Assembly (NCBI GenBank): GCA_037127795.1
Contig: JBAXXQ010000001.1
Coordinates: forward strand, 78,607 to 142,606
DNA length: 64,000 nt
Reading direction: 5' to 3'
Source: a bacterium
Lineage (GTDB): Bacteria; Patescibacteriota; Minisyncoccia; Phycocordibacterales; UBA9973
The position numbers and the translations under genes are program-made. Positions 1-64,000 of the stretch are shown here, piece by piece (positions within the stretch are counted from its first letter, which is position 1; every line of letters starts with the position of its first letter). Under the pieces are notes generated by a model, which was given only the letters and a program-made list of their open reading frames with translations, searched no databases and was not told the origin of the DNA.

Positions 1-2
1 TG

Positions 3-173
3 ATACAAGGTGAACCTATTACAGTGTCTTGTAATCTTCGATATGTGCTCGATATGTTTCAATCTATTGCAAGTGATAGTGTAAGTCTCTCATTTACTGA
101 ACCTACACGACCTATTATTAGTCGTGGTACATCAGACAACTCTTTCTTGTATCTCTTGATGCCAACTCGCTAA
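3..173 (+). CDS. dnaN: DNA polymerase III beta sliding clamp, C-terminal fragment (5' end outside window)
   Basis: In-frame translation ...IQGEPITVSCNLRYVLDMFQSIASDSVSLSFTEPTRPIISRGTSDNSFLYLLMPTR* matches the conserved DnaN C-terminus (..LMPxR end). Confidence 0.75.
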   Translation: MQGEPITVSCNLRYVLDMFQSIASDSVSLSFTEPTRPIISRGTSDNSFLYLLMPTR

Positions 174-174
174 T

Positions 175-423
175 ATGAACAATCTTTTTTCTTCTCTTTT
201 AGAGCAGATAAAACAAAATTATAAAAATAAGGCTACTACCTCAACCGAAATAACATCACTCGTAAGTGATGTTATCGGGTTTCAACTACAAGAGAAAGAT
301 ATAAAAATTTCTCAAGGAGTTTTGTATATTACTGTTTCTCCAACTATCAAGTCTACTGTTATGCAACACAAAAAAGAATTACTTGAAAAGCTTGCTTCGT
401 GGGGTGTTAGTGCTATTCGGTAA
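175..423 (+). CDS. DUF721/DciA-like small protein, typical neighbour of dnaN
   Basis: 82 aa; ISQGVLYITVSPTIKSTVMQHKKELLEKL resembles the DUF721 core; sits immediately after dnaN. Confidence 0.45.
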   Translation: MNNLFSSLLEQIKQNYKNKATTSTEITSLVSDVIGFQLQEKDIKISQGVLYITVSPTIKSTVMQHKKELLEKLASWGVSAIR

Positions 424-2908
424 AAGTAACTGCCTGTGTTGCCTGAAGTGTGTTGAGGAGATTATCTGTTGCTAGTGCTTTGATAGTATAAGATCCTGCA
501 CTATAGCCATATTCTTTTGGTGTAAAAGAGAATTTGAATGGTGATTGTAATGTGGTGAGATAATTATCATTGATATAAATATCTGCCGCTGTTACAGGAT
601 GAGGACTATCTTTTGTTTGTAAGAATATTGTTTGTGTACTTGTAGTAGGGAAGCTGTTGGGAAGGTTTTGGAATGTGACAGCAGTAGTATTTATTCCTGT
701 GTGTACAGTATCGTATCCTTTCGGAATATCTGCGTATGATGTTGTTTGGTAGTTTCCTTTATGATTTTCCCACCATGTTTGTACTGCTGGTTCCCAAAGT
801 CTAAATTCTGGATCACTATTTGGATTTGTTGGTGCTGGTCCTGTTGGATCATCTTTGTTTACCCAATACAAAATATCATGCACGCTAGTAATTATTTTTT
901 CTATACGAGATTCTGTTGGTGTTGCGTCTGTTGCGCGTTGTCCACTTGTTTTATCAATCCATACAGATTCATTACCAAGCCAACTTCCACGAAGTACTGG
1001 TTTTAATGAATTGTAATTATCTGGTGGAATAGGTTTTTCAAACGTAGTATGAGGAGTGTTTGGAAGTATACTTGTCATAAAGGTTTTCCATATAGGACCA
1101 GATACCGCAGAACCTCCAGATTTCATTTTTGAGTTGTCATTATTTCCTGACCAAACACCAACAGTAATATCTGGTGTATAGCCAATAATCCACGCATCAT
1201 GATCATCATTTGTAGTACCTGTTTTTACTGCAACACCAGGGATAGTAATTCCTGTACCAAATGTAGGGACACGAGGCGCTGGATCACTAAGTACATCATT
1301 GAGTGTTTTTATTGCATTGGGATCATACACTTCAGTATGTTTATCGGTGAAGTTTTCTACAGTGTTTCCTTCGCTATCTTTTATAGAAAGTATTCCTGTT
1401 GCTTCATTTCTTGTACCATTATTTGCAAATACACTATAGGCACTAGTCATATCAAGAAGGGTGACTTCGCCTCCTCCAAGCACAAGAGAAAGTCCATAGT
1501 TTGCTGGATCGGTAAGGGTGGTAATACCGAGACTTTGTGCTGTTTGTAATGCAGTATTGAGCCCTACAAGATATAGTAATTTTACCGCTGGAACGTTTCG
1601 TGATTCTGCGAGCGCAGAGCGGAGATTGATAGGTCCTTTGAATTTATTATCAAAGTCATCAGGGTTGTAACATTCTGTTTGCGCGTGTCCTGGAAGAGGT
1701 TTTTCATCTGCGGTACAGTTGGTAGAAAATTCTGTTGGCACATCAAAAAGTACTGTGTCCGGGGTATACCCCTTTTCAAATGCAGAAAGATAAATAAATG
1801 GTTTGAATGATGAACCTGGTTGTCGCTTTGCTGTTGCTATGTTGTATGCACCATCTATTGTTTTATCAAAATAATTTTTTGATCCAACCATAGCAAGAAT
1901 TTGTCCAGTCTTTGGATCTATTGCTACAAGACCACTATTTGAAGCGTTATATTTTGTTTTGTTTTGATCTGCATATTGCGCAATAGTCTGTTCTGCTTGT
2001 TGCTGCATAGTATAATCAAGAGTTGTTTGGATAGTGTAGCCACCGTTTTCCATAACATCAGCACCGTATTTTTGTTCTAGATAATCAAGAATATAAAATA
2101 CAAAATGTGGTGCTTTGATACTGTTTGCTGCAGCAATATTGAATACCACTTTTTCTTTTTTTGCTTGATCATATTGTGCTTGAGTAATATATTTTTGCTC
2201 AAGCATTTTTTTCAATGTAAGATTTTTTCTATCTTCAAGTGCTTGTCTATTTTTTCCAAAAGGGGAGTAGTATGTTGGTGCATTTGGAATAGAAGCAAGA
2301 TATGCAGACTCTGCTATATCGAGATCTTTTGAATGTTTACTAAAGAATGCCTCACTAGCTTCTTCTATACCATATATAGTCCCTCCGTATGGTGCATCGT
2401 TGAGATATATGGTAAGAATTTGATCTTTACTCATTTGTCTTTCGAGACGTACAGCAAGTACCCATTCTTTTAATTTACGAACAACGTTTTTATTAGAGTT
2501 CAAGAGAGTATTTTTTACTACTTGTTGAGTAAGTGTAGAGCCACCTTGAGAAAAGCTTCCGTGAATTACATTACTGAGCATTGCTCGGATAATAGAAGTT
2601 ATTTTGATACCACCATGAGTATAGAATTGTGCATCTTCTATAGAAATAACTGCGTGTTTTACATTATCTCCCATTTGATCAAAAGGGATCTGGGTGCGAC
2701 GAACACTTTGATGAATATCGTACAACATCACTGTACCGGTACGGTCGGTGATTTTTGAAGAGTTTGCTATTTTGCGAGCTTCAAATGTAGACATATCGGG
2801 GAGTTGTATAGTACTTGCCCAAATAAACACTGTTCCTATAAAAAATAACCCTACAGCACCTATAATAATAAGTATTTTCTTGATAGTTTTGAATGAAATT
2901 TTCTTCAT
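413..2908 (-). CDS. class A penicillin-binding protein (PBP1A; glycosyltransferase + transpeptidase)
   Basis: N-terminal TM anchor; GT51 motifs EDxxFxxHxG (IEDAQFYTHGGI), GGSTLTQQ, RKLKE; transpeptidase SSFKP (SxxK), SRN, KTGTT. Confidence 0.9.
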   Translation of the reverse strand: MKKISFKTIKKILIIIGAVGLFFIGTVFIWASTIQLPDMSTFEARKIANSSKITDRTGTVMLYDIHQSVRRTQIPFDQMGDNVKHAVISIEDAQFYTHGGIKITSIIRAMLSNVIHGSFSQGGSTLTQQVVKNTLLNSNKNVVRKLKEWVLAVRLERQMSKDQILTIYLNDAPYGGTIYGIEEASEAFFSKHSKDLDIAESAYLASIPNAPTYYSPFGKNRQALEDRKNLTLKKMLEQKYITQAQYDQAKKEKVVFNIAAANSIKAPHFVFYILDYLEQKYGADVMENGGYTIQTTLDYTMQQQAEQTIAQYADQNKTKYNASNSGLVAIDPKTGQILAMVGSKNYFDKTIDGAYNIATAKRQPGSSFKPFIYLSAFEKGYTPDTVLFDVPTEFSTNCTADEKPLPGHAQTECYNPDDFDNKFKGPINLRSALAESRNVPAVKLLYLVGLNTALQTAQSLGITTLTDPANYGLSLVLGGGEVTLLDMTSAYSVFANNGTRNEATGILSIKDSEGNTVENFTDKHTEVYDPNAIKTLNDVLSDPAPRVPTFGTGITIPGVAVKTGTTNDDHDAWIIGYTPDITVGVWSGNNDNSKMKSGGSAVSGPIWKTFMTSILPNTPHTTFEKPIPPDNYNSLKPVLRGSWLGNESVWIDKTSGQRATDATPTESRIEKIITSVHDILYWVNKDDPTGPAPTNPNSDPEFRLWEPAVQTWWENHKGNYQTTSYADIPKGYDTVHTGINTTAVTFQNLPNSFPTTSTQTIFLQTKDSPHPVTAADIYINDNYLTTLQSPFKFSFTPKEYGYSAGSYTIKALATDNLLNTLQATQAVTFTE

Positions 2909-2968
2909 ACTAGTATCATAGAAGAAAAACTTTAAAAAACAAAGTGAAAATGCTATTATGCCAATATA

Positions 2969-4174
2969 ATGAATAACTCAAAAGATACCCAAGAGAAAAT
3001 CAGTACCCTAATAGAAAAAGGGGTTTCTGAAATTTTACCAAGTAAAAAATTCCTTGAATCACTTTTAATACAAGATAAAAAGCTTCGTATATATGCAGGA
3101 TTTGATCCGACAGGGCCAACACTTCACCTCGGACACACTATTCAGCTTCGCAAGTTGCGACATTTCCAAGATCTCGGTCATGAAATAATCTTTTTAATAG
3201 GAGATTTTACTGCACGCATTGGAGACCCTACAGACAAGACTGCCGCACGCAAACAACTCACTGAAAAAGAAATAAAAACAAATTTGAAATTGTACAAAAA
3301 ACAAGCAGAAAAATTTATTAGCTTTTCTGGAAGAAATGGTGCAAAAATAAAATTCAATAATGACTGGCTCGGTAAAATGAAGTTTGCAGATGTGCTCGAA
3401 CTTGCAAGTCATATGACTGTAGATCAAATGCTCAAGCGCGATATGTTTGCTCGTCGTATCGAAGAAGAAAAGCCAATTTATATTCACGAATTTATGTATC
3501 CACTCATGCAAGGATACGATAGTGTCTATATGCAAGTAGATGGAGAAGTAGGGGGGAATGACCAGCTTTTCAACATGCTCGCAGGACGCACACTTCTTAA
3601 ACAATTGAAAAATAAAGAGAAATTTGTTATCACTACAAAACTCCTCGAAGATGCGAATGGTAAAAAAATGGGAAAGACCGAAGGTAATATGGTGTCTCTC
3701 ATTGATACCCCAGAAGATATGTATGGCAAAATAATGTCTTGGACAGATGGGCTTATGGTTCCAGGTTTTGAGCTTTGTACTGATTTGAGTATGGGTGAAA
3801 TTGCTGATATTACAAAAGAATTAGAAAATGGTGCACATCCTCGCACTATCAAAATGTGTCTTGCATACGAAATTACAAAATCTATTCATGGGGAAAAAAG
3901 TGCACAGCAAGCACAAGATAATTTTGTAAGTATGTTTCAAAAAAAAGAAATTCCTACTGATGCGCAAAAGATAAATATACAAAACAAAACACTTGAAGAG
4001 ATTCTTATAGAAAACAACCTTCTTACTTCAAAAGGGGAAGTGCGACGTATGCTCGAAAGTGGTGCTATAAAAAATCTTTCAACAGACACAGTATTAAAAA
4101 ACGAAGATGCAAAAAGTATTCCAGGACAAGGAGTATATAAAATAGGAAAAGCAAAGTTTATAGAGTTTGTATAA
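2969..4174 (+). CDS. tyrS: tyrosine--tRNA ligase
   Basis: HLGH (HIGH variant) and KMGKT (KMSKS) class-I motifs; GFDPTGPTLHLGH; C-terminal S4-like tail. Confidence 0.9.
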   Translation: MNNSKDTQEKISTLIEKGVSEILPSKKFLESLLIQDKKLRIYAGFDPTGPTLHLGHTIQLRKLRHFQDLGHEIIFLIGDFTARIGDPTDKTAARKQLTEKEIKTNLKLYKKQAEKFISFSGRNGAKIKFNNDWLGKMKFADVLELASHMTVDQMLKRDMFARRIEEEKPIYIHEFMYPLMQGYDSVYMQVDGEVGGNDQLFNMLAGRTLLKQLKNKEKFVITTKLLEDANGKKMGKTEGNMVSLIDTPEDMYGKIMSWTDGLMVPGFELCTDLSMGEIADITKELENGAHPRTIKMCLAYEITKSIHGEKSAQQAQDNFVSMFQKKEIPTDAQKINIQNKTLEEILIENNLLTSKGEVRRMLESGAIKNLSTDTVLKNEDAKSIPGQGVYKIGKAKFIEFV

Positions 4175-4180
4175 ATAAAA

Positions 4181-4207
4181 AACCCCGAGAGTCTCGGGTT
4201 TTTTTTG
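4181..4207 (+). terminator. rho-independent terminator after tyrS
   Basis: aaccccgagagtctcgggtttttttt: GC stem, then T-run. Confidence 0.7.
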
Positions 4208-4214
4208 TATGGTT

Positions 4215-4580
4215 TTAAAAATTATTTATTTCTCTAAATAATCTTTCAGTAGATTTTGCTCCGGTATTGCATATAGCAAGATCAAAACCACTCGTGTTTG
4301 CTGGAGAAAAACCAGCAGAATAAAGAATTACTTTTGTTTCTGGGTGTTTTTCTTTTGCACCCTTTAAAAGTAGTAATGAGGCACTGGTTGGGTTGTCTGA
4401 TTCTCCACCAGCAACAATAGAACTTGTAATAACAAGACAGTTTTTACCGACTAAGCCTACTGCTTGTTTCCAGTTTTGTGCATATACAACTTCTAGGTGT
4501 GGACATGTATGCTCAATTCGGTCTTTTACTGCTTCAAAATATAAGAAGCTTTCTGCGCAAAGAATAACTAATTTTTTCAT
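4215..4580 (-). CDS. hypothetical protein (possible receiver-like fold, no clear phospho-acceptor Asp)
   Basis: 121-aa ORF with alternating beta/alpha-like pattern; no diagnostic motif. Confidence 0.3.
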   Translation of the reverse strand: MKKLVILCAESFLYFEAVKDRIEHTCPHLEVVYAQNWKQAVGLVGKNCLVITSSIVAGGESDNPTSASLLLLKGAKEKHPETKVILYSAGFSPANTSGFDLAICNTGAKSTERLFREINNF

Positions 4581-4859
4581 TGTATTTTTTTCTATACAAT
4601 ACTTTATTCAAAAATAAAGTCAAATTATTTCAACCCGAAAAGTTTGCCGAGGAGATCTGTCCAAGTCTTTTGAAATAAGGTTACAAAGAGAAAACCAGGG
4701 ACAAAAAAGACACTTACCAATATAAAAAGTATAAGGTCGAATATAAAAGCAATAATGTCTTCGGCTGATTTCACTACTCGTATACTACAAAAAATGACGA
4801 AATGGTCAAATTATGGTGGAAAACACATGTTACAAAAAGTCGTGGTATTATAGATATAT

Positions 4860-5786
4860 ATGACGATAGTAATTACTGGAGGATCGGGGTTCGTAGGGAC
4901 AAAGCTTTCAAAAAAGCTTTTAGATAAAGGCTATACAGTGATTGTGGTAGATTTGCATGCACCAACATTTACCAATGAAAAACTATTTTTTATTCCACTT
5001 GATCTTACCAAGTCTATTATTCCTTTTGGTGTTCTCGAACATGCAGATGCAGTAGTCAATCTTTCAGGTGCTCCTATTTCTCAAAAATGGAACGAAGAAG
5101 TACAAAAGGTTATTTATGATAGTCGCATCGAAAGTACTAAACATGTAGTACAAAGCTTTGAAGCAACACATGCTCGCCCAGGAGTACTAGTAAATGCTTC
5201 TGCTATAGGATTTTATGGGGAAACAGGAGAAAGTATTTCTGATGAAAAAACACCTGCAGGAAAAGGGTTTTTGGCAAAAGTAGTTACTGATTGGGAAAAC
5301 GAAGCAAATAAAGCAAGTGCATTTGGGGTACGAGTAGTATTGGTACGTACTGCGCCAGTGCTTGGTTTAGGGGGGATGCTTGCGCTCTATACACAGACAG
5401 CACGGTTTGGATTTTTGCTCGGTCTACAAAAAGATTTTATGCTTTCATGGATCCATGTAGATGATCTTGTAGATGCATATATTTTTGCAATTGAAACCTC
5501 AACCGTACAGGGAGTAATAAATGCTGCTGCTCCAGAGACAACAAGTTATAAAAAATTGATGCTCGCACTTTCACACACTATCCACCGTCGTGCGTTTTTC
5601 TTTATTCCAAAAAAGCTCGCGCTCTATGTATTTGGTGTTGATGGGTATGAAGAGTTGACTGTAAACCAGCTCGCCAAGCCAAGTAGATTGCTTGATAAGG
5701 GGTTCGTATTTACTTATCCGACACTACAAGGTGCTCTCACACAAATATATCCAGTAGTACAAAAAAACCATGAAAAGAGTAGATAG
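4860..5786 (+). CDS. NAD-dependent epimerase/dehydratase family protein (YfcH/TIGR01777-like)
   Basis: N-terminal Rossmann motif ITGGSGFVGTKL; length and C-terminal region fit the YfcH (DUF1731) family; extended -10 tgGTATTAT 8 nt before ATG (leaderless). Confidence 0.6.
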   Translation: MTIVITGGSGFVGTKLSKKLLDKGYTVIVVDLHAPTFTNEKLFFIPLDLTKSIIPFGVLEHADAVVNLSGAPISQKWNEEVQKVIYDSRIESTKHVVQSFEATHARPGVLVNASAIGFYGETGESISDEKTPAGKGFLAKVVTDWENEANKASAFGVRVVLVRTAPVLGLGGMLALYTQTARFGFLLGLQKDFMLSWIHVDDLVDAYIFAIETSTVQGVINAAAPETTSYKKLMLALSHTIHRRAFFFIPKKLALYVFGVDGYEELTVNQLAKPSRLLDKGFVFTYPTLQGALTQIYPVVQKNHEKSR

Positions 5787-6645
5787 TGTAGTACAACCAA
5801 GTGCCGGATACGAACTTATCGATTGTGGTAATGGACGCAAGTTAGAACAATTTGGCGAACTTGTTCTCGATAGACCAGATCCTCAGGCACTTTGGCAAAA
5901 AACAGACAAGTCTCTTTGGGTGCGCGCTGATGGGCAATTCCTTTGGAAAGAAAGTGGTGAACGGTGGAAAATGCAGCAAGGCATCGCAGACTCTTGGCAT
6001 ATGGCGTATGCAGATATGGTTTTTTCTCTTTCAACAAAAGGATTCAAACATGTAGGGATTTTTCCAGAACATATTGCGCAATGGGAAGAATTGTACACAC
6101 TCGGCAAAAAATATGCGAATACCAAGCAACCATTAAAAATGCTTAATTTGTTTGGCTATACTGGCGCCGCAAGTGTCGCAGGATCTCTCGCTGGTATGCA
6201 GGTGACTCACGTAGACGCATCAAAAACAACTATACTCACAGTCCGAGAAAATATGGAGCTCTCAGGACTCAAACAAGATGCAATGCGTATTATTTGTGAA
6301 GATGCATTTCTCTATGTGAAGCGTTTGGTGAAAAGAGGGGAGCAGTTTGATGTTATTGTGATGGATCCACCAGCTTTTGGTCGTGGACCAAAAGGCGAAG
6401 TATGGAAAATAGAAGAATCTCTCACCGAGTTTCTCGCACTTCTTCCATCTATTGTTTCACCTAGTGCAAAACTTGTTATTTTAAATGGATACGCAGCAGG
6501 GTACAGTGCTCGCACATTTGGTGAACTTCTCGGCGAATCTCTCAAAGATAAAAAAGGTGAAATAATATATGGCGATATTGGTATGCAACAAAAAAATACC
6601 GATCGTGTGCTCACAACCGGTATTTATGCGAAATGGGTTAAGTAA
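5770..6645 (+). CDS. class I SAM-dependent (rRNA-type) methyltransferase, RlmI/YccW-like catalytic domain
   Basis: LNLFGYTGAASVAG (SAM-binding), DVIVMDPPAFGRG (DPPxF motif). Confidence 0.6.
   Translation: MKRVDSVVQPSAGYELIDCGNGRKLEQFGELVLDRPDPQALWQKTDKSLWVRADGQFLWKESGERWKMQQGIADSWHMAYADMVFSLSTKGFKHVGIFPEHIAQWEELYTLGKKYANTKQPLKMLNLFGYTGAASVAGSLAGMQVTHVDASKTTILTVRENMELSGLKQDAMRIICEDAFLYVKRLVKRGEQFDVIVMDPPAFGRGPKGEVWKIEESLTEFLALLPSIVSPSAKLVILNGYAAGYSARTFGELLGESLKDKKGEIIYGDIGMQQKNTDRVLTTGIYAKWVK
6586..6645 (+). repeat. direct repeat copy 1 (3' end of methyltransferase ORF), 57/60 identical to 8235-8294
   Basis: caacaaaaaaataccgatcgtgtgctcacaaccggtatttatGcgaaatgggtTaaGtaa. Confidence 0.9.
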
Positions 6646-6664
6646 ATTTTTTATATATAAAAAA

Positions 6665-6688
6665 AACCACGATACGTTCGTGGTTTTT
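6665..6688. terminator. bidirectional rho-independent terminator
   Basis: aaaaaaaccacgatacgttcgtggttttt between convergent genes. Confidence 0.6.
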
Positions 6689-6693
6689 AGTTT

Positions 6694-7326
6694 TTAACTA
6701 GCAATACCTAAATAGGGTACATGGTTACCGAAATGGTCAATACAAAAAGTATCAATAGTGTCATTTTTTGGTATTTCACGATATGCAGGTATCGGACAAA
6801 TTCCAATACTTGAATCATTAGTTTTTAAATACCTGGTAACACCAGCACTACTAGTTGATCTTCCTTCGTTTTGTAATGCGCGTACGAGAACCCCATCAAC
6901 ACCATATTCTGTTAGTAATTTTGGTAAATCAATAACAGTAGACCCATCATCGACAACTGATATAACAATAGGAATATTCAAATCCTTTGCTTTTTGTATT
7001 GCATTTTTTGCCATATCATTAGTAAATTTATTTAAACTTATTTCAACCCTAGTAAGACCAGATCTTACGGATGCTTTGGTAGCGCATAAAACAGAAACAC
7101 GCTTACCTAGATTAAATATTTTTTCTAATAATTCATCAAAACCTACAAACAATCCAGTTTCTCCGTTGCTTGTTAGATACACCTCATCACAAGAGGGGAG
7201 CTCTTTCAAAACAGTAGCTATTACTTTTTCTGAATCTCCTTCGTTGTGTTTTGGTGTTCTACAAAAACTACAACCAAGTGGGCATGGTGCTGGCAGTTGT
7301 ACTGCCAAAATCTTTTGCTTTTTCAT
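6694..7326 (-). CDS. small radical SAM domain protein (unknown specificity)
   Basis: CPLGCSFC = CxxxCxxC 4Fe-4S/SAM cluster motif near N-terminus; 210 aa. Confidence 0.6.
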   Translation of the reverse strand: MKKQKILAVQLPAPCPLGCSFCRTPKHNEGDSEKVIATVLKELPSCDEVYLTSNGETGLFVGFDELLEKIFNLGKRVSVLCATKASVRSGLTRVEISLNKFTNDMAKNAIQKAKDLNIPIVISVVDDGSTVIDLPKLLTEYGVDGVLVRALQNEGRSTSSAGVTRYLKTNDSSIGICPIPAYREIPKNDTIDTFCIDHFGNHVPYLGIAS

Positions 7327-7374
7327 TTTTAATTATTTTTAATAGTACACAATATATTTATACTATATACTATA

Positions 7375-7399
7375 CTGTATTGTTATATTTGCAATACAG
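7375..7399. promoter_or_regulatory. inverted repeat CTGTATTG-N9-CAATACAG in divergent promoter region (candidate operator)
   Basis: Perfect 8-bp inverted repeat between the divergent radical-SAM and TrmB-like genes; TTGACA-N17/18-TATACT promoter follows at 7411-7440. Confidence 0.4.
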
Positions 7400-7466
7400 T
7401 TTTATATAATTTGACAAAAAGATATTATTTTATATATACTAAATACTGTTATTAACTATTAACAAC

Positions 7467-8228
7467 ATGATAGAAGAAACACTACAAAACATAGGGTTAA
7501 CTGATAAAGAAATTCAAGTTTTTTTAACAGTTTTTCAAAATAAAAGAATTTTACCAGCACGAATAAGTACACTGTCTGGTATTAATCGTTCTACGGTATA
7601 TGTAATTGGGGAAAAACTAGAAAAAGAAGGACTTATTACTATCGATTACGGAAATAGTAGTAGATATTTTGTTGCACCTGATATACAAGATTTGGAAAAA
7701 CAACTAAAACAAGAAGAAGAAAAACTTCAAAAAAAAGAGCAGTCTTATAAAAATTTACTCAAAGAGCTTAAAAATTTACCTGTTACTGGAAAATATTCAG
7801 TACCAAAAATTCGTTTTATAGCAGAACATCAATTAAAAGATTTTCTTATTAAAGAATCAGATAAATGGGCAAAAAGCGCTCTTTTATATGATAAAACATG
7901 GTGGGGGTATCAAGACCCTACACTACTCGAGCAATATGAATCTTGGCCTGATTATTTTTGGCCAAAATATAAGAACGACATCTTGATGAAAATTTTTACA
8001 AATAAAAAGATTATCGAAAAAAAGATTAGTAAAAAGAATTATTCAGGCAAGAGAATGATTAAATTCCTTGATCCTAAAAAACATGATTTTTCTGCAACAC
8101 AGGTAGTTGTTGGAGAATATATTCTTATGATAGTAACAAGAGAACATCCTCATTATTTAATAGAGATACACGATGCTGTTATGGCTCACAATCTTAGAGA
8201 ATCTTTTAAATTAATGTGGGGAGAATAG
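7467..8228 (+). CDS. TrmB-family (winged HTH) transcriptional regulator
   Basis: N-terminal LTDKEIQVFLTVFQNKRILPARISTLSGINRSTVYVIGEKLEKEGLI matches the TrmB-type HTH; 253 aa. Confidence 0.55.
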   Translation: MIEETLQNIGLTDKEIQVFLTVFQNKRILPARISTLSGINRSTVYVIGEKLEKEGLITIDYGNSSRYFVAPDIQDLEKQLKQEEEKLQKKEQSYKNLLKELKNLPVTGKYSVPKIRFIAEHQLKDFLIKESDKWAKSALLYDKTWWGYQDPTLLEQYESWPDYFWPKYKNDILMKIFTNKKIIEKKISKKNYSGKRMIKFLDPKKHDFSATQVVVGEYILMIVTREHPHYLIEIHDAVMAHNLRESFKLMWGE

Positions 8229-8234
8229 TGTGTA

Positions 8235-8294
8235 CAACAAAAAAATACCGATCGTGTGCTCACAACCGGTATTTATACGAAATGGGTAAAATAA
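8235..8294 (+). repeat. direct repeat copy 2 (relic of methyltransferase 3' end), 57/60 identical to 6586-6645
   Basis: caacaaaaaaataccgatcgtgtgctcacaaccggtatttatAcgaaatgggtAaaAtaa immediately after the TrmB stop. Confidence 0.9.
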
Positions 8295-8585
8295 TTAAAC
8301 TTCTTCAATTTGAAATTCAGAAAAGTAAGCACTCGGGTTTAATTCTAAAGCTTCCAAAACTGCAAAGATTAGAATTTTTACCGTAATTGCATAACTAAAA
8401 TGTATTTCTACAGATAGTTCTTTTTGATCAGAATGATCTATCTTTTTTAGTTCAGGAAGAATACGCATTCCTACTGTTTGTAAAAAAGAAGCTTGAATAC
8501 TATCAAATAGTAACCTTTCCTTATTTTTTGGAATAAGTTTTTCAAAACATCGAGTTGTTACTCGTACATTGTCAGTAAATCTCAT
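8295..8585 (-). CDS. hypothetical protein
   Basis: 96-aa ORF, no recognisable motif. Confidence 0.3.
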   Translation of the reverse strand: MRFTDNVRVTTRCFEKLIPKNKERLLFDSIQASFLQTVGMRILPELKKIDHSDQKELSVEIHFSYAITVKILIFAVLEALELNPSAYFSEFQIEEV

Positions 8586-8685
8586 ATATTATTTTTTTAT
8601 TAAAATACTCTTTATTAAAAATAAGTCAAGTTTTTTATACATGCTATAATTCATTCTGTTATAAGAATTAGAAAGTAATACAGAT

Positions 8686-9300
8686 ATGTCATTTTTAACA
8701 CAACTCAATTGGCGGTATGCCACAAAAAAGTTTGATACAGAAAAAAAGATATCAGACGAGCAATTACAAAAAATACAACAAGCTATCAAGATGGCGCCAA
8801 GCTCATTCGGATTGCAACCATTGCATGTATTGGTAATAACCAACTCAGAACTTCGTGAGCAATTGAAAGGTGCTTCATGGGGGCAGGGACAAGTAACTGA
8901 TGCGTCACATCTTTTTGTATTTTGCGCTCGTACAGACTTGCTTGCTCGTACCAATACTTTTTTTGAAGCAATATCTGGTGGCTCAGCAGAAGCTCGTGCA
9001 GGATTGAAAGGCTACGAAGAAATGATTACCAATACAGTAAATGCACTTTCTCCAGAAAAAGCACAACAATGGACTGCTCGCCAAGCATATATTGCGCTCG
9101 GTTTTGCTTTGGCTGCATGTGCAGAGCTCGAAATAGATTCTTGCCCAATGGAAGGATTTGATCCAGCACAATATCATCACATTCTCAATCTTCCAGAAGA
9201 TATGCAAGCAGTGCTTGTGCTCCCTGTAGGATTTCGTCACGCAGACGATGTTATTAGACCTAAATTTAGATTCAATGACATCTTCGAAACTCGCGCCTAA
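8686..9300 (+). CDS. nitroreductase family NAD(P)H oxidoreductase
   Basis: LNWRYATKKFD N-terminus and overall pattern typical of NfsB/NfnB-like nitroreductases. Confidence 0.75.
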   Translation: MSFLTQLNWRYATKKFDTEKKISDEQLQKIQQAIKMAPSSFGLQPLHVLVITNSELREQLKGASWGQGQVTDASHLFVFCARTDLLARTNTFFEAISGGSAEARAGLKGYEEMITNTVNALSPEKAQQWTARQAYIALGFALAACAELEIDSCPMEGFDPAQYHHILNLPEDMQAVLVLPVGFRHADDVIRPKFRFNDIFETRA

Positions 9301-9700
9301 GTATAGTGTTCCTGGAGACCTTGTTGTAAAAAAGGGGATTAATGGACTCGGCCTTTTTACCAAAGTATCTATCAAAAAAGGTGATTGTATTATTGAATAT
9401 GTCGGTGAAATAATCACTGAAGATGAAGCAAATATTCGTGGTGGCAAATATCTTTTTCAAACAGGAAAAAATCGCCATATAGATGGTACTGCTCGGACAA
9501 ATACTGCCCGCTATCTCAATCACTCATGTCGCCCCAACGCAGAGAGTGATATCAAAAAAGGACGCATATTTATCTTTGCAAAAAGAAATATCAAACCTGG
9601 CGAAGAGCTTTGTTATGATTATGGTAAAGAATACTTCAATGAATACATCAAACCAAAAGGGTGTCGGTGTGAGAAATGCGTAGTAAAACAAGAAGTGTAG
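9275..9700 (+). CDS. SET-domain protein (putative protein lysine methyltransferase)
   Basis: NHSCRPN and ELCYDYG SET signature motifs; C-terminal CRCEKC post-SET-like Cys cluster; ATG at 9275 overlaps the nitroreductase 3' end by 26 nt. Confidence 0.75.
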   Translation: MTSSKLAPKYSVPGDLVVKKGINGLGLFTKVSIKKGDCIIEYVGEIITEDEANIRGGKYLFQTGKNRHIDGTARTNTARYLNHSCRPNAESDIKKGRIFIFAKRNIKPGEELCYDYGKEYFNEYIKPKGCRCEKCVVKQEV

Positions 9701-9777
9701 ACGACTATGTTTTACTTAGTCCAGCAAGGTTTCATAATAAAAAACCGAGTCGGGCAGTGCTAAGTCAATAAAAGGTA

Positions 9778-10215
9778 ATGCAAAAGATTCAATTTAAAAA
9801 AACATATTTTTTAATTATTTCAGATAGGCTTGTTACAAGACTTGGTCGCTTAATATCTCTCGGTGATAATGCTATGGCTATCACATTCTGGCCGTTACTT
9901 ATAGTGCGACCCTCTACAAAAGACAATGCAGAGCTTATTCGCCATGAGACAATTCATATCAGACAACAAATAGAACTTCTTGTTATTGGTGCACACCTTT
10001 TATATCTTGTTGAATATTGTTATGCCAGATATATTAAAAAATTTGATAAACGCCAAGCGTATTACTATACAGCAATAGAACAAGAAGCTCACAGGAATGC
10101 AATGAAAGAGGATTATTTGAAAACAAGAAAACCATATGCGGTTTTGTATTACATACGAAACAAAAAATGGCTTGCTCGTGGTCCACAGGGTGAACTTATA
10201 GAAAAAGAGTACTAA
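9778..10215 (+). CDS. hypothetical protein with HExxH (HETIH) zincin-like motif
   Basis: HETIH within a 145-aa partly hydrophobic protein; family not assignable by eye. Confidence 0.35.
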   Translation: MQKIQFKKTYFLIISDRLVTRLGRLISLGDNAMAITFWPLLIVRPSTKDNAELIRHETIHIRQQIELLVIGAHLLYLVEYCYARYIKKFDKRQAYYYTAIEQEAHRNAMKEDYLKTRKPYAVLYYIRNKKWLARGPQGELIEKEY

Positions 10216-10220
10216 AATAA

Positions 10221-10250
10221 AAAGCCCCAGAATTTTCTGAGGCTTTTTAA
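10221..10250. terminator. bidirectional terminator
   Basis: aaaagccccagaattttctgaggcttttt between convergent genes. Confidence 0.6.
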
Positions 10251-10252
10251 TA

Positions 10253-10474
10253 TTACATTTCTTCGTAGCGATCGCCGAACATATATTCTTCGAATTCAGG
10301 ATCTGTATCATCATCTTCTGGTTCTTCTTTTTTCTTTCCGGTGATGGGGTCTATATCAGAATCTGCGAGAGGATCGATTATATCATCGTCGACGATAGGA
10401 TCTTCTATTTCGTCTTCTTCGATAATAACCGCACTTGGGTCGAGCTCGTCTTTGTTGAATTCAGTTTCATCCAT
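10253..10474 (-). CDS. highly acidic small protein (73 aa, ~45% D/E), downstream of ruvC on same strand
   Basis: MDETEFNKDELDPSAVIIEEDEIEDPIVDDDIIDPLADSDIDPITGKKKEEPEDDDTDPEFEEY... Confidence 0.4.
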   Translation of the reverse strand: MDETEFNKDELDPSAVIIEEDEIEDPIVDDDIIDPLADSDIDPITGKKKEEPEDDDTDPEFEEYMFGDRYEEM

Positions 10475-10556
10475 AAATCAAATATATGATAACAATTTTT
10501 TATTTTAATAATGCAATTATTTGTATCAAAATATAGTTTTCTTTGCAAGTCTTTTT

Positions 10557-11039
10557 CTACAATTCCCAGTTTTTTTGTTTTATAGCTCCCAATGAGGCTA
10601 TTCCGAGCGCGATAGCATCTATTTCGTCATCAAGTTTTTTGTCTGTATTTATGTGTAGTGTGAGCTGTACCATCTTTTGTACTTGCTCTTTATTGGCGTT
10701 TCCTATGCCCGTGAGGGCTAGTTTGACCTCTTGAGGGGAGAGTTCTATGAGTGGGATTTTGTGTAGCCCAGCGAGGAGTACAAATACACCGCGCGCTTGT
10801 GCAACATTGATTACTGTCTTTTTATTTACCGAAAAAAACAACGTTTCCAATGCAATATATGCAGGCTTTTCTTGCATGAGAATTTTTTCAGCCTCTGTAT
10901 AGATATATGCGAGGCGTTTTTCTATGGAATCTTTTTTGTCTGTGGTGATACACGCAGAATGTAATATCGCACCCTCTGTATCGAGAAGGGCAATACCACA
11001 TCTATCGTACCCAGGATCTATAGCGAGGATTTTTATCAT
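10557..11039 (-). CDS. ruvC: crossover junction endodeoxyribonuclease RuvC
   Basis: MIKILAIDPGYDRCGIALLD N-terminal catalytic Asp region; 160 aa. Confidence 0.9.
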   Translation of the reverse strand: MIKILAIDPGYDRCGIALLDTEGAILHSACITTDKKDSIEKRLAYIYTEAEKILMQEKPAYIALETLFFSVNKKTVINVAQARGVFVLLAGLHKIPLIELSPQEVKLALTGIGNANKEQVQKMVQLTLHINTDKKLDDEIDAIALGIASLGAIKQKNWEL

Positions 11040-12034
11040 GCAATATAATGTCTGCCTTTTTCTGTAATAACACGACCGCGTTGGGTGCGTTCGAGGAGGC
11101 CGAGCTGTATAAGGTATGGCTCGATGACGTCTTCTATAGTCCCTTCATCTTCGCCTGTTGCTGCGGCAATGTTTTTTACTCCCACAGGGCCACCACCAAA
11201 TTTATCTTGTATGGTGTGTAGTATTGCAATATCATTTTTTGATAAACCGAGCGCATCAAGTCCGAGGAGATCAAACGCTTCCATAACAGATGCAGTATCA
11301 ATATTTTTTTGTTGCATTTGTGCATAGTCTCGCACACGACGGAGAAGGTAGTTTGCTATACGAGGAGTTTTGCGACTGCGGCTTGCTATATGATCTGTCT
11401 CTTCTTGGGGGATAGGGATAGAAAGGATTTCTGCAGAGCGAGTGAGGATCTTTTTTATTTCTTCATCGGTATAAAATTCCAAACGAAATGTCCCTCCAGA
11501 GAATCGTGAACGCAATGGAGAAGATACCATACCAAAACGAGTCGTTGCAGCGAGTAGTGTAAACGGGGGAAGCTCAAGTTGGATTGCGCGAGCAGAAGGA
11601 CCTTTACCAATCATGATATCCATCTTGCCTGTTTCCATTACAGGGTACAAAATTTCTTCAATAGTTTTGTTGAGTCGATGAATTTCATCGATAAATAAAA
11701 TATCACCAGGTTTGAGGTTGGTAAGTATTGCAGCGAGATCACCAACACGCTCTATAGAAGGGCCTGAAGTAATTTTTATTTGTGCACCGACTTCGCGAGC
11801 GATCACATGGGCGAGTGTTGTCTTACCGAGACCTGGTGGTCCATAAAAAAGTATGTGTTCAGGGGCATGTCCGCGAGATTTTGCGGCTCCTATGAGGATA
11901 GAAAGGTTCTTTTTTATCTGGCTTTGGCCGATATATTCGTCAAAAGAATTTGGACGCAACACATTGTCGCTGAATTGGTCATCGAGGCTGGCAGATATAG
12001 GTGTTTTTGGTGTGTTGGTGGGGGTACTTGACAT
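11036..12034 (-). CDS. ruvB: Holliday junction branch-migration ATPase RuvB
   Basis: Walker A GPPGLGKTTLAHVIA, sensor and winged-helix regions; 4-nt overlap with ruvC. Confidence 0.95.
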   Translation of the reverse strand: MSSTPTNTPKTPISASLDDQFSDNVLRPNSFDEYIGQSQIKKNLSILIGAAKSRGHAPEHILFYGPPGLGKTTLAHVIAREVGAQIKITSGPSIERVGDLAAILTNLKPGDILFIDEIHRLNKTIEEILYPVMETGKMDIMIGKGPSARAIQLELPPFTLLAATTRFGMVSSPLRSRFSGGTFRLEFYTDEEIKKILTRSAEILSIPIPQEETDHIASRSRKTPRIANYLLRRVRDYAQMQQKNIDTASVMEAFDLLGLDALGLSKNDIAILHTIQDKFGGGPVGVKNIAAATGEDEGTIEDVIEPYLIQLGLLERTQRGRVITEKGRHYIA

Positions 12035-12295
12035 ATTTTTTGTAGTATGCTATGCTATCTCTAGAACGTACTTATCTAGTGTACTACAAAAAAGCAGCAA
12101 TCTCTAAGCAGTCAGCCTACGGTTCTAAGTTTAGGCCAAGGACGCTTTGGTTCCGACTGGTGCTATCCTCGAAATATTCTTTACTTATATTTTCTAATAT
12201 CTATAAGGACTGTTTAGAGATTAGTGCTTTTTTGTTCATATATAAAAATTTTTTATATATACAAAATATCTGTATGAAAATATAGACTTATAAAA

Positions 12296-12330
12296 TAAAA
12301 ACACCCAGTAGTTATATTGGGTGTTTTTAT
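12296..12330. terminator. bidirectional hairpin (A-run/stem/T-run)
   Basis: aaaataaaaacacccagtagttatattgggtgtttttatttt. Confidence 0.55.
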
Positions 12331-14324
12331 TTTATGCAGTATACTCATATATAGTGTATATACTTTTTTCTAATCATAAAAAAACTTTTTTTGCACTCGC
12401 ATTTGTATTGTGTTTCGGTGCATCTATTTCATACGCAGACAGAGTCGCGCCATATAGTGCAGGAGAAACACTCGATCCAGACTGTGCGCCAAATAGTGGG
12501 GTGAATTGCAGTGTGCATATCACAACCGGGGGAGGAAGTCAGACATTGCAACAAGTACTTACTGCAGGAAGTACGCTGACACAAGATATTACTATTGATG
12601 CGACAGGGCACAGTCTCACTATTAATACAGATAATCTAAACCTAAATGCACTTAATGGTAATACTATAATTCAAGGGGGTGGCGGAACAGAGTTTGATTT
12701 GTTAAATAATGGCAGTATTACTCTTGCTGCTGGTGCTGGTGATATATTATTTGATAATCCGGGTTCAAATTATTTTAAGCTTAAATATAATGGGTCTAAT
12801 GAATTTGTTTCAACCAATGGTACGAATATAACCGATAGTACATATGGAAATGCGTTATTTCTTGCTAATGATGGCTCAGCAAGTCTTACTTCAACAAACG
12901 GTAGTGATATATCTTTAAATGCTGATCACGATATTATATTAACCGCACCCAATGATGCTATTTCTATAGCATCACCGCAGGTAGATGTTATTAGTAGTAA
13001 TGGGGGGCAAGGTCTTCATATGGGGTTGTTTGGTTCAACAAAAATAACGGCAATTAATGGAGAGGATTTGCAATTGGTCAATGATAATAATAATAACTTT
13101 ATACACCTGAGTGGTAATGGTGCTACTTCTATTACTTCGCAAAATTCTCAAGATATAAATATTACTGGTGATGAGCGAGTAATTATTACTGCAAACGATA
13201 ATTTGAATAATAATTATGGTATTGAACTTCATGCAGGAACCGCACAAGCATATTTTAATAAAGATGCTGATATAAATTTTCAAACAGGAGATAGAAGTTT
13301 CTTTGATATGGGTGGTGGGGGAAATATTGATTTTGTAAACGGAAATCATTCAAACGAATTCACTCTTGATCAAGATGGTGGAATCACAGCAATAACTACA
13401 AACGGGTACCCTTTTAATGTTACTGCAAATAATGGTGATATATATCTACAAAGCACTACACATAATAATGGTTTATTTATTCAAAATGACGGATCTTCAT
13501 ATATAACAGCAAGTTTTGAGCTTGGTATTTCAAATACGACATCAAATGCTCGAATATATATGGAAAATAATGGCAACATGCAATTATTTGCTACAAATAG
13601 TGCCAATATGGATTTTGATGTACGTAGTGGAAAGTTTAGTTTTACTGCAGCCACCGGTAATAATACTCCTGTGGTTATAGGTACAAACTCTGGTAATACC
13701 TGTACTTTCTCTACTACCACCGGTACATTCGCATGTGCATCTGATGTACGCCTCAAGCATAATATAAACTCGCTCGATAGTACTGCATTATCAAAAATAC
13801 TTTCATTGAATCCTGTAACGTTTAATTACAACTGGCAATCACCAACAGATGCATCAGTACCAGGATTTATTGCGCAAGAATTTGAGACAGTATTTCCTGA
13901 TATGGTAAGTATTGATCCGACTACGGGGTATAAATCTCTCTCATACACTCCACTTATTCCATACACCATAAAAGCAATACAAGATATACATACTCAAACC
14001 ACAAACCTCGCAAGCCTTACAGGAGACACAGGGAATACACTCAAGGGTGCATTGATAGCTTGGTTTGCCGATATACATAACGGTATTACAAAATTATTTG
14101 CAGATGAGGTTGATACCAATAAATTGTGTGTTGGTGCAGTGTGTGTGACTAGTGATCAATTTTTACAGATGGTACAACAAATACAAACGCAAAATACTGT
14201 ACAAAATAATATTCCAAGTAGTACTCCTGTTGTAGATCCTGTAGTTCCTAGTACTACACAAACACCACCTAGTATAGATACTCCAACTACGCCACCTACA
14301 GATGCTCCAATAGTGACTCAATAA
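12321..14324 (+). CDS. secreted beta-helix/tail-fibre-like protein with C-terminal Peptidase_S74 intramolecular chaperone domain
   Basis: Signal peptide KKTFFALAFVLCFGASISYA (true start probably GTG ~12354); Gly/Asn/Thr-rich repeats; C-terminus SDVRLKHNINSLDSTALSKILSLNPVTFNYNW...GFIAQEFETVFPDMV...GYKSLSYTPLIPYTIKAIQDI matches the S74 endosialidase/tail-fibre chaperone domain; Pro/Thr-rich tail. Confidence 0.6.
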   Translation: MFLFYAVYSYIVYILFSNHKKTFFALAFVLCFGASISYADRVAPYSAGETLDPDCAPNSGVNCSVHITTGGGSQTLQQVLTAGSTLTQDITIDATGHSLTINTDNLNLNALNGNTIIQGGGGTEFDLLNNGSITLAAGAGDILFDNPGSNYFKLKYNGSNEFVSTNGTNITDSTYGNALFLANDGSASLTSTNGSDISLNADHDIILTAPNDAISIASPQVDVISSNGGQGLHMGLFGSTKITAINGEDLQLVNDNNNNFIHLSGNGATSITSQNSQDINITGDERVIITANDNLNNNYGIELHAGTAQAYFNKDADINFQTGDRSFFDMGGGGNIDFVNGNHSNEFTLDQDGGITAITTNGYPFNVTANNGDIYLQSTTHNNGLFIQNDGSSYITASFELGISNTTSNARIYMENNGNMQLFATNSANMDFDVRSGKFSFTAATGNNTPVVIGTNSGNTCTFSTTTGTFACASDVRLKHNINSLDSTALSKILSLNPVTFNYNWQSPTDASVPGFIAQEFETVFPDMVSIDPTTGYKSLSYTPLIPYTIKAIQDIHTQTTNLASLTGDTGNTLKGALIAWFADIHNGITKLFADEVDTNKLCVGAVCVTSDQFLQMVQQIQTQNTVQNNIPSSTPVVDPVVPSTTQTPPSIDTPTTPPTDAPIVTQ

Positions 14325-14332
14325 AAAAACCT

Positions 14333-14360
14333 TTCAATTAAGAAAGGTTTTTTTATTTAT
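14333..14360. terminator. bidirectional terminator
   Basis: aaaaaaacctttcaattaagaaaggtttttttattt between convergent genes. Confidence 0.7.
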
Positions 14361-16072
14361 TCCATATCGACGACACTTTGTACTTCTTCAAAATCTGTAA
14401 TACCTTGGAGGATTTTTACGAGGCCATCTTCGCGCATATCGAGAGTGCCTTGTTGGTCAGCAATTTTTTTGATATCGCGCTCAGTAGGGTTTTGCATAAT
14501 GATATGTTCAATATTTTCATCCATTTGTATTGCTTCAAAAACACCAAGCCGTCCTTTGTAGCCTGTGTGGTTGCAGTGAGTACAGCCTTTTGCTGCAACA
14601 AGTGTTTGTACGTCTCGTTGTACACCAAATTGTGCCATATCTTTTTTATTTGCTATAGCATTGTCCCAAATTTTTTGTATCAAAAGTGTTTCTTTTTCTG
14701 TGACAGGGCGATCATAGCGACATTCAGTACAAATTTTTCGTACAAGACGCTGCGCAATAGAAAGCGAAAGAGCGGATACGAGAATCTTTGGATTCACATC
14801 AAGATCGATAAGGCGGGGGATAACACCAGACGCATTGTTGGTGTGCAGTGTTGAAAATACCAAGTGTCCAGTAAGTGCACTTTCTACTGCGATTTTTGCT
14901 GTTTCACTGTCTCGGATTTCTCCCACCATGATTGTATCTGGATCTTGTCGAAGTGCCGATCGAAGCCCTTCGAGGAAGGTATAGCCAAGTTTGTGATCTA
15001 CTTGTGTCTGTGTGATACCAGGAAGGTGGTATTCGATAGGGTCTTCGATGGTAATAATTTTTATTTCAGGAGAAAATATTTTTTGCAAAAAGGCATACAA
15101 AGTGGTGGTCTTTCCAGATCCTGTCGGCCCAGTAAGGAGTATCATGCCGTGAGGTTTTTTGATCTCTTTCATAAAAAGCTCATACATGGGGGCAGAGATT
15201 CCCATTTGGTCGAGTTGTACACGAATAGATTTTGGATTCAAAATACGAAGCACAATACTTTCGCCATATGCGCCTGGGATAAGTGATGTACGAAAACTAA
15301 TTTCTATTTTTTCTTCGTCTTTTGTTCCACCAAGGAATGCACTAAATCGTCCGTCTTGGGCATTGGCTACTTGAGTGAGCTTGAGTCCTGAAATAAGTTT
15401 TACGCGAGTGTTGAGCTGGTGGTATGTTGCCGTATCAAACATAGTGATGACATGGAGTACGCCGTCGAGACGAAAACGCAATTCAGCGTTATTTTCCATA
15501 GGTTCTATGTGTACATCAGATGCACCAAGTCCAATACCGCATCCAAGAATAATTTCGAGGATACGAGAGAGGTGGTGCATTGAAGTGTCGTTTTTTGCGA
15601 GATCAATACGAGTAGTCGCATCATCAAGAGTTTTTACAGAGACTGCGAGCTCTTCGAGAACCTCAGGAGAAATATCGAGTCCACCACTACGAGAAGTAGT
15701 TGCAAAAGAAAGATCTTCGTAGTGAGTCCATACTTTCTTTATACTTTTTTCACTTGCCATATTAAATACAACTTCGAAACCATCTGCCTCAAGTTTTTCT
15801 TTTGCGCTTCGTGCGCCAGTTGCAATAGGGGATCGTACTGCGAGAAAGAGCTTCTTACCAATAAGTTTGTATGGGCCAACATCAAAATGTTTTGCTTCTT
15901 CTTCGGTGAGGAGGCGAATTGCGTCATTACTAATAGTTTGACTTTCAAGATTTACATAAGGAATTTGGTACTTTTCTTCGGCGAGTGTCTTAACAAGAGA
16001 TTCTTCTTCTTGCTCTCGAAGAGTTCTAAGTCGTTTGTTTTGTTGTGTTTCATCAAAGGTTACCATAATCAA
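14357..16072 (-). CDS. pilB: type IV pilus assembly / type II secretion ATPase (PilB/GspE family)
   Basis: Walker A LLTGPTGSGKTTTL, Asp box, His box; tetracysteine CTECRYD...CTHCNHTGYKGR; N-terminal GspII_E-N-like domain. Confidence 0.85.
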   Translation of the reverse strand: MIMVTFDETQQNKRLRTLREQEEESLVKTLAEEKYQIPYVNLESQTISNDAIRLLTEEEAKHFDVGPYKLIGKKLFLAVRSPIATGARSAKEKLEADGFEVVFNMASEKSIKKVWTHYEDLSFATTSRSGGLDISPEVLEELAVSVKTLDDATTRIDLAKNDTSMHHLSRILEIILGCGIGLGASDVHIEPMENNAELRFRLDGVLHVITMFDTATYHQLNTRVKLISGLKLTQVANAQDGRFSAFLGGTKDEEKIEISFRTSLIPGAYGESIVLRILNPKSIRVQLDQMGISAPMYELFMKEIKKPHGMILLTGPTGSGKTTTLYAFLQKIFSPEIKIITIEDPIEYHLPGITQTQVDHKLGYTFLEGLRSALRQDPDTIMVGEIRDSETAKIAVESALTGHLVFSTLHTNNASGVIPRLIDLDVNPKILVSALSLSIAQRLVRKICTECRYDRPVTEKETLLIQKIWDNAIANKKDMAQFGVQRDVQTLVAAKGCTHCNHTGYKGRLGVFEAIQMDENIEHIIMQNPTERDIKKIADQQGTLDMREDGLVKILQGITDFEEVQSVVDME

Positions 16073-16115
16073 AATAAGTATATATCAAAGCCTCAAAAAC
16101 CCCCAATACCACGAG

Positions 16116-16144
16116 CTTGACAAATAAGCACAAATCTGCTATAC
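16116..16144 (+). promoter_or_regulatory. sigma70-like promoter TTGACA-N17-TATACT (with TGc extended -10)
   Basis: cTTGACAaataagcacaaatcTGcTATACT upstream of 16187 ORF; near-identical copy at 17177-17205. Confidence 0.6.
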
Positions 16145-16186
16145 TAATATCAGAAAACAAATTAAATAATCTATAAATTAAGTTTT

Positions 16187-17110
16187 ATGAAAAAAATGTT
16201 CTTTGTCATTGCAATAATAACTATGAGTATATTTTCTGCGCAAGCAGGAGATAAAAAGGGTAATGGTGTATTACATGGAAAAGAGTATGGATTACATGCT
16301 CAAAATAATGAGTTGCAACAATTTTTGTTACACTACACTGAGCCAGACTACAAGAAAAAATATAAAAAAATTCTTGCGTTTGATGTAAATTCTGCAGGGG
16401 ATTCGTATAAACAATTTCTTGCAGAAGTATTTCCTGGTGAAAAATTTGAAGACATTCTTAGTGGATCAGAAGAGATTGATTTACCGGCAGATTTGTCTGG
16501 TGAATATTTTATCGGATATGTTCCATTAGATGCGACATCATTTGAATGGTTTTCAAGGAAGTCTCATATTGCTGAAAAAGGTTTAAGATATAAGGGTATT
16601 TTCTGGGCGTCAACGTATTGTTGGAATCCAATAAAGAAAAAACCTGCTGTTAAACAACAAACTGTTGCAACAGTGCCTGTAGCTCCTCCTCAACAACAAG
16701 TGGTAACAACACCAGCACCAGCGGTTGTATATCAACCTGCCCCTCAACAGCAAGTGGTAACACAACAACCAGTTACAGTACTGCCAATACAAACACAATA
16801 TGTTATGTATCAGCAGCCACAAGTCGTGTATGTACAACAACCTCAACAGATTGTGTACAATACTGGGTATTCTGGTTGTAATGGTTATGGTTACTATGGT
16901 GGAAATTACAGCTTTGGCGATCATGTATTAAGCTCAGCTGTTAATGTAGGCGCTTATTGGGCAAAAAGTGCAATACGAAATAGTTATCAAAATAACAATT
17001 CGTATCAGCAAAACAATTCCTACCAACATACGAATACTAATTATTCTAACAATAATAGTAATCAATCTGGTGGGGGGCCTCGTTCAGCGGCTACATACAG
17101 TCATCATTAA
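16187..17110 (+). CDS. secreted Gln/Pro/Val-rich repeat protein with N/Q/Y-rich C-terminus
   Basis: Signal peptide MKKMFFVIAIITMSIFSAQA; repeated QQQVVT units; low-complexity tail. Confidence 0.5.
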   Translation: MKKMFFVIAIITMSIFSAQAGDKKGNGVLHGKEYGLHAQNNELQQFLLHYTEPDYKKKYKKILAFDVNSAGDSYKQFLAEVFPGEKFEDILSGSEEIDLPADLSGEYFIGYVPLDATSFEWFSRKSHIAEKGLRYKGIFWASTYCWNPIKKKPAVKQQTVATVPVAPPQQQVVTTPAPAVVYQPAPQQQVVTQQPVTVLPIQTQYVMYQQPQVVYVQQPQQIVYNTGYSGCNGYGYYGGNYSFGDHVLSSAVNVGAYWAKSAIRNSYQNNNSYQQNNSYQHTNTNYSNNNSNQSGGGPRSAATYSHH

Positions 17111-17176
17111 TTGCAAAAAAGCTTTATTTAAAAGGACATCTTCGGATGTCCTTTTCTTATTTCTTATTATAAGTAC

Positions 17177-17205
17177 TTGACAAAATTATATAAATCTGCT
17201 ATACT
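17177..17205 (+). promoter_or_regulatory. sigma70-like promoter TTGACA-N17-TATACT (duplicate of 16116-16144 motif)
   Basis: cTTGACAaaattatataaatcTGcTATACT. Confidence 0.6.
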
Positions 17206-17247
17206 ATACTCAGAAACAAATTAAATCATATATAAACTTTTTGCAAC

Positions 17248-17835
17248 ATGAAAAAGATATATCAGTTCCTTGTCGTAGTAATTATAGTAGTTTTCTCGTC
17301 ATGTGCAGCTAGTAAGCCGCAGATGCCAGTTATCATCAGTACAACAAATCCTGTCAGCGCTACGCCTGCCGTAGTAAATCAGGCACCAATGGTGCAGCCA
17401 CAGCAAAATCAGTTGATGTATACGTTTATTCCAGGGGAAGTAGTAGTACCCATGAATGAATATATGAATACTGAAGGTACAGGATACATCGCTACACCAC
17501 CAGTAACAAATCCGTCTTGGAATACTTTTTATAATGAGTATACCAAGCAGTGGTACGATGATGCTCCTCAAGCTGTCGGTAGTGGCAAGTATGCTTCAGT
17601 AAAATTTCTATATCAAGACCAACAAGGTCATATATATGAAAAAATGCTTACTGCTGAGTTTGAAACAACTGTTGGATTAGGAGATTTTGCAAAAGAAATT
17701 TACCTAAAAACAACAAATGGTTACCTTGCAAAATATCAATACCCAAACGGAACCGTTCCTTATATTCCAGGAGCAGGCTTTCATAAGGTTGGATTACGAT
17801 TCTTTGGTGGAAAGTTGTGGATTACGAGCCATTAA
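17248..17835 (+). CDS. putative lipoprotein
   Basis: Signal peptide with lipobox-like VVFSSC; 195 aa. Confidence 0.5.
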   Translation: MKKIYQFLVVVIIVVFSSCAASKPQMPVIISTTNPVSATPAVVNQAPMVQPQQNQLMYTFIPGEVVVPMNEYMNTEGTGYIATPPVTNPSWNTFYNEYTKQWYDDAPQAVGSGKYASVKFLYQDQQGHIYEKMLTAEFETTVGLGDFAKEIYLKTTNGYLAKYQYPNGTVPYIPGAGFHKVGLRFFGGKLWITSH

Positions 17836-17893
17836 TTACTATTACTACATTTTTTACAAAAGTCACGATGATCTTCATTGTGGCTTTTTTATA

Positions 17894-17922
17894 TTGACAA
17901 ATATTTTTATATATGCTATATT
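17894..17922 (+). promoter_or_regulatory. sigma70-like promoter TTGACA-N17-TATATT
   Basis: aTTGACAaatatttttatatatgcTATATT upstream of ATG 17969. Confidence 0.5.
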
Positions 17923-17968
17923 CTACATAGTCGATTTACAGAGACAAAAATACTATACTTATATACAT

Positions 17969-19966
17969 ATGAACAAATTTATAAAAACAATTTTCGTACT
18001 AGCGTTTGCAATCTTGGCATTGCCTAGTTTTGCGCATGCGCAAGCATTTAATAATAATTCTCAAGACCTTGGAACAGTACTTGTAGCAAATGATACATCA
18101 AGTGGTTGTGGTATTTCTATGGGAACAGGTTGTTGGAAATCTTCAGTATCTGCAAATGCAGGGGATGTGATTTCTGTGCAGGTGTATTACCACAATACCG
18201 GCACTACTGCTGCAAATAATGTAGCGGTTACTCTTTCTCCACAAAATACAGCACTTTCTACAACAGCTACATTTTCTGGCGGCATCTTGTATAACGGTGG
18301 TACTGCGGCAAGTGGTTCAGCCTCTGTGTATTTTAATAATAGTTCACAAACTCTTACATATATTCCGGGAAGTATTCGTTGGTATCCAAACCAAGCTTCT
18401 AGTGGGCAAGGTGTTTCAAATGGAACAAACCTCTTTACTTCTGGCGGACTTTCAGTAGGTGATGTGAATCCTGGGTGGTCAAATCAAGGTATGGTAACAG
18501 CTGATTTTCAGGTATCAAATAATAATCAAAATAACAACAATAATACCGGTATAGGCTATTGTTCTCTTAATCTTACCTCAAACACATACTCTGTATATTC
18601 TGGAAACCCTGCAACACTTTCTTGGACATCAAGTAATTGTACAAACCTTGTTATAAACGGGGTAGGGAGTGGTTTGAATTCATCTGGATCTACAACAGTA
18701 TATCCATACAGTACCATGACCTATACTCTTACCGGACAAGGTAATAATGGTACAGTACAAAGCCAAGTAGTTATTTATACAAACAACTATAACAACAATA
18801 ACTACAATAATTACAATACAAGTTGTTCAATTTATAGTTTTTCTGCAGATAGAACAACTATAAATCGTAATGAAAATACAGGGCTTCATTGGAGTACCAA
18901 TGCTGATCATGTAGCAATAAGTCCACTTAGTATCAACTATGGCGCAGCTTCATCTTCAACGGTGGTAAGTCCTGCAACTTCAACTACATACCAGCTCACT
19001 GCGTATTGTTCAAATGGATATACACAATCTGCTAATGTAACAGTGAGTGTTGCAAATACTGCAACTTCAACTATGCAAGCAGATACAACACCCGCAACAT
19101 TGGTACATGCATCATATGCACAGCTCAATGGTATTGTGACACCAAACAATAATGGTAATGCAACAACATGGTTTGAATATGGTCTTACAGGAAGTTTTGG
19201 AAGTAGGACAAATGCGCAAAGTGTTTCTGCTGCAAGTAGTAGTTATGTAGATGACACTATTACAGGGCTTACTCCTGGTACTTGGTATTACTATCGTACT
19301 GTTTTGCAAAACCAAAGTGGTACTGTGTATGGTGATATTGTACGATTCCAAACCAAGGGTGGTGTTGTAGATACTGTAGTTCCTACACATACAGCAGCAG
19401 TGCACACTATTGTTAATAATACTGTTATTGCAAAAAGTGCTCCATCTTTGCTTGAGCTCAAGGTGAACAGTCAATATGATCGTATGTGTGTAAATGGTGA
19501 TATGCAATATACTGTGTCTTACCAAAATATCAGTACTACAACTCTCAAAGATGCAGTACTTCGTATTACACATCCAAAAGATCTTACATTTGAAGCAAGT
19601 ACTCTCGGTACTTATGAAGTACTCGACCGTGCAGTTACTATAAATGTAGGTAATCTCGCTCCAAACCAAAGTGGTATCGTAGTGCTTACTTTCAAAGTAA
19701 ATAGTGACGCAACACAAGGTGAGCTCACTGTAACTACTGCCTCAATGGTATATACAAATCCAGCAACAACAGCACAAGAAGATGCAACAGCATATTCATT
19801 GATAACCGTTTCAAATGATTGTCCTACTGCAAGTACTCTCGGTGCTAGTGCGTTTGGTACATCATTCCTTCCTCATACATTGCTCGAATGGTTGCTTCTT
19901 ATACTAGTTATCCTTGCATTGATTATTCTTGCAAGACAATTGTATAAGAAAAATCACCAAGCATAA
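17969..19966 (+). CDS. large cell-surface protein (CARDB/DUF11-like repeats) with C-terminal membrane anchor
   Basis: True start MNKFIKTIFVLAFAILALPSFAHA (signal peptide); Ig-like repeat segments; C-terminus LPHTLLEWLLLILVILALIILARQLYKKNHQA (motif + TM + basic tail). Confidence 0.55.
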   Translation: MNKFIKTIFVLAFAILALPSFAHAQAFNNNSQDLGTVLVANDTSSGCGISMGTGCWKSSVSANAGDVISVQVYYHNTGTTAANNVAVTLSPQNTALSTTATFSGGILYNGGTAASGSASVYFNNSSQTLTYIPGSIRWYPNQASSGQGVSNGTNLFTSGGLSVGDVNPGWSNQGMVTADFQVSNNNQNNNNNTGIGYCSLNLTSNTYSVYSGNPATLSWTSSNCTNLVINGVGSGLNSSGSTTVYPYSTMTYTLTGQGNNGTVQSQVVIYTNNYNNNNYNNYNTSCSIYSFSADRTTINRNENTGLHWSTNADHVAISPLSINYGAASSSTVVSPATSTTYQLTAYCSNGYTQSANVTVSVANTATSTMQADTTPATLVHASYAQLNGIVTPNNNGNATTWFEYGLTGSFGSRTNAQSVSAASSSYVDDTITGLTPGTWYYYRTVLQNQSGTVYGDIVRFQTKGGVVDTVVPTHTAAVHTIVNNTVIAKSAPSLLELKVNSQYDRMCVNGDMQYTVSYQNISTTTLKDAVLRITHPKDLTFEASTLGTYEVLDRAVTINVGNLAPNQSGIVVLTFKVNSDATQGELTVTTASMVYTNPATTAQEDATAYSLITVSNDCPTASTLGASAFGTSFLPHTLLEWLLLILVILALIILARQLYKKNHQA

Positions 19967-19989
19967 GGTATAAGGTGAGAAAAAATAAT

Positions 19990-20025
19990 ACCCCGCCCGT
20001 ACATCTTACGGGCGGGGTATTATGC
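19990..20025 (+). terminator. rho-independent terminator
   Basis: ccccgcccgtacatcttacgggcggggtattat. Confidence 0.7.
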
Positions 20026-20039
20026 TATAGTACTACTAT

Positions 20040-20480
20040 ATGGAGCGCATATATACACAAAATGATATACAAGCTATTGCCCGAGATATCCTTGCAAATA
20101 TTGAGCTACAAGAAAAACAGGGGCATATTATAGCGCTAGAGGGGGATCTAGGTGCCGGTAAAACAACCCTTACAAAAACCCTTGCTCGAGAGCTCGGTAT
20201 AGACCAAGAAATTACAAGTCCTACATTTGTCGTGGCAAAATCATATGAGACCAATGGTTCAGATTTTACCAAAGTAACACACATAGATGCGTATAGAATA
20301 GAAGACTTATCAGAACTTAAGGGTATTGGTTTTGCGGAATTATTACAAGACCCCAAGACGCTTATTATTGTTGAATGGCCAGAATTGATAGCTCCTGCAA
20401 TTACAGAACATCCACATCTGGATTGGTACACCATTTCTCATATTGACGAAACAACTCGTAAAATTACAAAAAAAATATGA
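20040..20480 (+). CDS. tsaE: tRNA threonylcarbamoyladenosine biosynthesis ATPase TsaE (YjeE)
   Basis: P-loop ALEGDLGAGKTTLTK, ITSPTFVV motif; 146 aa. Confidence 0.8.
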   Translation: MERIYTQNDIQAIARDILANIELQEKQGHIIALEGDLGAGKTTLTKTLARELGIDQEITSPTFVVAKSYETNGSDFTKVTHIDAYRIEDLSELKGIGFAELLQDPKTLIIVEWPELIAPAITEHPHLDWYTISHIDETTRKITKKI

Positions 20481-22837
20481 AACAAGAAAAAGCTTCCAAT
20501 ATAAAAACAATTGTTATTCTCGATGCGCATGCAATTATTCATCGCGCCTATCATGCACTTCCGTCATTTACCAAAAGTGATGGTACCCCTACTGGTGCAA
20601 TATATGGTACTGCCTCTATGGTGCTTCGTATGATCGAGCTTATCCGTCCAGATTATGTAGTAGCAGCATACGATCTCCCTAAGCCAACATTTCGTCATCA
20701 TGCATATGATGCATACAAAGCAGGTCGCGCAAAAACTGACGACAATCTTATTTTACAAATACAAGCAACACGGACCCTTATGGATGCATTTGGTATTGAA
20801 TGCATTGATGCGCCAGGATTTGAAGCTGATGATGTGATAGGTACTATCGTAGAGCAATACAAAGACGATGCATCTGTGCATATAGTTATCGCATCAGGGG
20901 ATATGGATACACTACAGCTCGTTTCTGGTATCAAGACACAAGTGTTCACATTGAAAAAAGGAATTCATGACAGTGTTTTTTATGATGAAAAAGCAGTACT
21001 CGCTCGCTATATGTTTTCTCCATTACAAATACCAGACTACAAAGGACTTCGTGGAGATCCATCAGACAATATTATAGGAGTACCTGGTATTGGGGAAAAA
21101 ACAGCAACAGAGCTTTTGGTACATTTCAAAACAATAGAAGGTATATATGAAGCATTAGAAAAAGATAAAGAGCTTTTGTATGCAAAAGGATTTTCAAAGC
21201 GTATTGTAGAGCTTCTCGATACACACAAAGACGATGCATTTTTCTCAAAAACACTTGCAACAATTCGTCGCGATGCACCAATACAATTTAGTATTCCGGA
21301 GCAATCTATTTACCATGTTGATTTTGAAAAGCTTACACAATTTTTTGATGCGTATGAGTTTAGAAGTTTATTGCCAAAAGTAAAAAGTGTTTTTGCTATA
21401 GAAGAAAAAAAGGAAGAAATTATTGCAGGGGATCCAGAGCTTGTACGCAAGGCTGCTATTGGGCTTTGGGTATTGTATTCAGAATATACCAATGCAGATG
21501 AAGCGACTATTTATGCGCGCACAAAAAAGAATTCACTTTCTGAAGCTATTAGTTTTATAGAGCAAGAATTACAAAAGCGAGGATTGTTTGATTTGTATGA
21601 AAAAATGGAGTTGCCACTAGTGCCCATTATTACAGAAATGGAGCAATATGGTATCGCCGTAGATCTTCCGTATTTGCAACAATGCGCAAAAGAGCTTCGT
21701 GTAAAGCTTGATAGTATAGAAAAAGAAATTGAAGATATTGCTGGTTCAAAAATAAATCTTAATTCACCAAAACAACTTTCTGCATTACTTTTTGAAACAC
21801 TTGAGATAAAACCAAAAGGGAAGCGCAAGGCAAGTGGCGCATATACTACCAATGCAGATGTGCTCGATGAACTCAGTGATAGTCATCCTATAATTCCACT
21901 TATTTTGAAATATCGAGAAATGCAAAAAGTTTTTTCTACGTATATAGAAGCATTGCCACACCATATTCGAGAAGATGGTCGTATCCATGCAACATTTCTC
22001 CAGCACGGTACTACAACAGGGAGATTTTCTTCTACCAATCCAAACATGCAAAATCTTCCTGCGTCTGAAGAGTTTGGTAAAGAAGTTCGTCGTGCGTTTG
22101 TTGCTAGTCCCGAGCATGTCTTTATTGGAAGCGACTACTCACAAATCGAGCTTCGCGTGCTCGCTATGCTTTCATTAGACAAAACACTACAAAAAAGTTT
22201 TGCTGACGGTATGGATATTCATACTGTGGTTGCGTCTCGAGTGTTTGGTGTTTCAGAAAGTGAGGTGACCAAGGATATGCGCCGCAAAGCAAAGGTGATC
22301 AATTTCGGTATTATCTATGGTATGGGTATTTCTGCATTGCAAAAAAATCTCGGCGTGAGTCGTGCAGAAGCAACAACATTTTATGAACAATATTTTGCTG
22401 CATTTCCAACTATCAAAGAATATCTTGATTCTATAAAAGGTGGTGCCACAGAAAAAGGGTACACAGAAACGGCATTCGGAAGAAGAAGATATTTCCCAAT
22501 GTTGCAATCAAATGCGCCATATATGAGAAGTTTTGCTGAGCGTATGGCAACCAATGCTCCTATACAGGGGACTGCGGCAGATATTATCAAGCTCGCTATT
22601 TTGGCTGTTGATGCAGAGCTCACAAAGCATAGCCTTAAAGAAAAGGTACATTTACTATTACAGATTCATGATGAATTGGTATATGAGGTACATACTTCTG
22701 TACAAGAACAAGCAGCTGCTATAATACAAAATACTATGGTAGAGGTGTTAAAAAATCCGCTTTTGCCGTATACTGGAGAAAACGTAGTACTTGCTGTTTC
22801 TGTTGCGACAGGTACTTCTCTTGATCAACTAAAATAA
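20477..22837 (+). CDS. polA: DNA polymerase I (5'-3' exonuclease + polymerase; apparently no 3'-5' proofreading domain)
   Basis: N-terminal FEN-like ILDAHAIIHRAYHALP; motif A DYSQIELR, motif B RRKAKVINFGIIYG, motif C HDEL; 786 aa. Confidence 0.9.
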   Translation: MKQEKASNIKTIVILDAHAIIHRAYHALPSFTKSDGTPTGAIYGTASMVLRMIELIRPDYVVAAYDLPKPTFRHHAYDAYKAGRAKTDDNLILQIQATRTLMDAFGIECIDAPGFEADDVIGTIVEQYKDDASVHIVIASGDMDTLQLVSGIKTQVFTLKKGIHDSVFYDEKAVLARYMFSPLQIPDYKGLRGDPSDNIIGVPGIGEKTATELLVHFKTIEGIYEALEKDKELLYAKGFSKRIVELLDTHKDDAFFSKTLATIRRDAPIQFSIPEQSIYHVDFEKLTQFFDAYEFRSLLPKVKSVFAIEEKKEEIIAGDPELVRKAAIGLWVLYSEYTNADEATIYARTKKNSLSEAISFIEQELQKRGLFDLYEKMELPLVPIITEMEQYGIAVDLPYLQQCAKELRVKLDSIEKEIEDIAGSKINLNSPKQLSALLFETLEIKPKGKRKASGAYTTNADVLDELSDSHPIIPLILKYREMQKVFSTYIEALPHHIREDGRIHATFLQHGTTTGRFSSTNPNMQNLPASEEFGKEVRRAFVASPEHVFIGSDYSQIELRVLAMLSLDKTLQKSFADGMDIHTVVASRVFGVSESEVTKDMRRKAKVINFGIIYGMGISALQKNLGVSRAEATTFYEQYFAAFPTIKEYLDSIKGGATEKGYTETAFGRRRYFPMLQSNAPYMRSFAERMATNAPIQGTAADIIKLAILAVDAELTKHSLKEKVHLLLQIHDELVYEVHTSVQEQAAAIIQNTMVEVLKNPLLPYTGENVVLAVSVATGTSLDQLK

Positions 22838-22845
22838 TTTTTTAT

Positions 22846-23307
22846 ATGAAAAAGCCCTATAAATTAACAACACATCACCTCCTTGCCATTTCATACTTGG
22901 TATATTTTTTCTGTATTGCAGGAGGTATTGGGCTTAGTATCTTTTTCCCATTGCGGGTGCGTATACCTGGAGATCAGATTTTTGCCGCTATTTGTTTTGT
23001 TGGTGGACCATTACTTATTTTATGGGCACAGTATTCTTCATATATGTTTGAGCGAGGCAAAAAAGATAAAGGAGAAATATCTTTTTATGTTGGCCCGTAC
23101 AAAATGCTTCGTAATCCTACACAACTCGGATTGTTTTTACTTATTTTTGGATATGTATTTATTTTGCATTCAGTAACACTACTTCTCGCTATTTTGTTTT
23201 CTTATGTAGTAGGGAATTATTTTTATAAAAAACAAGAAGCATTACTTGAACATAAGTATGGAAAAAAATATCAAGAATATGAAAAGGAAGTAGAAAAGGT
23301 TTTATAA
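22846..23307 (+). CDS. isoprenylcysteine carboxyl methyltransferase (ICMT/PEMT) family membrane protein
   Basis: 4 TM helices; GPYKMLRNPTQLG and EEALLEHKYGKKYQEY resemble ICMT C-terminal signature. Confidence 0.5.
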   Translation: MKKPYKLTTHHLLAISYLVYFFCIAGGIGLSIFFPLRVRIPGDQIFAAICFVGGPLLILWAQYSSYMFERGKKDKGEISFYVGPYKMLRNPTQLGLFLLIFGYVFILHSVTLLLAILFSYVVGNYFYKKQEALLEHKYGKKYQEYEKEVEKVL

Positions 23308-23308
23308 T

Positions 23309-23935
23309 ATGCTTATACTTGTTGTTGGGGGAGAGAAAACACAAAGACATACCGATATCAAACCATTCATACAAGAGAATGCTTTTTCAGTATTTGATGA
23401 CACAATGACATCTTTTGATGAACTTGAGTCTTTTGCATATCCATCACTATTTGAAACAGCTACACCAATTATTTGGGGAAAATTTTTACTTGATAAAGAA
23501 AAAGAAAATACTATTGCTGCTGATAAAATAAAAATCCTTGCAAAAAGTAATACTATTTTTATTATAGAAGAATTTACTATTACAGCAGATATAAAAAAAC
23601 TTTTTGAAAAACATGGTGCACAAGTTTTTGTACAAAAGAAAATACCAAAAGGAAAAGAAGGGGGTGCGATTTTTTCTATTGTAGAGACACTTATTGATGG
23701 AGACAAAAAAACTCGCTGGCTCGCATATCAAAAAGCTCTTGCGCAAGAATTTGTCCCTGAAGCATTGATAGGTATTATCTATTGGAAATTGCGACAATGT
23801 ATCGGATATGCGCGCGGAGAAAAACGTGATCACTATATACAGTTATATAGAAACTATATACAAGCGCATAGTACTGCGTGGAAGCAGGGTACTCCTATAG
23901 CGCTCGTTATAGAAAAATTAGTACTACAAGATTAA
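23309..23935 (+). CDS. hypothetical protein, possible short DNA polymerase III delta (HolA)-like
   Basis: N-terminal LILVVGGEK...PSLFETATPII resembles HolA N-domain (PSLF motif); weak. Confidence 0.3.
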   Translation: MLILVVGGEKTQRHTDIKPFIQENAFSVFDDTMTSFDELESFAYPSLFETATPIIWGKFLLDKEKENTIAADKIKILAKSNTIFIIEEFTITADIKKLFEKHGAQVFVQKKIPKGKEGGAIFSIVETLIDGDKKTRWLAYQKALAQEFVPEALIGIIYWKLRQCIGYARGEKRDHYIQLYRNYIQAHSTAWKQGTPIALVIEKLVLQD

Positions 23936-23942
23936 ACAAAAA

Positions 23943-23970
23943 AGCACCACGAGAGTGGGCTTTTTATATA
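23943..23970 (+). terminator. rho-independent terminator
   Basis: agcaccacGAGAgtgggcttttt (GNRA-looped stem + T-run). Confidence 0.5.
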
Positions 23971-24077
23971 TTAGAGTTTGTTTGTTATTTTTTATGTTTG
24001 TGAATGTGCTTCTGGGAAGAACTAAGATTTTGTTGACGAGACGAATGAACCGTTACTATAAGTATACTGGCTCGGTA

Positions 24078-24596
24078 TTATTCTGCAAGAGTAGTGTGTG
24101 GAAATCTTTTTGCAATGTATACCAATAGGAGACCAAGACTGAGCACGGTAAGCGCCATCATAGGGATAGTAATATAGCCAAATTCATATATATAACGAGC
24201 AAGGCATGATGGACCATTTGCACCACAAACATCTACTCCGGTAGGGAAAATATCTATAATATTGTGAAATAGGGCAAACAATAGTCCTCCCAATGCAAAA
24301 ATACTGATCTGTTTACGAAGTAGTGCAGACTTTTGTACGTTACCGGTCAGAGCGAGTATTGCTATACCAAAGATCGCAATACGCTGGTACCAGCACAACA
24401 TGCAGGGTGCGTAGAGGAATATGTATTCATATACAAGACTAATAAATGCACCACCGACAAACAATACACGGAGGCTGATAGTAGTCCATGGGGCGATACG
24501 AGGGAGGACTGGTGAGTCTGTCAAAATAGCAACAAAAAGAAATAGTATTACTAGTTGCAAAAATACAACACCAGAGGCAATGAGTGTATTAAACAT
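24078..24596 (-). CDS. disulfide bond formation protein B (DsbB/BdbC-like)
   Basis: Polytopic membrane protein with CMLC (CxxC) and second Cys pair CGANGPSC. Confidence 0.6.
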   Translation of the reverse strand: MFNTLIASGVVFLQLVILFLFVAILTDSPVLPRIAPWTTISLRVLFVGGAFISLVYEYIFLYAPCMLCWYQRIAIFGIAILALTGNVQKSALLRKQISIFALGGLLFALFHNIIDIFPTGVDVCGANGPSCLARYIYEFGYITIPMMALTVLSLGLLLVYIAKRFPHTTLAE

Positions 24597-24597
24597 A

Positions 24598-24999
24598 TTA
24601 TTGTAATGGACAATTTGTTTTATTTGCTAATGTTTCTAGAGGGATTTCTCCGGTAAGTCGTGAGCTATCTGCGAATACCCAGGTAGGGAAGCCTTCAATT
24701 TTTGCATCAATACAAATTTGTTTTTGTTTTTGATCTGGTGTTTGGCATTCTACATAGGGAAGGTATTTTACAGAATTACCGAACAATTTCTTTTGTGCTT
24801 GGCAGTGAGGACACCACCATGCGCCATAAAACTTCGCACCACTTTGATTTATACATTGTGCGAGCTTGTCGTATTGTCCTGGTTTGCGAGCTTGTACTAC
24901 AAGAAAGACAACCATACTAATTGCGACCACTCCTACAACGATCCACGGCATGTATTTTTTCATATAATTTAGCGTACCTTTTTGGTACATTTTTTGCAA
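24598..24999 (-). CDS. membrane-anchored thioredoxin-fold thiol-disulfide oxidoreductase (DsbA/BdbD-like)
   Basis: N-terminal TM helix; WCPHC active site. Confidence 0.55.
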   Translation of the reverse strand: MQKMYQKGTLNYMKKYMPWIVVGVVAISMVVFLVVQARKPGQYDKLAQCINQSGAKFYGAWWCPHCQAQKKLFGNSVKYLPYVECQTPDQKQKQICIDAKIEGFPTWVFADSSRLTGEIPLETLANKTNCPLQ

Positions 25000-25403
25000 G
25001 TTCCAAAAAACGATAAACTGTGACTTTGTATGGTTTTAAAAAGGCGAGATTTTTTGGTTGCAGAGACGCCTATATTTTTTATACAAAACGGTATTGATTC
25101 GATAATGCCACAATCGCCACACACTATATGGTGATGGTGGTGTTTATGCCAAATGAGCTCATATGAGTACACACCTTTGGTAATTGGTGTTGCTTGGGCA
25201 ATATGGTTTTCGACAAAAGCACTCAGTGCTCTATAGAGCGTAGTTGTGTTGCCGCCTTTTTTCTTAAGGATTTTTTGGAGCTCTTCTATAGTGAGCGGGG
25301 TTTTTGATTCATGTAATGTTTCTATAAGACGAAGTCTGATAGGGGTCGCTTTGAGTCCTTTGGTATGGAGAAGTTCTTGTGCATCAATAGGTGCTTTTTT
25401 CAT
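24969..25403 (-). CDS. Fur-family metalloregulator (Zur-like)
   Basis: HTH N-domain, HKHHHHH...CGDCG metal-binding region, C-terminal CKKC; divergent from ZIP transporter. Confidence 0.75.
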   Translation of the reverse strand: MKKAPIDAQELLHTKGLKATPIRLRLIETLHESKTPLTIEELQKILKKKGGNTTTLYRALSAFVENHIAQATPITKGVYSYELIWHKHHHHHIVCGDCGIIESIPFCIKNIGVSATKKSRLFKTIQSHSLSFFGTCKKCTKKVR

Positions 25404-25419
25404 ATACGATATATATCAC

Positions 25420-25440
25420 AATTGCAAATCATTTGCAATT
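25420..25440. promoter_or_regulatory. 21-bp perfect palindrome AATTGCAAATCATTTGCAATT (candidate Zur/Fur box)
   Basis: Seen directly in the zur-zupT divergent intergenic region. Confidence 0.5.
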
Positions 25441-25469
25441 AGACCCCTTCTCTAGTATAGTGCACCTAT

Positions 25470-26210
25470 ATGCATATGACACTTATGTATCTCGCATTTG
25501 CAACCACCCTCGCTACGTTTGTAGGGGGTATGTTTGCGCTTCGCCATAAAGACAAGTTTCATATTATTTTAGGTTTTAGTGCGGGGGCGGTGATAGGGCT
25601 TGCGTTTTTTGATCTTCTCCCAGAATCTATAACACTTGGTGGTATGTATTATCCGGTATCGTATATCGCATGGGCTATAGCAGGAGGATTTATATCGTAT
25701 ATGATTTTGGATCGTATTTTTATAAAAGATAGTCATGACCACCATGGACATACAGACCACGAAACACTTGAAAATCCTATGCGCGGCTCAGTACGAGCAA
25801 GTAGTCTTATTTTGCATAGTGTGCTCGACGGTATTTGTATTGGATTTGGGTTTCAACTTTCTCCGGCAATAGGGACACTCATTGCGATAGGGGTTTTGGG
25901 GCATGATTTTTCTGATGGTATAAATACTGTACAAGCAGTACTTCATTCAAATTTTTCAAAACGCCAAATACTATACTGGCTCATCGCAGATTCGCTTGCA
26001 CCACTACTCGGTATTGGTGTTACGCTTTGTTTTCATATTCCAGAAAAAATACTCGGCCTAATACTTGCAGTATTTTGTGGATTCTTTATATATATCGGCG
26101 CTAGTGATCTCGTCCCTGAGAGCTATCATAACCATCCCAAATGGCTCACCACTGCAATGACTGTCTTCGGTGCAGGATTTGTCTTTATATTGATACACCT
26201 GATAGGGTAG
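25470..26210 (+). CDS. zupT: ZIP family zinc transporter (ZupT-like)
   Basis: 8 TM segments, His-rich loop HDHHGHTDHE, HDFSDG motif. Confidence 0.8.
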   Translation: MHMTLMYLAFATTLATFVGGMFALRHKDKFHIILGFSAGAVIGLAFFDLLPESITLGGMYYPVSYIAWAIAGGFISYMILDRIFIKDSHDHHGHTDHETLENPMRGSVRASSLILHSVLDGICIGFGFQLSPAIGTLIAIGVLGHDFSDGINTVQAVLHSNFSKRQILYWLIADSLAPLLGIGVTLCFHIPEKILGLILAVFCGFFIYIGASDLVPESYHNHPKWLTTAMTVFGAGFVFILIHLIG

Positions 26211-26243
26211 TCCGATTTTCTCTCTAGATATCAAAAAACCTCA

Positions 26244-26275
26244 AAGCAAAAGCTTGAGGTTTTTTGATTGTGCCC
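26244..26275. terminator. bidirectional terminator (zupT / tRNA-Lys)
   Basis: aaaaaacctcaaagcaaaagcttgaggtttttt. Confidence 0.65.
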
Positions 26276-26343
26276 TTAGCAGGGCTCGAACCTGCGACCG
26301 TCTCCTTAAAAGGGAGCTGCTCTACCAGCTGAGCTATAAGGGC
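26271..26343 (-). tRNA. tRNA-Lys (anticodon UUU)
   Basis: Reverse complement GCCCTTATAGCTCAGCTGGTAGAGCAGCTCCCTTTTAAGGAGACGGTCGCAGGTTCGAGCCCTGCTAAGGGCA folds as cloverleaf; anticodon loop CUUUUAA. Confidence 0.85.
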
Positions 26344-26420
26344 AATTTCTGGTTATTTTGCAAAGGTTGCAAAATGTAAATAAAAATATACCATAGAGTG
26401 CGAACGAAATCAACATCATT

Positions 26421-26906
26421 ATGGAAAAAATTCCTCCCTACAAAAAAATACTTATTTTGCTTGATATCCGAAGTTCGCACAATGTCGGGTCTCTTTTTCG
26501 TACCGCAGACGCAATAGGGGTACAAAAAATATACCTCATAGGGACAACGCCGGACCCGATAGACAGATTTGGCCGCCCTAATCCAGATATTGCAAAGACT
26601 GCGCTTGGTGCAGAGCAAACCATACCGTACGAATATTACAAAACGTTTGTAGAAGTTTTTGCACTATTACAAAAAGAGCATGTTGCTATTGTTGGTCTCG
26701 AGCAATACAAAGACAGTGTTGATTACAAACAATATGTTGTACAAAATGACACTGCGTTGATAGTGGGGAATGAGGTCGATGGTATACTTGAATCTGTATT
26801 AGAAAAAATAGATGCAACTATAGAGATCCCTATGCGAGGCGAAAAAGAATCACTCAATGTCTCTGTTGCAGGAGGTATTGCGCTATTTAGAATTTTTGAT
26901 AATTAG
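26421..26906 (+). CDS. SpoU/TrmH-family RNA 2'-O-methyltransferase (TrmL-like size)
   Basis: SPOUT motifs RSSHNVGSLFRTADAIG, LIVGNE, ESLNVSVAGGIALF. Confidence 0.7.
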   Translation: MEKIPPYKKILILLDIRSSHNVGSLFRTADAIGVQKIYLIGTTPDPIDRFGRPNPDIAKTALGAEQTIPYEYYKTFVEVFALLQKEHVAIVGLEQYKDSVDYKQYVVQNDTALIVGNEVDGILESVLEKIDATIEIPMRGEKESLNVSVAGGIALFRIFDN

Positions 26907-27085
26907 TTTCCTAATTTCTTTTCCAATGTTTTTACATTGTATACCGGAGTTGCGCCGCCTGGCTCTTTGGGAGCTTCGATGAATTGATTGTGTTTGTTTT
27001 GGTAACGCTCTGGTCCACCGGTCATAAGCCAGAGTACCCAAAGTCCTATAAAAATAAGAATAAACCATCTAAATGTTCCTTGCAT
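26903..27085 (-). CDS. small membrane protein (hypothetical)
   Basis: 60 aa, single TM helix. Confidence 0.3.
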   Translation of the reverse strand: MQGTFRWFILIFIGLWVLWLMTGGPERYQNKHNQFIEAPKEPGGATPVYNVKTLEKKLGN

Positions 27086-27159
27086 ATATATCTAGTATAC
27101 CTGAGACCGTGTTTTTGACAAAAAATTGATAGTCTGTAATATGAAAGAAAAATATAATT

Positions 27160-27723
27160 ATGTATAGTACATTTCAGGTGTATATCGATCCATTTTTTAA
27201 AAAGATTGAAGATTCAGGAGATATTCCACCCTTTCTTAAAGAGCACTTTACGAAAGATTACTTTTTCTCTCCATTATTCTTATTAAAAGAAATTAGCGAC
27301 AAGAGGAGGTCATATTTGTTTCAGCATGGAATCTTTTTTTTAGGCCAAGTTGAACTCATGACAAAAGATTTTATTAAAACTTTTGTCTACGATGACTTAC
27401 AAAAAATTCTTGAAGAATTATCTTCAGATATTCCTAATGATAAGAAAAATCTGTTTATGCAGTATTCTCATGTATATCAACAAGTTCGTATTTTTGATTT
27501 TCTTTCAGAAGAAGAATTAATATTTTTAAAAACAAATATTTGGAATAAAATTAATCCAGATTTTGAATTTAGTAATTCTTATACTTTTGGGGAAATTAAA
27601 TATCGAAGATTGTTGAATAACATGTCTCTTGATTCTGAAATTTGTATTACTGTAATGCAGCATAGAAAATTTCACCTTCTTAAATTTTTTGAATGGATTA
27701 GTAAACAAAAAGTCCCGCAATAA
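27160..27723 (+). CDS. hypothetical protein
   Basis: 187-aa ORF followed by strong terminator; no motif recognised. Confidence 0.4.
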   Translation: MYSTFQVYIDPFFKKIEDSGDIPPFLKEHFTKDYFFSPLFLLKEISDKRRSYLFQHGIFFLGQVELMTKDFIKTFVYDDLQKILEELSSDIPNDKKNLFMQYSHVYQQVRIFDFLSEEELIFLKTNIWNKINPDFEFSNSYTFGEIKYRRLLNNMSLDSEICITVMQHRKFHLLKFFEWISKQKVPQ

Positions 27724-27741
27724 TGCGGGCTTTTTATTTTT
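27709..27741. terminator. bidirectional terminator
   Basis: aaaaagtcccgcaataatgcgggctttttattttt. Confidence 0.7.
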
Positions 27742-28279
27742 GTAACAATTGCAAAGCAATAGTGATTTGTTTTTGGATAGGGAGCGTATCGTCTATATTT
27801 TGTACGACGTCGCGTATTTGGGTATCTCTATATCCGAGACTCATGAGTGCTTCTACAAGATCGCTCTTCGGAGAGCTTGTAGAAAGTGCATAGAGTGCGA
27901 CTTTGTCTTTGAGATCGATCACTACTTTTTCTGCAGTCTTTTTTCCAATACCTGGGACAGATGAAATAGTTTTTGCATCACCTTGTTGTATAGCATGAGC
28001 AAGGGTACCGATAGGGTAGAGAGAAAGCATGGCAAATGCGCTACGTGGACCAATACCAGAAACACCCAACAAGAGCCCAAAGAAATTGCGCGCCTCTGTT
28101 GTCGCAAAACCAAAGAGCTCTTGCGAGTCTTCTTTGACTATAAAGTGTGTGTAGAGGGTTGCTTCAGAATCAAGTGGGAAGCTTTCTGTGGTATGGACAA
28201 AATAACCAAGCCCTCCACAATCGAGTACCACCCCTTTTTCTTCTACGGCGACTACGCGCCCTCTGATTTGATATATCAT
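27734..28279 (-). CDS. ruvA: Holliday junction DNA helicase subunit RuvA
   Basis: MIYQIRGRVV N-terminus (OB domain), HhH motifs GIGPRSAFAML and VPGIGKKTAEKV; ORF-track start at 28369 is probably an upstream over-extension. Confidence 0.85.
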   Translation of the reverse strand: MIYQIRGRVVAVEEKGVVLDCGGLGYFVHTTESFPLDSEATLYTHFIVKEDSQELFGFATTEARNFFGLLLGVSGIGPRSAFAMLSLYPIGTLAHAIQQGDAKTISSVPGIGKKTAEKVVIDLKDKVALYALSTSSPKSDLVEALMSLGYRDTQIRDVVQNIDDTLPIQKQITIALQLLQK

Positions 28280-28336
28280 GCCTATATCATACCAAGTCTT
28301 GCGTATTTGGCATACTTTTGGTACTATACAAGAACT

Positions 28337-28603
28337 ATGCCTATCACAAGAAATGCTAAAAAAGCACATCGAGTATCTGTTAAAAAAGCAGCAGCAAACA
28401 CTCGTACCAAAAAAGTATTAAAAGAAGGGGTTAAAAAGGTGCAAAAGCTTGCCCTAGATAAGAAATTTGCAGAAGCAAAACTCTCTCTATCTGCTGCATA
28501 CTCTGTTATCGACAAGGCCGCAAAAAACGGTGTTATCAAGAAAAACACCGCAAGTCGCCGCAAAGCAATGCTTTCACGAACTGCAAAAGAGAAAAAAGCA
28601 TAA
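28337..28603 (+). CDS. rpsT: 30S ribosomal protein S20
   Basis: MPITRNAKKAHRVSVKKAAANTRTKK...; 88 aa basic protein; ORF-track 27983 start is an over-extension. Confidence 0.85.
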   Translation: MPITRNAKKAHRVSVKKAAANTRTKKVLKEGVKKVQKLALDKKFAEAKLSLSAAYSVIDKAAKNGVIKKNTASRRKAMLSRTAKEKKA

Positions 28604-28621
28604 ACACTCTATACATAAACA

Positions 28622-28648
28622 AATCGTCTTCGGACGGTTTTTTTATTT
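28622..28648 (+). terminator. rho-independent terminator after rpsT
   Basis: cgtcTTCGgacggttttttt. Confidence 0.6.
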
Positions 28649-28669
28649 GGAATACGGTATACTGTAGAT

Positions 28670-28933
28670 ATGTTATACGAATTTTATGGAGAAGAATGTC
28701 CTCACTGCCAGCGCATGCTCAAGCTTACGGCAAAGCTTATGGAAGAATTTCCACAAGTGCATATAGAGCGCAAAGAAATTTGGCACAATAAAGAAAATAT
28801 GGAGCTTATCAAAAAGTGTGATGTTGATGATGCATGCGGGGGTATTCCTTTTTATTACAATGATCAAAATCCTAGTGTTTGGCTTTGCGGGGAAGTCACT
28901 TATGCTGAATTAAAAAAGTGGGCTGGGGTGTAG
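28670..28933 (+). CDS. thioredoxin/glutaredoxin-like small protein (CPHC)
   Basis: YGEECPHCQ active-site motif, 87 aa. Confidence 0.5.
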   Translation: MLYEFYGEECPHCQRMLKLTAKLMEEFPQVHIERKEIWHNKENMELIKKCDVDDACGGIPFYYNDQNPSVWLCGEVTYAELKKWAGV

Positions 28934-28934
28934 T

Positions 28935-29777
28935 ATGAGATATGTTTGGTATGCAATAGGTATTATATTTTTTTGTATGCCGGTATATGCGCAGGCAAAA
29001 GTGTCTCCACTTGTACTATCTGCGCGCGGTGTTGCTATCTATGGATACAAAAATAATATAGAAACAAGACTGTATCAAAAAAATCAGAACAACTTGTATC
29101 CAGTAGCAAGTATTACAAAGCTCGCTACTGCAAAGGTTGTAGAGGAAACTATTTCAGACTATACAAAAATATATACCAAGAGTCCTATCACTATATTACA
29201 CGCGACTCCAGTAGACACGCTCGCACAAACGAGCTTTTCTCGCGATGATTTGCTCCGCGCATTACTTATCAGCTCGAGTAATGATGCGGCAAATAGTTTT
29301 TGTACCTTTATAGGATATACCAAATGTATGCTACAGATAAATACTTTTTTGCATGATGGTGGCTATACCAAAACAGATTTTATAAATCCACACGGCCTCG
29401 ATCCAGCTCTGCCTACAGATCCACTCAATAGGATGACACCATACAATACTATACATCTTGTGCGCGACATATATACCCACGACCCATTCCTCGCTAGTAT
29501 TCTTTCAGAAAAAGAGTCCGATATCATAGATCAAAAAACTTTTTTGCAAACACATATAATCAGTAGTAATGAAATAAATGCAGACCCGCTATACAAAGAC
29601 AAAATTATTTTGAGCAAGACAGGGCGTACCAATAGGGCGGGGGAGAATATGGTTTTTGTCACTCAAGGAGGAAAGAAATTTGATTATATTGTGGTGGTAT
29701 TTTTTGGATCTCGCAGTCGTGTTGCTGATGGAGAAAAAATCCTTGATTGGTTGGATGTAAATGATGGGGAGTTTTAG
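28935..29777 (+). CDS. D-alanyl-D-alanine carboxypeptidase (peptidase S11, PBP5-like)
   Basis: Signal peptide; SITK (SxxK), SSSND (SxN), KTGRT (KTG). Confidence 0.75.
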   Translation: MRYVWYAIGIIFFCMPVYAQAKVSPLVLSARGVAIYGYKNNIETRLYQKNQNNLYPVASITKLATAKVVEETISDYTKIYTKSPITILHATPVDTLAQTSFSRDDLLRALLISSSNDAANSFCTFIGYTKCMLQINTFLHDGGYTKTDFINPHGLDPALPTDPLNRMTPYNTIHLVRDIYTHDPFLASILSEKESDIIDQKTFLQTHIISSNEINADPLYKDKIILSKTGRTNRAGENMVFVTQGGKKFDYIVVVFFGSRSRVADGEKILDWLDVNDGEF

Positions 29778-29917
29778 GTGTTGCAAAAAGTATTCAGAAG
29801 AGTATTATTCTCTGAAATGTTTTCTTAATTTTAACGATTAAAAAAGGAGGTGCATTATTATGAAAAAAAATAATTAACGAGTTTAGTTTTTTTAAGAGCC
29901 ATAGCTTTTAGCTATAG

Positions 29918-29950
29918 AAAGAGGGACCTTTTTAGGTTCCTCTTGTTTTT
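29918..29950 (+). terminator. hairpin + T-run
   Basis: agagggacctttttaggttcctcttgttttttt. Confidence 0.5.
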
Positions 29951-29952
29951 TT

Positions 29953-30095
29953 GGTAGGGTAGGAATCGCTTCTCGATTCGTTCGAAACAAATCTCTCGGT
30001 AGGAATCGCTTCTCGCCGCTGGTGCGGCTCGAAACAAAAATCTCTCATCGAGATTTTTGCCTACGGTTCGATTCCTACTATCGAAAAACATATAA
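29953..30095. repeat. tandem (2.5x) and inverted partial copies of the 3' end (T-arm/acceptor) of the adjacent tRNA-Arg(GCG)
   Basis: ggtaggaatcgcttctcg...tcgaaacaaa(a)tctctc repeated at 29958 and 30000, matching tctctcggtaggaatcg of the tRNA 3' end; inverted ggttcgattcctac at 30067-30080. Confidence 0.7.
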
Positions 30096-30133
30096 TAAAA
30101 AATACCCACGAACGTGAGTATTTTTTATTATTG

Positions 30134-30205
30134 TCCTCTCGGTAGGAATCGAACCTACATCGCATCTTCCGCAAAGATGCGTCCTATCCATTGAACGACG
30201 AGAGG
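30134..30205 (-). tRNA. tRNA-Arg (anticodon GCG; C1-G72 first pair)
   Basis: Reverse complement CCTCTCGTCGTTCAATGGATAGGACGCATCTTTGCGGAAGATGCGATGTAGGTTCGATTCCTACCGAGAGGA: 7-bp acceptor, D and T arms, anticodon loop UUGCGGA. Confidence 0.7.
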
Positions 30206-30224
30206 ATATGTATTTTTCAAAAGC

Positions 30225-30680
30225 TTAAAAACCGAGGCGTTCCATTATTTTCACCCCGAATGATTCTCGGAGGAAGCTTTCTTCTGCCTTTGTTTTTATA
30301 GCTTCTCGTACCTGGTCTACAGTGACCCCTTCTAGGTGCAAAACCCGGAGGGAAACAAAGCTTCCAGGGACGAGTAATAATAGCTTATCTGGTTTTTGAC
30401 TTTCGTCAAGCCAGAACTGCTTTATCCCTACAAAAGGGATCATTTCATCATTTACCAAAATACCTTTTTCTTCTATAGAAATAGTGAGCTCGCGAGGCTT
30501 ATGAAAAGACATAATAATCACCGTTGCTCCGGCAATAATGGCAAAAATACCAAAAAAGAGGTTTGAAAGAAGAAAAGATATTATAGCGACTGCGACTGCA
30601 ACAAGCCCTGCATACCAGATCCAGTCTGGATGGCGATCTTTTTCTTCGAATTCAAGTGTTTTCCATGTGAGTGGTTCCAT
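30225..30680 (-). CDS. hypothetical membrane protein
   Basis: Two TM helices then soluble domain; 151 aa. Confidence 0.35.
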   Translation of the reverse strand: MEPLTWKTLEFEEKDRHPDWIWYAGLVAVAVAIISFLLSNLFFGIFAIIAGATVIIMSFHKPRELTISIEEKGILVNDEMIPFVGIKQFWLDESQKPDKLLLLVPGSFVSLRVLHLEGVTVDQVREAIKTKAEESFLRESFGVKIMERLGF

Positions 30681-30747
30681 ATAAAAAGTATATCATCTAT
30701 TGATTTTTCCAGCACCCTCTATATACTCATACTATGAGTTATACAGT

Positions 30748-31761
30748 ATGAATATAGTTTTTTTTGAAACAACGAACGAAGAAAAAGAAATATTAAGTAA
30801 GACATTTGCAGGTTTTTCTGTTACCTGTACAGATAAAAAATTAACAAAAGAGACTGTCGATATGGCGAGTGGTGCAGATATTGTTTCTGTATTTGTGAAT
30901 TCTACTGTGAGTAGTGAAGTGATTGACGCATTACCAAATCTCAAACATATCTCTACTCGATCGACTGGGTACGACCATATAGATAGTGTATATGCAAAGA
31001 CAAAAAATATCAGTGTCTCTACGGTACCATCATATGGATCAGAGACTGTTGCAGAGTTTGCATTTTCATTATTGTTAAACCTTTCTCGCAAGACGAGTGA
31101 TGCGGTACGACAAATTCGCGAAGAAGGAAGTTTTGATATAAGTCATTTTAGAGGATTTGATCTCGCTGGTAAGACTATCGGTGTCCTCGGTACGGGGAGA
31201 ATAGGGAAGCATGTGATTACTATTGCACAAGGTTTTGGTATGAAGGTTGTTGCATTTGATGCGTTTCCAAATACTGCATATGCGACAGAGCAAAATTTCA
31301 CTTACGCACCATTGCACGAAGTACTTGCACAATCTGATGTGGTCACTATTCATACCCCATACAACAAAGATACATTTCATCTGCTCAATAAAGAATCTAT
31401 CGCAAGTATGAAAAAAGGAAGCTATCTTATCAATACTGCTCGCGGAGAGATTGTCGATACTGAAGCGCTCATCTGGGGATTACAAGAGGGTATTATTGCG
31501 GGTGCTGCGCTTGATGTGCTCGAAGGAGAGCGACCACTCAAAGAAGAAGCAGAATTTCTTTTTGCAAAAAGTACTAGCGATGTTTCAAAAGAACAAGAAT
31601 TCAAAATCCTTTTGGAAGATCATATGTTGATGAAAATGCCGCAAGTACTCATCACGCCACACATTGCATTTTCTTCTGTAGAAGCAGAAAACGAAATTCT
31701 CAAAACAACTATAGATAATATTGAAAGCTTTATTCATAACACACCAAAAAATACTATATGA
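30748..31761 (+). CDS. D-isomer-specific 2-hydroxyacid dehydrogenase (D-lactate/phosphoglycerate dehydrogenase family)
   Basis: NAD-binding GVLGTGRIGKHV, catalytic Arg/Glu/His region; start at ATG 30748 (MNIVFFETT). Confidence 0.75.
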   Translation: MNIVFFETTNEEKEILSKTFAGFSVTCTDKKLTKETVDMASGADIVSVFVNSTVSSEVIDALPNLKHISTRSTGYDHIDSVYAKTKNISVSTVPSYGSETVAEFAFSLLLNLSRKTSDAVRQIREEGSFDISHFRGFDLAGKTIGVLGTGRIGKHVITIAQGFGMKVVAFDAFPNTAYATEQNFTYAPLHEVLAQSDVVTIHTPYNKDTFHLLNKESIASMKKGSYLINTARGEIVDTEALIWGLQEGIIAGAALDVLEGERPLKEEAEFLFAKSTSDVSKEQEFKILLEDHMLMKMPQVLITPHIAFSSVEAENEILKTTIDNIESFIHNTPKNTI

Positions 31762-32969
31762 ACAACCTCATAACAAAAGTAAGTGCCGAAGAAATCCTTG
31801 ATTCACGAAATACTCCTACACTCAAAGTCTCTGTCTGGTGTGGCGATATAGAAGGAATTTTTTCTGTACCATCTGGTGCAAGTACTGGTGCGCATGAAGC
31901 ATACGAGCTCCGCGATGAAGGCAAGCATGTCTCTACAGCTATAGCTAATGTAAATACAAAAATACACGAAGCATTGCTTGGGCATGATGTCACAGATCAA
32001 AAAGGAGTTGACGATATATTGCTCGCACTCGACGGGACGCCAAACAAAAAAGTATTGGGAGGTAATGCTATTATCGGGGTGAGTATTGCGTGCGCAAAAG
32101 CTGCAGCACAAGTACAACATGAAGAATTGTTTGCATATTTGAGAACACTTGCAACTATTGCACCTTCTCAAAAAACACCTTTTATATATATGAATATTAT
32201 CAATGGGGGCAAGCATGCAAAAAATGGTTTAGCATTTCAGGAATACCATATCGTGCCACAAGTAGACAGTGTTGTAGAAGCAGTAGAAATGGGTGCTCGT
32301 ATTCAAGAAGTACTTCGTGAAGATATTGTTGCGCAATACGGAGAAGACTCTGTAATACTTGGAGATGAAGGAGGGTTTGCGCCAGCTATACAAAATGTCC
32401 GCGAGCCGCTTGTACTTCTCGTGCAAGCAATAGAAAAAGCAGGGTATACCGGCAAGGTACGACTTGCGCTCGATGTTGCAGCATCTTCATTTTTTGAAAA
32501 TGGTAGCTATGTAGTAGATGGAAAAAATCTCACTCCTGACGAATTGTATGAATTGTATGAATCACTCATTGCAGAATTTAATCTATTTTCAGTTGAGGAT
32601 CCTTTTGATGAAGAAGACTTTGCGTCATTTACCAAACTCCATGCACAATACCCAAATCTTTTTGTAGTAGGGGATGATCTCACGGTGACAAATACTGAGC
32701 GCCTTGGTCTCGCAATAGAAAGAAAGAGTATCAATGCAATGATTATCAAACCAAACCAAGTAGGTTCACTGTCTGAGACATTGGCGACTATGGCTATGGC
32801 GCGAGCACATGATGTGCACCTTATTGTCAGCCATCGTAGTGGAGAAACAGATGATACCTTTATCGCAGATCTTGCATATGCATTTGGTTGTTTCGGATTG
32901 AAGTCTGGTGCACCTCGCAAGACAGAGCGAAAGGTAAAGTACGATAGATTAGAAAAAATTTCACAATAA
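31758..32969 (+). CDS. eno: enolase (phosphopyruvate hydratase)
   Basis: SGASTGAHEAYELRD and downstream metal-binding/catalytic motifs; 403 aa. Confidence 0.9.
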   Translation: MNNLITKVSAEEILDSRNTPTLKVSVWCGDIEGIFSVPSGASTGAHEAYELRDEGKHVSTAIANVNTKIHEALLGHDVTDQKGVDDILLALDGTPNKKVLGGNAIIGVSIACAKAAAQVQHEELFAYLRTLATIAPSQKTPFIYMNIINGGKHAKNGLAFQEYHIVPQVDSVVEAVEMGARIQEVLREDIVAQYGEDSVILGDEGGFAPAIQNVREPLVLLVQAIEKAGYTGKVRLALDVAASSFFENGSYVVDGKNLTPDELYELYESLIAEFNLFSVEDPFDEEDFASFTKLHAQYPNLFVVGDDLTVTNTERLGLAIERKSINAMIIKPNQVGSLSETLATMAMARAHDVHLIVSHRSGETDDTFIADLAYAFGCFGLKSGAPRKTERKVKYDRLEKISQ

Positions 32970-32972
32970 TAT

Positions 32973-33776
32973 ATGAATAAAAAAGCACAAATTGTCGCAA
33001 CGGTAGGTCCTAGTAGTAAAAGTGTCGAAGTGCTTCGTGCAATGATTGCAGGAGGTATGAATGTTGTGCGGTTGAATTTTTCTTGGGGGAGCTATGAAGA
33101 GCATGCACAATATATTCATGATGTGCGCATACTCGCGCAAGAAATGGGCGTGCATATTCCTATTATCCAAGATCTCTCTGGTCCTCGTATCCAAGAAACA
33201 CATGGGCACGAATTTGATATACATGCCGTGACCGATATCACAGAAAAAGATATGAAAGATTTGTCTTTTGGTCTTTCTCAAAATGTAGATTATGTTGCAC
33301 TTTCTTTTGTAGGAAATGCGGGTGATATAGTGCAGTTGAAAAAGCTTATACAAGATGCAGGAAAGAGTACTCCTGTCATTGCAAAAATTGAGCGCGCTAT
33401 AGCATTGCAAAATATCGATGAGATTATTGCGGCGACAGATGCAGTAATGATTGCTCGTGGCGATCTCGGTAATGAAATGCCTTTAGAAAAAATTCCTTTT
33501 ATAGAAAAAACACTCATTGCAAAATGCAAAGCTGCTGGCAAGCCTGTAATCACAGCAACACAAATGATGCTCTCAATGACCAAGAGTCCTACTCCAACCC
33601 GTGCTGAAGTGACCGATGTTGCATATGCAATATTGAATGGCTCAGATGCAGTGATGCTTTCTGAAGAAAGTGCAAACGGCGAGCACCCTGTAGAAGCTGT
33701 GTCTATGATGAATCGTATTATCGCAGAAGCAGAGACACATATAGCTCCTGATACCGTTTTTCACCCGCTCGTGTAA
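32973..33776 (+). CDS. pyk: minimal pyruvate kinase-like protein (A/barrel domain only; B lid and C domain absent)
   Basis: IVATVGPSS, GMNVVRLNFSWG, MIARGDLGNE, TQMMLSM...PTRAEVTDVAYA...DAVMLSEESANGEHP conserved; only 267 aa. Confidence 0.65.
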   Translation: MNKKAQIVATVGPSSKSVEVLRAMIAGGMNVVRLNFSWGSYEEHAQYIHDVRILAQEMGVHIPIIQDLSGPRIQETHGHEFDIHAVTDITEKDMKDLSFGLSQNVDYVALSFVGNAGDIVQLKKLIQDAGKSTPVIAKIERAIALQNIDEIIAATDAVMIARGDLGNEMPLEKIPFIEKTLIAKCKAAGKPVITATQMMLSMTKSPTPTRAEVTDVAYAILNGSDAVMLSEESANGEHPVEAVSMMNRIIAEAETHIAPDTVFHPLV

Positions 33777-33788
33777 TAATATCCCTAT

Positions 33789-34898
33789 ATGATCAAGACC
33801 CGAAACAAAATATTGCATTTTTTGTACACAAAAGCTGCAAAACCGTTGTTTTTTAAGGTAGACCCTGAAACACTCCACGACCATATGGTCGTTTCTGGGG
33901 TGTTTTTGGGTAGATACCGCATAACTAGGGCACTTACAGGCTTATTGTTTGATTACGCGCATCCTATGCTCGCACAGGACATTTTAGGGGTGCATTTCTC
34001 AAATCCTATAGGCCTTTCTGCGGGATTTGATAAAAACGGAGAACTTACTAATATTTTACCCTTTGTTGGATTTGGGTTTGCTGAGCTTGGATCGGTGACA
34101 GGGTTTCGCTGTGCAGGGAATCCCAAGCCTCGTTTGTGGCGTCTCCCGCAGTCTCGGGGGCTCGTCGTGTATTACGGACTCAAAAATGATGGGGCAGAAA
34201 GTATTGCAAAAAAACTTTCAAATAAGAAATTCAAAAATCGTATCGGTATCAGTGTGGCGATGACCAACTGCAAAGAAAACAATGATATACCGACAGCGGT
34301 AGAGGATTACAAAAAAGCATTTGGGAGTTTTCTTGAAATTGGTGATTATATAACCATCAATATTAGTTGCCCCAATACTATGGGAGGGCAGCCATTTATA
34401 TTGCCAGAAAATTTGGAATTACTCCTCGCAGGTATCGATACTATTGCTACACAAAAACCAATTTTTATAAAACTATCTCCTGATATGAATCATGACCAGA
34501 TAGATATTGTCCTCGATATTGCAAAACATCATCGCGTGCACGGTATTATTTGTACCAATCTCACCAAAAAACGAGACAACCCACTCTTGCTCGATAGTGA
34601 TATTCCGACTGTTGGGGGGATTAGTGGGGTCCCTGTTGCAGGGCTTGCCGATGATATGATTGCGTATATTTATAAAAAAGAAAAAGATCGTTTTGTACTT
34701 ATAGGTGTCGGTGGGGTATTTTCTGCAGAAGATGCATACAAAAAAATCCGTAACGGGGCAAGTCTTATACAAATTATTACTGGAATGATTTTTGAAGGAC
34801 CGCAATTGATAAGTGAAATAAATCGCGGCCTTGTCGAATTACTAAAAAAAGACGGTTTTGCCAATATATCCGAAGCGGTGGGTGTTGATGTATACTAG
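33789..34898 (+). CDS. pyrD: dihydroorotate dehydrogenase (class 2, quinone-type)
   Basis: N-terminal extension, LSAGFDKNGE, GFGFAELGSVT, KLSPD, GGI/GG motifs. Confidence 0.85.
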   Translation: MIKTRNKILHFLYTKAAKPLFFKVDPETLHDHMVVSGVFLGRYRITRALTGLLFDYAHPMLAQDILGVHFSNPIGLSAGFDKNGELTNILPFVGFGFAELGSVTGFRCAGNPKPRLWRLPQSRGLVVYYGLKNDGAESIAKKLSNKKFKNRIGISVAMTNCKENNDIPTAVEDYKKAFGSFLEIGDYITINISCPNTMGGQPFILPENLELLLAGIDTIATQKPIFIKLSPDMNHDQIDIVLDIAKHHRVHGIICTNLTKKRDNPLLLDSDIPTVGGISGVPVAGLADDMIAYIYKKEKDRFVLIGVGGVFSAEDAYKKIRNGASLIQIITGMIFEGPQLISEINRGLVELLKKDGFANISEAVGVDVY

Positions 34899-34903
34899 TA
34901 CTT

Positions 34904-35557
34904 ATGGAAGAAACACACACAGGAAAACTCATCATTGTCCGCCACCAAGAATCTGAATGGAATAAGCTTGGGCTTTGGACTGGCGTACACGATACAAGTC
35001 TCACACCGTATGGATTCAAAGAATCAGAAGCTGCAGGGAAGTGTATTCGAGATGTTTCTTTTAATTACGCATTTGCGTCTATGTATGTGCGCACTATCGA
35101 GACACTCGCATCTATTTTGAATGTATGTCTCACTGATGCAGAAAAAAAGAAAGTACACATAGAGCATCGCGCCGAGCTCAATGAGCGCGACTATGGTGAC
35201 TATACTGGCAAAAACAAATGGGATATGGAGAAGCTCCTCGGAGAAGAAGCTTTTGTAGAGCTTCGTCGCGCATGGGATTATCCGGTACCCAATGGCGAAA
35301 CACTCAAGATGGTATATGAGCGCGTAGTACCTTTTTATACAGCAACTATCGTACCACTCCTTCAAGCAGGTAATAATGTCCTCATTGTATCTCATGGCAA
35401 TACTATCCGTGCCCTTACCAAATATATAGAACGTATTTCAGATACAGAGATTGCAAATGTAGAAATGCTTTTTGGGCAAGTGGTTATTTATACGACAGAT
35501 ACAGATGGGCACATGCTCACCAAACAAATTCGTATTATCGAAGGCGTGAAAGAATAA
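34904..35557 (+). CDS. gpmA: 2,3-bisphosphoglycerate-dependent phosphoglycerate mutase (histidine phosphatase family)
   Basis: LIIVRHQESEWN (RHGE-S-xWN), later VSHGNTIRAL. Confidence 0.75.
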   Translation: MEETHTGKLIIVRHQESEWNKLGLWTGVHDTSLTPYGFKESEAAGKCIRDVSFNYAFASMYVRTIETLASILNVCLTDAEKKKVHIEHRAELNERDYGDYTGKNKWDMEKLLGEEAFVELRRAWDYPVPNGETLKMVYERVVPFYTATIVPLLQAGNNVLIVSHGNTIRALTKYIERISDTEIANVEMLFGQVVIYTTDTDGHMLTKQIRIIEGVKE

Positions 35558-35761
35558 TTACTGTGTGAGGTTTTGAATATTGCCCACGTAGTTTGCCATA
35601 AAAGAGGGGATCGCAAATACGAGCCCAATGAGAGGAAGTACAAAAAGTGCGACAGTGATGATCATAGTCCATTTAAAATACTTTCGGGTCTTTTCTACTG
35701 ATGCATATACTGCATCTATTTTTTTACTAAGTTCTTCAATTTTTTGTTCAGTGTTTTCCAT
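35558..35761 (-). CDS. small membrane protein (hypothetical)
   Basis: 67 aa, coiled N-term + TM helix. Confidence 0.35.
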   Translation of the reverse strand: MENTEQKIEELSKKIDAVYASVEKTRKYFKWTMIITVALFVLPLIGLVFAIPSFMANYVGNIQNLTQ

Positions 35762-35785
35762 AGAGATAAGTATATAAGTAATAAA

Positions 35786-36061
35786 TTAAAATAACCAATT
35801 TAGACTAGGTACTGATTTAATTTTTTCATCATAAATATTTCGATTTTTTTTATTTAACCAAGGAGAATTTTTGTCGTTATATATGAAAAAGGTATCATTA
35901 TGTTCATTAGTTTTAATTAAGGTAATTTCTTTTTCTGTTATTGTTATATCATTTTGAATAGTTACGTAGTCTCTATTAAAACAAATATATTTATTTGATT
36001 CTATTTTTTTAAAACCATAGGGCATTTTTTCTCGGTAAAGCTTCTCGATAGATTTCTGCAT
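35786..36061 (-). CDS. hypothetical protein
   Basis: 91-aa ORF. Confidence 0.3.
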   Translation of the reverse strand: MQKSIEKLYREKMPYGFKKIESNKYICFNRDYVTIQNDITITEKEITLIKTNEHNDTFFIYNDKNSPWLNKKNRNIYDEKIKSVPSLNWLF

Positions 36062-36075
36062 ATTTTTATAAAAAA

Positions 36076-36273
36076 TTACTTTATACCTACGATTTTTTTA
36101 ACCTTATCGCTTTTTTTACCGTCTTTCCATAGGTGGGTTTTACCAAGACCGCTACTTACAGTTATTATAATAATAAGTGGAAACCAATAGTGACTATCAA
36201 TAGATCCCGCAAAAGATATATAGACTATAGTATATATTAAGACACAGGTTATTGTAATAGATATTTTGTTCAT
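36076..36273 (-). CDS. small membrane protein (hypothetical)
   Basis: 65 aa, two hydrophobic segments. Confidence 0.3.
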   Translation of the reverse strand: MNKISITITCVLIYTIVYISFAGSIDSHYWFPLIIIITVSSGLGKTHLWKDGKKSDKVKKIVGIK

Positions 36274-36386
36274 ATAATTTAGTATATTTCTTTATTATAT
36301 AAAAATCAATCAATACAACAATATTGGTGAGATTCGGTCACGAATCACTAAATATTTTTATTCATAAAATTCTAAAAATATAAAGT

Positions 36387-36466
36387 GTTCGCGACCCCGC
36401 CTCAGCGCTGTATCGCCTCCCAGGCGCGCGCTTCCGGTTTTCTCATATCGCACATTCCGAGTAGAT
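36387..36466 (+). ncRNA. candidate small structured RNA (unclassified), GC-rich core 36387-36437
   Basis: ~75% GC over 51 nt (gttcgcgaccccgcctcagcgctgtatcgcctcccaggcgcgcgcttccgg) in an AT-rich genome; alternative cgcc/ggcg pairings; followed by terminator. Confidence 0.25.
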
Positions 36467-36467
36467 A

Positions 36468-36505
36468 CTAAAAAACACTATCAGAAGATAGTGTTTTTTA
36501 GTATT
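36468..36505. terminator. bidirectional terminator (candidate sRNA / tRNA-Ser)
   Basis: aaaaaacactatcagaagatagtgtttttt perfect 9-bp stem. Confidence 0.75.
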
Positions 36506-36506
36506 G

Positions 36507-36593
36507 CGGAGGTGGTGAGATTCGAACTCACGGTACGGTTCCCCATACGACTGTTTTCAAGACAGTTGCCTTCAACCACTCAGCCACACCTCC
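36507..36593 (-). tRNA. tRNA-Ser (anticodon UGA), long variable arm
   Basis: Reverse complement GGAGGTGTGGCTGAGTGGTTGAAGGCAACTGTCTTGAAAACAGTCGTATGGGGAACCGTACCGTGAGTTCGAATCTCACCACCTCCG. Confidence 0.85.
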
Positions 36594-36674
36594 TTGTGTT
36601 TCTTCGTTGAGTGGAGTAATCCTATAGTATCATAATCACCAAATTTTTCAATCTTTGTGCTAGTATTGGTATAT

Positions 36675-37061
36675 ATGAGATATATTGGTGTGGATTATGG
36701 GTCAAAACGAGTAGGGGTGGCTGTTTCAGATAGTGAGGGGCTTTTGGCATTTCCTCGAGAAATAGTCCCTCAAAAAGAATCATTGCAATATATACTTACT
36801 TTGTGCAAAGAAATGCCGTGCGGGGGTATTGTTATAGGAAAATCGCTCGATAGTAATGGTAACCAAAATCGTATTATGGATGCGATCCATGATTTTGAGA
36901 CAGTACTCATGAAGCATACCAAGGTCCCTATTTATTTTGAACGAGAAGACTTTTCTTCTTTTGAGGCGCACCGGTTCCAATTGGAAAAGGGGAATAGAGA
37001 TGATAGTGCCGCCGCTATAATCCTCCAACGTTTCCTCGATAAGAAAAATATGAGAAACTAA
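36675..37061 (+). CDS. ruvX: Holliday-junction-resolvase-like putative pre-16S rRNA nuclease YqgF/RuvX
   Basis: MRYIGVDYGSKRVGVAVSD N-terminus. Confidence 0.8.
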   Translation: MRYIGVDYGSKRVGVAVSDSEGLLAFPREIVPQKESLQYILTLCKEMPCGGIVIGKSLDSNGNQNRIMDAIHDFETVLMKHTKVPIYFEREDFSSFEAHRFQLEKGNRDDSAAAIILQRFLDKKNMRN

Positions 37062-37065
37062 TACT

Positions 37066-37458
37066 ATGCAAACAGAAGACACACAGACAGAAATACAAAA
37101 AGAAGAAACAGTGGTAGAAGAAAAAACCTACATCACTATAGACGACTTTAAAAAAGTTGAAGCGCGTATTGGAAAAATCCTTACCGCAGAAGCAGTAGAA
37201 AATTCTGATAAGCTTATAAAATTTTCAATTGATTTTGGAGAAGAAAATCCTCGCCAAATATTGTCTGCAATTCGTGAATGGTATACAGACCCGAGTGCGC
37301 TTGTAGGGAAGAGTATGCTTTTTTGTACAAATCTCGCGCCGCGTCCTATCAGAGGGTATGAATCCAACGGTATGTTGATGGCAGTAGATGGTATAGATGG
37401 CAAACCAGTTTTTCTTGTTGCAGATGATGCAGTGCATCCTGGTAGTGCCGTGCGATAA
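37066..37458 (+). CDS. stand-alone tRNA-binding domain protein (Trbp111/CsaA/EMAP-like OB fold)
   Basis: ITIDDFKKVEARIGKILTAE...KLIKFSIDFGEE...MLFCTNLAPRPIRGYESNGMLMA matches the Myf/tRNA-binding domain found at PheT/MetG termini. Confidence 0.7.
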   Translation: MQTEDTQTEIQKEETVVEEKTYITIDDFKKVEARIGKILTAEAVENSDKLIKFSIDFGEENPRQILSAIREWYTDPSALVGKSMLFCTNLAPRPIRGYESNGMLMAVDGIDGKPVFLVADDAVHPGSAVR

Positions 37459-37486
37459 AAATAAAAATATCGTATACTACATACAC

Positions 37487-38551
37487 ATGAAATTTGCACA
37501 ATTGTTTCCGACACCAAAATTTATTATGCCGACTACGGTAGGTATAGATTTTTCTGACACAGCACTTCGTTTTCTTTCATTAGAAAAAAAGGGAGATATA
37601 TTGTTGCCTGCTAGCTTCAAAGAAATACCACTCAATCCAGGTGTTGTAGTAGGAGGGCGAGTAAAAGATACTGCGGCTTTTAGTGCAGTATTACAAAATG
37701 TAAAAGATACGCATGGTATAGAGTTTGTAAAAGTTTCTATACCTGAATCCCAACTCTATCTTTCTACTATCGCTATAGACAAAGCAGATGCGCACCATAT
37801 GTCGCAAGCAATAGAGCTAGTATTGGAAGACCATATCCCGCTTACGCTCAACGAAGCAGTATTTGATTTTAGTGTACTCAAAGAGGAGCAAGACAAAATA
37901 ATAGTACAAGTAGTCGCCGCACCAATTGCTATCATTCAGGAATTGCATGATATTTTGTCTGGGGTAGGGCTTATACCACTTGCATTTGAGCTCGAGGGGC
38001 AGGCTGTTGCTCGGGCAATATTTAGTAATCCAAATGAAGGAAGTCGTATGATTGTAGATTTTGGCGCAGCGCGTACTACTATCACGGTGGTAACAGGGGG
38101 AATTTCTGTATTTACCTCAACACTTGAATTCGGTGGTGCGCACCTTACTACTATGCTTGCAAAAGAGCTCAATGTATCTTTAGAAGACGCAGAGACGCTC
38201 AAGCGTACCTATGGGCTCCAAGCTATGGGTGAGCGCCAAGATATTTTTGAAGTTATATCAGGTGGGGTAGGGACATTGAAAGATGAAATAAATCGCCGCT
38301 ATGTATTTTGGCATGAACAAAATGATCAGAATTTTCATTTTCCCCGCATTCAAGATATTGTGATCTGTGGAGGGTACAGTAATTTGCCAGGTCTTGCAGA
38401 TTATTTGTCTGCATCATTGAAGTTGCAAGTATCGCAAGCATCTCCATGGAAGAATTGTTTTTCTACAGATGATACAATACCAAGTATAGATAAAGAGCGT
38501 GCAATGAGTTTTATTACCTGTATAGGACTTTGTTTGAGTGATTATGAATAA
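37487..38551 (+). CDS. pilM: type IV pilus assembly protein PilM (actin-like ATPase)
   Basis: TTVGIDFSDTALRF N-terminus, actin-fold segments; -10 TATACT at 37473-37478; start ATG 37487. Confidence 0.75.
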   Translation: MKFAQLFPTPKFIMPTTVGIDFSDTALRFLSLEKKGDILLPASFKEIPLNPGVVVGGRVKDTAAFSAVLQNVKDTHGIEFVKVSIPESQLYLSTIAIDKADAHHMSQAIELVLEDHIPLTLNEAVFDFSVLKEEQDKIIVQVVAAPIAIIQELHDILSGVGLIPLAFELEGQAVARAIFSNPNEGSRMIVDFGAARTTITVVTGGISVFTSTLEFGGAHLTTMLAKELNVSLEDAETLKRTYGLQAMGERQDIFEVISGGVGTLKDEINRRYVFWHEQNDQNFHFPRIQDIVICGGYSNLPGLADYLSASLKLQVSQASPWKNCFSTDDTIPSIDKERAMSFITCIGLCLSDYE

Positions 38552-39068
38552 TATTTTACCACAAGAAGAAAAGCGAGAAATAAAAAAAATGATGCGCATG
38601 CGTCTTTGGGTTGCTGTTTGTGGTGCATTGGTATTGATACTCGCTATGATGTGGGTATTACTGATCCCTACAGAGCTTTTGCTAAAATCACAGCTTGCTG
38701 TATTGCACACACAATCAGATAGTTTGCGTGCGCGGTCTGGTGCTGTCGCACTCGATCAATCTATCGGATCACTTACTACACAAACTGCAAGTCTTGAAAA
38801 AACCCTTGTATTACAAAAGGATAAGCCGTTTTATCAAACAGTAAAAACAGTACTTGGTAATACGTATACAGGTATTGCTATACAATCAGTCAGTATTTCT
38901 TCTGCACCAGGGGCAGTATCAGTAACGGGTGTTGCACAAGATCGAGAATCTCTCGAAGCATTTGATGCGCAGCTCCGAGCACTTCCTGGGGTGACTGATA
39001 TCGAGAGTCCGTTGTCGAACTTTATCAAAAGTAAGGGCGGGCAGTTTTCTGTCAGTATCATTTTTTAA
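38538..39068 (+). CDS. pilN: type IV pilus assembly protein PilN-like
   Basis: Short cytoplasmic N-term, single TM, periplasmic coiled region; operonic with pilM. Confidence 0.5.
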   Translation: MIMNNILPQEEKREIKKMMRMRLWVAVCGALVLILAMMWVLLIPTELLLKSQLAVLHTQSDSLRARSGAVALDQSIGSLTTQTASLEKTLVLQKDKPFYQTVKTVLGNTYTGIAIQSVSISSAPGAVSVTGVAQDRESLEAFDAQLRALPGVTDIESPLSNFIKSKGGQFSVSIIF

Positions 39069-39071
39069 TAT

Positions 39072-39632
39072 ATGCATCAATACATCAAAAAACAAAAAAC
39101 AACACTTAGCATACTTATTTGTTTGATCATAGTATGTGGATTTTTTGTATATCAAACAATACATACTATTGGAAATATGGAGCAGGGTATCACTGATGCA
39201 AAAAAAACTATTGCACAATTTACTACTACAGACACTGGGCAATCTGCCCACACTGCAGCGATTTCTGATTTGCAAAACGCCGTCAATAGTTTAAGTAAAA
39301 ATATTTTACACAAAGATGATGTACCAGGATTTCTTTCTCACATAGAAGATCTCGCGACAAAAAACGGAGTAGATTTTAGTGTGGTAAATGTTGATACAGG
39401 ATCTCAGGATACTACAAAAAAACTTTCTATAGCATTTTCTGTAAAGGGGACACAGGCTGCAATACAAACTTTTTTTGATGTAGTACAAGCACAACCACAA
39501 GCAGTTCGTCTTTCACAATTATTCTTTTCACTTACCGCAACAAATGTTGATATGTCTGGTACTAAAAAAGGTCACATAGCAATACCACAAGCAGGTGCAA
39601 CGGGAACATTAGAAGTATTGAGTATACAATAA
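39072..39632 (+). CDS. pilO: type IV pilus assembly protein PilO-like
   Basis: TM anchor + periplasmic domain, position after pilN. Confidence 0.45.
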   Translation: MHQYIKKQKTTLSILICLIIVCGFFVYQTIHTIGNMEQGITDAKKTIAQFTTTDTGQSAHTAAISDLQNAVNSLSKNILHKDDVPGFLSHIEDLATKNGVDFSVVNVDTGSQDTTKKLSIAFSVKGTQAAIQTFFDVVQAQPQAVRLSQLFFSLTATNVDMSGTKKGHIAIPQAGATGTLEVLSIQ

Positions 39633-39633
39633 T

Positions 39634-39924
39634 ATGAATATCCAACACATGTTACATATCAAACACGGACAAAATAAAAAACTTGACCCAAGAATCTTTT
39701 GGCAGTGGTGTGTTATTGGTTTTATTGGTGCATTTTGTGCGGTGACATTGTACGCAATCTTTCTTTTTAAAACGACACAGCAATTTATCGATGCGCCAAT
39801 GACTGTCGGTACAAGTAATACCGATGATGTAGTTGCTCGTCTTTCAAAGCGAGTAATTGCAGTACAAAATGCAGTCCAAACACGGACAGGAATCTCTACA
39901 ATAGAGGATACTTCACAAAATTAA
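39634..39924 (+). CDS. small membrane protein, possibly PilP-like
   Basis: 96 aa with one TM helix, last gene of pilMNO cluster. Confidence 0.3.
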   Translation: MNIQHMLHIKHGQNKKLDPRIFWQWCVIGFIGAFCAVTLYAIFLFKTTQQFIDAPMTVGTSNTDDVVARLSKRVIAVQNAVQTRTGISTIEDTSQN

Positions 39925-39963
39925 CGAGTAATGGTACACTCCTACTACCCTTTCTAGGGAGTC

Positions 39964-40035
39964 GCCCTTGTAGTTCAATGGATAGAACTGCGGACTTCTA
40001 AGCCGTTAATCTAGGTTCGATTCCTAGCGAGGGCA
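39964..40035 (+). tRNA. tRNA-Arg (anticodon UCU)
   Basis: GCCCTTGTAGTTCAATGGATAGAACTGCGGACTTCTAAGCCGTTAATCTAGGTTCGATTCCTAGCGAGGGCA; anticodon loop CUUCUAA. Confidence 0.85.
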
Positions 40036-40208
40036 CAAAGCATGTAGAGCAGGTGAACTGCTTCACCTGCGAATGCTTTGTGCGGGCGCAGGTATGCCGG
40101 TAGGCAACCGAGCCGGGGTCGCGAGTACTTAGTATAAATACGATCCACCAATAGGTGGAGAAGTATTTTACTTAGTAACTTGTGACCACAAATAATTTTA
40201 AAGAGCAT
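40036..40208 (+). other. 173-nt structured inter-tRNA spacer (candidate ncRNA or processing element)
   Basis: Nested 8+8-bp hairpin caaagcat..caggtgaa-ctgc-ttcacctg..atgctttg (40036-40080), GC-rich segment with GCC-GGUA-GGC hairpin, then ccacc-aata-ggtgg. Confidence 0.3.
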
Positions 40209-40280
40209 GCGCTCTTAGCTCAGTGGTAGAGCAGCGCTTTTACACAGCGAAGGTCGGGGGTTCAAATCCCTCAGGGCGCA
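40209..40280 (+). tRNA. tRNA-Val (anticodon UAC)
   Basis: GCGCTCTTAGCTCAGTGGTAGAGCAGCGCTTTTACACAGCGAAGGTCGGGGGTTCAAATCCCTCAGGGCGCA. Confidence 0.85.
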
Positions 40281-40286
40281 CAAAAT

Positions 40287-41015
40287 ATGAGCTTCGAAAC
40301 TATAAAACCTTTAGAAATACATAAAATAAAAAAGCTTATTGAATCTAAGCAAGTAGAAGAACTTGTTGAATGTTTGCAAAAATTAGAAATACATACTGAA
40401 TCTATTGGTGTTGGTGGAAATGCTGAAGTTTTTGGTATTAAAGAAGGTCCTTTTTCTAAGGTTTGTTTAAAAAAGGTTGCAAAAACACCCCAAATAAGAT
40501 GTAACGATATTGATACTGAAACAAAAATTCAATCAATGGCAAGAAGTGCTGGGGTTAGGATTCCTCTCGCTTTAGTTTCTTTTGAATCGGGCGGACAAGA
40601 ATATTTGATCATGGAACGAATAATCGGAAATACTGTTGGTGAAATATCTGCAAGCCCATCTAAACTTCCTGAAAATTTTGATCCTAAATTATTTATGCAA
40701 AAATTAATACAGATGGTTGAACGTATGCACAATGCCGATATTTATCATAGAGACCTGCATACCAATAATGTTATGGTGGATAGTGATGGGTTGCCGGTGA
40801 TTATTGATTTTGGGACGGCTATACATACCCCATACTCAGGTGGAGGGGATTATGCATATGAGCAGCTCGCCTGGAGTTATGATAATATCAAGAAAAACTA
40901 TATAGAAACACCTGGGATATTTAAGGATGATATGGTAATGGTTAATAATATGAAAGGTTCTATTGCTATTGCTCATACAAATAATATCTTGACAAAAAGA
41001 GATAATAGATTATAA
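40287..41015 (+). CDS. small eukaryotic-like protein kinase domain protein (ePK/Kdo-kinase/RIO-like)
   Basis: Gly-rich loop GVGGNAEVFG, VCLKK lysine, catalytic loop HRDLHTNNVMV, DFG motif; 242 aa; begins 7 nt after tRNA-Val. Confidence 0.6.
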   Translation: MSFETIKPLEIHKIKKLIESKQVEELVECLQKLEIHTESIGVGGNAEVFGIKEGPFSKVCLKKVAKTPQIRCNDIDTETKIQSMARSAGVRIPLALVSFESGGQEYLIMERIIGNTVGEISASPSKLPENFDPKLFMQKLIQMVERMHNADIYHRDLHTNNVMVDSDGLPVIIDFGTAIHTPYSGGGDYAYEQLAWSYDNIKKNYIETPGIFKDDMVMVNNMKGSIAIAHTNNILTKRDNRL

Positions 41016-41033
41016 TAGGTAAAAATAATAAAT

Positions 41034-41246
41034 ATGTATATAAATACAGAGTTTGAAGATTTAGTTGTAAGAAAATATGATGAAGCGGTTAGTCAATCGC
41101 TCGATTCTATTCTTTTAGAAGATAATACTCTTGGTGAGTTGACTCTTTTTATAAAAGAAAAACCAGATTCTGTGCTTCTTACTTTTGAAGTCAGAGGTGT
41201 TACTGTATACGTAGGTGCGAATGATACCAAAAAGGCCTCTTCTTAA
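41034..41246 (+). CDS. hypothetical small protein
   Basis: 70-aa ORF. Confidence 0.3.
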   Translation: MYINTEFEDLVVRKYDEAVSQSLDSILLEDNTLGELTLFIKEKPDSVLLTFEVRGVTVYVGANDTKKASS

Positions 41247-41274
41247 AGAAGATTAGGCCTTTTTATTTTTTTAT

Positions 41275-42000
41275 ATGGATACCCTTTTCGAAGATGAAAA
41301 CTATATAGTACTCAATAAACCTGCAGGGATTATGGTACATGGTGACGGAAAAACGAATGAACGAACATTGGTTAATTTTGTATTGGAAAAGTGTCCCGAA
41401 ATACAAGGAGTAGGGGATCCTGCACGACTCGGAGATACTCCTATAGAGCGCTCAGGGGTCGTACACCGTCTCGATCAAGAAACAAGTGGTGCTATTATTT
41501 TTGCAAAAAACCAAGACGCATTTCTTTTTTTAAAAAAACAGTTTCAGGATAGATTGGTACAAAAAGAATATCACGCATTTGTATGGGGGCACTTCAAAGA
41601 ATTGTCTGGATATGTCGATGAACCGATAGGGAGGAATAAGGGAGATTTTCGCCGGTGGACTGCAGGACGAGGAATTCGCGGAGAAGTACGCGAGGCATAT
41701 ACCCGATGGGAAGTGGTGCAGTCTTTTGAGGATACTGCTATGCAAAAATTCTCTTTTTTGAAGCTATATCCCAAAACTGGGCGAACACACCAGCTCCGTG
41801 TCCATATGAAGTACCTCCAACGGCCGATAGTGTCAGATCATCTATATGCGCCTAGTTTCCCAGACGCGCTCGGTTTTACTCGTGTTGCACTGCATGCCCG
41901 AAAAGTCACTTTTATGACCATTTCTGGCGAGAGTATGACCATAGAGGCGCCATATCCGGCTGATTTTACTTACGCCCTTGCTCAGAACTCCGTTTTATGA
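41275..42000 (+). CDS. RluA-family pseudouridine synthase
   Basis: HRLDQETSGAIIFAK catalytic Asp motif. Confidence 0.8.
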   Translation: MDTLFEDENYIVLNKPAGIMVHGDGKTNERTLVNFVLEKCPEIQGVGDPARLGDTPIERSGVVHRLDQETSGAIIFAKNQDAFLFLKKQFQDRLVQKEYHAFVWGHFKELSGYVDEPIGRNKGDFRRWTAGRGIRGEVREAYTRWEVVQSFEDTAMQKFSFLKLYPKTGRTHQLRVHMKYLQRPIVSDHLYAPSFPDALGFTRVALHARKVTFMTISGESMTIEAPYPADFTYALAQNSVL

Positions 42001-42006
42001 TACAGT

Positions 42007-42426
42007 GTGCCCACTATGGAAAACACAGAATTTAGCCCAGTAGCAATCGCAGAACGTAAAGCTCTCGCATTTCAATCTGGAGACACAGTACGTGTCTGGT
42101 CAAAAATTGAAGATAAAGGAAAGTATCGTTTGCAGGCTTTTGAAGGTCTCGTACTTGCTCGCAAGCACGGTACTACTCCATCTGCTACATTCACTGTTCG
42201 TAAGATCTCAAACAGTGTAGGAGTAGAAAGAGTGTTTCCTCTTTATTCTCCACTCGTAGACAAGATTGAAATCTTGAAAAAAGCAAAAACTCGCCGAAGT
42301 AAGCTTTACTACATCCGAGACAAGGCAGCAAAAGAAATTCGCCGCAAAATGAAAATGATTCTTACAGGCAAAATAAAAGACGAGCCAGTAGAAGAAGTTT
42401 CAGAAGAAACAGCAACTCAAGAATAA
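42007..42426 (+). CDS. rplS: 50S ribosomal protein L19 (with C-terminal Lys/Glu-rich extension)
   Basis: GDTVRVWSKIEDKGKYRLQAFEGLVLARKHG...FTVRKIS. Confidence 0.85.
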   Translation: MPTMENTEFSPVAIAERKALAFQSGDTVRVWSKIEDKGKYRLQAFEGLVLARKHGTTPSATFTVRKISNSVGVERVFPLYSPLVDKIEILKKAKTRRSKLYYIRDKAAKEIRRKMKMILTGKIKDEPVEEVSEETATQE

Positions 42427-42429
42427 AAC

Positions 42430-42461
42430 AAAAAGACCAGATATTACTATCTGGTCTTTTT
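42430..42461 (+). terminator. rho-independent terminator after rplS
   Basis: aaaaagaccagatattactatctggtcttttt. Confidence 0.75.
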
Positions 42462-42463
42462 AC

Positions 42464-42491
42464 TTGAAAAAAGTACGGTATCTGCTATAGT
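42464..42491 (+). promoter_or_regulatory. tRNA-Leu promoter TTGAAA-N16-TATAGT (TGc extended -10)
   Basis: cTTGAAAaaagtacggtatcTGcTATAGT, 9 nt before tRNA 5' end. Confidence 0.55.
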
Positions 42492-42500
42492 AGGGATGTT

Positions 42501-42584
42501 GCGCGGGTGGCGAAACTGGTAGACGCACTACCTTGAGGTGGTAGCGGGAGCAATCCCTTGGAGGTTCAAGTCCTCTCTCGCGCA
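42501..42584 (+). tRNA. tRNA-Leu (anticodon GAG), long variable arm
   Basis: GCGCGGGTGGCGAAACTGGTAGACGCACTACCTTGAGGTGGTAGCGGGAGCAATCCCTTGGAGGTTCAAGTCCTCTCTCGCGCA. Confidence 0.85.
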
Positions 42585-42591
42585 CAAATAC

Positions 42592-42625
42592 AAAAAAGCA
42601 CAGATTAAATTCTGTGCTTTTTTGT
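42592..42625 (+). terminator. rho-independent terminator after tRNA-Leu
   Basis: aaaaaagcacagattaaattctgtgcttttttg. Confidence 0.75.
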
Positions 42626-42732
42626 ATTAAGTTGCAGTATAAAAGTGACTTGAACCGTAGGCGAATATTTGTAAAACAAATATTCGTTTCGAACGAAGTG
42701 AGAGGCAAGTCCTCTCGTAAATAAATACCTCT

Positions 42733-43803
42733 CTATTTTGCGACTATGTCGTTTTGATTTACAGGAACTGAAGCATCAATGTCTTGGGTGATATACATAG
42801 GATTCTTTGGGTCACGATGCCATGCCTTACCAAGTAATTGTTTTATTTCTTCTGAATTTGCATGATATGTAAAGAACACGTCTTTTCTCATATTTGCAGT
42901 GAGTGTTCCGTATTGTTTTTGGTATTCCGCTGAAGAAAATGTTCCTGGTAATAGATCTTCTAGTTTTTGTAGGGTTGCAGCATCTTTTACTACATAGTAT
43001 GTACCTGCGTGATCATTTTCATCTCCACGAATATTTACATAAAAAGAGCTATCAAGTGCAGCGCGAGGAGTTTTTTCTATTGATGTTTTTATCTCAACAG
43101 TTTTTTCTGGTTTTGTTTCAGGTGTTAATTGAGAAATAGTGTTGAGTTGGTTCATAACAAAAGCAGTACGAGACCCTAGGATACCATCATCAAATGTTTC
43201 GGCATTTGTCTGACCATACGCTTCGTGCATTTTTTTCAAAATATCAGGACGGTGTTGTTCAAGATATGTATACATGTCTTTTTGTAAGCTAAGATTGTTT
43301 TCGGTATTAAAACCATATTCTTTTGCTACCTTATAGACATCTTCTGTAGTTACATGATAAGGGTTGTTTTCAAAAGAATTGTCTTGTCCGGTAGGGGTTT
43401 TTTCTGTACCACCTTTGTAGAAATGAAGTCCTTTCACAGATTCCATTTCTTTTGCAATCTTTATGCTCGCCTCCTTTTTAATATTTTTTGATTCTTCGTT
43501 AGAAGTGCCATTTTTTTCATTTTTTGCTGATGCAAAAAAACTACTAAGTCCAAAAAGACCAGTAAGGAGGGTTTTTCTCACTACTTTTGGTACCTCAATA
43601 CTAAACCCTTTTTTAGTATTTGACTCTTTTTGTACAGGAGGGATTTGTGCAATCTCTTCTTTAATGGTTTTTATTTGCTCTTGTTCTTTTTCAATTGCGT
43701 GTATTTTTTGTTCTTGTTCTACAGCTTTTTGAAGAGTATTTAATTGTTCATTATTAGTAGTAATATGTTCTTTATTTGAAAGTATGTCCTCTTGTTGTTC
43801 CAT
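42733..43803 (-). CDS. hypothetical protein with N-terminal coiled-coil and signal-anchor
   Basis: Glu/Gln/Lys-rich heptad-like N-term, hydrophobic TLLTGLFGLSSFFASA, 356 aa. Confidence 0.4.
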   Translation of the reverse strand: MEQQEDILSNKEHITTNNEQLNTLQKAVEQEQKIHAIEKEQEQIKTIKEEIAQIPPVQKESNTKKGFSIEVPKVVRKTLLTGLFGLSSFFASAKNEKNGTSNEESKNIKKEASIKIAKEMESVKGLHFYKGGTEKTPTGQDNSFENNPYHVTTEDVYKVAKEYGFNTENNLSLQKDMYTYLEQHRPDILKKMHEAYGQTNAETFDDGILGSRTAFVMNQLNTISQLTPETKPEKTVEIKTSIEKTPRAALDSSFYVNIRGDENDHAGTYYVVKDAATLQKLEDLLPGTFSSAEYQKQYGTLTANMRKDVFFTYHANSEEIKQLLGKAWHRDPKNPMYITQDIDASVPVNQNDIVAK

Positions 43804-43834
43804 GTTGCGATTATAGCATGATATACTAGATTGT

Positions 43835-44236
43835 ATGTATATATATCTTGGATTGATTTGTACGCTTGCAGGAGTTTGGATTTCTCATAAATTGTATATG
43901 GGGAAGCGTGGCAAAGTGAAGCTTGCCTGCCCACGAGAGGGTAGTTGCGATATTGTGCTCCATAGTACTCACTCAGAGCTTTTTGGAGTAGGAAATGAAA
44001 CCTGGGGGCTCTTGTATTTTTCTTTGGTTGGACTTGTTCTTGCGACACTCATACTTCGTATCAGTAGCACTATGGTACACCTTGCTTTGTTTTTTACTAC
44101 AGGTGGTATTTTGTATAGTTTGTATCTTATATATATACAAGCAGGGATTTTGAAAAAATGGTGCTGGTGGTGCGTGTCTGTTGCGGGGATAAATTTTATT
44201 TTATGGAGTAGTGTTATTTTGTGTAGTATTAGATAG
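43835..44236 (+). CDS. vitamin K epoxide reductase (VKOR)-family membrane thiol oxidoreductase
   Basis: Loop Cys pair (CPREGSCD) and TM CWWC (CxxC), 4 TM helices. Confidence 0.55.
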   Translation: MYIYLGLICTLAGVWISHKLYMGKRGKVKLACPREGSCDIVLHSTHSELFGVGNETWGLLYFSLVGLVLATLILRISSTMVHLALFFTTGGILYSLYLIYIQAGILKKWCWWCVSVAGINFILWSSVILCSIR

Positions 44237-44237
44237 T

Positions 44238-44786
44238 ATGTTGTATACAGGAAAGGGGGATAGTGGTACTACAAAATTATTTAACACGCCGTCTGGTGAG
44301 CGTATTTCAAAAACGAGCCCTGTATTTGATGCGCTCGGTACTACCGATGAACTTGTTGCACATGTAGGATATTTGAAAGTGCTTGTTTCTAATCATACAG
44401 AAAAAGTATTGGATAAAAATCTTGCGATAATACTGCACGAAGTACAAGAATCTCTTTTTGTTATCCAGGCACAGTTGGCGGGAGCGGCTATGCCGCTCCC
44501 GCCCCAAAAGGTGGCTGATCTCGAAGCACTCACCAATGCAATAGAAACCACCTTGCCACCTATTATCACCTTCTTTATCGCTGGTGGGACCCAAGAGGCA
44601 GCCTTCGCAGATATCTGTAGGACTATCGCAAGACGCATGGAACGTGATATATTACGTGCGCAGGCGCCTCTAGTAGAAGAATCTACCTACGCCTACACAA
44701 ATCGTCTTTCGAGCCTTTTTTACGCCCTCGCTAGACTTTTGAACCACATTTCTGGTATAAAGGAGGAACCCCCGACATATTCTTGA
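44238..44786 (+). CDS. ATP:cob(I)alamin adenosyltransferase, PduO-type
   Basis: MLYTGKGDSGTTKLF N-terminus typical of PduO/MMAB family. Confidence 0.7.
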   Translation: MLYTGKGDSGTTKLFNTPSGERISKTSPVFDALGTTDELVAHVGYLKVLVSNHTEKVLDKNLAIILHEVQESLFVIQAQLAGAAMPLPPQKVADLEALTNAIETTLPPIITFFIAGGTQEAAFADICRTIARRMERDILRAQAPLVEESTYAYTNRLSSLFYALARLLNHISGIKEEPPTYS

Positions 44787-44812
44787 TATACGGGGTAAAA
44801 AATCAAATACAT

Positions 44813-44884
44813 GGTGCCTATAGTTTAGTGGCAAAACTTCAGTTTGTGGAACTGATATCGAGGGTCCGATTCCCTCTAGGCACC
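44813..44884 (+). tRNA. tRNA-His (anticodon GUG) with encoded G-1
   Basis: G-GTGCCTATAGTTTAGTGGCAAAACTTCAGTTTGTGGAACTGATATCGAGGGTCCGATTCCCTCTAGGCAC-C; G-1 pairs with discriminator C73. Confidence 0.85.
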
Positions 44885-44959
44885 CCACGTTTTTAATCTT
44901 TATATAATAAAGGTTTAAAAAGACACCTTAGTGAAAATTAGGTCTAATACAATAAATAC

Positions 44960-45793
44960 TTATATTTTGGGTATATAAAAATACTTGTTAAATTTAATAC
45001 GCCATTTTTCGGCTTCCTTTTTTGAGCGTAATAGTGTTATTTTTGTTTGATCCTTTCTATTACAAAGCTTTTCAAGCTCTAAGTAATTTTCCTGGTTTAT
45101 AATAGTATATTTTTTGAAAAAGCTATCAATGTCATCGCTAAATCTTTTACTAACCGATATTTTAAAAATAAAGTCCCCCAGAACATTGATATATTCTGTA
45201 TTTTTTAAACCTAACTTAATTCCAAGTCCCACCTGAACAAAACTATTGGAATGATTTTGTTTAAACTGTTTATCTAATAGGGAGTTACTACCAAGAGCAA
45301 AAAATACAACTTTCTTATCATCTTTGAAGCGGCTAAGAAAAAATAGTTCTGATTGAGCTCGTGCGTATATCAACCATTCATGTGGGTGATATACAAGAAT
45401 AGGAGTTTTTGGATTGTGTTGGTTAAAAATAGGGTTATACGCATGTGTCCAAAATATTCCCATCAAAATAGGGTTTTTGAATTTATACGTTATTTTATCT
45501 CCATCTTCTAAAGACACAATGTCGTGCATAGCTTCGTTTGTTTCAGTGTATTTTTTACTAAAATGATATATACGTTGGAGCCACTGTCTGTTAATTTGAT
45601 ATATTTTCTTTTGCTTAGTAATAACCTCTTCTTCGAGCAATCTTCGTAGCGTTCTATAAAAAGTTTCTTTTGATATAGAAAAATCTCTCTCTAGGACATG
45701 TTTGAGAAGGGTAGGGCCAGTAATCTCTTTCTCATGGAGAAGTTCAACAATATATTCTTCTATTTTTTTATCACCATTTTGAGCCATTAACAT
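44960..45793 (-). CDS. winged-helix transcriptional regulator-like protein (divergent from CDPS gene)
   Basis: N-terminal IEEYIVELLHEKEITGPTLLKHVLERDFSISKETFYRTLRRLLEEEVI wHTH-like; rest unknown. Confidence 0.4.
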   Translation of the reverse strand: MLMAQNGDKKIEEYIVELLHEKEITGPTLLKHVLERDFSISKETFYRTLRRLLEEEVITKQKKIYQINRQWLQRIYHFSKKYTETNEAMHDIVSLEDGDKITYKFKNPILMGIFWTHAYNPIFNQHNPKTPILVYHPHEWLIYARAQSELFFLSRFKDDKKVVFFALGSNSLLDKQFKQNHSNSFVQVGLGIKLGLKNTEYINVLGDFIFKISVSKRFSDDIDSFFKKYTIINQENYLELEKLCNRKDQTKITLLRSKKEAEKWRIKFNKYFYIPKI

Positions 45794-45812
45794 ATACAGT
45801 AAGTATATCAAA

Positions 45813-45831
45813 AGTGTCAAAAAATGACACT
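45813..45831. promoter_or_regulatory. inverted repeat AGTGTCA-N5-TGACACT (candidate operator)
   Basis: Perfect 7-bp inverted repeat just upstream of the regulator start, between divergent genes. Confidence 0.35.
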
Positions 45832-45916
45832 AATATATTAAAAAACAATAAAAAATAGATTTGTCAAATAGGTGCTGTATATTCTTTTAAATATTCATTC
45901 ATTTAAAAAATATACT

Positions 45917-46558
45917 ATGCAAGTAAAAGAATGTTCACCTGTAGGGATAGATGTTATACAAAACAAAGGAGCAATTATTATCGGAGTAAGTATTAATAAT
46001 AGTTATTTTAAAGAATCTAATTTAACAAAAATAATTTCTTGGTCAGCGACAAGAGCAAGTAATGTTTATATTATGATTCCTGATACTCCGTCGGTAAGTA
46101 CATTAATTGCTTTAGGGTATGAGCAGAATAAGGCAGAAACACTAGCAAGACTGAAATCTAATAGTTTAGAAAATAAGTGTTTATTTATTATTAAAGAATT
46201 AAATCTTGATAATATAAAAATTATTAGATGGAGGGATTTGATAGGAAGGATAGAATATGTTCAAGCAATCGGGCATATTAAATATTTCTACGACAACGAC
46301 CTATCTTTTAAAGATGCATTGAGAAAAACAACTAGTGATGTTCTCAAACATAATATGTCGGATGTTCCTAGTGAATCTCAGATAGATATAGGTGTTGTTT
46401 TCTTACTTCAAGAGCTTGCCTTTATTTGTCATGCAGACTCTATTTTAAAAGAAGAGAAGTTGGGATATTTGTATCACAACACAATGGATGTTTTAAAAGG
46501 GATTATTGAAAATAGGTTTTCTTTCAAAACAAAAATTGGTTTTATCACCGCAGAATAA
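45917..46558 (+). CDS. tRNA-dependent cyclodipeptide synthase (CDPS, AlbC/YvmC family)
   Basis: AIIIGVSINNSYFKESNLTKIISWSA matches the CDPS hallmark GISxxNSxF..LIxWA; FLLQELAFICH...YLYH matches the ELP(F/Y)..YH C-terminal catalytic region; 213 aa. Confidence 0.65.
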   Translation: MQVKECSPVGIDVIQNKGAIIIGVSINNSYFKESNLTKIISWSATRASNVYIMIPDTPSVSTLIALGYEQNKAETLARLKSNSLENKCLFIIKELNLDNIKIIRWRDLIGRIEYVQAIGHIKYFYDNDLSFKDALRKTTSDVLKHNMSDVPSESQIDIGVVFLLQELAFICHADSILKEEKLGYLYHNTMDVLKGIIENRFSFKTKIGFITAE

Positions 46559-46704
46559 TCATTACCTTTAAAAGCCTATATGTGATTTATAGGCTTTTTT
46601 TGTTTATATATTAATTCCTTCTAATAGAGTTTCCTAAGCTCGTCGAGTATAGGACACCCTATTTAGACAAGCTTAGAACAGCTTTTCTGGTATACTTGTT
46701 ATAT

Positions 46705-47667
46705 ATGGATTTAATTAATTGTCTTGAAAATAATTGTTTTGGAGTTCCTGATTCTAAAATAGATACACTTTTATCAACATTGTATTTTTTTAACGAAAAG
46801 GTAATAAAGATTTATAAACATAAAAAAGCTTTTTATGGTGATTTGTCAGATAGTGATTTCAGAAGAGATTTTTATATTGAAGATTTTACTTGGAATAATA
46901 CATTGAGCCCTGATTTATATCTTCGTTTGGTCGGTGTTGTTATTGAAAACAATATTCCCGTAGAGGTCTCACATGGTAGTGCTACAGATTTTTATATAGA
47001 AATGAAGAAAATAGATAGTTCAAAAAATATAACAAATTTGTTAGATAAAAATAAGATAACATCTGAAGATTTGGAATCTATCACTTCTTACATGATTAAA
47101 AAAATAAGGGTCCTTACTTCTGAAAAAAAAGAAAAAATGAAGGATTTATTTTTAGGTAATTGGAAGGCTATTTTAACTCAAGATGTTGAAGATTTACGGG
47201 GGTGGATGTATATGGCTGATACCTATATATTTAAAGGTGATGTTGATGAAATAATTGATTTTTTAAAAACATCTATTAATAATGATGAATATATTTCAAG
47301 TTTTAAATCTATTGATCTTGCAGTTTCTATTGACAATCAAGGTGACAACATACTTATGATTGATAATAAACCTTTGTTTATAGATATAATGCCACCTAAA
47401 TACAATTGGCGGGTTTGTGATGAATTTTTTAATATTTCAAGAATTGCTGTTGATGCTTATGTTCTTGGTGATGAAAAAAAGTATGAATCAGTATATGAAG
47501 TTTTTAATAATTTTGGGATAGAACCACCAGAACGAACAAGAATTATTTATGAAATTAGAAGTGCTCTTATTTTATGGCCATATAGACATATTCTTGGGCA
47601 AAATGAAATGGCTGAAAAGTATAAAAAATTTACTCTTGATAAAATTAATATATTAAAATCTTTGTAA
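46705..47667 (+). CDS. hypothetical protein, possible kinase-like (APH/PKL) fold
   Basis: SIDNQGDNILMID (Dx4N Brenner-like) followed by FIDIM (DFG-like Asp); leaderless: TGgTATACT -10 ends 8 nt before ATG. Confidence 0.3.
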   Translation: MDLINCLENNCFGVPDSKIDTLLSTLYFFNEKVIKIYKHKKAFYGDLSDSDFRRDFYIEDFTWNNTLSPDLYLRLVGVVIENNIPVEVSHGSATDFYIEMKKIDSSKNITNLLDKNKITSEDLESITSYMIKKIRVLTSEKKEKMKDLFLGNWKAILTQDVEDLRGWMYMADTYIFKGDVDEIIDFLKTSINNDEYISSFKSIDLAVSIDNQGDNILMIDNKPLFIDIMPPKYNWRVCDEFFNISRIAVDAYVLGDEKKYESVYEVFNNFGIEPPERTRIIYEIRSALILWPYRHILGQNEMAEKYKKFTLDKINILKSL

Positions 47668-47668
47668 T

Positions 47669-48457
47669 ATGGAAAAAATAAATTTTGAAACAAAAGAGAA
47701 TATTCCTAAATATAATATAACAAAGGTTGATTTCATAAGACATGGATCTACAAAATATGAGGAGAATAACTTATCAAAAGAAGAAAAAGATTTATTAGGT
47801 GAAAATATTCCTTTAGATTTAACACCTGAAGGTGAAGAAGAGGTTAAAAAATCTGCTGAAGAAATAATTAAAAAAATAAATCCAGAAAAAGAGATTGTAG
47901 TACTTTGGAGCTCTCCTGCCTGGAGAGCTCAAGGGTCTGAATCTATTATTAATCAAATGCTTAATAATGCTGGTATCCTTGTCTATAAAGATTCTTCTAT
48001 TAATCAAATGAGAAGTTTTGATCAGTATGATAAGGATTATATGGATAGTGTTTGGAAAAAAATAGCACCTATTGGTACTTCCTCAGAATTATTATATGCA
48101 CGCGATCCTGAGTTTCAGAGTAGAAATGATAAATTTGAGAGTCAACCAGAGGTGAAGGAAAGAGCAGAGCAGGTATTTAATTGGATTAGATATTTAAATG
48201 AGCATATTAATTTAGAAGATAAAAATCTTCATATTATAGGTGCTAGTCATTTTGAATTTTTAAATCCTATCATGGAAGATATATTTGATTTTAGGGTTGA
48301 AAATGGTGACGCTTTTAAAAAGGGGGAGAATATCAGCATTCAGTTTAATTTTAACAAGGAAACAAAAGAAACGAGTATTACTGCAGACTTCCGTGGGGTA
48401 CATAAAGAGGGTATTATTTTTGACCCTATAAAAAGAAAGTTTTCACTATTACCCTAA
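47669..48457 (+). CDS. histidine phosphatase superfamily protein (branch 1)
   Basis: FIRHGST (RHG) and IIGASHFE (SH) catalytic signatures. Confidence 0.6.
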   Translation: MEKINFETKENIPKYNITKVDFIRHGSTKYEENNLSKEEKDLLGENIPLDLTPEGEEEVKKSAEEIIKKINPEKEIVVLWSSPAWRAQGSESIINQMLNNAGILVYKDSSINQMRSFDQYDKDYMDSVWKKIAPIGTSSELLYARDPEFQSRNDKFESQPEVKERAEQVFNWIRYLNEHINLEDKNLHIIGASHFEFLNPIMEDIFDFRVENGDAFKKGENISIQFNFNKETKETSITADFRGVHKEGIIFDPIKRKFSLLP

Positions 48458-48499
48458 GCTCATTGGGCATAGGATCTAATTAATGTAACACTACATATA

Positions 48500-48540
48500 T
48501 TGACACATATGCCGTTTATCTATAATGTAAAGAAAAAATA
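48500..48540 (+). promoter_or_regulatory. promoter TTGACA-N15-TATAAT plus conserved 5' UTR gtaaagaaaaaata
   Basis: 20-mer tataatgtaaagaaaaaata identical to 50180-50199. Confidence 0.5.
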
Positions 48541-48546
48541 TAGTAA

Positions 48547-49167
48547 ATGAAAAAACAAAATTTATTCTTTGATTTAGATGGTATGAAATTTGATACCTTA
48601 CCAGTGTTTGTTTCTTATATCAATAATAGATATGGAATACAGACTAAAACTTCTGATCATATTGGTAATAATGACCGTTTGGATGCTGTTATAAAAAAAC
48701 ACGCACCACATATTACTTTGAGTTGGGAAGAGATTTATAAAGATGTTGGTGAAAATTTTCACTCATCGATAGTATGGCATAAAGATGTAGAGCCAATGGA
48801 AGATATGTGTGAAGTTATTTCGTTACTTTCAAATAAATATAATCTTTATACGGTTACCGCACGTCAGAAGGTAGGTGTTCATGTTGTCCAATATTTATTG
48901 GATACTCATATTCCTGGATGTATAGATGATATACATTGTGTATGGGACTATATTGAAGGAAAAGGTTTTTTTGAAATATCTAAAAAAGATTTCATAAAAA
49001 ACACACAAGGTGATAATATTGGATTTTTTGATGATTCATTAAATGAGGTAATGAAGGTCAAGAACACAATCCCTTCCTATTTGTTTGATCCAATGGATTT
49101 GTATGCAGACGTTCAAGGAGTAACTCGTATACGTAGTTGGCAGCAAATTGGTCATTTATATTTATAA
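48547..49167 (+). CDS. HAD-superfamily phosphatase, 5'(3')-deoxyribonucleotidase (NT5C)-like
   Basis: N-terminal LFFDLDGM (DxDG nucleophile motif); ~200 aa. Confidence 0.55.
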   Translation: MKKQNLFFDLDGMKFDTLPVFVSYINNRYGIQTKTSDHIGNNDRLDAVIKKHAPHITLSWEEIYKDVGENFHSSIVWHKDVEPMEDMCEVISLLSNKYNLYTVTARQKVGVHVVQYLLDTHIPGCIDDIHCVWDYIEGKGFFEISKKDFIKNTQGDNIGFFDDSLNEVMKVKNTIPSYLFDPMDLYADVQGVTRIRSWQQIGHLYL

Positions 49168-49263
49168 AAGTACGAGACAAGAAGTTTTTGCAGTAATGTA
49201 AAAACTTCTTTTTTGTTTTATATAAATGAATTTAAAAAAATATTTTCTGGTATACTTGTCTAT

Positions 49264-49659
49264 ATGAAAGAACTTACTCAAGAAGAAAAGTGGGTGATTA
49301 TCGACAAGGGGACAGAAGCTCCATTTGTGGGTACGTATGTAAACAATAAAGAGACTGGTGTATATGTGTGCAAACAGTGTGGTGCGCCGTTGTATGATTC
49401 AAAAGATAAATTTGAGTCTAGTTGTGGATGGCCTAGTTTTGATGATGAGATCTCTGGTGCGATTCATAAAAGTATTGAGAGTCGCGCTTCAATGGACACT
49501 GCGCGACACGATTCTGCAGAATCGAATGTCCGCACAGAAATAACTTGTGCGCACTGTGGTGGACACCTGGGGCACATATTCAAAGGTGAGCATTTTACAG
49601 ACAAAGATATTCGACATTGTGTAAACTCAATTTCATTAGATTTTATTCCAGGAAAATAA
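49264..49659 (+). CDS. msrB: peptide methionine (R)-S-oxide reductase MsrB
   Basis: CKQCGAPL...[18 protein letters not shown] (Zn Cys pairs + catalytic Cys); leaderless behind TGgTATACT. Confidence 0.85.
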
Positions 49660-49660
49660 T

Positions 49661-50146
49661 ATGATCAAAAAAGCAGTATTTGCAGGTGGGTGTTTTTGGG
49701 GATTACAAGATCTGATACGAAAGCAGGTAGGTGTGATAGAAACACAGGTGGGGTACACAGGAGGTAGTATAGAAAATCCTACATACGAGCGACATACAGG
49801 GTACGCAGAAGCAGTCGAGATCACATATGATACAGAAAAAACATCATACAAAAACTTACTTGATTTTTTCTTTCAAATTCATAACCCTACTACACTAAAC
49901 CAACAAGGCAATGATCGGGGGACTTCGTATCGCTCAGCAATTTTTTATGGAAATGAAGAAGAGAAGAAAGAGGCTGAAGATTTTATAAAAATTGTAAATG
50001 ATTCAAAACGGTGGGACGGTCCTGTGGTTACGACGCTCGAGCCGCTTGGTATCTTTTGGAGGGCAGAGGAATATCACCAAGACTATTTGGTAAAAAACCC
50101 TGCTGGATATACTTGCCACGCCATTTGGTTCGATAGTTATTTATAA
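49661..50146 (+). CDS. msrA: peptide methionine (S)-S-oxide reductase MsrA
   Basis: FAGGCFWG active-site motif. Confidence 0.85.
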
Positions 50147-50158
50147 AATGCACGTTTA

Positions 50159-50199
50159 TTGACATATATATATTTTAGTTATAATGTAAAGAAAAAATA
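50159..50199 (+). promoter_or_regulatory. promoter TTGACA-N15-TATAAT plus conserved 5' UTR (twin of 48500-48540)
   Basis: tataatgtaaagaaaaaata. Confidence 0.5.
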
Positions 50200-50203
50200 A
50201 AAT

Positions 50204-50728
50204 ATGGAAAAAATAGTAATTACTCAGGATCCTTTTACTCTTAGTAAGGAAATTATTGATGAGTATGGTGAATTTTTATTAGCACCAGAATATCAATTAC
50301 GTAGTTTTAGTGTTGGTGTATCATTTACGGTAAATGATTTAGAAATTATCGGTATGTATGGTCCAAATAGGTATCTCACCGGTTTGGAATTCAGAAATCA
50401 AATTGTTGCAAAAAAGTATGTACCACTTGATGCATATTGTGCTCAGGCTATTTTGCAAAATGAAGAAGCTTGTTATGAATTGAAATCAAAATGGTATCAA
50501 GAATTTTCTCATAAAGACAATACCGACCTAGACACGATAAGCTTTTTTGGATCTATGTTAGTTGATTGTAATAAAGCATTACAGGTACTTTCTTTTAAGT
50601 ATGATAATTGGACTGATTTTTATCAGCGACCAATTCTTACTCCTTTTGAAGCACGGGATCCATGGTTTAAAGATGATGATTTTGCTCTTGTTTTCAAAGA
50701 AGATTTTATAAAAAAGAATTTTGAATAA
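50204..50728 (+). CDS. hypothetical protein
   Basis: 174-aa ORF. Confidence 0.35.
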   Translation: MEKIVITQDPFTLSKEIIDEYGEFLLAPEYQLRSFSVGVSFTVNDLEIIGMYGPNRYLTGLEFRNQIVAKKYVPLDAYCAQAILQNEEACYELKSKWYQEFSHKDNTDLDTISFFGSMLVDCNKALQVLSFKYDNWTDFYQRPILTPFEARDPWFKDDDFALVFKEDFIKKNFE

Positions 50729-50741
50729 AATTTTACAACAC

Positions 50742-50778
50742 ACACAAATATCCTCTATGTCTCTGGAATAGAGGGTAT
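50742..50778 (+). terminator. rho-independent terminator
   Basis: tcctctatgtctctggaatagagggtattttttt. Confidence 0.65.
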
Positions 50779-50821
50779 TTTTTTATTAATTAATAAAAAA
50801 TATTTCTGATATACTCTGTGT

Positions 50822-52198
50822 ATGGAAAATGAATATAAAAATGACGGGGTAAATGAAATTTCGAAAACAAAAACGAATTGGAAATTTTTAGGTATTATGC
50901 TCGTTATTTTAATTGTTCAGATGGTTGGTATCTTTTTTTCTGGTGTATTGATGTTTATCAATGGTATAGATACGTTTAGTTTAGGTCTTTTTATAGGGGG
51001 ATTTATCGTTGCTACTGGTGTCATCTTGCTCCCTTTACCTTTTTGGATTACAGCGAAAAAGCAAAATAAAGGTTCAATTTTTACAATAAATATCCTTATC
51101 AGTGGTATTGTCTGTATCGAATTGGTATTTGTTTTAATAAGCTCAATTATTGGTGGTATACACAATCACTATCAACAAAAAGCATTTCAGGCACAGCTGA
51201 CACAAGAGACTGCTCGTGATAAAACAGAGTATCAAAAAATAATTAGCGGACCACAAACTGTTTTGATTAAGGGGTGGAAAGATAATAATAGTGGAACAAA
51301 TTTACTTGAAACAAATCTTGATTTCTACATATTACTTAATACATCATTTACTCCAGCTATAATAGATTACATTAATAAAAATATTGTTGGAAAACAGTTT
51401 GATCTTATTGTGCCTGAATATGCACCAGGAGAAATTAGTAATTCTGGGTCTAATGAGTATCCTATATGGTCTTGTAGATGTGATCTTGGTCAGAATGGAC
51501 AAGGATTTGAATCGATACTTAGTAAAATTTATAGAAATACACAACCACAATTTAATTCTAGTAATCAAATTATTAGTGAACAAAAAGCAACATATTCTCC
51601 TGGAGATGAATATGTTGATAAATTTATACATGGCACATTTAAAATTTTAAAGACAAATCAGGTTTTTGATTACAAATCTGCGTATGGGACTAATCCAGTA
51701 GGAAGTATCGCTGATTATAATCAATATGCAGTAAGTGATTGTATAACTAAAAATTGTAAAATAGTTTATTTTATAGATAATACATATAGTAATGTTGGGC
51801 CTGCGAATACATTAGCTGTTTTTAATGATATAGATAATCCTGCAATTGGTAAGGTTGTTGATACTACTTTTTATTCTGATGTGAAAAAAGTTGCAAAATT
51901 TTCTACCCCATATAAACCAGAAGACAAGGTTGTGTATACCATTTCATACACGCAAGGTGTAAAACAGGGACAGGTCACATATACAGACAACCTATGTACA
52001 GGTACTAAAGGGGGAGGGTTTAGTTGTCATGAGCCAAGCCTGTATAAAAATGCATTTGCTATATTTTCTCATACCGACAGCCAAGAAGAATATCAAAGTA
52101 TGAACTTCACAGGAAAAATAATAGAGACTGAATTGACCAGCTATCAGTATGCAACTCAGCCAGATACAGGTGAGCAGTTTCCTTTGGTAAAAAGATAA
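50822..52198 (+). CDS. hypothetical membrane protein (3 N-terminal TM helices + large Cys-containing extracytoplasmic domain)
   Basis: 458 aa; leaderless behind TGaTATACT. Confidence 0.4.
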   Translation: MENEYKNDGVNEISKTKTNWKFLGIMLVILIVQMVGIFFSGVLMFINGIDTFSLGLFIGGFIVATGVILLPLPFWITAKKQNKGSIFTINILISGIVCIELVFVLISSIIGGIHNHYQQKAFQAQLTQETARDKTEYQKIISGPQTVLIKGWKDNNSGTNLLETNLDFYILLNTSFTPAIIDYINKNIVGKQFDLIVPEYAPGEISNSGSNEYPIWSCRCDLGQNGQGFESILSKIYRNTQPQFNSSNQIISEQKATYSPGDEYVDKFIHGTFKILKTNQVFDYKSAYGTNPVGSIADYNQYAVSDCITKNCKIVYFIDNTYSNVGPANTLAVFNDIDNPAIGKVVDTTFYSDVKKVAKFSTPYKPEDKVVYTISYTQGVKQGQVTYTDNLCTGTKGGGFSCHEPSLYKNAFAIFSHTDSQEEYQSMNFTGKIIETELTSYQYATQPDTGEQFPLVKR

Positions 52199-52252
52199 GT
52201 TAAAAATTCTTGGGTGGGATATGTGATGTGTTATTTCTGATATACTTTGCGT

Positions 52253-52984
52253 ATGTTGAGGTTTAAAAAACAACCACTATTTTATTTTGTAATTATTTCT
52301 TTAGTAATACCGAGTTTTTGTTTTGCTACAGTAGATAGGGATATTCGCGTACAAGATATTAGAAATAAACAATTTGAATTATTGAGTCTCGATACGCCCA
52401 CTAGTTTTGGCGAAGCGTATGATATGGCAAAAATAGTTGCACAAAAAACAAAAATTCGCCCTGCATTTTTGTTGGCGATTTTTCAGCAAGAGCTTTCTTT
52501 AGAAAAAACAGATATGTGCTATCTCACTGATTTGCAAACAGGTGCTGGGGTGCGGATTATAGATGGAAAACAATTACAAAAAGTAATGAAACCAGAAAGA
52601 GATATTCCAGATTTTTTGCGTATTACAAAAGCGTTGCATAAAGATCCATACAAAACCGCTATTACGTGTCCAATGAGTTTCGGTTGGGGCGGGGCAATGG
52701 GGCCGGCAGATTTTATTCCATCTACATGGGCACAATATGAAAAGCGTATAGAGGATATAACGGGTGCACCAGCAAATCCGTGGAACACACAAGATGCATT
52801 TTGGGCTGCGGGATTATTTTTGTCAGATTCTGGTGCGAGATCAAAAAACACAAAAGGTGAATTTGATGCAGCAATGATTTATTTTTCTGGCTCTGCGAAA
52901 TCGCCATATACTTTTTATGCAAAAGGCGCACTAGCAAAAGAAGCTGTATTTGCTTCGTATATAAAAACCTTGGAAGGGAAGTAG
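52253..52984 (+). CDS. lytic murein transglycosylase (MltB/SLT_2 family-like)
   Basis: Signal peptide; RPAFLLAIFQQELS and GAMGPADFIPSTW match the MltB (GAMGQ.QFMPSTW) signature; probable ATG at 52253. Confidence 0.6.
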   Translation: MLRFKKQPLFYFVIISLVIPSFCFATVDRDIRVQDIRNKQFELLSLDTPTSFGEAYDMAKIVAQKTKIRPAFLLAIFQQELSLEKTDMCYLTDLQTGAGVRIIDGKQLQKVMKPERDIPDFLRITKALHKDPYKTAITCPMSFGWGGAMGPADFIPSTWAQYEKRIEDITGAPANPWNTQDAFWAAGLFLSDSGARSKNTKGEFDAAMIYFSGSAKSPYTFYAKGALAKEAVFASYIKTLEGK

Positions 52985-53042
52985 GCAGAGATAAAAAATG
53001 TATCTTTGACTTTATTTTATAATATGCTATTATAGATGTGCT

Positions 53043-53159
53043 ATGAAGCAAAATAACACAACAAAGCAATACCAAAAGACTGCAGCGAATATTCGTATGT
53101 CTGCCGTTCTCTTTTTTGGCACACAAAAAAATGCTTGTGTTAAGCTTCCGGTTTCTTAA
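53043..53159 (+). CDS. candidate 38-aa small protein with own extended -10 promoter and terminator
   Basis: TGcTATTAT at 53025-53033, ATG 9 nt later; MKQNNTTKQYQKTAANIRMSAVLFFGTQKNACVKLPVS; hairpin caagctgaacaaaagcttgg + T-run at 53195-53225. Confidence 0.3.
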   Translation: MKQNNTTKQYQKTAANIRMSAVLFFGTQKNACVKLPVS

Positions 53160-53256
53160 ACCAAATAAAATCTTTTTAAGGAATTCAAGCTGAACAAAAG
53201 CTTGGCTTTTATTTCAGCACATAACTATGTTCTTTTAACAATTAAATAAATAAAGT

Positions 53257-55011
53257 ATGAGTACAAAAACACGTACCCAAGTTTTCGCTACAGTGTGGCG
53301 ACATTGGAAACCATCTTTCGTAACACATAGATGGGCAGTATTTTTAACATTTTTATTCTATACGCTCGGAGCGTCTTGTGAATTAATGTTACGACCAAGA
53401 CAGTGGAAACAAGTCTTTGATGCACTTGTTTCCCATCACAACCCATGGTCTGCATTTTATGCAATCATTGGATTATCTGTAGGGATGTGGATAGCACATC
53501 GCCTCGGAGAGTTTTTTATTGTGAATGCTGAGGCAAAAATCATTCGACAACTCAAAGATTATGCATTGCATAGCTTGATGGGGAAGAGTATGGAATTTTT
53601 TTCAGCGCACGCATCTGGAGGACTTGTTGCAAAAGTAAAACGATTTGCGTCTGTTTCTGAAACAGTCATGGATGAATCTGTTTTTTCAATTAGCAGGTCT
53701 GTATTTTTTGTGATATACCTTGTTATTTTTACAGCGTTTACTATTCCAAAACTTTCAATTATTTTTGGAATTTGGATAGTCGTATTTGTAATTATTACTA
53801 TGTATATATCAAGAATTCGGATGAGGTTCGATTTAGAAAGCTCTGAAGCTGACTCTATCACCACGGGTCATATAGCTGATATTTTGATATCACTTATGAC
53901 ACTACGAGTATTTGCTAGAACAAAAGAAGAATATGAATCTTTTACCATAGCAACAAAAGAGGAGCAGAGACGGAGACTGAAAGCGTGGTTTCTGGGGAAC
54001 ATACAAAGAGCAACACAAGGATTTTTGATGGTAATATTGGAAATTGTTTGTATGTACTCTATTGTAAAAAATGTTACCATGGGGACCGAAACTATCGGTA
54101 CTGCTGTTATGATACAGGCGTATATTGCATCCTTATCTTCATATATGTGGGGATTTGGGCATGGTTTGGTAAAAATTAGAATTGCATTTGCTGACGCATA
54201 TGAAATGTCTACATTACTTGATCATAGTAATACAGAGCCAGTACAACATCAATTAACGGAAACAATTTTAACAAAAAATTCATTAGAATTTGAAAATGTT
54301 TCTTTTGGGTATTCTAAAGAATCTACTGCTCTCGATACCATACACTTCTCTTTTAGGGAGGGGGTACGGTACGGTATTGTAGGAGAATCTGGTTCAGGAA
54401 AAACAACGTTGATAAAGTTGTTGTTACGATTGTATGAAAACGATCATGGGATAATACGTATTGGTGATAGTGATATAAAACATATCAACAAGCACACACT
54501 ACGTTCCTGGATCGCATACGTTCCGCAACAACCATTATTTCCAAGTAGGACAGTCAGAGAGATTATCATGCTTGGAAAAAATGATGCATCAGAAGACGAT
54601 GTCATAATTGCTGCAAAAAAAGCATGTTGTGATTTTGTTTTCAAGTTACCGCGAGGTCTCGATACGCAAGTAGGAGAGCGAGGTATAAAGCTTTCTGGTG
54701 GCGAGTGTCAAAGACTTGCAATAGCAGCCGCTATTTTAAAAGATGCGCCTATTGTAATAATGGACGAACCTACTAGTGCACTTGATGCAGAAACAGAACG
54801 AGTAATTCAGGAATCTATCAAAAAACATTTTTCCGGAAAAACACTGATTGTTATTGCACACCGTCTCTCGACTGTTGCAATATTAGATGAAGTGGTTCTC
54901 ATGAAAAACGGAAAGATTGTGGTAAGTGCTCCACACAAAGAACTACTTGCTATTTCTAGGGAGTACGGTCATATGTGGGAATTACAAACCAATCCTCAAC
55001 AATTTATTTAA
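53257..55011 (+). CDS. ABC transporter, fused permease/ATP-binding exporter (MsbA/ABCB-like)
   Basis: 6 TM N-domain; Walker A GESGSGKTTL, signature LSGGECQRLAIA, Walker B IVIMDEPTSALD. Confidence 0.85.
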   Translation: MSTKTRTQVFATVWRHWKPSFVTHRWAVFLTFLFYTLGASCELMLRPRQWKQVFDALVSHHNPWSAFYAIIGLSVGMWIAHRLGEFFIVNAEAKIIRQLKDYALHSLMGKSMEFFSAHASGGLVAKVKRFASVSETVMDESVFSISRSVFFVIYLVIFTAFTIPKLSIIFGIWIVVFVIITMYISRIRMRFDLESSEADSITTGHIADILISLMTLRVFARTKEEYESFTIATKEEQRRRLKAWFLGNIQRATQGFLMVILEIVCMYSIVKNVTMGTETIGTAVMIQAYIASLSSYMWGFGHGLVKIRIAFADAYEMSTLLDHSNTEPVQHQLTETILTKNSLEFENVSFGYSKESTALDTIHFSFREGVRYGIVGESGSGKTTLIKLLLRLYENDHGIIRIGDSDIKHINKHTLRSWIAYVPQQPLFPSRTVREIIMLGKNDASEDDVIIAAKKACCDFVFKLPRGLDTQVGERGIKLSGGECQRLAIAAAILKDAPIVIMDEPTSALDAETERVIQESIKKHFSGKTLIVIAHRLSTVAILDEVVLMKNGKIVVSAPHKELLAISREYGHMWELQTNPQQFI

Positions 55012-55015
55012 TAAA

Positions 55016-55048
55016 AAACCAAAACCGCCCCCGTGGCGGTTTTTTTAT
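55016..55048 (+). terminator. rho-independent terminator
   Basis: aaaaccgcccccgtggcggtttttttattt. Confidence 0.75.
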
Positions 55049-55074
55049 TTGTATTTTTGCTATACTCAGTCACG

Positions 55075-56433
55075 ATGACTCAAGCACAGGTATTGGATAT
55101 TTTGAAAACAGGTGCAAATGTATTTGTAACAGGAGAGCCTGGTGCTGGTAAAACACATACTATACATGCATATATTGAATATCTGCGAAAACACAAAATA
55201 GAGCCAGCGATCACCGCGAGTACTGGTATTGCCGCGACGCATATAGGTGGGATGACTATACATTCTTGGAGTGGTATAGGTATCAAGCAAGATATGAGTG
55301 CGTATGAGCTCGATGCGCTTGCGACCAAAGAGTATGTAGTAAAACGTATTATGAAAACAAAAGTGCTCATCATAGATGAGATATCTATGCTTACACCAAA
55401 AATGTTTTCTCTTGTTGATACAGTCTGTCGTATGGTCAAACAAAACCCGGAACCGTTTGGTGGTATACAAGTTGTTTGTGTGGGAGATTTTTTTCAACTT
55501 CCACCAATAAAAAAAGCTGCACCTGTATTACAGAGTATGGAGCTTTTTGCAGAAAAGCCTGCGACATTCGTATACGAAAGTGATACATGGGAAAAGCTTG
55601 GTATGCTTGTTTGTTATATCACCGAGCAACACCGCCAAAGCGATACTGATTTTCTCGATCTATTGTCTGCGATACGAAGCAATACTATAGAAGAAGGGCA
55701 CTACACGACACTACAAGATAGACTTATCACTCCTGCAGAAATTCCTGAAGAAACAACAAAACTTTTTTCACTCAATGCCGATGTTGATATGATAAATACT
55801 CGTGCACTTGCAGAGCTTCCAGGCGATATGCGCACATATACTATGAGCACCTATGGTAATGATCTGATAGCAGCAAGTTTACAAAAAAGTTGTTTATCTC
55901 CCGAAGTGCTGCAATTAAAAAAAGATGCCGTAGTTTTGTTTACAAAAAATAATCCTGCAAAAGGGTTTGCAAATGGGACACAAGGAGTGGTGATAGATTT
56001 CAATCCGCTTGGGTACCCTATAGTAGAAACAAAATCTGGAAAAATAATTCATCTCGAACCGATGGATTGGAGTATTGAAGATCAAGGAAAAATAAAAGCA
56101 ACAATCTCTCAAATACCATTGCGTCTCGCATGGGCTATCACGGTACACAAAAGTCAGGGTATGTCGCTCGATAGGGCAGTCATGGATCTTTCGAGTGTGT
56201 TTGAATACGGGCAAGGGTATGTTGCACTTTCTCGAGTACGCTCACTCAAAGGACTTTTTATCTTAGGAATAAATAATCGAGCACTAGAAGTTCACCCGCA
56301 GATATTGCATATTGATCAAGTGTTTAGAAAACAAAGCGATGCTATAGCAGACGCATTTGCAAAAATGAAAAAAACAGAGCTTACCAAAATGCACAAAAAT
56401 TTTGTTGTTGCAGTCCAAGGTGAGTGGAAATAA
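55075..56433 (+). CDS. PIF1/RecD-family (SF1B) 5'-3' DNA helicase
   Basis: Walker A VTGEPGAGKTH, DEISML, GDFFQLPPI, C-terminal HKSQGMSLD; leaderless behind TGcTATACT (55058-55066). Confidence 0.75.
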   Translation: MTQAQVLDILKTGANVFVTGEPGAGKTHTIHAYIEYLRKHKIEPAITASTGIAATHIGGMTIHSWSGIGIKQDMSAYELDALATKEYVVKRIMKTKVLIIDEISMLTPKMFSLVDTVCRMVKQNPEPFGGIQVVCVGDFFQLPPIKKAAPVLQSMELFAEKPATFVYESDTWEKLGMLVCYITEQHRQSDTDFLDLLSAIRSNTIEEGHYTTLQDRLITPAEIPEETTKLFSLNADVDMINTRALAELPGDMRTYTMSTYGNDLIAASLQKSCLSPEVLQLKKDAVVLFTKNNPAKGFANGTQGVVIDFNPLGYPIVETKSGKIIHLEPMDWSIEDQGKIKATISQIPLRLAWAITVHKSQGMSLDRAVMDLSSVFEYGQGYVALSRVRSLKGLFILGINNRALEVHPQILHIDQVFRKQSDAIADAFAKMKKTELTKMHKNFVVAVQGEWK

Positions 56434-56459
56434 AACTTTTTTGCTATACTATTTTTACT

Positions 56460-56843
56460 ATGGAAAAAGATTTTGATTCTTGGAATAGTATCAAGCAAGA
56501 TATAGAAAAAAATAAAAAATCTTTATATGCAAACCAGCGAGAAGTTTGGTGGTGTTCTATTGGTATTAATGTCGGCTCTGAGTCTTGTGGAAAAAATGAA
56601 TTATTTGAACGACCAGTATTAATACTAAAAGTTATTCAAAAAGAGCTTTTACTTGTGGTACCACTTTCAACAAAAGACAAAGATAGTAAGTATCATATAG
56701 ATATATCTTTTTCTGATACAAAATCTTTTGCTCAACTTGAACATATAAAAACAATAAGTTCAAAAAGACTTTCTAGGAAAGTAGGGAGAATACCAAAACC
56801 TATGTTTGAAAAGGTTTGGTTGTTATATAAAGAGTTGCTATAA
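56460..56843 (+). CDS. MazF/PemK-family mRNA interferase-like toxin (no adjacent antitoxin ORF)
   Basis: REVWWCSIGINVGSE..FERPVLILK...LLVVPLSTK parallels EndoA/MazF GDVYFADLSPVVGSE..VRPVLVIQ..AIVAAITA; TGcTATACT -10 9 nt upstream. Confidence 0.55.
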   Translation: MEKDFDSWNSIKQDIEKNKKSLYANQREVWWCSIGINVGSESCGKNELFERPVLILKVIQKELLLVVPLSTKDKDSKYHIDISFSDTKSFAQLEHIKTISSKRLSRKVGRIPKPMFEKVWLLYKELL

Positions 56844-56847
56844 AATC

Positions 56848-56875
56848 GAAAATCCCCCGAATGGGGGATTTTCTC
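56848..56875 (+). terminator. rho-independent terminator
   Basis: aaaatcccccgaatgggggattttctc. Confidence 0.7.
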
Positions 56876-56992
56876 GGAGCCCGAAGGCCATGTAATACAA
56901 GTATATATGTATTACTATATAAGTCAAATATGGATAATATATAAAACTATTGACATTTCATACTCATATATGATAATGTTTATTTAAATAAA

Positions 56993-57538
56993 TTGGCTAA
57001 AAGCCGTCAAATTAAAAATTATATAGAAATGGAGGAATCTTTATTTTTACAAGATATGGGTACAGTATCACTTGGTGCCTGTAGGACATTTATCACAAAG
57101 GATTTTTTTACAGAATGTAATGAAGACTATATAGAGAGATTTATATTTTGTCGTGCATTTAAGAAAAAAATAATACCTGTTGCGTCTACTACGATAAAAG
57201 CTAAAGCTATACTTCTAAAAAGGAGGAAGCTTATCGGTCCTGCGTATGATAGTATTATTTTAGCTAAGTTTAGTGATCCACCAGTTTTAAGTGTAGATAG
57301 TTTTTTAGCATACCTTAAAAAACTTATTAGTAATCAACCTAAAATTAAAGAAGGAAATCTTCTTACTAATGGTTACCCTAATATATTTTTTGTACAATTA
57401 GATGGTCGGATTGTTATTGTTGATGCAGTATGGAGTACTAGTCTACTTATATGGTCTCTTCGCTGTTTTGAAATTGATGAATTTTCTGAGAATTTAAAAG
57501 GTGCTTTTGTTTTCTTTCCTATTACTACTAAAACTTAA
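56993..57538 (+). CDS. hypothetical protein
   Basis: 181-aa ORF; TTGACA-N17-TATGAT-like promoter ~56950; start uncertain. Confidence 0.3.
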   Translation: MAKSRQIKNYIEMEESLFLQDMGTVSLGACRTFITKDFFTECNEDYIERFIFCRAFKKKIIPVASTTIKAKAILLKRRKLIGPAYDSIILAKFSDPPVLSVDSFLAYLKKLISNQPKIKEGNLLTNGYPNIFFVQLDGRIVIVDAVWSTSLLIWSLRCFEIDEFSENLKGAFVFFPITTKT

Positions 57539-57548
57539 CCTTTTTTCT

Positions 57549-57577
57549 TAAATGGTAAAAGGCTCACACTTGTGAGC
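57549..57577 (+). terminator. rho-independent terminator
   Basis: aaaggctcacacttgtgagccttttttgtt. Confidence 0.7.
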
Positions 57578-57598
57578 CTTTTTTGTTATACTATGCGC

Positions 57599-58978
57599 AT
57601 GAAAGAAGTGCATACAGAAGGAACGTTAGAAAAAATTGTTACAGAATCAGCGGAAGTGTTTGATGAGGGGGTGCAAGAAGTGTCTCACTTGGAGCATGAA
57701 TTTATTAGTAAAAAACCTTTTCGTTTTGCAAAAGAGTATTGGGATATATTAGGGCCAGGGCTCACTACAGGGGCCGCAGATGATGATGCTTCTGGTATTG
57801 TGACGTATTCTCAAACAGGTGCCCAATACGGTACACGATTTTTGTGGCTTTCTTGGTTTTCATTCCCGCTTATGGCTTTTGTACAAGAGATGTGTGCACG
57901 TCTCGGTATTGTAAAAGGGAAGGGGCTTGCTGGTGTAATGCGTGAACACCTATCAGTGCGTGTTTTGTATTTTGTGACCGCATTACTATTTCTTGCCAAT
58001 ACATTTAACATAGGCGCAGATCTTGGTGCTATGGCAGAAAGTACTCAGCTCATCCTGCCTCATATTCCTTTTGCAGTTTTGGTATTTGGTTTTGGTTTAC
58101 TCATAGTACTACTTCAGTTGTATACGACATATGCGCGATATGCAAAATATCTCAAATATACAGGACTTGTATTGTTTGCATATATTATTTCTGCATTTTT
58201 GGTACACCTCCCGTGGCGTAGTGTGTTGATACATACCGCAGTACCACATATGGCATTCAATAAAGATGAAGTACTTTTGGTTTGTGGAATTTTGGGAACA
58301 ACAATTTCTCCATATCTGTTCTTCTGGCAAACATCTCAAGAAGTAGAAGAAAAACATTTGGAAAAAGTACAAAATCATACAGGACACACGCTTTCATTAA
58401 AGAAACAAATTTCTCGTATGCGTATAGATGTATGGAGTGGGATGTTTTTCTCAAACGCAGTAATGTTCTTCATTATTGCTGCTTGTGCCGGAGCATTGTT
58501 CACTCATGGTATCAATGATATTACGACAGCACGAGAAGCTGCAGAAGCGCTTCGCCCATTCGCAGGAAATTTTGCTTCAACTATTTTTGCAGTGGGAATT
58601 ATTGGTATAGGATTTCTTGCAATACCTGTACTTGCTGGGTCTAGCGCATATGCATTGTCTGAGAGTATGGGCTGGCGCGAAGGATTGTATAAAAAGGTAA
58701 AACAGGCTCGTGCGTTTTATGGAGTAATTCTCATGTCTGTGATTATCGGTATCGCATTGAACTTCACTCATATTAGCTCAATGAAGTTGTTGTTATACTC
58801 TGCAATCGCAAATGGTATCGTTGCGCCAGTTATTATTTTCTTTATTGTAAAATTGAGTGCGCAAAAAAGTATTATGGGGGAGCATACTAATTCAAAAACA
58901 CTTACATTCATAGGGTACGCTTTGGTAGTCGCTATGGCGACATGTGCGCTTGCTACTATCTATTTCCTCTTTGTATAA
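57599..58978 (+). CDS. mntH: NRAMP-family divalent metal (Mn2+/Fe2+) transporter
   Basis: GPGLTTGAADDDASGIVTYSQTGAQYG consensus Nramp motif; ~11 TM helices; -10 TGtTATACT at 57584-57592 implies leaderless ATG 57599. Confidence 0.85.
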   Translation: MKEVHTEGTLEKIVTESAEVFDEGVQEVSHLEHEFISKKPFRFAKEYWDILGPGLTTGAADDDASGIVTYSQTGAQYGTRFLWLSWFSFPLMAFVQEMCARLGIVKGKGLAGVMREHLSVRVLYFVTALLFLANTFNIGADLGAMAESTQLILPHIPFAVLVFGFGLLIVLLQLYTTYARYAKYLKYTGLVLFAYIISAFLVHLPWRSVLIHTAVPHMAFNKDEVLLVCGILGTTISPYLFFWQTSQEVEEKHLEKVQNHTGHTLSLKKQISRMRIDVWSGMFFSNAVMFFIIAACAGALFTHGINDITTAREAAEALRPFAGNFASTIFAVGIIGIGFLAIPVLAGSSAYALSESMGWREGLYKKVKQARAFYGVILMSVIIGIALNFTHISSMKLLLYSAIANGIVAPVIIFFIVKLSAQKSIMGEHTNSKTLTFIGYALVVAMATCALATIYFLFV

Positions 58979-59007
58979 AAGCCTTTTTTGTGATACCTTG
59001 GTACTAT

Positions 59008-59691
59008 ATGCATCCGCTTACACAGATAACGAATGAAATTGTTGAGATCTTTGCAGATCTTGGTTTCCAAGTAGTGCTTGGTCCCGAGCTTGAGAGTGAA
59101 GAATACAATTTTGATCGTCTCAACTTTCCAAAAGATCACCCAGCTCGTGATATGCAAGACACATTCTTTATCAAAGATCGTCCTGGGTACGTACTTCGTA
59201 CTCATACCTCAAATGTGCAAACTCGTTTTATGGAAGCACTTGTACAAAGTGGTGGTAAGCCGCCATTTGCAATTATTGCACCAGGAAAAGTATTTCGTAA
59301 TGAAGCAACAGACGCAACACACGAAATGCAATTTCACCAAGTAGAAGGATTGATGATTGGAGAGCAGGTAAATATGTCTCATCTCAAAGGGGTACTTCTT
59401 GATTTCTTCAAAAAGTTTCTCGGTCCTGATTCAGAGATTCGCCTTCGTCCAAGTTTCTTTCCATTCGTGGAGCCTGGAGTAGAAGTTGATGTAAGGGTGG
59501 GGGATAGATGGATCGAAGTCCTCGGTGCCGGTATGGTGCATCCGCACGTACTCGAAGCTGCAGGAATAGATTCAAAAAAATACCAAGGATTTGCATTTGG
59601 TATGGGTGCAGATAGATTTTTGGTAATGAAATATGGTGTGACAGATATCAGATTGTCATATCAAGGCGATCTCAGATTTAATCAATTTTAA
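59008..59691 (+). CDS. pheS: phenylalanine--tRNA ligase alpha subunit, short form (catalytic core only)
   Basis: Class II motifs: FPKDHPARDMQDTFF (motif 1), FRNEATDATHEMQFHQVEGL (motif 2), GFAFGMGADR (motif 3); 227 aa. Confidence 0.85.
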   Translation: MHPLTQITNEIVEIFADLGFQVVLGPELESEEYNFDRLNFPKDHPARDMQDTFFIKDRPGYVLRTHTSNVQTRFMEALVQSGGKPPFAIIAPGKVFRNEATDATHEMQFHQVEGLMIGEQVNMSHLKGVLLDFFKKFLGPDSEIRLRPSFFPFVEPGVEVDVRVGDRWIEVLGAGMVHPHVLEAAGIDSKKYQGFAFGMGADRFLVMKYGVTDIRLSYQGDLRFNQF

Positions 59692-59694
59692 TAT

Positions 59695-61599
59695 ATGAAA
59701 ATTTCTTACAACTGGCTACAATCATATATACAAGAACCACTTCCAAGCTTTGCGCAGCTTGAGGAAAAAATTATTTTTCACATGTTTGAAGTGGAAGAGG
59801 TAGAGCATGTTGGTGCTGATATAGTATTTGATATAAAAACACTTCCTGATAGAAATCATGATTGTTTGTCGCACCAAGGTGTTGCAAAAGAAATTGCTGG
59901 TTTGCTCGGATGTACCTTTAAAGATCCAACTGAGTTTTATAAAATCCCAGAATCGAGCCCTACAAAGCTTGTTATAGATATGCATCCAGATACTGCACGA
60001 AGATATATGTCTCGTATTGTGCGTACTGTTACTGTTGCGCCAAGTCCTACATGGGTACAAGATCATTTAAAATCTATCGGACAGCGATCAATAAATAATA
60101 TTGTTGATGCAACAAATATTGTGATGTATGATTGCGGGCAACCATGCCATGCATTTGATCTCGATAAGATCGTTGGCAATATTACTATCCGTCATGCGGT
60201 AGCAGGGGAGGCTATGACTACACTTGATAATAAAGATGTGGTACTTACAGAGTCTGATATTGTGGTTGCTGATGATGAGGGAGTCCTTGCGCTTGCTGGG
60301 GTAAAGGGTGGCAAAAAAGCAGAAGTTGATACTAATACAAAAAACATTGTTGTAGAGGTTGCAAATTTTTATCCAAACTTTGTACGCAAGACTCGTAGTC
60401 GTGTAGGGATTTTTACTGATTCTGCAAAACGTTTTGAAAATGATCTTTCTCCTGAATTGTGTGCATTTGCTATGCGAGAATTATCAGGACTTTTTGTAGA
60501 ATATGGTTTTACAGATTTTGAAGATATCGTAGATATATATCCACACAAGCAAGAAAAAAGAGAGGTAGTATTTTCTACAGGTTTTATAAATAAAAAACTT
60601 GGTACAAATATATCTGATGATGAAGTAGAAACTATTTTGAAAAATTATGGGTATGTATATGAAAAAGTTTCTCCAAAATCTCTCTTAGAAAAGTCCTCGG
60701 ATCTCCTCGCTTTGCTCGGCCAGACATTTTCTAATAGTGATTTTGTATATATTCTCACCGTGCCTGAATTGCGTTTTGATATTGCAATACCTGAAGACAT
60801 GGTAGATGAGATTGGGCGTGTGTATGGCTATGACAAAGTGGTCCCCGTAGTACCACAGCTTGATTTTGTTCCGCAAAAAAACCCTGTGTATGAAAGTATG
60901 AAAAATGCTCGTGATATATTACTTGCTCGTGAGTATAAAGAAGTCATGACGTATGGTTTTGCTGATAAAGGGGAGGTGCGAGTACTCAATAGTGCAAGTA
61001 ATAAAACCGCTCTTCGAGCAAATCTTACTGATGGGGTAAAACGAGCATACGAACTCAATAAGGGAAATGTTGCATTACTCGGTCTCAATGAAATTAAAAT
61101 TTTTGAAATAGGAACAGTCTTTACTAAAGAAAAAGAAGAGATTCATATTTGTTTTAATCTTAAAAAAGAAATTAAAGAAATGAGTCTTGAAGAATTTAAT
61201 ACAATGTTTTCTTCAGAAGAAAGTATTCTTCAGGTCTTCGGATCTCCTCGCTTTGCTCGGCCAGACCATTCAGAATATCTTTCTTCTTTTGAAAAGATAG
61301 AAGGTGTTAAAAAATTCAAAATGTGGAGTGTGTATCCATTTATAGTTCGTGATATTGCATTTTGGGCTGATGAAAAATCATACGAAGCATTTATTGCGGT
61401 GGGGGATAGTTTTGCGTCAAAGTATTGCGTGGTTCCTATGAAGATGTTCGATAGTTTTTCAAAAGAAGACAAGACTTCTTATGCATTTCGCTTTATTTTT
61501 CAATCATTTGAAAAAACCCTTACCGACGCAGAAGTAGAGGTGTGGTGGCAAGAACTACTCGCTGATATCGCTCATATATCAGGTATTACAGTACGATAA
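59695..61599 (+). CDS. pheT: phenylalanine--tRNA ligase beta subunit lacking the N-terminal tRNA-binding (EMAP) domain
   Basis: MKISYNWLQSYI start, B3/4 and B5 (VPELRFDIAIPEDMVDEIGRVYGYDKV) and C-terminal FDX-ACB regions; 634 aa vs ~800 typical. Confidence 0.85.
   Translation: MKISYNWLQSYIQEPLPSFAQLEEKIIFHMFEVEEVEHVGADIVFDIKTLPDRNHDCLSHQGVAKEIAGLLGCTFKDPTEFYKIPESSPTKLVIDMHPDTARRYMSRIVRTVTVAPSPTWVQDHLKSIGQRSINNIVDATNIVMYDCGQPCHAFDLDKIVGNITIRHAVAGEAMTTLDNKDVVLTESDIVVADDEGVLALAGVKGGKKAEVDTNTKNIVVEVANFYPNFVRKTRSRVGIFTDSAKRFENDLSPELCAFAMRELSGLFVEYGFTDFEDIVDIYPHKQEKREVVFSTGFINKKLGTNISDDEVETILKNYGYVYEKVSPKSLLEKSSDLLALLGQTFSNSDFVYILTVPELRFDIAIPEDMVDEIGRVYGYDKVVPVVPQLDFVPQKNPVYESMKNARDILLAREYKEVMTYGFADKGEVRVLNSASNKTALRANLTDGVKRAYELNKGNVALLGLNEIKIFEIGTVFTKEKEEIHICFNLKKEIKEMSLEEFNTMFSSEESILQVFGSPRFARPDHSEYLSSFEKIEGVKKFKMWSVYPFIVRDIAFWADEKSYEAFIAVGDSFASKYCVVPMKMFDSFSKEDKTSYAFRFIFQSFEKTLTDAEVEVWWQELLADIAHISGITVR
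60693..60725 (+). repeat. 29-nt exact (33-nt, 1 mismatch) GC-rich repeat copy 1 inside pheT
   Basis: gtcCtcggatctcctcgctttgctcggccagac encodes SSDLLALLGQ (frame 0). Confidence 0.9.
61234..61266 (+). repeat. 29-nt exact GC-rich repeat copy 2 inside pheT (different reading frame)
   Basis: gtcTtcggatctcctcgctttgctcggccagac encodes FGSPRFARPD (frame +1). Confidence 0.9.
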
Positions 61600-61640
61600 T
61601 TTTTTCAGCTCCCTCTATAAATATGCTATAGTATAGGGAT

Positions 61641-62174
61641 ATGAAGTATATAGGAATTATTGTCATTGTTTGTATTATAGGTGGGTTGGTATTTGCATGG
61701 ATAAAGACTGCGCCGCAAGAGCCGGCAGAGCAGACAGCTACAGTCTCACAAGTTGTAGATACTACTCCTGAAAAAACCGATACTACTACTGACACACAAA
61801 AAACTGATAGTTCAAAAAATATTACAAATAAAAAAATAATAAAAACAAAAGACGGTATGACAATAGAAATTTTGAAAGAAGGAACAGGGGAGGCTATTAC
61901 AAACGGAAAAACAGCTAATATGCTTTATACAGGTACTCTTGCAGATGGTACAGTTTTTGATAGTACTGATAAACACGGGGGTAAACCGTATCCATTTATT
62001 CTTGGTGTTGGCCATGTTATTAAGGGGTGGGATGAAGGTGTACTTGGTATGAAAGTAGGAGAACAAAGAAAGCTTACTATTCCTTATCAGCTCGCATATG
62101 GTGAAAATGATTATGGTCCTATTCCTGGAAAATCAACACTTATATTCACTGTAGAGCTTGTATCATTTGAGTAA
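61641..62174 (+). CDS. membrane-anchored FKBP-type peptidyl-prolyl cis-trans isomerase
   Basis: N-terminal TM helix, Thr/Lys-rich linker, FKBP domain LYTGTLADGTVFDST...HVIKGWDEGVLGMKVGE. Confidence 0.8.
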   Translation: MKYIGIIVIVCIIGGLVFAWIKTAPQEPAEQTATVSQVVDTTPEKTDTTTDTQKTDSSKNITNKKIIKTKDGMTIEILKEGTGEAITNGKTANMLYTGTLADGTVFDSTDKHGGKPYPFILGVGHVIKGWDEGVLGMKVGEQRKLTIPYQLAYGENDYGPIPGKSTLIFTVELVSFE

Positions 62175-62179
62175 ATTAT

Positions 62180-63724
62180 ATGAAAGAAAAACTTATCGCT
62201 ACAATACAATCTATAAAAGACTTTTGGAAAAATCTTTCTAAAACAAAAAAATGGACCTTGGGTATCATTATTCTTATTGTTGCTGTTATTATTATCAAAA
62301 ATGACCCATCAGATGTCGGTGTTACTATCGAAGCGGTATCTCGCCGAGATTTGCAGCAGACAGTGCGTGCAAGTGCGACAGTGGTGAGTGCGACAGATGT
62401 GTCTTTGGGGTTTGATAGCGCAGGTACTATACAGTCTATGTATGTTGTGGTAGGTGATAAGGTAAAAAAGGGTGATATCCTTGCTCGTCTTGATGCTGCA
62501 AATGCAAAAGCTGCAGTAACTAGTGCAAAAGGTTCTCTTCTTCTTGCGCAAGCAAAATACAAAAAAGTTCTCGATGGTTCTAGTAATGAAGAGATAGCTG
62601 TTGCAAAAGCAGATTTGCAGAGTGCACAAAACGATCTCGTGCAAACAACAAAAACACAAGAAGGGCTTGTTGCAAATGCACGTAAGGCTTTGTTTTCTGA
62701 TGGACTCACCGCAGAGCTCGTAGGGGATATAGCGGGAAGTAATAATCCTATTGTGTCTGGTACTTATACTGGTGATGAAGGGCAATATACGATAAATGCA
62801 CAAAGCACTGATTATGTATCTGTAAGTGGTATTGAAACAGGTATAACAAAAATAAGTACTACTTCTCCACAACCACTCGGTACAAAAGGGCTTATGATTG
62901 TATTTCCTGGTATGCAAGGTGTTGCTGGAAGTAGTTGGAAAATAAAAATTCCTAATACAGCAAATACAAAATATACTGCAGACAATAATGCATATATTGC
63001 AGCGATGAATACTAAAGATCAGGCAATATCAAATGCGCAATCTCTCGTTGCACAAAAACAAGCCTCTCTTGCACTCAAGCAGGCAACAGCTCGTCAGGCG
63101 GATGTAGACAGTGCACTTGCAGAGGTGCTCACCGCACAAGCAGGGCTTGAGTCTGCGCAAGCAAATCTTGAGCACACTATTCTCCGCGCCCCAGCAGATG
63201 GTACTATTACTAGTGTTGAGCAAAAGCTTGGTGAAGCAGTACAGCAACAAAAAGAAGTTGTTGTTTTGCAGGATATAAAAAATCTCTATCTTGAAGCAAA
63301 AATAAGTGAAAGTAATATCGGTAGTATTGCAGTAGGACAGGCTGTTACTATAAATTATGATGCATTGCCAGGACAAAATTTCTCAGCTACTGTTTCTTCT
63401 ATAGATCCTGCCGCAATATCTTCAACAGACGGGACTATTAGTTATAAGGTAAAAATTCTTCTTGCTGATACTACAAATATCAAGCCAGGTATGAGTGCAA
63501 ATATTTCTATTCTTACTAAACAAGTACAAAACGGACTTTCAATACCAAAAAACTTTATTCAGAAAAAAGGAAATGAATCTGGGGTAATGCTTGTGACTGA
63601 TACAAAAGGAGAAAAAACTGTGTATAGAAAAGTAGAGACTGGTATAGATGCTGATGGAGGTTTTGTAGAAATACTCAATGGTCTTTCTGAGGGTGATAAG
63701 GTGTACTGGAAAGCGGCTAATTAA
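62180..63724 (+). CDS. HlyD/MacA-like membrane fusion (periplasmic adaptor) protein
   Basis: N-terminal TM anchor, biotin-lipoyl-like halves flanking long coiled-coil, beta-barrel C-domain. Confidence 0.7.
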   Translation: MKEKLIATIQSIKDFWKNLSKTKKWTLGIIILIVAVIIIKNDPSDVGVTIEAVSRRDLQQTVRASATVVSATDVSLGFDSAGTIQSMYVVVGDKVKKGDILARLDAANAKAAVTSAKGSLLLAQAKYKKVLDGSSNEEIAVAKADLQSAQNDLVQTTKTQEGLVANARKALFSDGLTAELVGDIAGSNNPIVSGTYTGDEGQYTINAQSTDYVSVSGIETGITKISTTSPQPLGTKGLMIVFPGMQGVAGSSWKIKIPNTANTKYTADNNAYIAAMNTKDQAISNAQSLVAQKQASLALKQATARQADVDSALAEVLTAQAGLESAQANLEHTILRAPADGTITSVEQKLGEAVQQQKEVVVLQDIKNLYLEAKISESNIGSIAVGQAVTINYDALPGQNFSATVSSIDPAAISSTDGTISYKVKILLADTTNIKPGMSANISILTKQVQNGLSIPKNFIQKKGNESGVMLVTDTKGEKTVYRKVETGIDADGGFVEILNGLSEGDKVYWKAAN

Positions 63725-63738
63725 TATATTTATAATAC

Positions 63739-64000
63739 ATGCCTAAAAAAACATCATGGTTTCATAGATTCGAAACAGACCTTGCCGTAGGAGGATTTCT
63801 TGCAAAGCGTGATTTGAAGCGTGCTAGTAAATGGACTACATTTCTCATTAGTTTTGTAATGCTTTTTACATTTCTCAATCTTGTTGTAGTGAGTGGTATT
63901 TTGGTAGGGCTTATCCAAGGGTCATTTGATCAAAATAGAAAGTTTGATACTGGAGATGTGATCATTAGTCCGTTTCAAAATACTGATGTGGTCAACCAAA
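63739..64000 (+). CDS. ABC transporter permease (MacB/FtsX-like), N-terminal fragment (3' end outside window)
   Basis: MPKKTSWFHRFETDLAVGGFLAKRDLKRASKWTTFLISFVMLF typical MacB/LolE N-terminus + first TM; follows MFP gene. Confidence 0.55.
   Translation, partial: MPKKTSWFHRFETDLAVGGFLAKRDLKRASKWTTFLISFVMLFTFLNLVVVSGILVGLIQGSFDQNRKFDTGDVIISPFQNTDVVNQ

What the first reader, a model, noticed from the sequence alone, without database searches (positions are those of the whole stretch)
55075..56843. PIF1-like helicase immediately followed by an orphan MazF/PemK-like toxin
The MazF-like ORF (56460-56843) has the GDxYxxDxxPxxGSE...RPVLVI...V(V/I)PxT(S/K) core with a ~25-aa N-terminal extension. It has its own TGcTATACT leaderless promoter and terminator, but no antitoxin-sized ORF lies between it and the upstream PIF1/RecD-family helicase (55075-56433). 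Helicase-nuclease/toxin pairs are a recurring theme in anti-phage systems, and a solo MazF would otherwise need a non-canonical antitoxin (an RNA antitoxin or the fused N-terminal extension).
Basis: partly seen in the sequence, partly recalled or inferred. Interest (0 to 1): 0.5.

Follow-up and report, generated by a model that had tools for sequence, protein, structure and literature searches.

The report
MazF-like toxin with convergent small RNA
The apparently "orphan" MazF-like RNase gene is one half of a widespread two-part module whose other half is a conserved ~55-nt small RNA gene facing its 3' end, most likely an RNA antitoxin; the neighbouring helicase is unrelated.

Summary
ORF 56460-56843 is a MazF/PemK-fold protein with the catalytic Arg and Ser/Thr in place and a conserved ~25-aa N-terminal helix. 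It has its own leaderless-type promoter and a terminator, lies 26 nt after a PIF1-like helicase, and has no protein-antitoxin ORF.

The helicase link is not supported: none of 80 related genome loci or 120 metagenome loci has a homologous helicase nearby, and no protein neighbour recurs.

What recurs is an unannotated small RNA gene on the opposite strand, just past the stop codon (window 56893->56840). It has a near-consensus sigma-70 promoter, a 4-bp hairpin (UUCG loop), the linker CCGAG, and a GC hairpin with a U-tail that doubles as the toxin gene's terminator. It is present in 79 of 80 loci. All 14 base pairs covary, and no Rfam family matches.

In the reverse test, 67 of 85 true RNA elements face an intact gene, 3 face remnants and 15 are orphans. 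The gene almost never lacks the RNA.

Best reading: a toxin-RNA antitoxin module, type I-like in layout, possibly type III-like in action. A homologue sits on C. jejuni pVir, where a type I pair (CjrA/CjpT) was reported; whether it is the same gene is unverified.

The parts
56442..56450 (+). Extended -10 promoter element (TGCTATACT) of the MazF-like gene. The ATG lies 9 nt downstream, so the mRNA is leaderless or nearly so.
   Evidence: The same layout precedes at least 11 genes in the window. No SD-like sequence occurs before family members in 78 of 80 loci.
56460..56843 (+). MazF/PemK-fold endoribonuclease-like protein of 127 aa. It has a conserved N-terminal helix (residues 5-17), Arg51-Pro52 and Ser70 at the catalytic positions, and stop codon TAA at 56841-56843.
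   Evidence: Pfam PF02452, E=2.7e-13. The family profile hits B. subtilis EndoA/MazF 4mdx at E=2.6e-7, with R51/T70 aligned to R25/T48. The AF2 model has pLDDT 80, and all top Foldseek PDB hits are MazF. Family alignment.
56848..56873 (.). GC-rich hairpin used in both directions. It is the terminator of the MazF-like mRNA on the + strand, and the P2 stem/terminator of the small RNA on the - strand.
   Evidence: The terminator scan finds it on both strands. RNAfold gives -24.2 kcal/mol, z=-4.1. All 11 of its 11 pairs show compensatory changes across 66 sequences.
56840..56893 (-). Predicted small RNA of about 50-55 nt. It comprises the 5' leader ACAU, P1 GGCC-UUCG-GGCU (56889-56878), the linker CCGA(G), P2 (56873-56848), and the tail CGAUUUUAU, which overlaps the toxin stop codon.
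   Evidence: Covariance model R1 scores it 63.8 bits, E~1e-23, and it is the only full-length hit in the 64-kb window. The same element sits at the same place in 79 of 80 related loci.
56900..56927 (-). Sigma-70-type promoter of the small RNA: -35 TTGACT (56927-56922), a 16-nt spacer, and -10 TATACT (56905-56900). The predicted start is near 56893.
   Evidence: Promoter scan, 10 of 12 matches. The equivalent promoter scores at least 9 of 12 in 58 of 64 loci, with the -10 ending 6-7 nt before the RNA model start. The opposite-strand control averages 7.2 of 12.
55075..56433 (+). PIF1/RecD-like SF1B helicase with its own TGCTATACT promoter (55058-55066), preceded by a terminator (55021-55043). 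It is a neighbour, not part of the module.
   Evidence: No homologue occurs near any of 200 related loci.

Best explanation
The region holds a compact two-gene toxin/RNA-antitoxin module. The + strand gene encodes a MazF-fold RNase with a family-specific N-terminal helix, made from a leaderless mRNA driven by a -10-only promoter. Convergent to it, a strong consensus promoter drives a ~55-nt RNA with two hairpins. The second hairpin is the terminator shared by both genes, so the RNA is antisense to the 3' end of the toxin mRNA (stop codon plus 3' UTR).

The inferred mechanism is that the abundant small RNA keeps the toxin in check. It could do this in two ways. It could pair with the toxin mRNA 3' end, by loop-loop contact at the shared hairpin followed by duplex formation and mRNA decay; this is type I-like. 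Or the RNase could bind the conserved P1-linker-P2 base directly; this is type III-like. Both could apply. When RNA supply fails, the RNase would be freed to cleave cellular RNA.

Shown: the protein fold and catalytic residues, the RNA's conservation, covariation, promoter and exclusive linkage to the gene, and the asymmetric decay pattern. Inferred: that the RNA is transcribed, that the protein is toxic, and which neutralisation route applies.
For: Protein:
- Pfam PF02452 match, family profile hit to solved MazF structures, and Foldseek assignment to MazF, with Arg51 invariant and Ser/Thr at position 70.
- No protein partner. Upstream and downstream genes differ in size and strand. The commonest neighbour family occurs in only 6 of 80 loci, at scattered positions. 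Small-ORF clustering finds no shared peptide.
- No MazE-like small ORF anywhere in the window.

RNA:
- nhmmer finds the element in 65 of 80 loci plus the window, always on the minus strand at the gene's 3' end.
- Covariance model R1 gives full-length hits in 63 loci plus the window. It gives none elsewhere in 644 kb, apart from tandem second copies.
- The other 16 loci carry recognisable variants with the same promoter-P1-linker-P2 layout.
- Cells forming a standard pair: 89.6% against 65.8% in shuffles. All 14 pairs show compensatory changes. The covariation score is 0.565, against 0.159 for shuffles and at most 0.117 for slid controls.
- A near-consensus -35/-10 sits at a fixed distance on the minus strand in 58 of 64 loci.
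- The layout persists in relatives of 31-40% identity, on Campylobacterota plasmids and in viral contigs.

Decay pattern, from a search that started from the RNA alone:
- 85 true elements had enough flanking DNA to judge. 67 face an intact gene, 3 face gene remnants and 15 are orphans.
- In contrast, an intact gene without the RNA was seen in none of the 79 loci with an intact gene.
- This asymmetry is what is expected if the RNA is the antidote.

Sequence conservation beyond antisense pairing:
- Invariant unpaired GAG/CG nucleotides and the P1 hairpin lie outside any coding region.
- Pairing to the cognate coding sequence does not explain them; cognate and non-cognate duplex energies are equal.
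- This hints at recognition by a protein.

Literature: an antisense sRNA antitoxin, CjrA, of a type I system was shown on C. jejuni pVir (PMC10470494 and PMC7826846, both citing Shen et al. 2016). pVir's only annotated toxin gene is a homologue of this family.
Against: - There is no expression data, so the RNA, its ends and its abundance are predictions.
- No toxicity or RNase assay exists for any member of the family that I could verify.
- 15 of 85 RNA elements stand alone, so the RNA might have a function of its own.
- The hairpin would be conserved as a terminator in any case; only P1, the linker and the promoter argue for a separate RNA.
- The linker sequence differs between subfamilies (CCGAG, CUGAAG, CACUG, GUUG), so any protein-RNA recognition must co-vary, and this was not tested.
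- The guaranteed overlap with the toxin mRNA is short (about 35-40 nt) if that mRNA stops at the shared hairpin.
- The identity of the pVir homologue with cjpT could not be checked, because the paper is not held.
Confidence: 0.6

Rival explanations
1. The helicase and the MazF-like nuclease form a two-gene anti-phage system.
For: The genes are adjacent on the same strand, 26 nt apart, with no terminator between them. The helicase gives generic hits to RecD-like PADLOC models. A 27-33-nt near-identical segment is shared by the two genes.
Against: None of 80 genome loci and none of 120 metagenome loci with the MazF-like gene or its RNA has a helicase homologue within reach. Each gene has its own promoter. 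PADLOC has no model hit for the MazF-like protein. The PADLOC helicase hits are partial matches to much longer proteins.
Confidence: 0.03
2. The conserved N-terminal helix is a built-in, cis-acting antitoxin that blocks the RNA-binding groove until a trigger removes it. The small RNA would then be secondary.
For: The extension is acidic with an invariant Trp (DFDxWN). From memory, this resembles the Trp-containing acidic C-terminal tail of MazE that plugs MazF. Fused toxin-antitoxin proteins exist (EzeT, CapRel; from memory, and PMC4826407 abstract). The helix is predicted with only moderate confidence (pLDDT about 65-69).
Against: The extension is among the best-conserved parts of the protein, unlike typical fast-evolving, degradable antitoxin segments. 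This reading does not explain why a promoter-driven structured RNA accompanies the gene in 79 of 80 loci. No dimer or complex model could be made with these tools.
Confidence: 0.1
3. The RNA is a real partner but not an antidote. The protein would be a dedicated RNA-binding or processing factor for this small RNA, or would use it as a cofactor or decoy, forming a ribonucleoprotein with some other role.
For: The linkage is tight and mutual. Conserved unpaired nucleotides suggest protein recognition. Orphan RNA copies exist (15 of 85). The family is common in tiny symbiont genomes, which are otherwise poor in accessory genes.
Against: The catalytic residues of a toxin-type RNase are retained. 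The module sits in ever-changing genomic contexts, is sometimes duplicated and sometimes decayed, and occurs on plasmids. That is the behaviour of selfish TA modules, not of housekeeping RNPs.
Confidence: 0.15
4. The element is only a bidirectional terminator plus an antisense promoter that acts through transcriptional interference or insulation. The short transcript itself would have no function.
For: The hairpin works as a terminator on both strands. The convergent promoter points at the gene. No trans-pairing site was found in the coding sequence.
Against: P1 covaries (GC<->CG in 17 sequences), and the linker has invariant bases that are not needed for termination or interference. The two-hairpin layout is kept while the sequence diverges completely in distant subfamilies.
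Confidence: 0.1
5. The conserved 3' element is a DNA recombination site, attC-like, belonging to a mobile gene cassette.
For: The gene appears in unrelated contexts as a single unit. Some variants contain GCCTAAC/GTTAGGC, which resembles integron core sites (resemblance judged from memory).
Against: Most copies lack those motifs. The two inverted repeats are separate local hairpins rather than one long imperfect palindrome. The gene has its own promoter. No cassette arrays or integrases recur nearby. The -35/-10 spacing is conserved.
Confidence: 0.02

Closest known systems
Type I toxin-antitoxin systems with convergent genes that overlap at their 3' ends (E. faecalis par fst/RNAII, B. subtilis txpA/RatA and bsrG/SR4; from established knowledge, reviewed in PMC6563280 and PMC8167048)
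   Same: Toxin mRNA and small RNA are transcribed towards each other. They share or overlap a terminator hairpin. The RNA has a strong promoter of its own. No protein antitoxin is present.
   Different: Type I toxins are small hydrophobic peptides; this one is a 127-aa MazF-fold RNase. The RNA here also has conserved structure and unpaired bases outside the overlap, which plain antisense action does not need.
CjrA (antisense sRNA) / CjpT type I system on C. jejuni 81-176 plasmid pVir (Shen et al. 2016, Mol Microbiol 101:909; known here only through citations in PMC10470494 and PMC7826846)
   Same: pVir encodes a homologue of the window protein (40% identity over residues 5-103, with the same FDEWNxxKK N-terminus). 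It is the only annotated toxin gene on the plasmid and has no antitoxin gene beside it. It is followed by two hairpins in the same order.
   Different: I could not verify that cjpT is this gene or where cjrA maps. If it is, the window module is a distant member of an experimentally shown system. That system's breadth (candidate phyla radiation (CPR) bacteria, Rickettsiales-type MAGs, viral contigs) and its conserved RNA architecture have not been described in the literature I could search.
Type III toxin-antitoxin systems (ToxIN, CptIN, TenpIN)
   Same: An RNase toxin with a Kid/MazF-related fold is neutralised by a structured RNA rather than a protein. The conserved RNA features here are compatible with direct binding.
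   Different: Type III antitoxins are arrays of tandem repeats upstream of the toxin on the same strand, and the toxin itself processes them. Here there is a single, convergent, promoter-driven RNA and no repeats. The toxin matches PemK, not ToxN/AbiQ.
Canonical type II MazEF/PemIK
   Same: The toxin fold and the catalytic Arg/Thr positions match.
   Different: No MazE/PemI gene is present. The protein has an extra conserved N-terminal helix and a 5-residue insertion in the beta1-beta2 loop.
Solitary MazF-mx of Myxococcus xanthus (PMC2701414)
   Same: A MazF homologue with no adjacent mazE.
   Different: From memory, MazF-mx is controlled by a trans-encoded protein (MrpC). Here a cis-encoded RNA travels with the gene.
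Rfam pemK RNA motif (RF02913)
   Same: A structured RNA named for its association with pemK genes.
   Different: The Rfam 15 model does not match the window element at E<=10, nor 17 related loci or 5 plasmid loci. I could not obtain its description.

Membership tests
MazF/PemK toxin superfamily (PF02452) | Profile match above the curated threshold | tested here: met
   50.5 bits against a 23.1 cutoff, E=2.7e-13, covering profile positions 2-101 of 109
MazF/PemK toxin superfamily (PF02452) | SH3-like beta-barrel MazF fold | tested here: met
   AF2 model with pLDDT 79.9. The top 50 Foldseek PDB hits are all MazF/EndoA/MoxT, probability 1.00, TM 0.61-0.68 normalised by query length and 0.66-0.80 by target length.
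MazF/PemK toxin superfamily (PF02452) | Catalytic Arg (Bs R25 / Ec R29) and Thr (Bs T48 / Ec T52) | tested here: met
   Arg51-Pro52 is invariant in 36 family members and aligns to R25-P26 of EndoA. Position 70 is Ser/Thr and aligns to T48.
MazF/PemK toxin superfamily (PF02452) | Sequence-specific endoribonuclease activity and toxicity | not testable with these tools
   Needs expression and cleavage assays
Type II MazEF module | Adjacent co-transcribed protein antitoxin gene (MazE/AbrB, RHH, etc.) | tested here: not met
   A 26-nt gap to a 452-aa helicase. No recurrent neighbour or small ORF in 80 loci. No antitoxin-type Pfam hit among 27 small ORFs of the window.
Type I toxin-antitoxin | Cis-encoded antisense small RNA overlapping the toxin mRNA | tested here: inconclusive
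   A convergent promoter and an RNA that ends over the stop codon are predicted and conserved, but transcription has not been shown
Type I toxin-antitoxin | Small (<60 aa) hydrophobic membrane toxin | tested here: not met
   A 127-aa soluble RNase fold
Type III toxin-antitoxin (ToxIN-like) | Tandem-repeat RNA antitoxin upstream of the toxin, on the same strand | tested here: not met
   No tandem repeats around the gene. A single convergent RNA, with occasional second copies only.
Type III toxin-antitoxin (ToxIN-like) | Direct RNA-protein complex that inhibits the toxin | not testable with these tools
   Only indirect hints: invariant unpaired bases, and no trans pairing to the coding sequence
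Helicase-nuclease defence system | Conserved co-occurrence of the two genes | tested here: not met
   0 of 80 and 0 of 120 loci. No PADLOC hit for the MazF-like protein.
Rfam pemK motif RF02913 (and any Rfam 15 family) | Covariance-model match | tested here: not met
   No hit at the gathering score in the window or in 17 loci. No pemK hit at E<=10 around the gene. Best sub-threshold hit was rnk_pseudo, 28.8 against 55 bits.
CjrA/CjpT of C. jejuni pVir | Toxin homologous to CjpT | not testable with these tools
   A homologue exists on pVir at 30630-31034. The primary paper is not in the library.

The most novel reading that the evidence does not exclude
A very widespread toxin-antitoxin class not yet recognised as such. 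A genuine MazF-fold RNase is neutralised by direct binding of a single, non-repeat, two-hairpin small RNA. The family-specific N-terminal helix would serve as the RNA-docking element. The module would be a major TA type in candidate phyla radiation (CPR)/Patescibacteria and other reduced genomes.
Probability: 0.3. Interest if true: 0.8.

Novelty: new variant of a known kind. Interest (0 to 1): 0.66.

Why it matters
[quoted passage not shown] Here one large solo MazF subfamily turns out not to be solo. It comprises 497 clusters at 50% identity at E<=1e-30 and occurs in at least 577 species genomes. Its partner is an RNA that gene callers and Rfam both miss.

The finding makes a concrete hypothesis testable: a MazF toxin controlled by a small RNA. 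It supplies a covariance model for finding more cases. It also points to RNA-based control in ultra-small CPR bacteria, whose regulatory RNAs are almost unknown. If the C. jejuni pVir system is the same family, an experimental model already exists in a cultivable host.

Tried and rejected
- Helicase linkage: tblastn of the helicase against 200 related loci gave nothing.
- Conserved protein neighbour: all-against-all clustering of 558 neighbour ORFs and 777 small ORFs found none. The small-ORF 'families' were frame translations of the conserved DNA element, and that is how the RNA was found.
- Peptide-coding reading of the RNA: only 36 of 64 copies have an ATG near the 5' end, in different frames, giving ORFs of 2-64 aa. 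Rejected.
- Trans base-pairing of the RNA with the toxin's 5' region or coding sequence: cognate and non-cognate duplex energies are equal.
- Type III-style repeats: none.
- Rfam: no family matches, including the pemK motif.
- PDB sequence search with the single protein gave only chance hits. The family profile was needed.
- Viral contigs: the exact RNA pattern is absent. Only 7 protein homologues occur among 2.9 million contigs.
- Bacillota plasmid hits (Geobacillus, Brevibacillus) belong to a different MazF subfamily with other N-termini and were dropped.
- Literature: no paper in the library links MazF to CPR or describes cjpT. The Weinberg 2017 supplements are not held.
Full report
**Source and setting.** The window comes from a small-genome MAG. 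The identical MazF-like protein is on record from a 580,599-bp contig named 'MAG: bacterium', and its relatives are mostly from the candidate phyla radiation (CPR): Paceibacteria, Nomurabacteria and Saccharibacteria. The genes around the finding are housekeeping: an ABC exporter, an Nramp transporter and PheST.

**Checking the observation.**
- ORF 55075-56433 is a PIF1/RecD-like SF1B helicase (PF05970, E=5e-33).
- ORF 56460-56843 (127 aa) matches PF02452 PemK_toxin at 50.5 bits (cutoff 23.1).
- A profile of 36 family members hits B. subtilis EndoA/MazF structures (4mdx, E=2.6e-7). The invariant Arg51-Pro52 falls on the catalytic Arg25-Pro26, and Ser/Thr70 on Thr48.
- An AlphaFold model (pLDDT 80) finds only MazF structures among its top Foldseek matches.
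- The first ~25 residues form an extra helix that is itself strongly conserved (M1, F5, W8, N9, K12).
- Only 26 nt separate the helicase stop from the ATG.
- TGCTATACT lies 9 nt upstream of the ATG. The same 'TTTTnTGnTATACT, 6-9 nt, ATG' layout precedes at least 11 genes in the window, so leaderless transcription looks like the norm in this genome.
- A hairpin terminator follows at 56848-56873.

**The helicase is a bystander.**
- I collected 80 loci from different species' genomes that encode a relative of the MazF-like protein. At least 577 such matches exist.
- None has a homologue of the helicase within 4 kb. Nor do 120 further metagenome loci.
- Upstream and downstream genes vary in size, strand and family. 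The commonest neighbour family occurs in 6 of 80 loci, at scattered positions.
- Upstream gaps are often below 40 nt to large unrelated genes, which leaves no room for a protein antitoxin.
- PADLOC has no model for the MazF-like protein. The helicase matches PADLOC models only as a generic SF1 helicase.
- Pfam finds no antitoxin-type domain among 27 small ORFs of the window.

**How the RNA was found.**
- Clustering of small ORFs near the gene produced 'families' that lay just after the stop codon and in several frames at once. That is the signature of conserved DNA rather than conserved protein.
- Printing the 150 nt downstream of each stop codon showed a striking common element, which the window also carries.
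- Read on the minus strand, the element is TTGACa (-35), 16-18 nt, TATAmT (-10), 6-7 nt, then the RNA.
- The RNA reads AUUA-[GGC UUCG GCC]-UCCGAG-[GC-rich hairpin of variable sequence]-CGAUUUU, and its tail overlaps the toxin's stop codon.

**The copy in the window.** The window copy has these parts:
- -35 box at 56927-56922 and -10 box at 56905-56900.
- RNA from about 56893 to 56840.
- P1 at 56889-56878 and P2 at 56873-56848.

**Strength of the gene-to-RNA association.**
- An nhmmer profile finds the element in 65 of 80 loci plus the window. It is always on the strand opposite the gene and always at the gene's 3' end.
- A covariance model (R1) gives full-length hits of 26-75 bits in 63 loci and in the window (63.8 bits). 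It gives no full-length hit anywhere else in 644 kb, except tandem second copies in three loci. Plus-strand hits cover only the palindromic hairpin.
- The 16 loci that the model missed all carry a variant with the same parts in the same order. Examples are the P1 form UGGC-ACUA-GCCA and the linkers CCGAAG or CUGAAG. The only locus without any element has a truncated gene.
- The total is therefore 79 of 80.

**RNA structure and promoter.**
- On the model-guided alignment, 89.6% of cells form standard pairs, against 65.8% in shuffles. All 14 pairs show compensatory double changes.
- The covariation score is 0.565, against 0.159 for shuffled and at most 0.117 for slid controls. This alignment leans towards the model, but the raw MAFFT alignment shows the same swaps.
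- The minus-strand promoter scores at least 9 of 12 against the sigma-70 consensus in 58 of 64 loci, at a fixed distance from the RNA. The opposite strand averages 7.2 of 12.
- The window RNA folds into the two hairpins at -24.2 kcal/mol, z=-4.1.

**The reverse test.**
- I scanned metagenome contigs for a 22-base RNA-only pattern that lies outside the ORF.
- Of these, 101 had at least 420 bp on the side where the gene should be.
- Sixteen of the 101 are chance matches inside high-GC coding sequence that encodes '...SEAEA...'. They have no hairpin and score at most 27 bits with the model.
- The other 85 are true elements scoring at least 40 bits.
- Of the 85, 67 face an intact MazF-like gene, 3 face clear remnants (a C-terminal half, and N-terminal stubs from internal deletions), and 15 have no detectable gene.
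- So the gene essentially never lacks the RNA, while the RNA sometimes outlives the gene. This is the decay pattern expected when the RNA protects against the protein.

**Other readings of the element that were excluded.**
- Not a peptide gene: only 36 of 64 copies have an ATG near the 5' end, in different frames, with ORFs of 2-64 aa.
- Not a type III repeat array.
- Not matched by any Rfam 15 family, including the pemK motif RF02913.
- No extra pairing site in the cognate coding region: cognate and non-cognate duplex energies are the same. The only guaranteed complementarity is the cis-antisense overlap with the stop codon and 3' UTR.
- That overlap does not explain the invariant unpaired GAG...CG bases at the foot of P2, or the conserved P1, because both lie beyond the toxin's terminator. 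They suggest recognition by a protein, most simply the RNase itself.

**Breadth of the family.**
- The family has 497 clusters at 50% identity at E<=1e-30, and 1,992 at E<=1e-10.
- Distant members (31-40% identity) sit on Campylobacterota plasmids and on a few viral contigs. They too are followed by a convergent promoter and two hairpins, with different linker sequences.
- One of these plasmids is pVir of C. jejuni 81-176. There the homologue is the only annotated toxin gene and has no antitoxin gene next to it.
- Two papers state that an antisense sRNA, CjrA, is the antitoxin of a type I system (toxin CjpT) on this plasmid (PMC10470494 and PMC7826846, citing Shen et al. 2016).
- I could not read the primary paper, so whether cjpT is this gene remains a lead. 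I put it at about 60%.

**Mechanism.**
- The most likely picture, at about 0.6, is a toxin/RNA-antitoxin module.
- The layout is that of 3'-overlapping type I systems such as par/fst: convergent genes, a shared bidirectional terminator and a strong RNA promoter. The toxin, however, is a full MazF-fold RNase rather than a small membrane peptide.
- The conserved RNA features point to an additional or alternative type III-like direct inhibition.
- The toxin mRNA appears to be leaderless across the family; no SD-like sequence is present in 78 of 80 loci. Control by masking a ribosome-binding site is therefore unlikely. mRNA decay from the 3' duplex, or protein sequestration, are the remaining routes.
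- The N-terminal helix could dock the RNA, or could be a cis-inhibitor. Neither could be tested here.

**Verdict.** The helicase-toxin interpretation is not supported. The 'non-canonical RNA antitoxin' fallback is supported by a specific, conserved, previously unannotated small-RNA gene. I class this as a new variant of a known kind: an RNA-controlled TA module built on a MazF toxin. It may have a single experimental precedent in Campylobacter.

Noticed in passing
window, e.g. 30695(-), 43818(-), 43819(+), 45810(-), 46688, 49248, 50807, 52238, 55058, 56442, 57584: A genome-wide promoter layout: T-rich run, TGnTATACT (extended -10), 6-9 nt, then the ATG of a long ORF. There is no room for a Shine-Dalgarno sequence, which suggests that many mRNAs of this organism are leaderless. 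TGCTATACT alone occurs 4 times against 0.5 expected.
   Followed up: partly
window 55263-55295 and 56477-56503: A 27-33-nt near-identical segment, in the same strand and frame, is shared by the helicase gene (HSWSGIGIKQDM) and the MazF-like gene (DSWNSIKQDI). Zero such matches are expected by chance, and these are the only two copies in the window. It may be a gene-conversion patch. Unexplained.
   Followed up: partly
window 56950-57538: A 181-aa ORF (56993-57538, TTG start) has no Pfam, NCBIfam or PADLOC match. It lies behind an 11-of-12 sigma-70 promoter (TTGACA-16-GATAAT, 56950-56977) that sits back-to-back with the small-RNA promoter. It is not conserved next to the module elsewhere.
   Followed up: partly
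L004 4466-4521, L029 4446-4497, L042 4492-4554; also L028, L073, L211: Some loci carry a second, tandem copy of the small-RNA element just beyond the first.
   Followed up: no
L081, L091, L105, L127, L144, L148/L167, L154/L180, L159, L171, L187/L190, L197, L200; remnants in L092, L158, L160: Orphan small-RNA elements score well with the covariance model, but the MazF-like gene is missing or reduced to stubs, including an in-frame internal deletion in L158.
   Followed up: partly
L008, L009, L012, L056, L061, L070, L075: In several loci the MazF-like ORF lacks the usual stop and reads on through the RNA element, giving proteins of 143-373 aa. These may be annotation artefacts or real C-terminal extensions.
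   Followed up: no
L202 1955-2143 (Nitratiruptor plasmid): Downstream of the plasmid homologue and its two hairpins lies a 62-aa ORF. By eye it looks like a ribbon-helix-helix/CopG protein (…KTIRVEDDLWDKFKKIAK…), and it sits ahead of the replication gene. It could be a copy-control protein or a protein antitoxin in that lineage. This was not tested with any profile.
   Followed up: no
L016, L052, L054; genomes JACQNQ01 (L009, L019) and JAQBRE01 (L029, L074): Some genomes hold two copies of the MazF-like gene, either in tandem or at separate loci.
   Followed up: no

Follow-up and report, generated by a model that had tools for sequence, protein, structure and literature searches.

To our knowledge, palindromes that are read in frame as part of a protein have so far been treated as a peculiarity of Rickettsia. 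In yeast mitochondria, whose reduced genome is very AT-rich, mobile GC clusters and ‘byp’ elements are GC-rich hairpins invading protein-coding genes; ribosomes skip over the byp elements, which may disrupt the reading frame. MITEs depend on a DDE transposase and carry conserved terminal inverted repeats and target-site duplications. Rickettsia palindromic elements (RPEs; Ogata et al. 2000, 2002, summarized in PMC10969869) are palindromic repeats of roughly 100-150 bp that lie in frame in many unrelated housekeeping genes of a reduced genome and also between genes. In proteins they add extra peptide segments at tolerated surface positions, with a single conserved peptide and a fixed frame for each family, and they are not known to have a transposase. 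REPs are extragenic, imperfect palindromes of 20-40 nt with a GTAG or CGTC head (PMC3733652). Here, we compare with these systems two hairpin elements found in pheT of a Patescibacteria metagenome-assembled genome (MAG).

Two Hairpin Elements in pheT

A first-pass annotation of the window (the whole 64-kb stretch of DNA analyzed) had reported an exact 29-nt repeat present twice in pheT and extending to 33 nt with one mismatch, and both its coordinates and sequence were reproduced. The 29-mer TCGGATCTCCTCGCTTTGCTCGGCCAGAC has two exact copies on the + strand (60697-60725 and 61238-61266), the 33-nt versions (GTCYTCGG...) start at 60693 and 61234, and beyond the two copies the 64-kb window contains no match at ≤3 mismatches. 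The repeat is far beyond chance, as the annotation had judged, with 0 matches across 100 dinucleotide shuffles and none expected. Its GC content, estimated at ~59%, was measured as 62% vs 36.4% for the pheT gene. The 29-mer begins at codon position 1 in copy 1 (..KSSDLLALLGQT..) and at codon position 2 in copy 2 (..VFGSPRFARPDH..), which agrees with the earlier reading of one DNA sequence in two frames, and because the different frames give unrelated peptides, this is a nucleotide-level repeat and not a protein duplication. The pheT ORF is uninterrupted through both copies, with predicted element peptides SSDLLA..GQT and VLGSPR..ARPDH and predicted junction peptides ..QVFGSPRFARPDHSEY.. and ..EKSSDLLALLGQTF.., and its product is a 100% match to an NCBI MAG protein.

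The annotation had likened the repeat to RPEs, which remains the closest analogy, but the unit is not the 29-nt repeat itself, which forms the apex of a hairpin of ~72-95 nt (Table 1). In its + strand orientation, the core has the sequence GTCC..CCAGAC. In copy 2, the outer arms (61204-61223 and 61279-61298) are 80% complementary and are supplemented by an inner stem. Copy 1 and copy 2 have unrelated arms. The copies, both within coding sequence, are directly followed by ATTTTCT and CATTCAG. The folding check proposed in the annotation was borne out: both copies are hairpins, and the complementary strand is more stable than the core strand (-14.1 vs -11.0 kcal/mol for copy 1 and -15.6 vs -12.3 kcal/mol for copy 2). 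A covariance model (R1), built from 67 copies of the family described below, scores copy 1 at 82 bits (E=2e-21, 60663-60755 (-)) and copy 2 at 76.1 bits (61205-61296 (-)); no further family copy was found in the 64-kb window, where the next R1 match has 17.6 bits.

TABLE 1. Coordinates of pheT and its two hairpin elements in the window.
Feature	Position	Strand	Basis or remark
pheT, phenylalanine--tRNA ligase beta subunit, 634 aa	59695-61599	+	ORF, translation; host of both elements
Copy 1, whole hairpin, 72 nt, 24 codons, PheT residues 327-351, B5 loop	60674-60745	+	Inverted repeat
Copy 1, left arm, copy-specific	60674-60692	+	19 nt, 89% complementary to 60727-60745
Copy 1, two-box core with 3-nt loop: GTCCTCGGATCTCCTCGC TTT GCTCGGCCAGAC	60693-60725	+	Matches family consensus
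Copy 1, right arm, copy-specific	60727-60745	+	Inverted repeat
Copy 2, whole hairpin, 95 nt, PheT residues 504-535, core/FDX-ACB linker	61204-61298	+	Inverted repeat
Copy 2, left arm: outer part (61204-61223) and inner ATTCT..GG segment	61204-61233	+	Inverted repeat
Copy 2, two-box core: GTCTTCGGATCTCCTCGC TTT GCTCGGCCAGAC	61234-61266	+	Repeat search
Copy 2, right arm	61267-61298	+	Inverted repeat

Pfam domains of PheT are B3_4 (residues 101-270), B5 (293-379), core (386-488), and FDX-ACB (545-634). Copy 1 lies in the loop preceding the VPELRFD strand, and hence within the B5 match rather than before the B5 domain as first annotated, whereas the wider claim, that both copies sit in linkers, is upheld: AlphaFold pLDDT is 60-65 at residues 331-350 and <50 at residues 507-547, and the model supports tolerated loop or linker positions for both elements.

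A Probable Hairpin Repeat Family of Patescibacteria

The two 29-nt matches are very probably apical cores, each from one member of a multi-copy family of hairpin repeats that is specific to Paceibacteria/Parcubacteria-type Patescibacteria. The family was defined by a two-box core, GTCYTCGGWTCTCCTCGC and GCTCGGCCAGAC separated by a variable loop, for which species-representative genomes were scanned. The suggested search for degenerate copies thus gave nothing more within the 64-kb window but recovered the family core at at least 120 loci of other genomes, and among the matches listed all are from Patescibacteria-type MAGs, except for one probably mis-binned contig. Core conservation at these loci is preset by the search pattern, and the PheT orthologues, fetched by protein similarity, are the only unbiased set. 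The window pair has the exact two-box core, copy-specific arms, and the better-folding complementary strand of the family.

The core is asymmetric and conserved in sequence, and the loop between its boxes varies freely from 3 to ~27 nt. On either side is an arm of ~20-25 nt that differs from copy to copy and yet is complementary to its partner. Among the matches listed, the median element length is 90 nt, a median of 21 of 30 arm positions are complementary within a copy vs 1 with arms swapped between copies, and compensatory changes occur at 17 of 25 consensus pairs (133 copies). Many copies also have a distal internal loop ~21 nt from the core, whose sequence on the complementary strand is GAA/GAA. 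The complementary strand is the more stable one in 121 of 130 copies, by a median of 5.6 kcal/mol, and is favored 93 vs 25 when the arms alone are considered (p=2e-13), while mismatches on the core strand are A.C 71 times vs G.U 15 times (all among the matches listed). This asymmetry is alike in sense, antisense, and intergenic copies.

Relatives carry ~1 extra copy per 48 kb (860 kb examined), and the window carries 2 in 64 kb. Related copies share whole hairpins and not the 33-mer alone, and whole-hairpin paralogues occur at unrelated loci of one genome, where the elements end near GCTTC...TTCGC. These within-genome paralogues suggest that the family is mobile and able to reach new loci. Neither target-site duplications nor conserved terminal inverted repeats are visible at the paralogous copies, and no direct repeats flank them or the 66-nt insert, almost a whole hairpin, in PheS of another genome (L005). 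No transposase or dedicated enzyme was found near the elements, as the recurrent neighbors within 1.5 kb of the at least 120 loci are all housekeeping genes, and the recurrent ORFs in these flanks include no RAYT, TnpA, or Y1 gene. A conserved promoter accompanying the element was not found either. In Rfam, only tRNAs in the window exceed the gathering threshold, with nothing at E<3.8 in 60600-61350, and a full-text literature search, including the core sequences, returned no description of the family.

Several candidate origins were rejected. The arms do not seem to be copied from nearby DNA as an inverted target duplication, with no 12-mer source beyond chance within 8 kb, and the PheS and PheT inserts span almost the whole hairpin, which speaks against arms derived from target DNA. 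A tRNA origin was dismissed, as the tRNA-Ser and tRNA-Leu of the window are dissimilar and the T-stem complement is absent. The specific two-box pattern has 0 matches in 2.9 M viral contigs, and the 34 viral matches to a looser pattern are all chance in GC-rich DNA. DNA uptake sequences (DUS/USS) are 9-12-nt motifs that occur about once per kb independently of hairpin context, as opposed to 2 copies per 64 kb and boxes found only within hairpins. As side observations, the complementary strand has a D-arm-like UGGCCGAGCG, and one chance viral match (L018) corresponds to the T-arm plus acceptor end of a tRNA, which resembles the boxes.

Copies in Genes and Between Genes

Among the matches listed, 73 copies are in sense orientation, 21 are antisense, and 44 are outside ORFs, so that about two thirds (~68%) are intragenic, and all frames are used. 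Host genes in the same set are TGT (9), TrmD (7), PolA (6), class-I aaRS (6), LigA (5), PheT (5), and UvrC (5), with UvrB and PheS as further hosts. All of the 91 genic copies (91/91 among the matches listed) are in frame and stop-free, and the cores are translated in at least five frames (VLGSPR.., GPRISS.., SSDLLA.., and in antisense GLAE..RGP and VWPS..). Because the elements are in frame and stop-free in any frame and in either orientation, those in genes are, as judged from their sequences, read through by the ribosome, at loop and linker positions of housekeeping proteins.

Of the genic copies among the matches listed, 78% have their more stable strand antisense to the mRNA, and antisense copies truly oppose their gene neighborhood. 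This orientation bias is found within genes and is absent between them: intergenic copies have no preference relative to neighboring genes (23 vs 20 among the matches listed). An orientation tied to replication was likewise rejected, as local GC skew only tracks the gene strand. Junctions of a terminator-like A-run/T-run type (AAAA|core|TTTT) flank 26 of 43 intergenic copies among the matches listed, and between genes the elements often resemble intrinsic terminators that would act in both directions. No gene is split at the intergenic copies inspected, since all ten ORFs flanking five tightly spaced ones are complete, unrelated genes.

Age of the pheT Copies

In many orthologues with an identity of only 45-58%, site 2 of pheT is occupied by family members. 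Copy 2 is orthologous, with conserved arms, to the site-2 element of an 85%-identical orthologue from another sample (L002), which has 4 differences in the 33-nt core, and the site-1 arms are homologous to those at site 1 of a 57%-identical orthologue (L004). Because distant orthologues fill site 2 and the 57%-identical orthologue shares the site-1 arms, both pheT insertions are old on sequence grounds, at odds with the fresh insertions implied in the annotation. The annotation had also held that conserved peptide segments in orthologues would speak against insertion; the orthologues retain the DNA element at the same site but not the peptide, as the frames differ and one copy is in the opposite orientation. 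An insert at site 1 was found in only 3 of 71 anchored orthologues, and the history of this site is more complex because site 1 of L002 bears a completely different hairpin. In other lineages, the same position of pheT carries no hairpin or hairpins of unrelated families, among them at least one second family whose core is likewise conserved but distinct. A search of JGI metagenomes for near relatives of the window pheT gave a best match only 58% identical.

Among the matches listed, cores are identical in 0.3% of 8001 pairs, none of them equal to the window 29-mer, and the TTT loop of the window cores occurs in 0 of 127 other copies. Since the two copies are not fresh, their perfect core identity appears better explained by recent gene conversion of the apex than by two fresh insertions. 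Gene conversion or template switching between the copies, 541 bp apart, would yield identical cores, including the TTT loop.

Possible Mechanism and Alternative Explanations

Since almost all copies, whatever their context, have the more stable fold on the complementary strand, we infer that the element may be propagated and/or maintained via a single-stranded form (ssDNA or RNA) of this strand. Such a form would be recognized through the core by a putative factor, by analogy with REP/RAYT or IS200/IS605-type systems. The chance that these elements are in essence selfish DNA, of which some copies were recruited as terminators, is about even, and the chance of a separate host function for the family is distinctly smaller. 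In the latter case, the hairpin would act as a structured nucleic acid, in cis or in trans (RNA or ssDNA of the complementary strand), bound via the core and the GAA/GAA loop, with possible roles in transcript processing, in ending read-through or antisense transcription, or as a replication or repair signal. This tentative reading is favored by the ancient orthologous copies, which keep the core, the covarying paired arms, and the strand asymmetry, by the constant distance of ~21 nt between two conserved unpaired motifs, and by the terminator-like junctions between genes. It is weakened by the better strand being mostly antisense to the mRNA, the absence of a conserved promoter and of an Rfam match for the window elements, the lack of orientation preference among intergenic copies, and the unrelated hairpins, or none, at the pheT site elsewhere, which indicate that no particular core is required there. 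Nevertheless, an immobile, purely selfish element is not expected to keep paired arms and asymmetry as the old copies do, and hence some constraint in place may apply.

Recent, independent insertion of a mobile GC-rich repeat of 29-33 nt at both sites would account for identical cores, loop included, in a family evidently able to reach new loci, but this explanation is largely refuted and improbable given the unrelated arms of the window copies, the sharing of whole hairpins among related copies, and the homologous arms in L002 (site 2) and L004 (site 1). Still less probable is removal at the RNA level, in which the hairpins would be cut from the mRNA like a mini-intron, by cleavage at the base and ligation, and remain untranslated. 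A long hairpin with motifs at its base and apex might be a substrate for a structure-specific RNase, but every genic copy among the matches listed is in frame and stop-free, no gene is split at the intergenic copies inspected, and an orientation bias restricted to genes is expected if the elements are translated. An adapter or chimeric assembly, or a protein-level duplication, has hardly any probability left. Only the GC-rich composition in an AT-rich gene speaks for an artefact, and one is excluded because both copies are present in an independent Logan assembly (L001) and the site-2 copy in L002; the core is also present at the at least 120 loci from many independent MAG projects, and the unrelated peptides contradict a duplication of protein.

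Beyond the family itself, it is possible, although doubtful at present, that these hairpins and the second family at the pheT site represent a new class of single-strand-acting elements of Patescibacteria, a clade for which literature estimates range from 15 to 50% of bacterial species. Such a class could be a mobility system, mediated by ssDNA or RNA, whose recognition site would be the hairpin apex and not its ends, or a structured RNA/ssDNA signal used by the host, mostly antisense, located in the linkers of essential genes and retained by selection throughout the clade. In either case, Rickettsia would cease to be the only known bearer of palindromes that encode protein. A structurally distinct analogue distributed over Paceibacteria-type bacteria of the Candidate Phyla Radiation (CPR) would demonstrate repeated tolerance or use of hairpin DNA within essential genes by genomes that are reduced and AT-rich. 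The strand-asymmetric, apex-conserved architecture points to a putative recognizing factor. The family, hosted in frame by housekeeping genes of ultra-small Patescibacteria, may serve as a natural marker of insertion-tolerant sites (aaRS, PolA, LigA, UvrBC, TGT, and TrmD) and is a source of lineage-specific peptide segments that inflates and confuses CPR protein alignments and annotation. In the window, the odd repeat would be accounted for by ordinary family biology combined with local gene conversion.

Comparison With Described Repeat Systems

Rho-independent terminators and SPRITEs fit the 26 of 43 intergenic relatives noted above (among the matches listed), whereas the window copies lie inside coding sequence without a following U-run. 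With MITE, ERIC, Correia, BOX, RUP, and SPRITE repeats, the family shares the format of non-autonomous ~100-nt hairpin repeats that can occur inside transcripts, be fused to ORFs in frame, or mimic rho-independent terminators. However, it spans a class- or phylum-level clade and not a genus, and unlike MITEs it has copy-specific outer arms and no flanking direct repeats that we could find. In contrast to the yeast byp elements, the hairpin family always keeps the frame.

REP/REPIN-RAYT and IS200/IS605-derived repeats are likewise short, GC-rich, multi-copy hairpins, some of them terminator-like, without target-site duplications or classical terminal inverted repeats, and the strand-specific recognition of single-stranded hairpins in these systems would explain the folding asymmetry observed here. 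The family differs from REPs in being 68% intragenic (among the matches listed), in its apical conserved part, and in having no GTAG/CGTC head, and from REP/RAYT in that its orientation outside genes is unlinked to local gene or replication direction.

By analogy, the family appears closest to RPEs and to REP/MITE-like repeats, with a different architecture. As in RPEs, the elements are in frame and stop-free in many housekeeping genes, would add peptide segments at tolerated positions, occur also between genes, and have no transposase found with them. They are shorter (median 90 nt among the matches listed vs roughly 100-150 bp), have a conserved apex with copy-specific, covarying arms, and show a consistent asymmetry in single-strand folding. 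Moreover, they occupy the same protein site in different frames and orientations, and their core is read in at least five frames vs the one peptide per RPE family. The hairpin family of this different phylum is probably best regarded as an analogue of RPEs and not a member, and common descent is implausible because the host is a Patescibacteria MAG.

Repeat Unit in pheT

A search of the window found the 29-mer TCGGATCTCCTCGCTTTGCTCGGCCAGAC exactly twice, both times on the plus strand within the PheT open reading frame (ORF), and the pair is alike over 33 nt with one mismatch (GTCYTCGG...). No third match was present in the window at up to three mismatches, and none was found in 100 dinucleotide-preserving shuffles. 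The two copies are translated in frames offset by one, so that the exact duplication and its reading in two frames, both noticed in the first-pass annotation, are borne out; the GC content, given there as about 59%, is 62%, compared with 36% for the whole gene. The window PheT is identical to the protein of an NCBI MAG (580,599-bp contig). Since both copies also occur in a separate Logan assembly and the site-2 copy occurs in an orthologue of 85% identity from a different sample (four differences in the 33-nt core), the observation is real and an assembly artefact is ruled out.

The 29-mer had been taken for the complete repeat, but it is only the tip of a longer hairpin. Both copies are flanked by inverted repeats of differing sequence, and in the orthologue L004 sites 1 and 2 have perfect outer stems of 16 and 18 bp that are mutually unrelated, with the same boxes in the core. 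Among 133 non-redundant copies, the element ranges from 62 to 170 nt (median 90), each arm being about 24 nt long, and its core (two conserved boxes around a loop) takes up 23-57 nt, a spread that arises because the apical loop varies. Arm complementarity covers a median of 21 of 30 positions within a copy versus a median of 1 between copies, and the alignment of 67 short-loop copies yields a 25-pair consensus hairpin with compensatory double changes in 17 of the pairs. The arms retain a weak family consensus, and in many copies a conserved distal motif lies about 21 nt beyond the core. On the core strand, where the core reads GTCC..CCAGAC, this motif is CTTC...T(A/T)CG; on the complementary strand it forms a GAA/GAA-type internal loop that G-C pairs close. 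Family-wide, this loop delimits the repeat unit. The copy-specific paired arms, weak consensus and distal motif thus identify the whole hairpin, rather than the 33-mer, as the repeat unit. Same-genome paralogues with similar arms at unrelated loci (L086/L091, L104/L112/L098, and L058/L089) confirm it: their similarity stops near GCTTC...TTCGC, with AT-rich flanks beyond and no target-site duplication around them. In the window, a family covariance model identified only the pheT copies (82 and 76 bits; runner-up, 17.6 bits). The ordinary intergenic hairpins of the window (A-run/GC-stem/T-run, bidirectional terminator-like, several adjoining tRNA genes) share their layout with intergenic variants of the family in relatives.

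Positions of the pheT repeats and other features in the window
Feature	Position	Remarks
PheT ORF	59695-61599	634 aa
29-mer, copy 1	60697-60725	Translated ..KSSDLLALLGQT..
29-mer, copy 2	61238-61266	Translated ..VFGSPRFARPDH..
Inverted repeats, copy 1	60674-60692 with 60727-60745	
Inverted repeats, copy 2	61204-61223 with 61279-61298	
Distal internal loop, copy 1	~60663-60673 with 60746-60755	
Distal internal loop, copy 2	61204-61210 with 61290-61298	
GGAUCUCCUC on core strand	60699-60710, 61240-61251	Complementary strand: Shine-Dalgarno-like GAGGAGAUCC
Listed pheS ORF	58942-59691	Begins 22 codons upstream of the start in three aligned orthologues, giving MCACYYLFPLCIKAFFVIPWYY-M...; real start probably Met at about 59008
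Lower-GC stretch	46000-52000	GC 0.28-0.33; window's highest GC skew (0.15-0.23); run of same-strand ORFs
Repeated promoter-like blocks	48493-48554, 50152-50213	TTGACA..TATAAT
86-nt direct repeat	6560-6645, 8209-8294	83% identical; contains an embedded ACCGATCG..CAACCGGT hairpin and reaches over the final codons of two ORFs
Promoter-like repeat pair	16116-16165, 17176-17225	CTTGACAAA..TGCTATACT; 1060 nt apart
Ordinary intergenic hairpins	12290-12335, 14310-14367, 19985-20023, 30092-30131, 36465-36504, 42587-42628	

Distribution and Genomic Context

The two-box pattern, scanned over bacteria and archaea with one genome per species, gave at least 120 loci. Among the matches listed, named records belong to Paceibacterota, Nomura-, Adler-, Vogel- or Zambryskibacteria, Minisyncoccia, and Parcubacteria, several genomes have at least 4-8 loci each, and the remaining labels are generic Patescibacteria or "Saccharibacteria", with "Bacteroidetes" as the single exception. 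This exception, a 3.4-kb contig (L121, JACAAW010000233.1), is probably Patescibacteria DNA that was mis-binned into a Bacteroidetes MAG, as its element has arms 100% identical to those of a CPR locus (L109) and similar flanks. Among the matches listed, the sequences therefore form a large hairpin family restricted to Patescibacteria. The pattern was absent from 2.9 million viral contigs, where a looser version gave only chance matches in GC-rich DNA. The sole AT-rich match of the loose pattern (viral contig L018:8756-8789) is the 3' half of a phage tRNA, GGTCCTCGGTTCAAATCCGAGTAGCCAGACCA, which has 13 + 9 nt in common with the element boxes; an origin from phage tRNA was considered and the likeness judged coincidental.

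Context was counted for 138 copies. Long ORFs contain 73 with the core strand as the sense strand and 21 in antisense; the other 44 fall outside ORFs. Sense copies occur in each of the three frames (34, 24, and 12 copies), and the consensus core is stop-free in all six frames, encoding VLGSPR..ARPDH, GPRISS..LGQTI, and (K/R)SSDLLA..GQT in sense and GLAE..EEIRGP and VWPS..RRSED in antisense. Recurring hosts among the matches listed are TGT (9), TrmD (7), PolA (6), class-I aaRS (6), LigA, PheT, and UvrC (5 each), and UvrB and PheS (4 each). Orthologous proteins (e.g., TGT, PolA, and LigA) have the element at one shared site but in differing frames and both orientations, and orthologous copies have homologous arms. 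Five host ORFs, including L144:1-3324, are class-I aminoacyl-tRNA synthetases with a His_Phos_1 (histidine-phosphatase) domain between catalytic stretches (residues 502-676 in L144), which is unusual in these CPR enzymes.

Intergenic copies often occupy all of the space that separates two complete, unrelated genes, and AAAA|core|TTTT junctions were found in 26 of 43 intergenic versus 11 of 91 genic copies. No gene split by an out-of-frame element was found among ten ORFs next to five closely spaced intergenic copies; genic copies must therefore be translated and not spliced out. In the AlphaFold model of PheT built with 23 orthologues, pLDDT falls below 50 at residues 507-547 (site 2) and to 60-65 at residues 331-350 (site 1), compared with 85-88 for neighboring residues, and the model is consistent with both sites being tolerated surface or linker insertions.

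Strand Polarity

Intergenic copies show an orientation of 23 to 20 relative to neighboring genes, and antisense copies truly oppose their neighborhood. As the orientation bias is confined to genic copies, it reflects coding or mRNA constraints and not replication. The core-strand GGAUCUCCUC resembles the 16S rRNA 3' tail (GGAUCACCUCC, the anti-Shine-Dalgarno region), and the Shine-Dalgarno-like GAGGAGAUCC on the complementary strand could contribute to the 3.5:1 genic bias.

A separate asymmetry is found in folding. Arm mismatches on the core strand are mostly A.C (71) and C.U (109), also A.A, with G.U rare (15), and therefore become G.U, G.A, and U.U on the complementary strand, where the core has a conserved U.G pair and tandem G.A. 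The complementary strand has the more stable predicted fold in 121 of 130 copies (median 5.6 kcal/mol) and is still favored when the core is swapped for a neutral loop (93 versus 25, p = 2e-13). The bias is equal across sense, antisense, and intergenic copies, and the polarity is thus intrinsic to the element. We infer that a single-stranded form of the complementary strand, DNA or RNA, would be important for propagation or maintenance. Near the elements among the matches listed, no recurrent transposase-like gene was found. That the family is merely selfish is about an even proposition, and a function for the host is a more doubtful reading.

History of the Two pheT Sites

Site 2 lies in the linker that joins the catalytic-like core to the FDX-ACB domain. 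Family elements occupy it in the window and in L002, L004, and L005. When 14 orthologues were collected by protein similarity alone, 5 had a family element there, one of them in the opposite orientation, and some lineages have no hairpin at this site. In other lineages, a second hairpin family with its own conserved core (peptide GAFALGDIGQGTHDA) and different arms is located there. This second family (L161:4440-4530, L166, and L170/L181, from other Patescibacteria) has the core GGCGCCTTCGCCCTCGGAGACATAGGACAGGGAACCCACGACGCC and copy-specific arms, and its complementary strand likewise folds better; yet other GC-rich hairpins occur at site 2 of L162, L172, and L174. Site 1 is a loop within the B5 domain that has 13 residues when empty. 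Of 71 anchored orthologues, only 3 have it filled, and L002 has an unrelated hairpin there.

The site-1 arms of the window are homologous to those of L004 (PheT 57% identical), with a compensatory C-G to T-A change and a differing apical part, and the site-2 elements of the window and L002 are orthologues whose arms are conserved and whose 33-nt cores differ at four positions. From these comparisons, both window copies are old. Yet their cores are identical, as in only 0.3% of 8001 family pairs over the core stretch, and share a TTT loop seen in none of 127 other copies. The apex was therefore probably homogenized recently; gene conversion or template switching between the copies, 541 bp apart, would have made the cores identical.

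Comparison With Known Repeat Systems

There is no matching Rfam family, and no description was found in the full-text literature with queries that included the core sequences; what is new here is the scale and architecture of the family. The first-pass annotation was confirmed in its observation and partly right in its interpretation, which likened the repeat to Rickettsia palindromic elements. In Rickettsia, which has a reduced genome, such palindromic repeats stand in frame within housekeeping genes (review PMC10969869). Hairpins of the REP/REPIN and IS200/IS605 types resemble the family in having single-strand polarity and in lacking target duplication. The Patescibacteria family has no fixed peptide frame, GTAG or CGTC head, or extragenic restriction, and no conserved terminal repeats or target duplication, and no transposase was found nearby among the matches listed. 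As it lacks defining features of each of these systems, the family is treated here as a member of no named family but as one of the general kind of non-autonomous hairpin repeats; the Rickettsia palindromic elements are its closest functional analogy.
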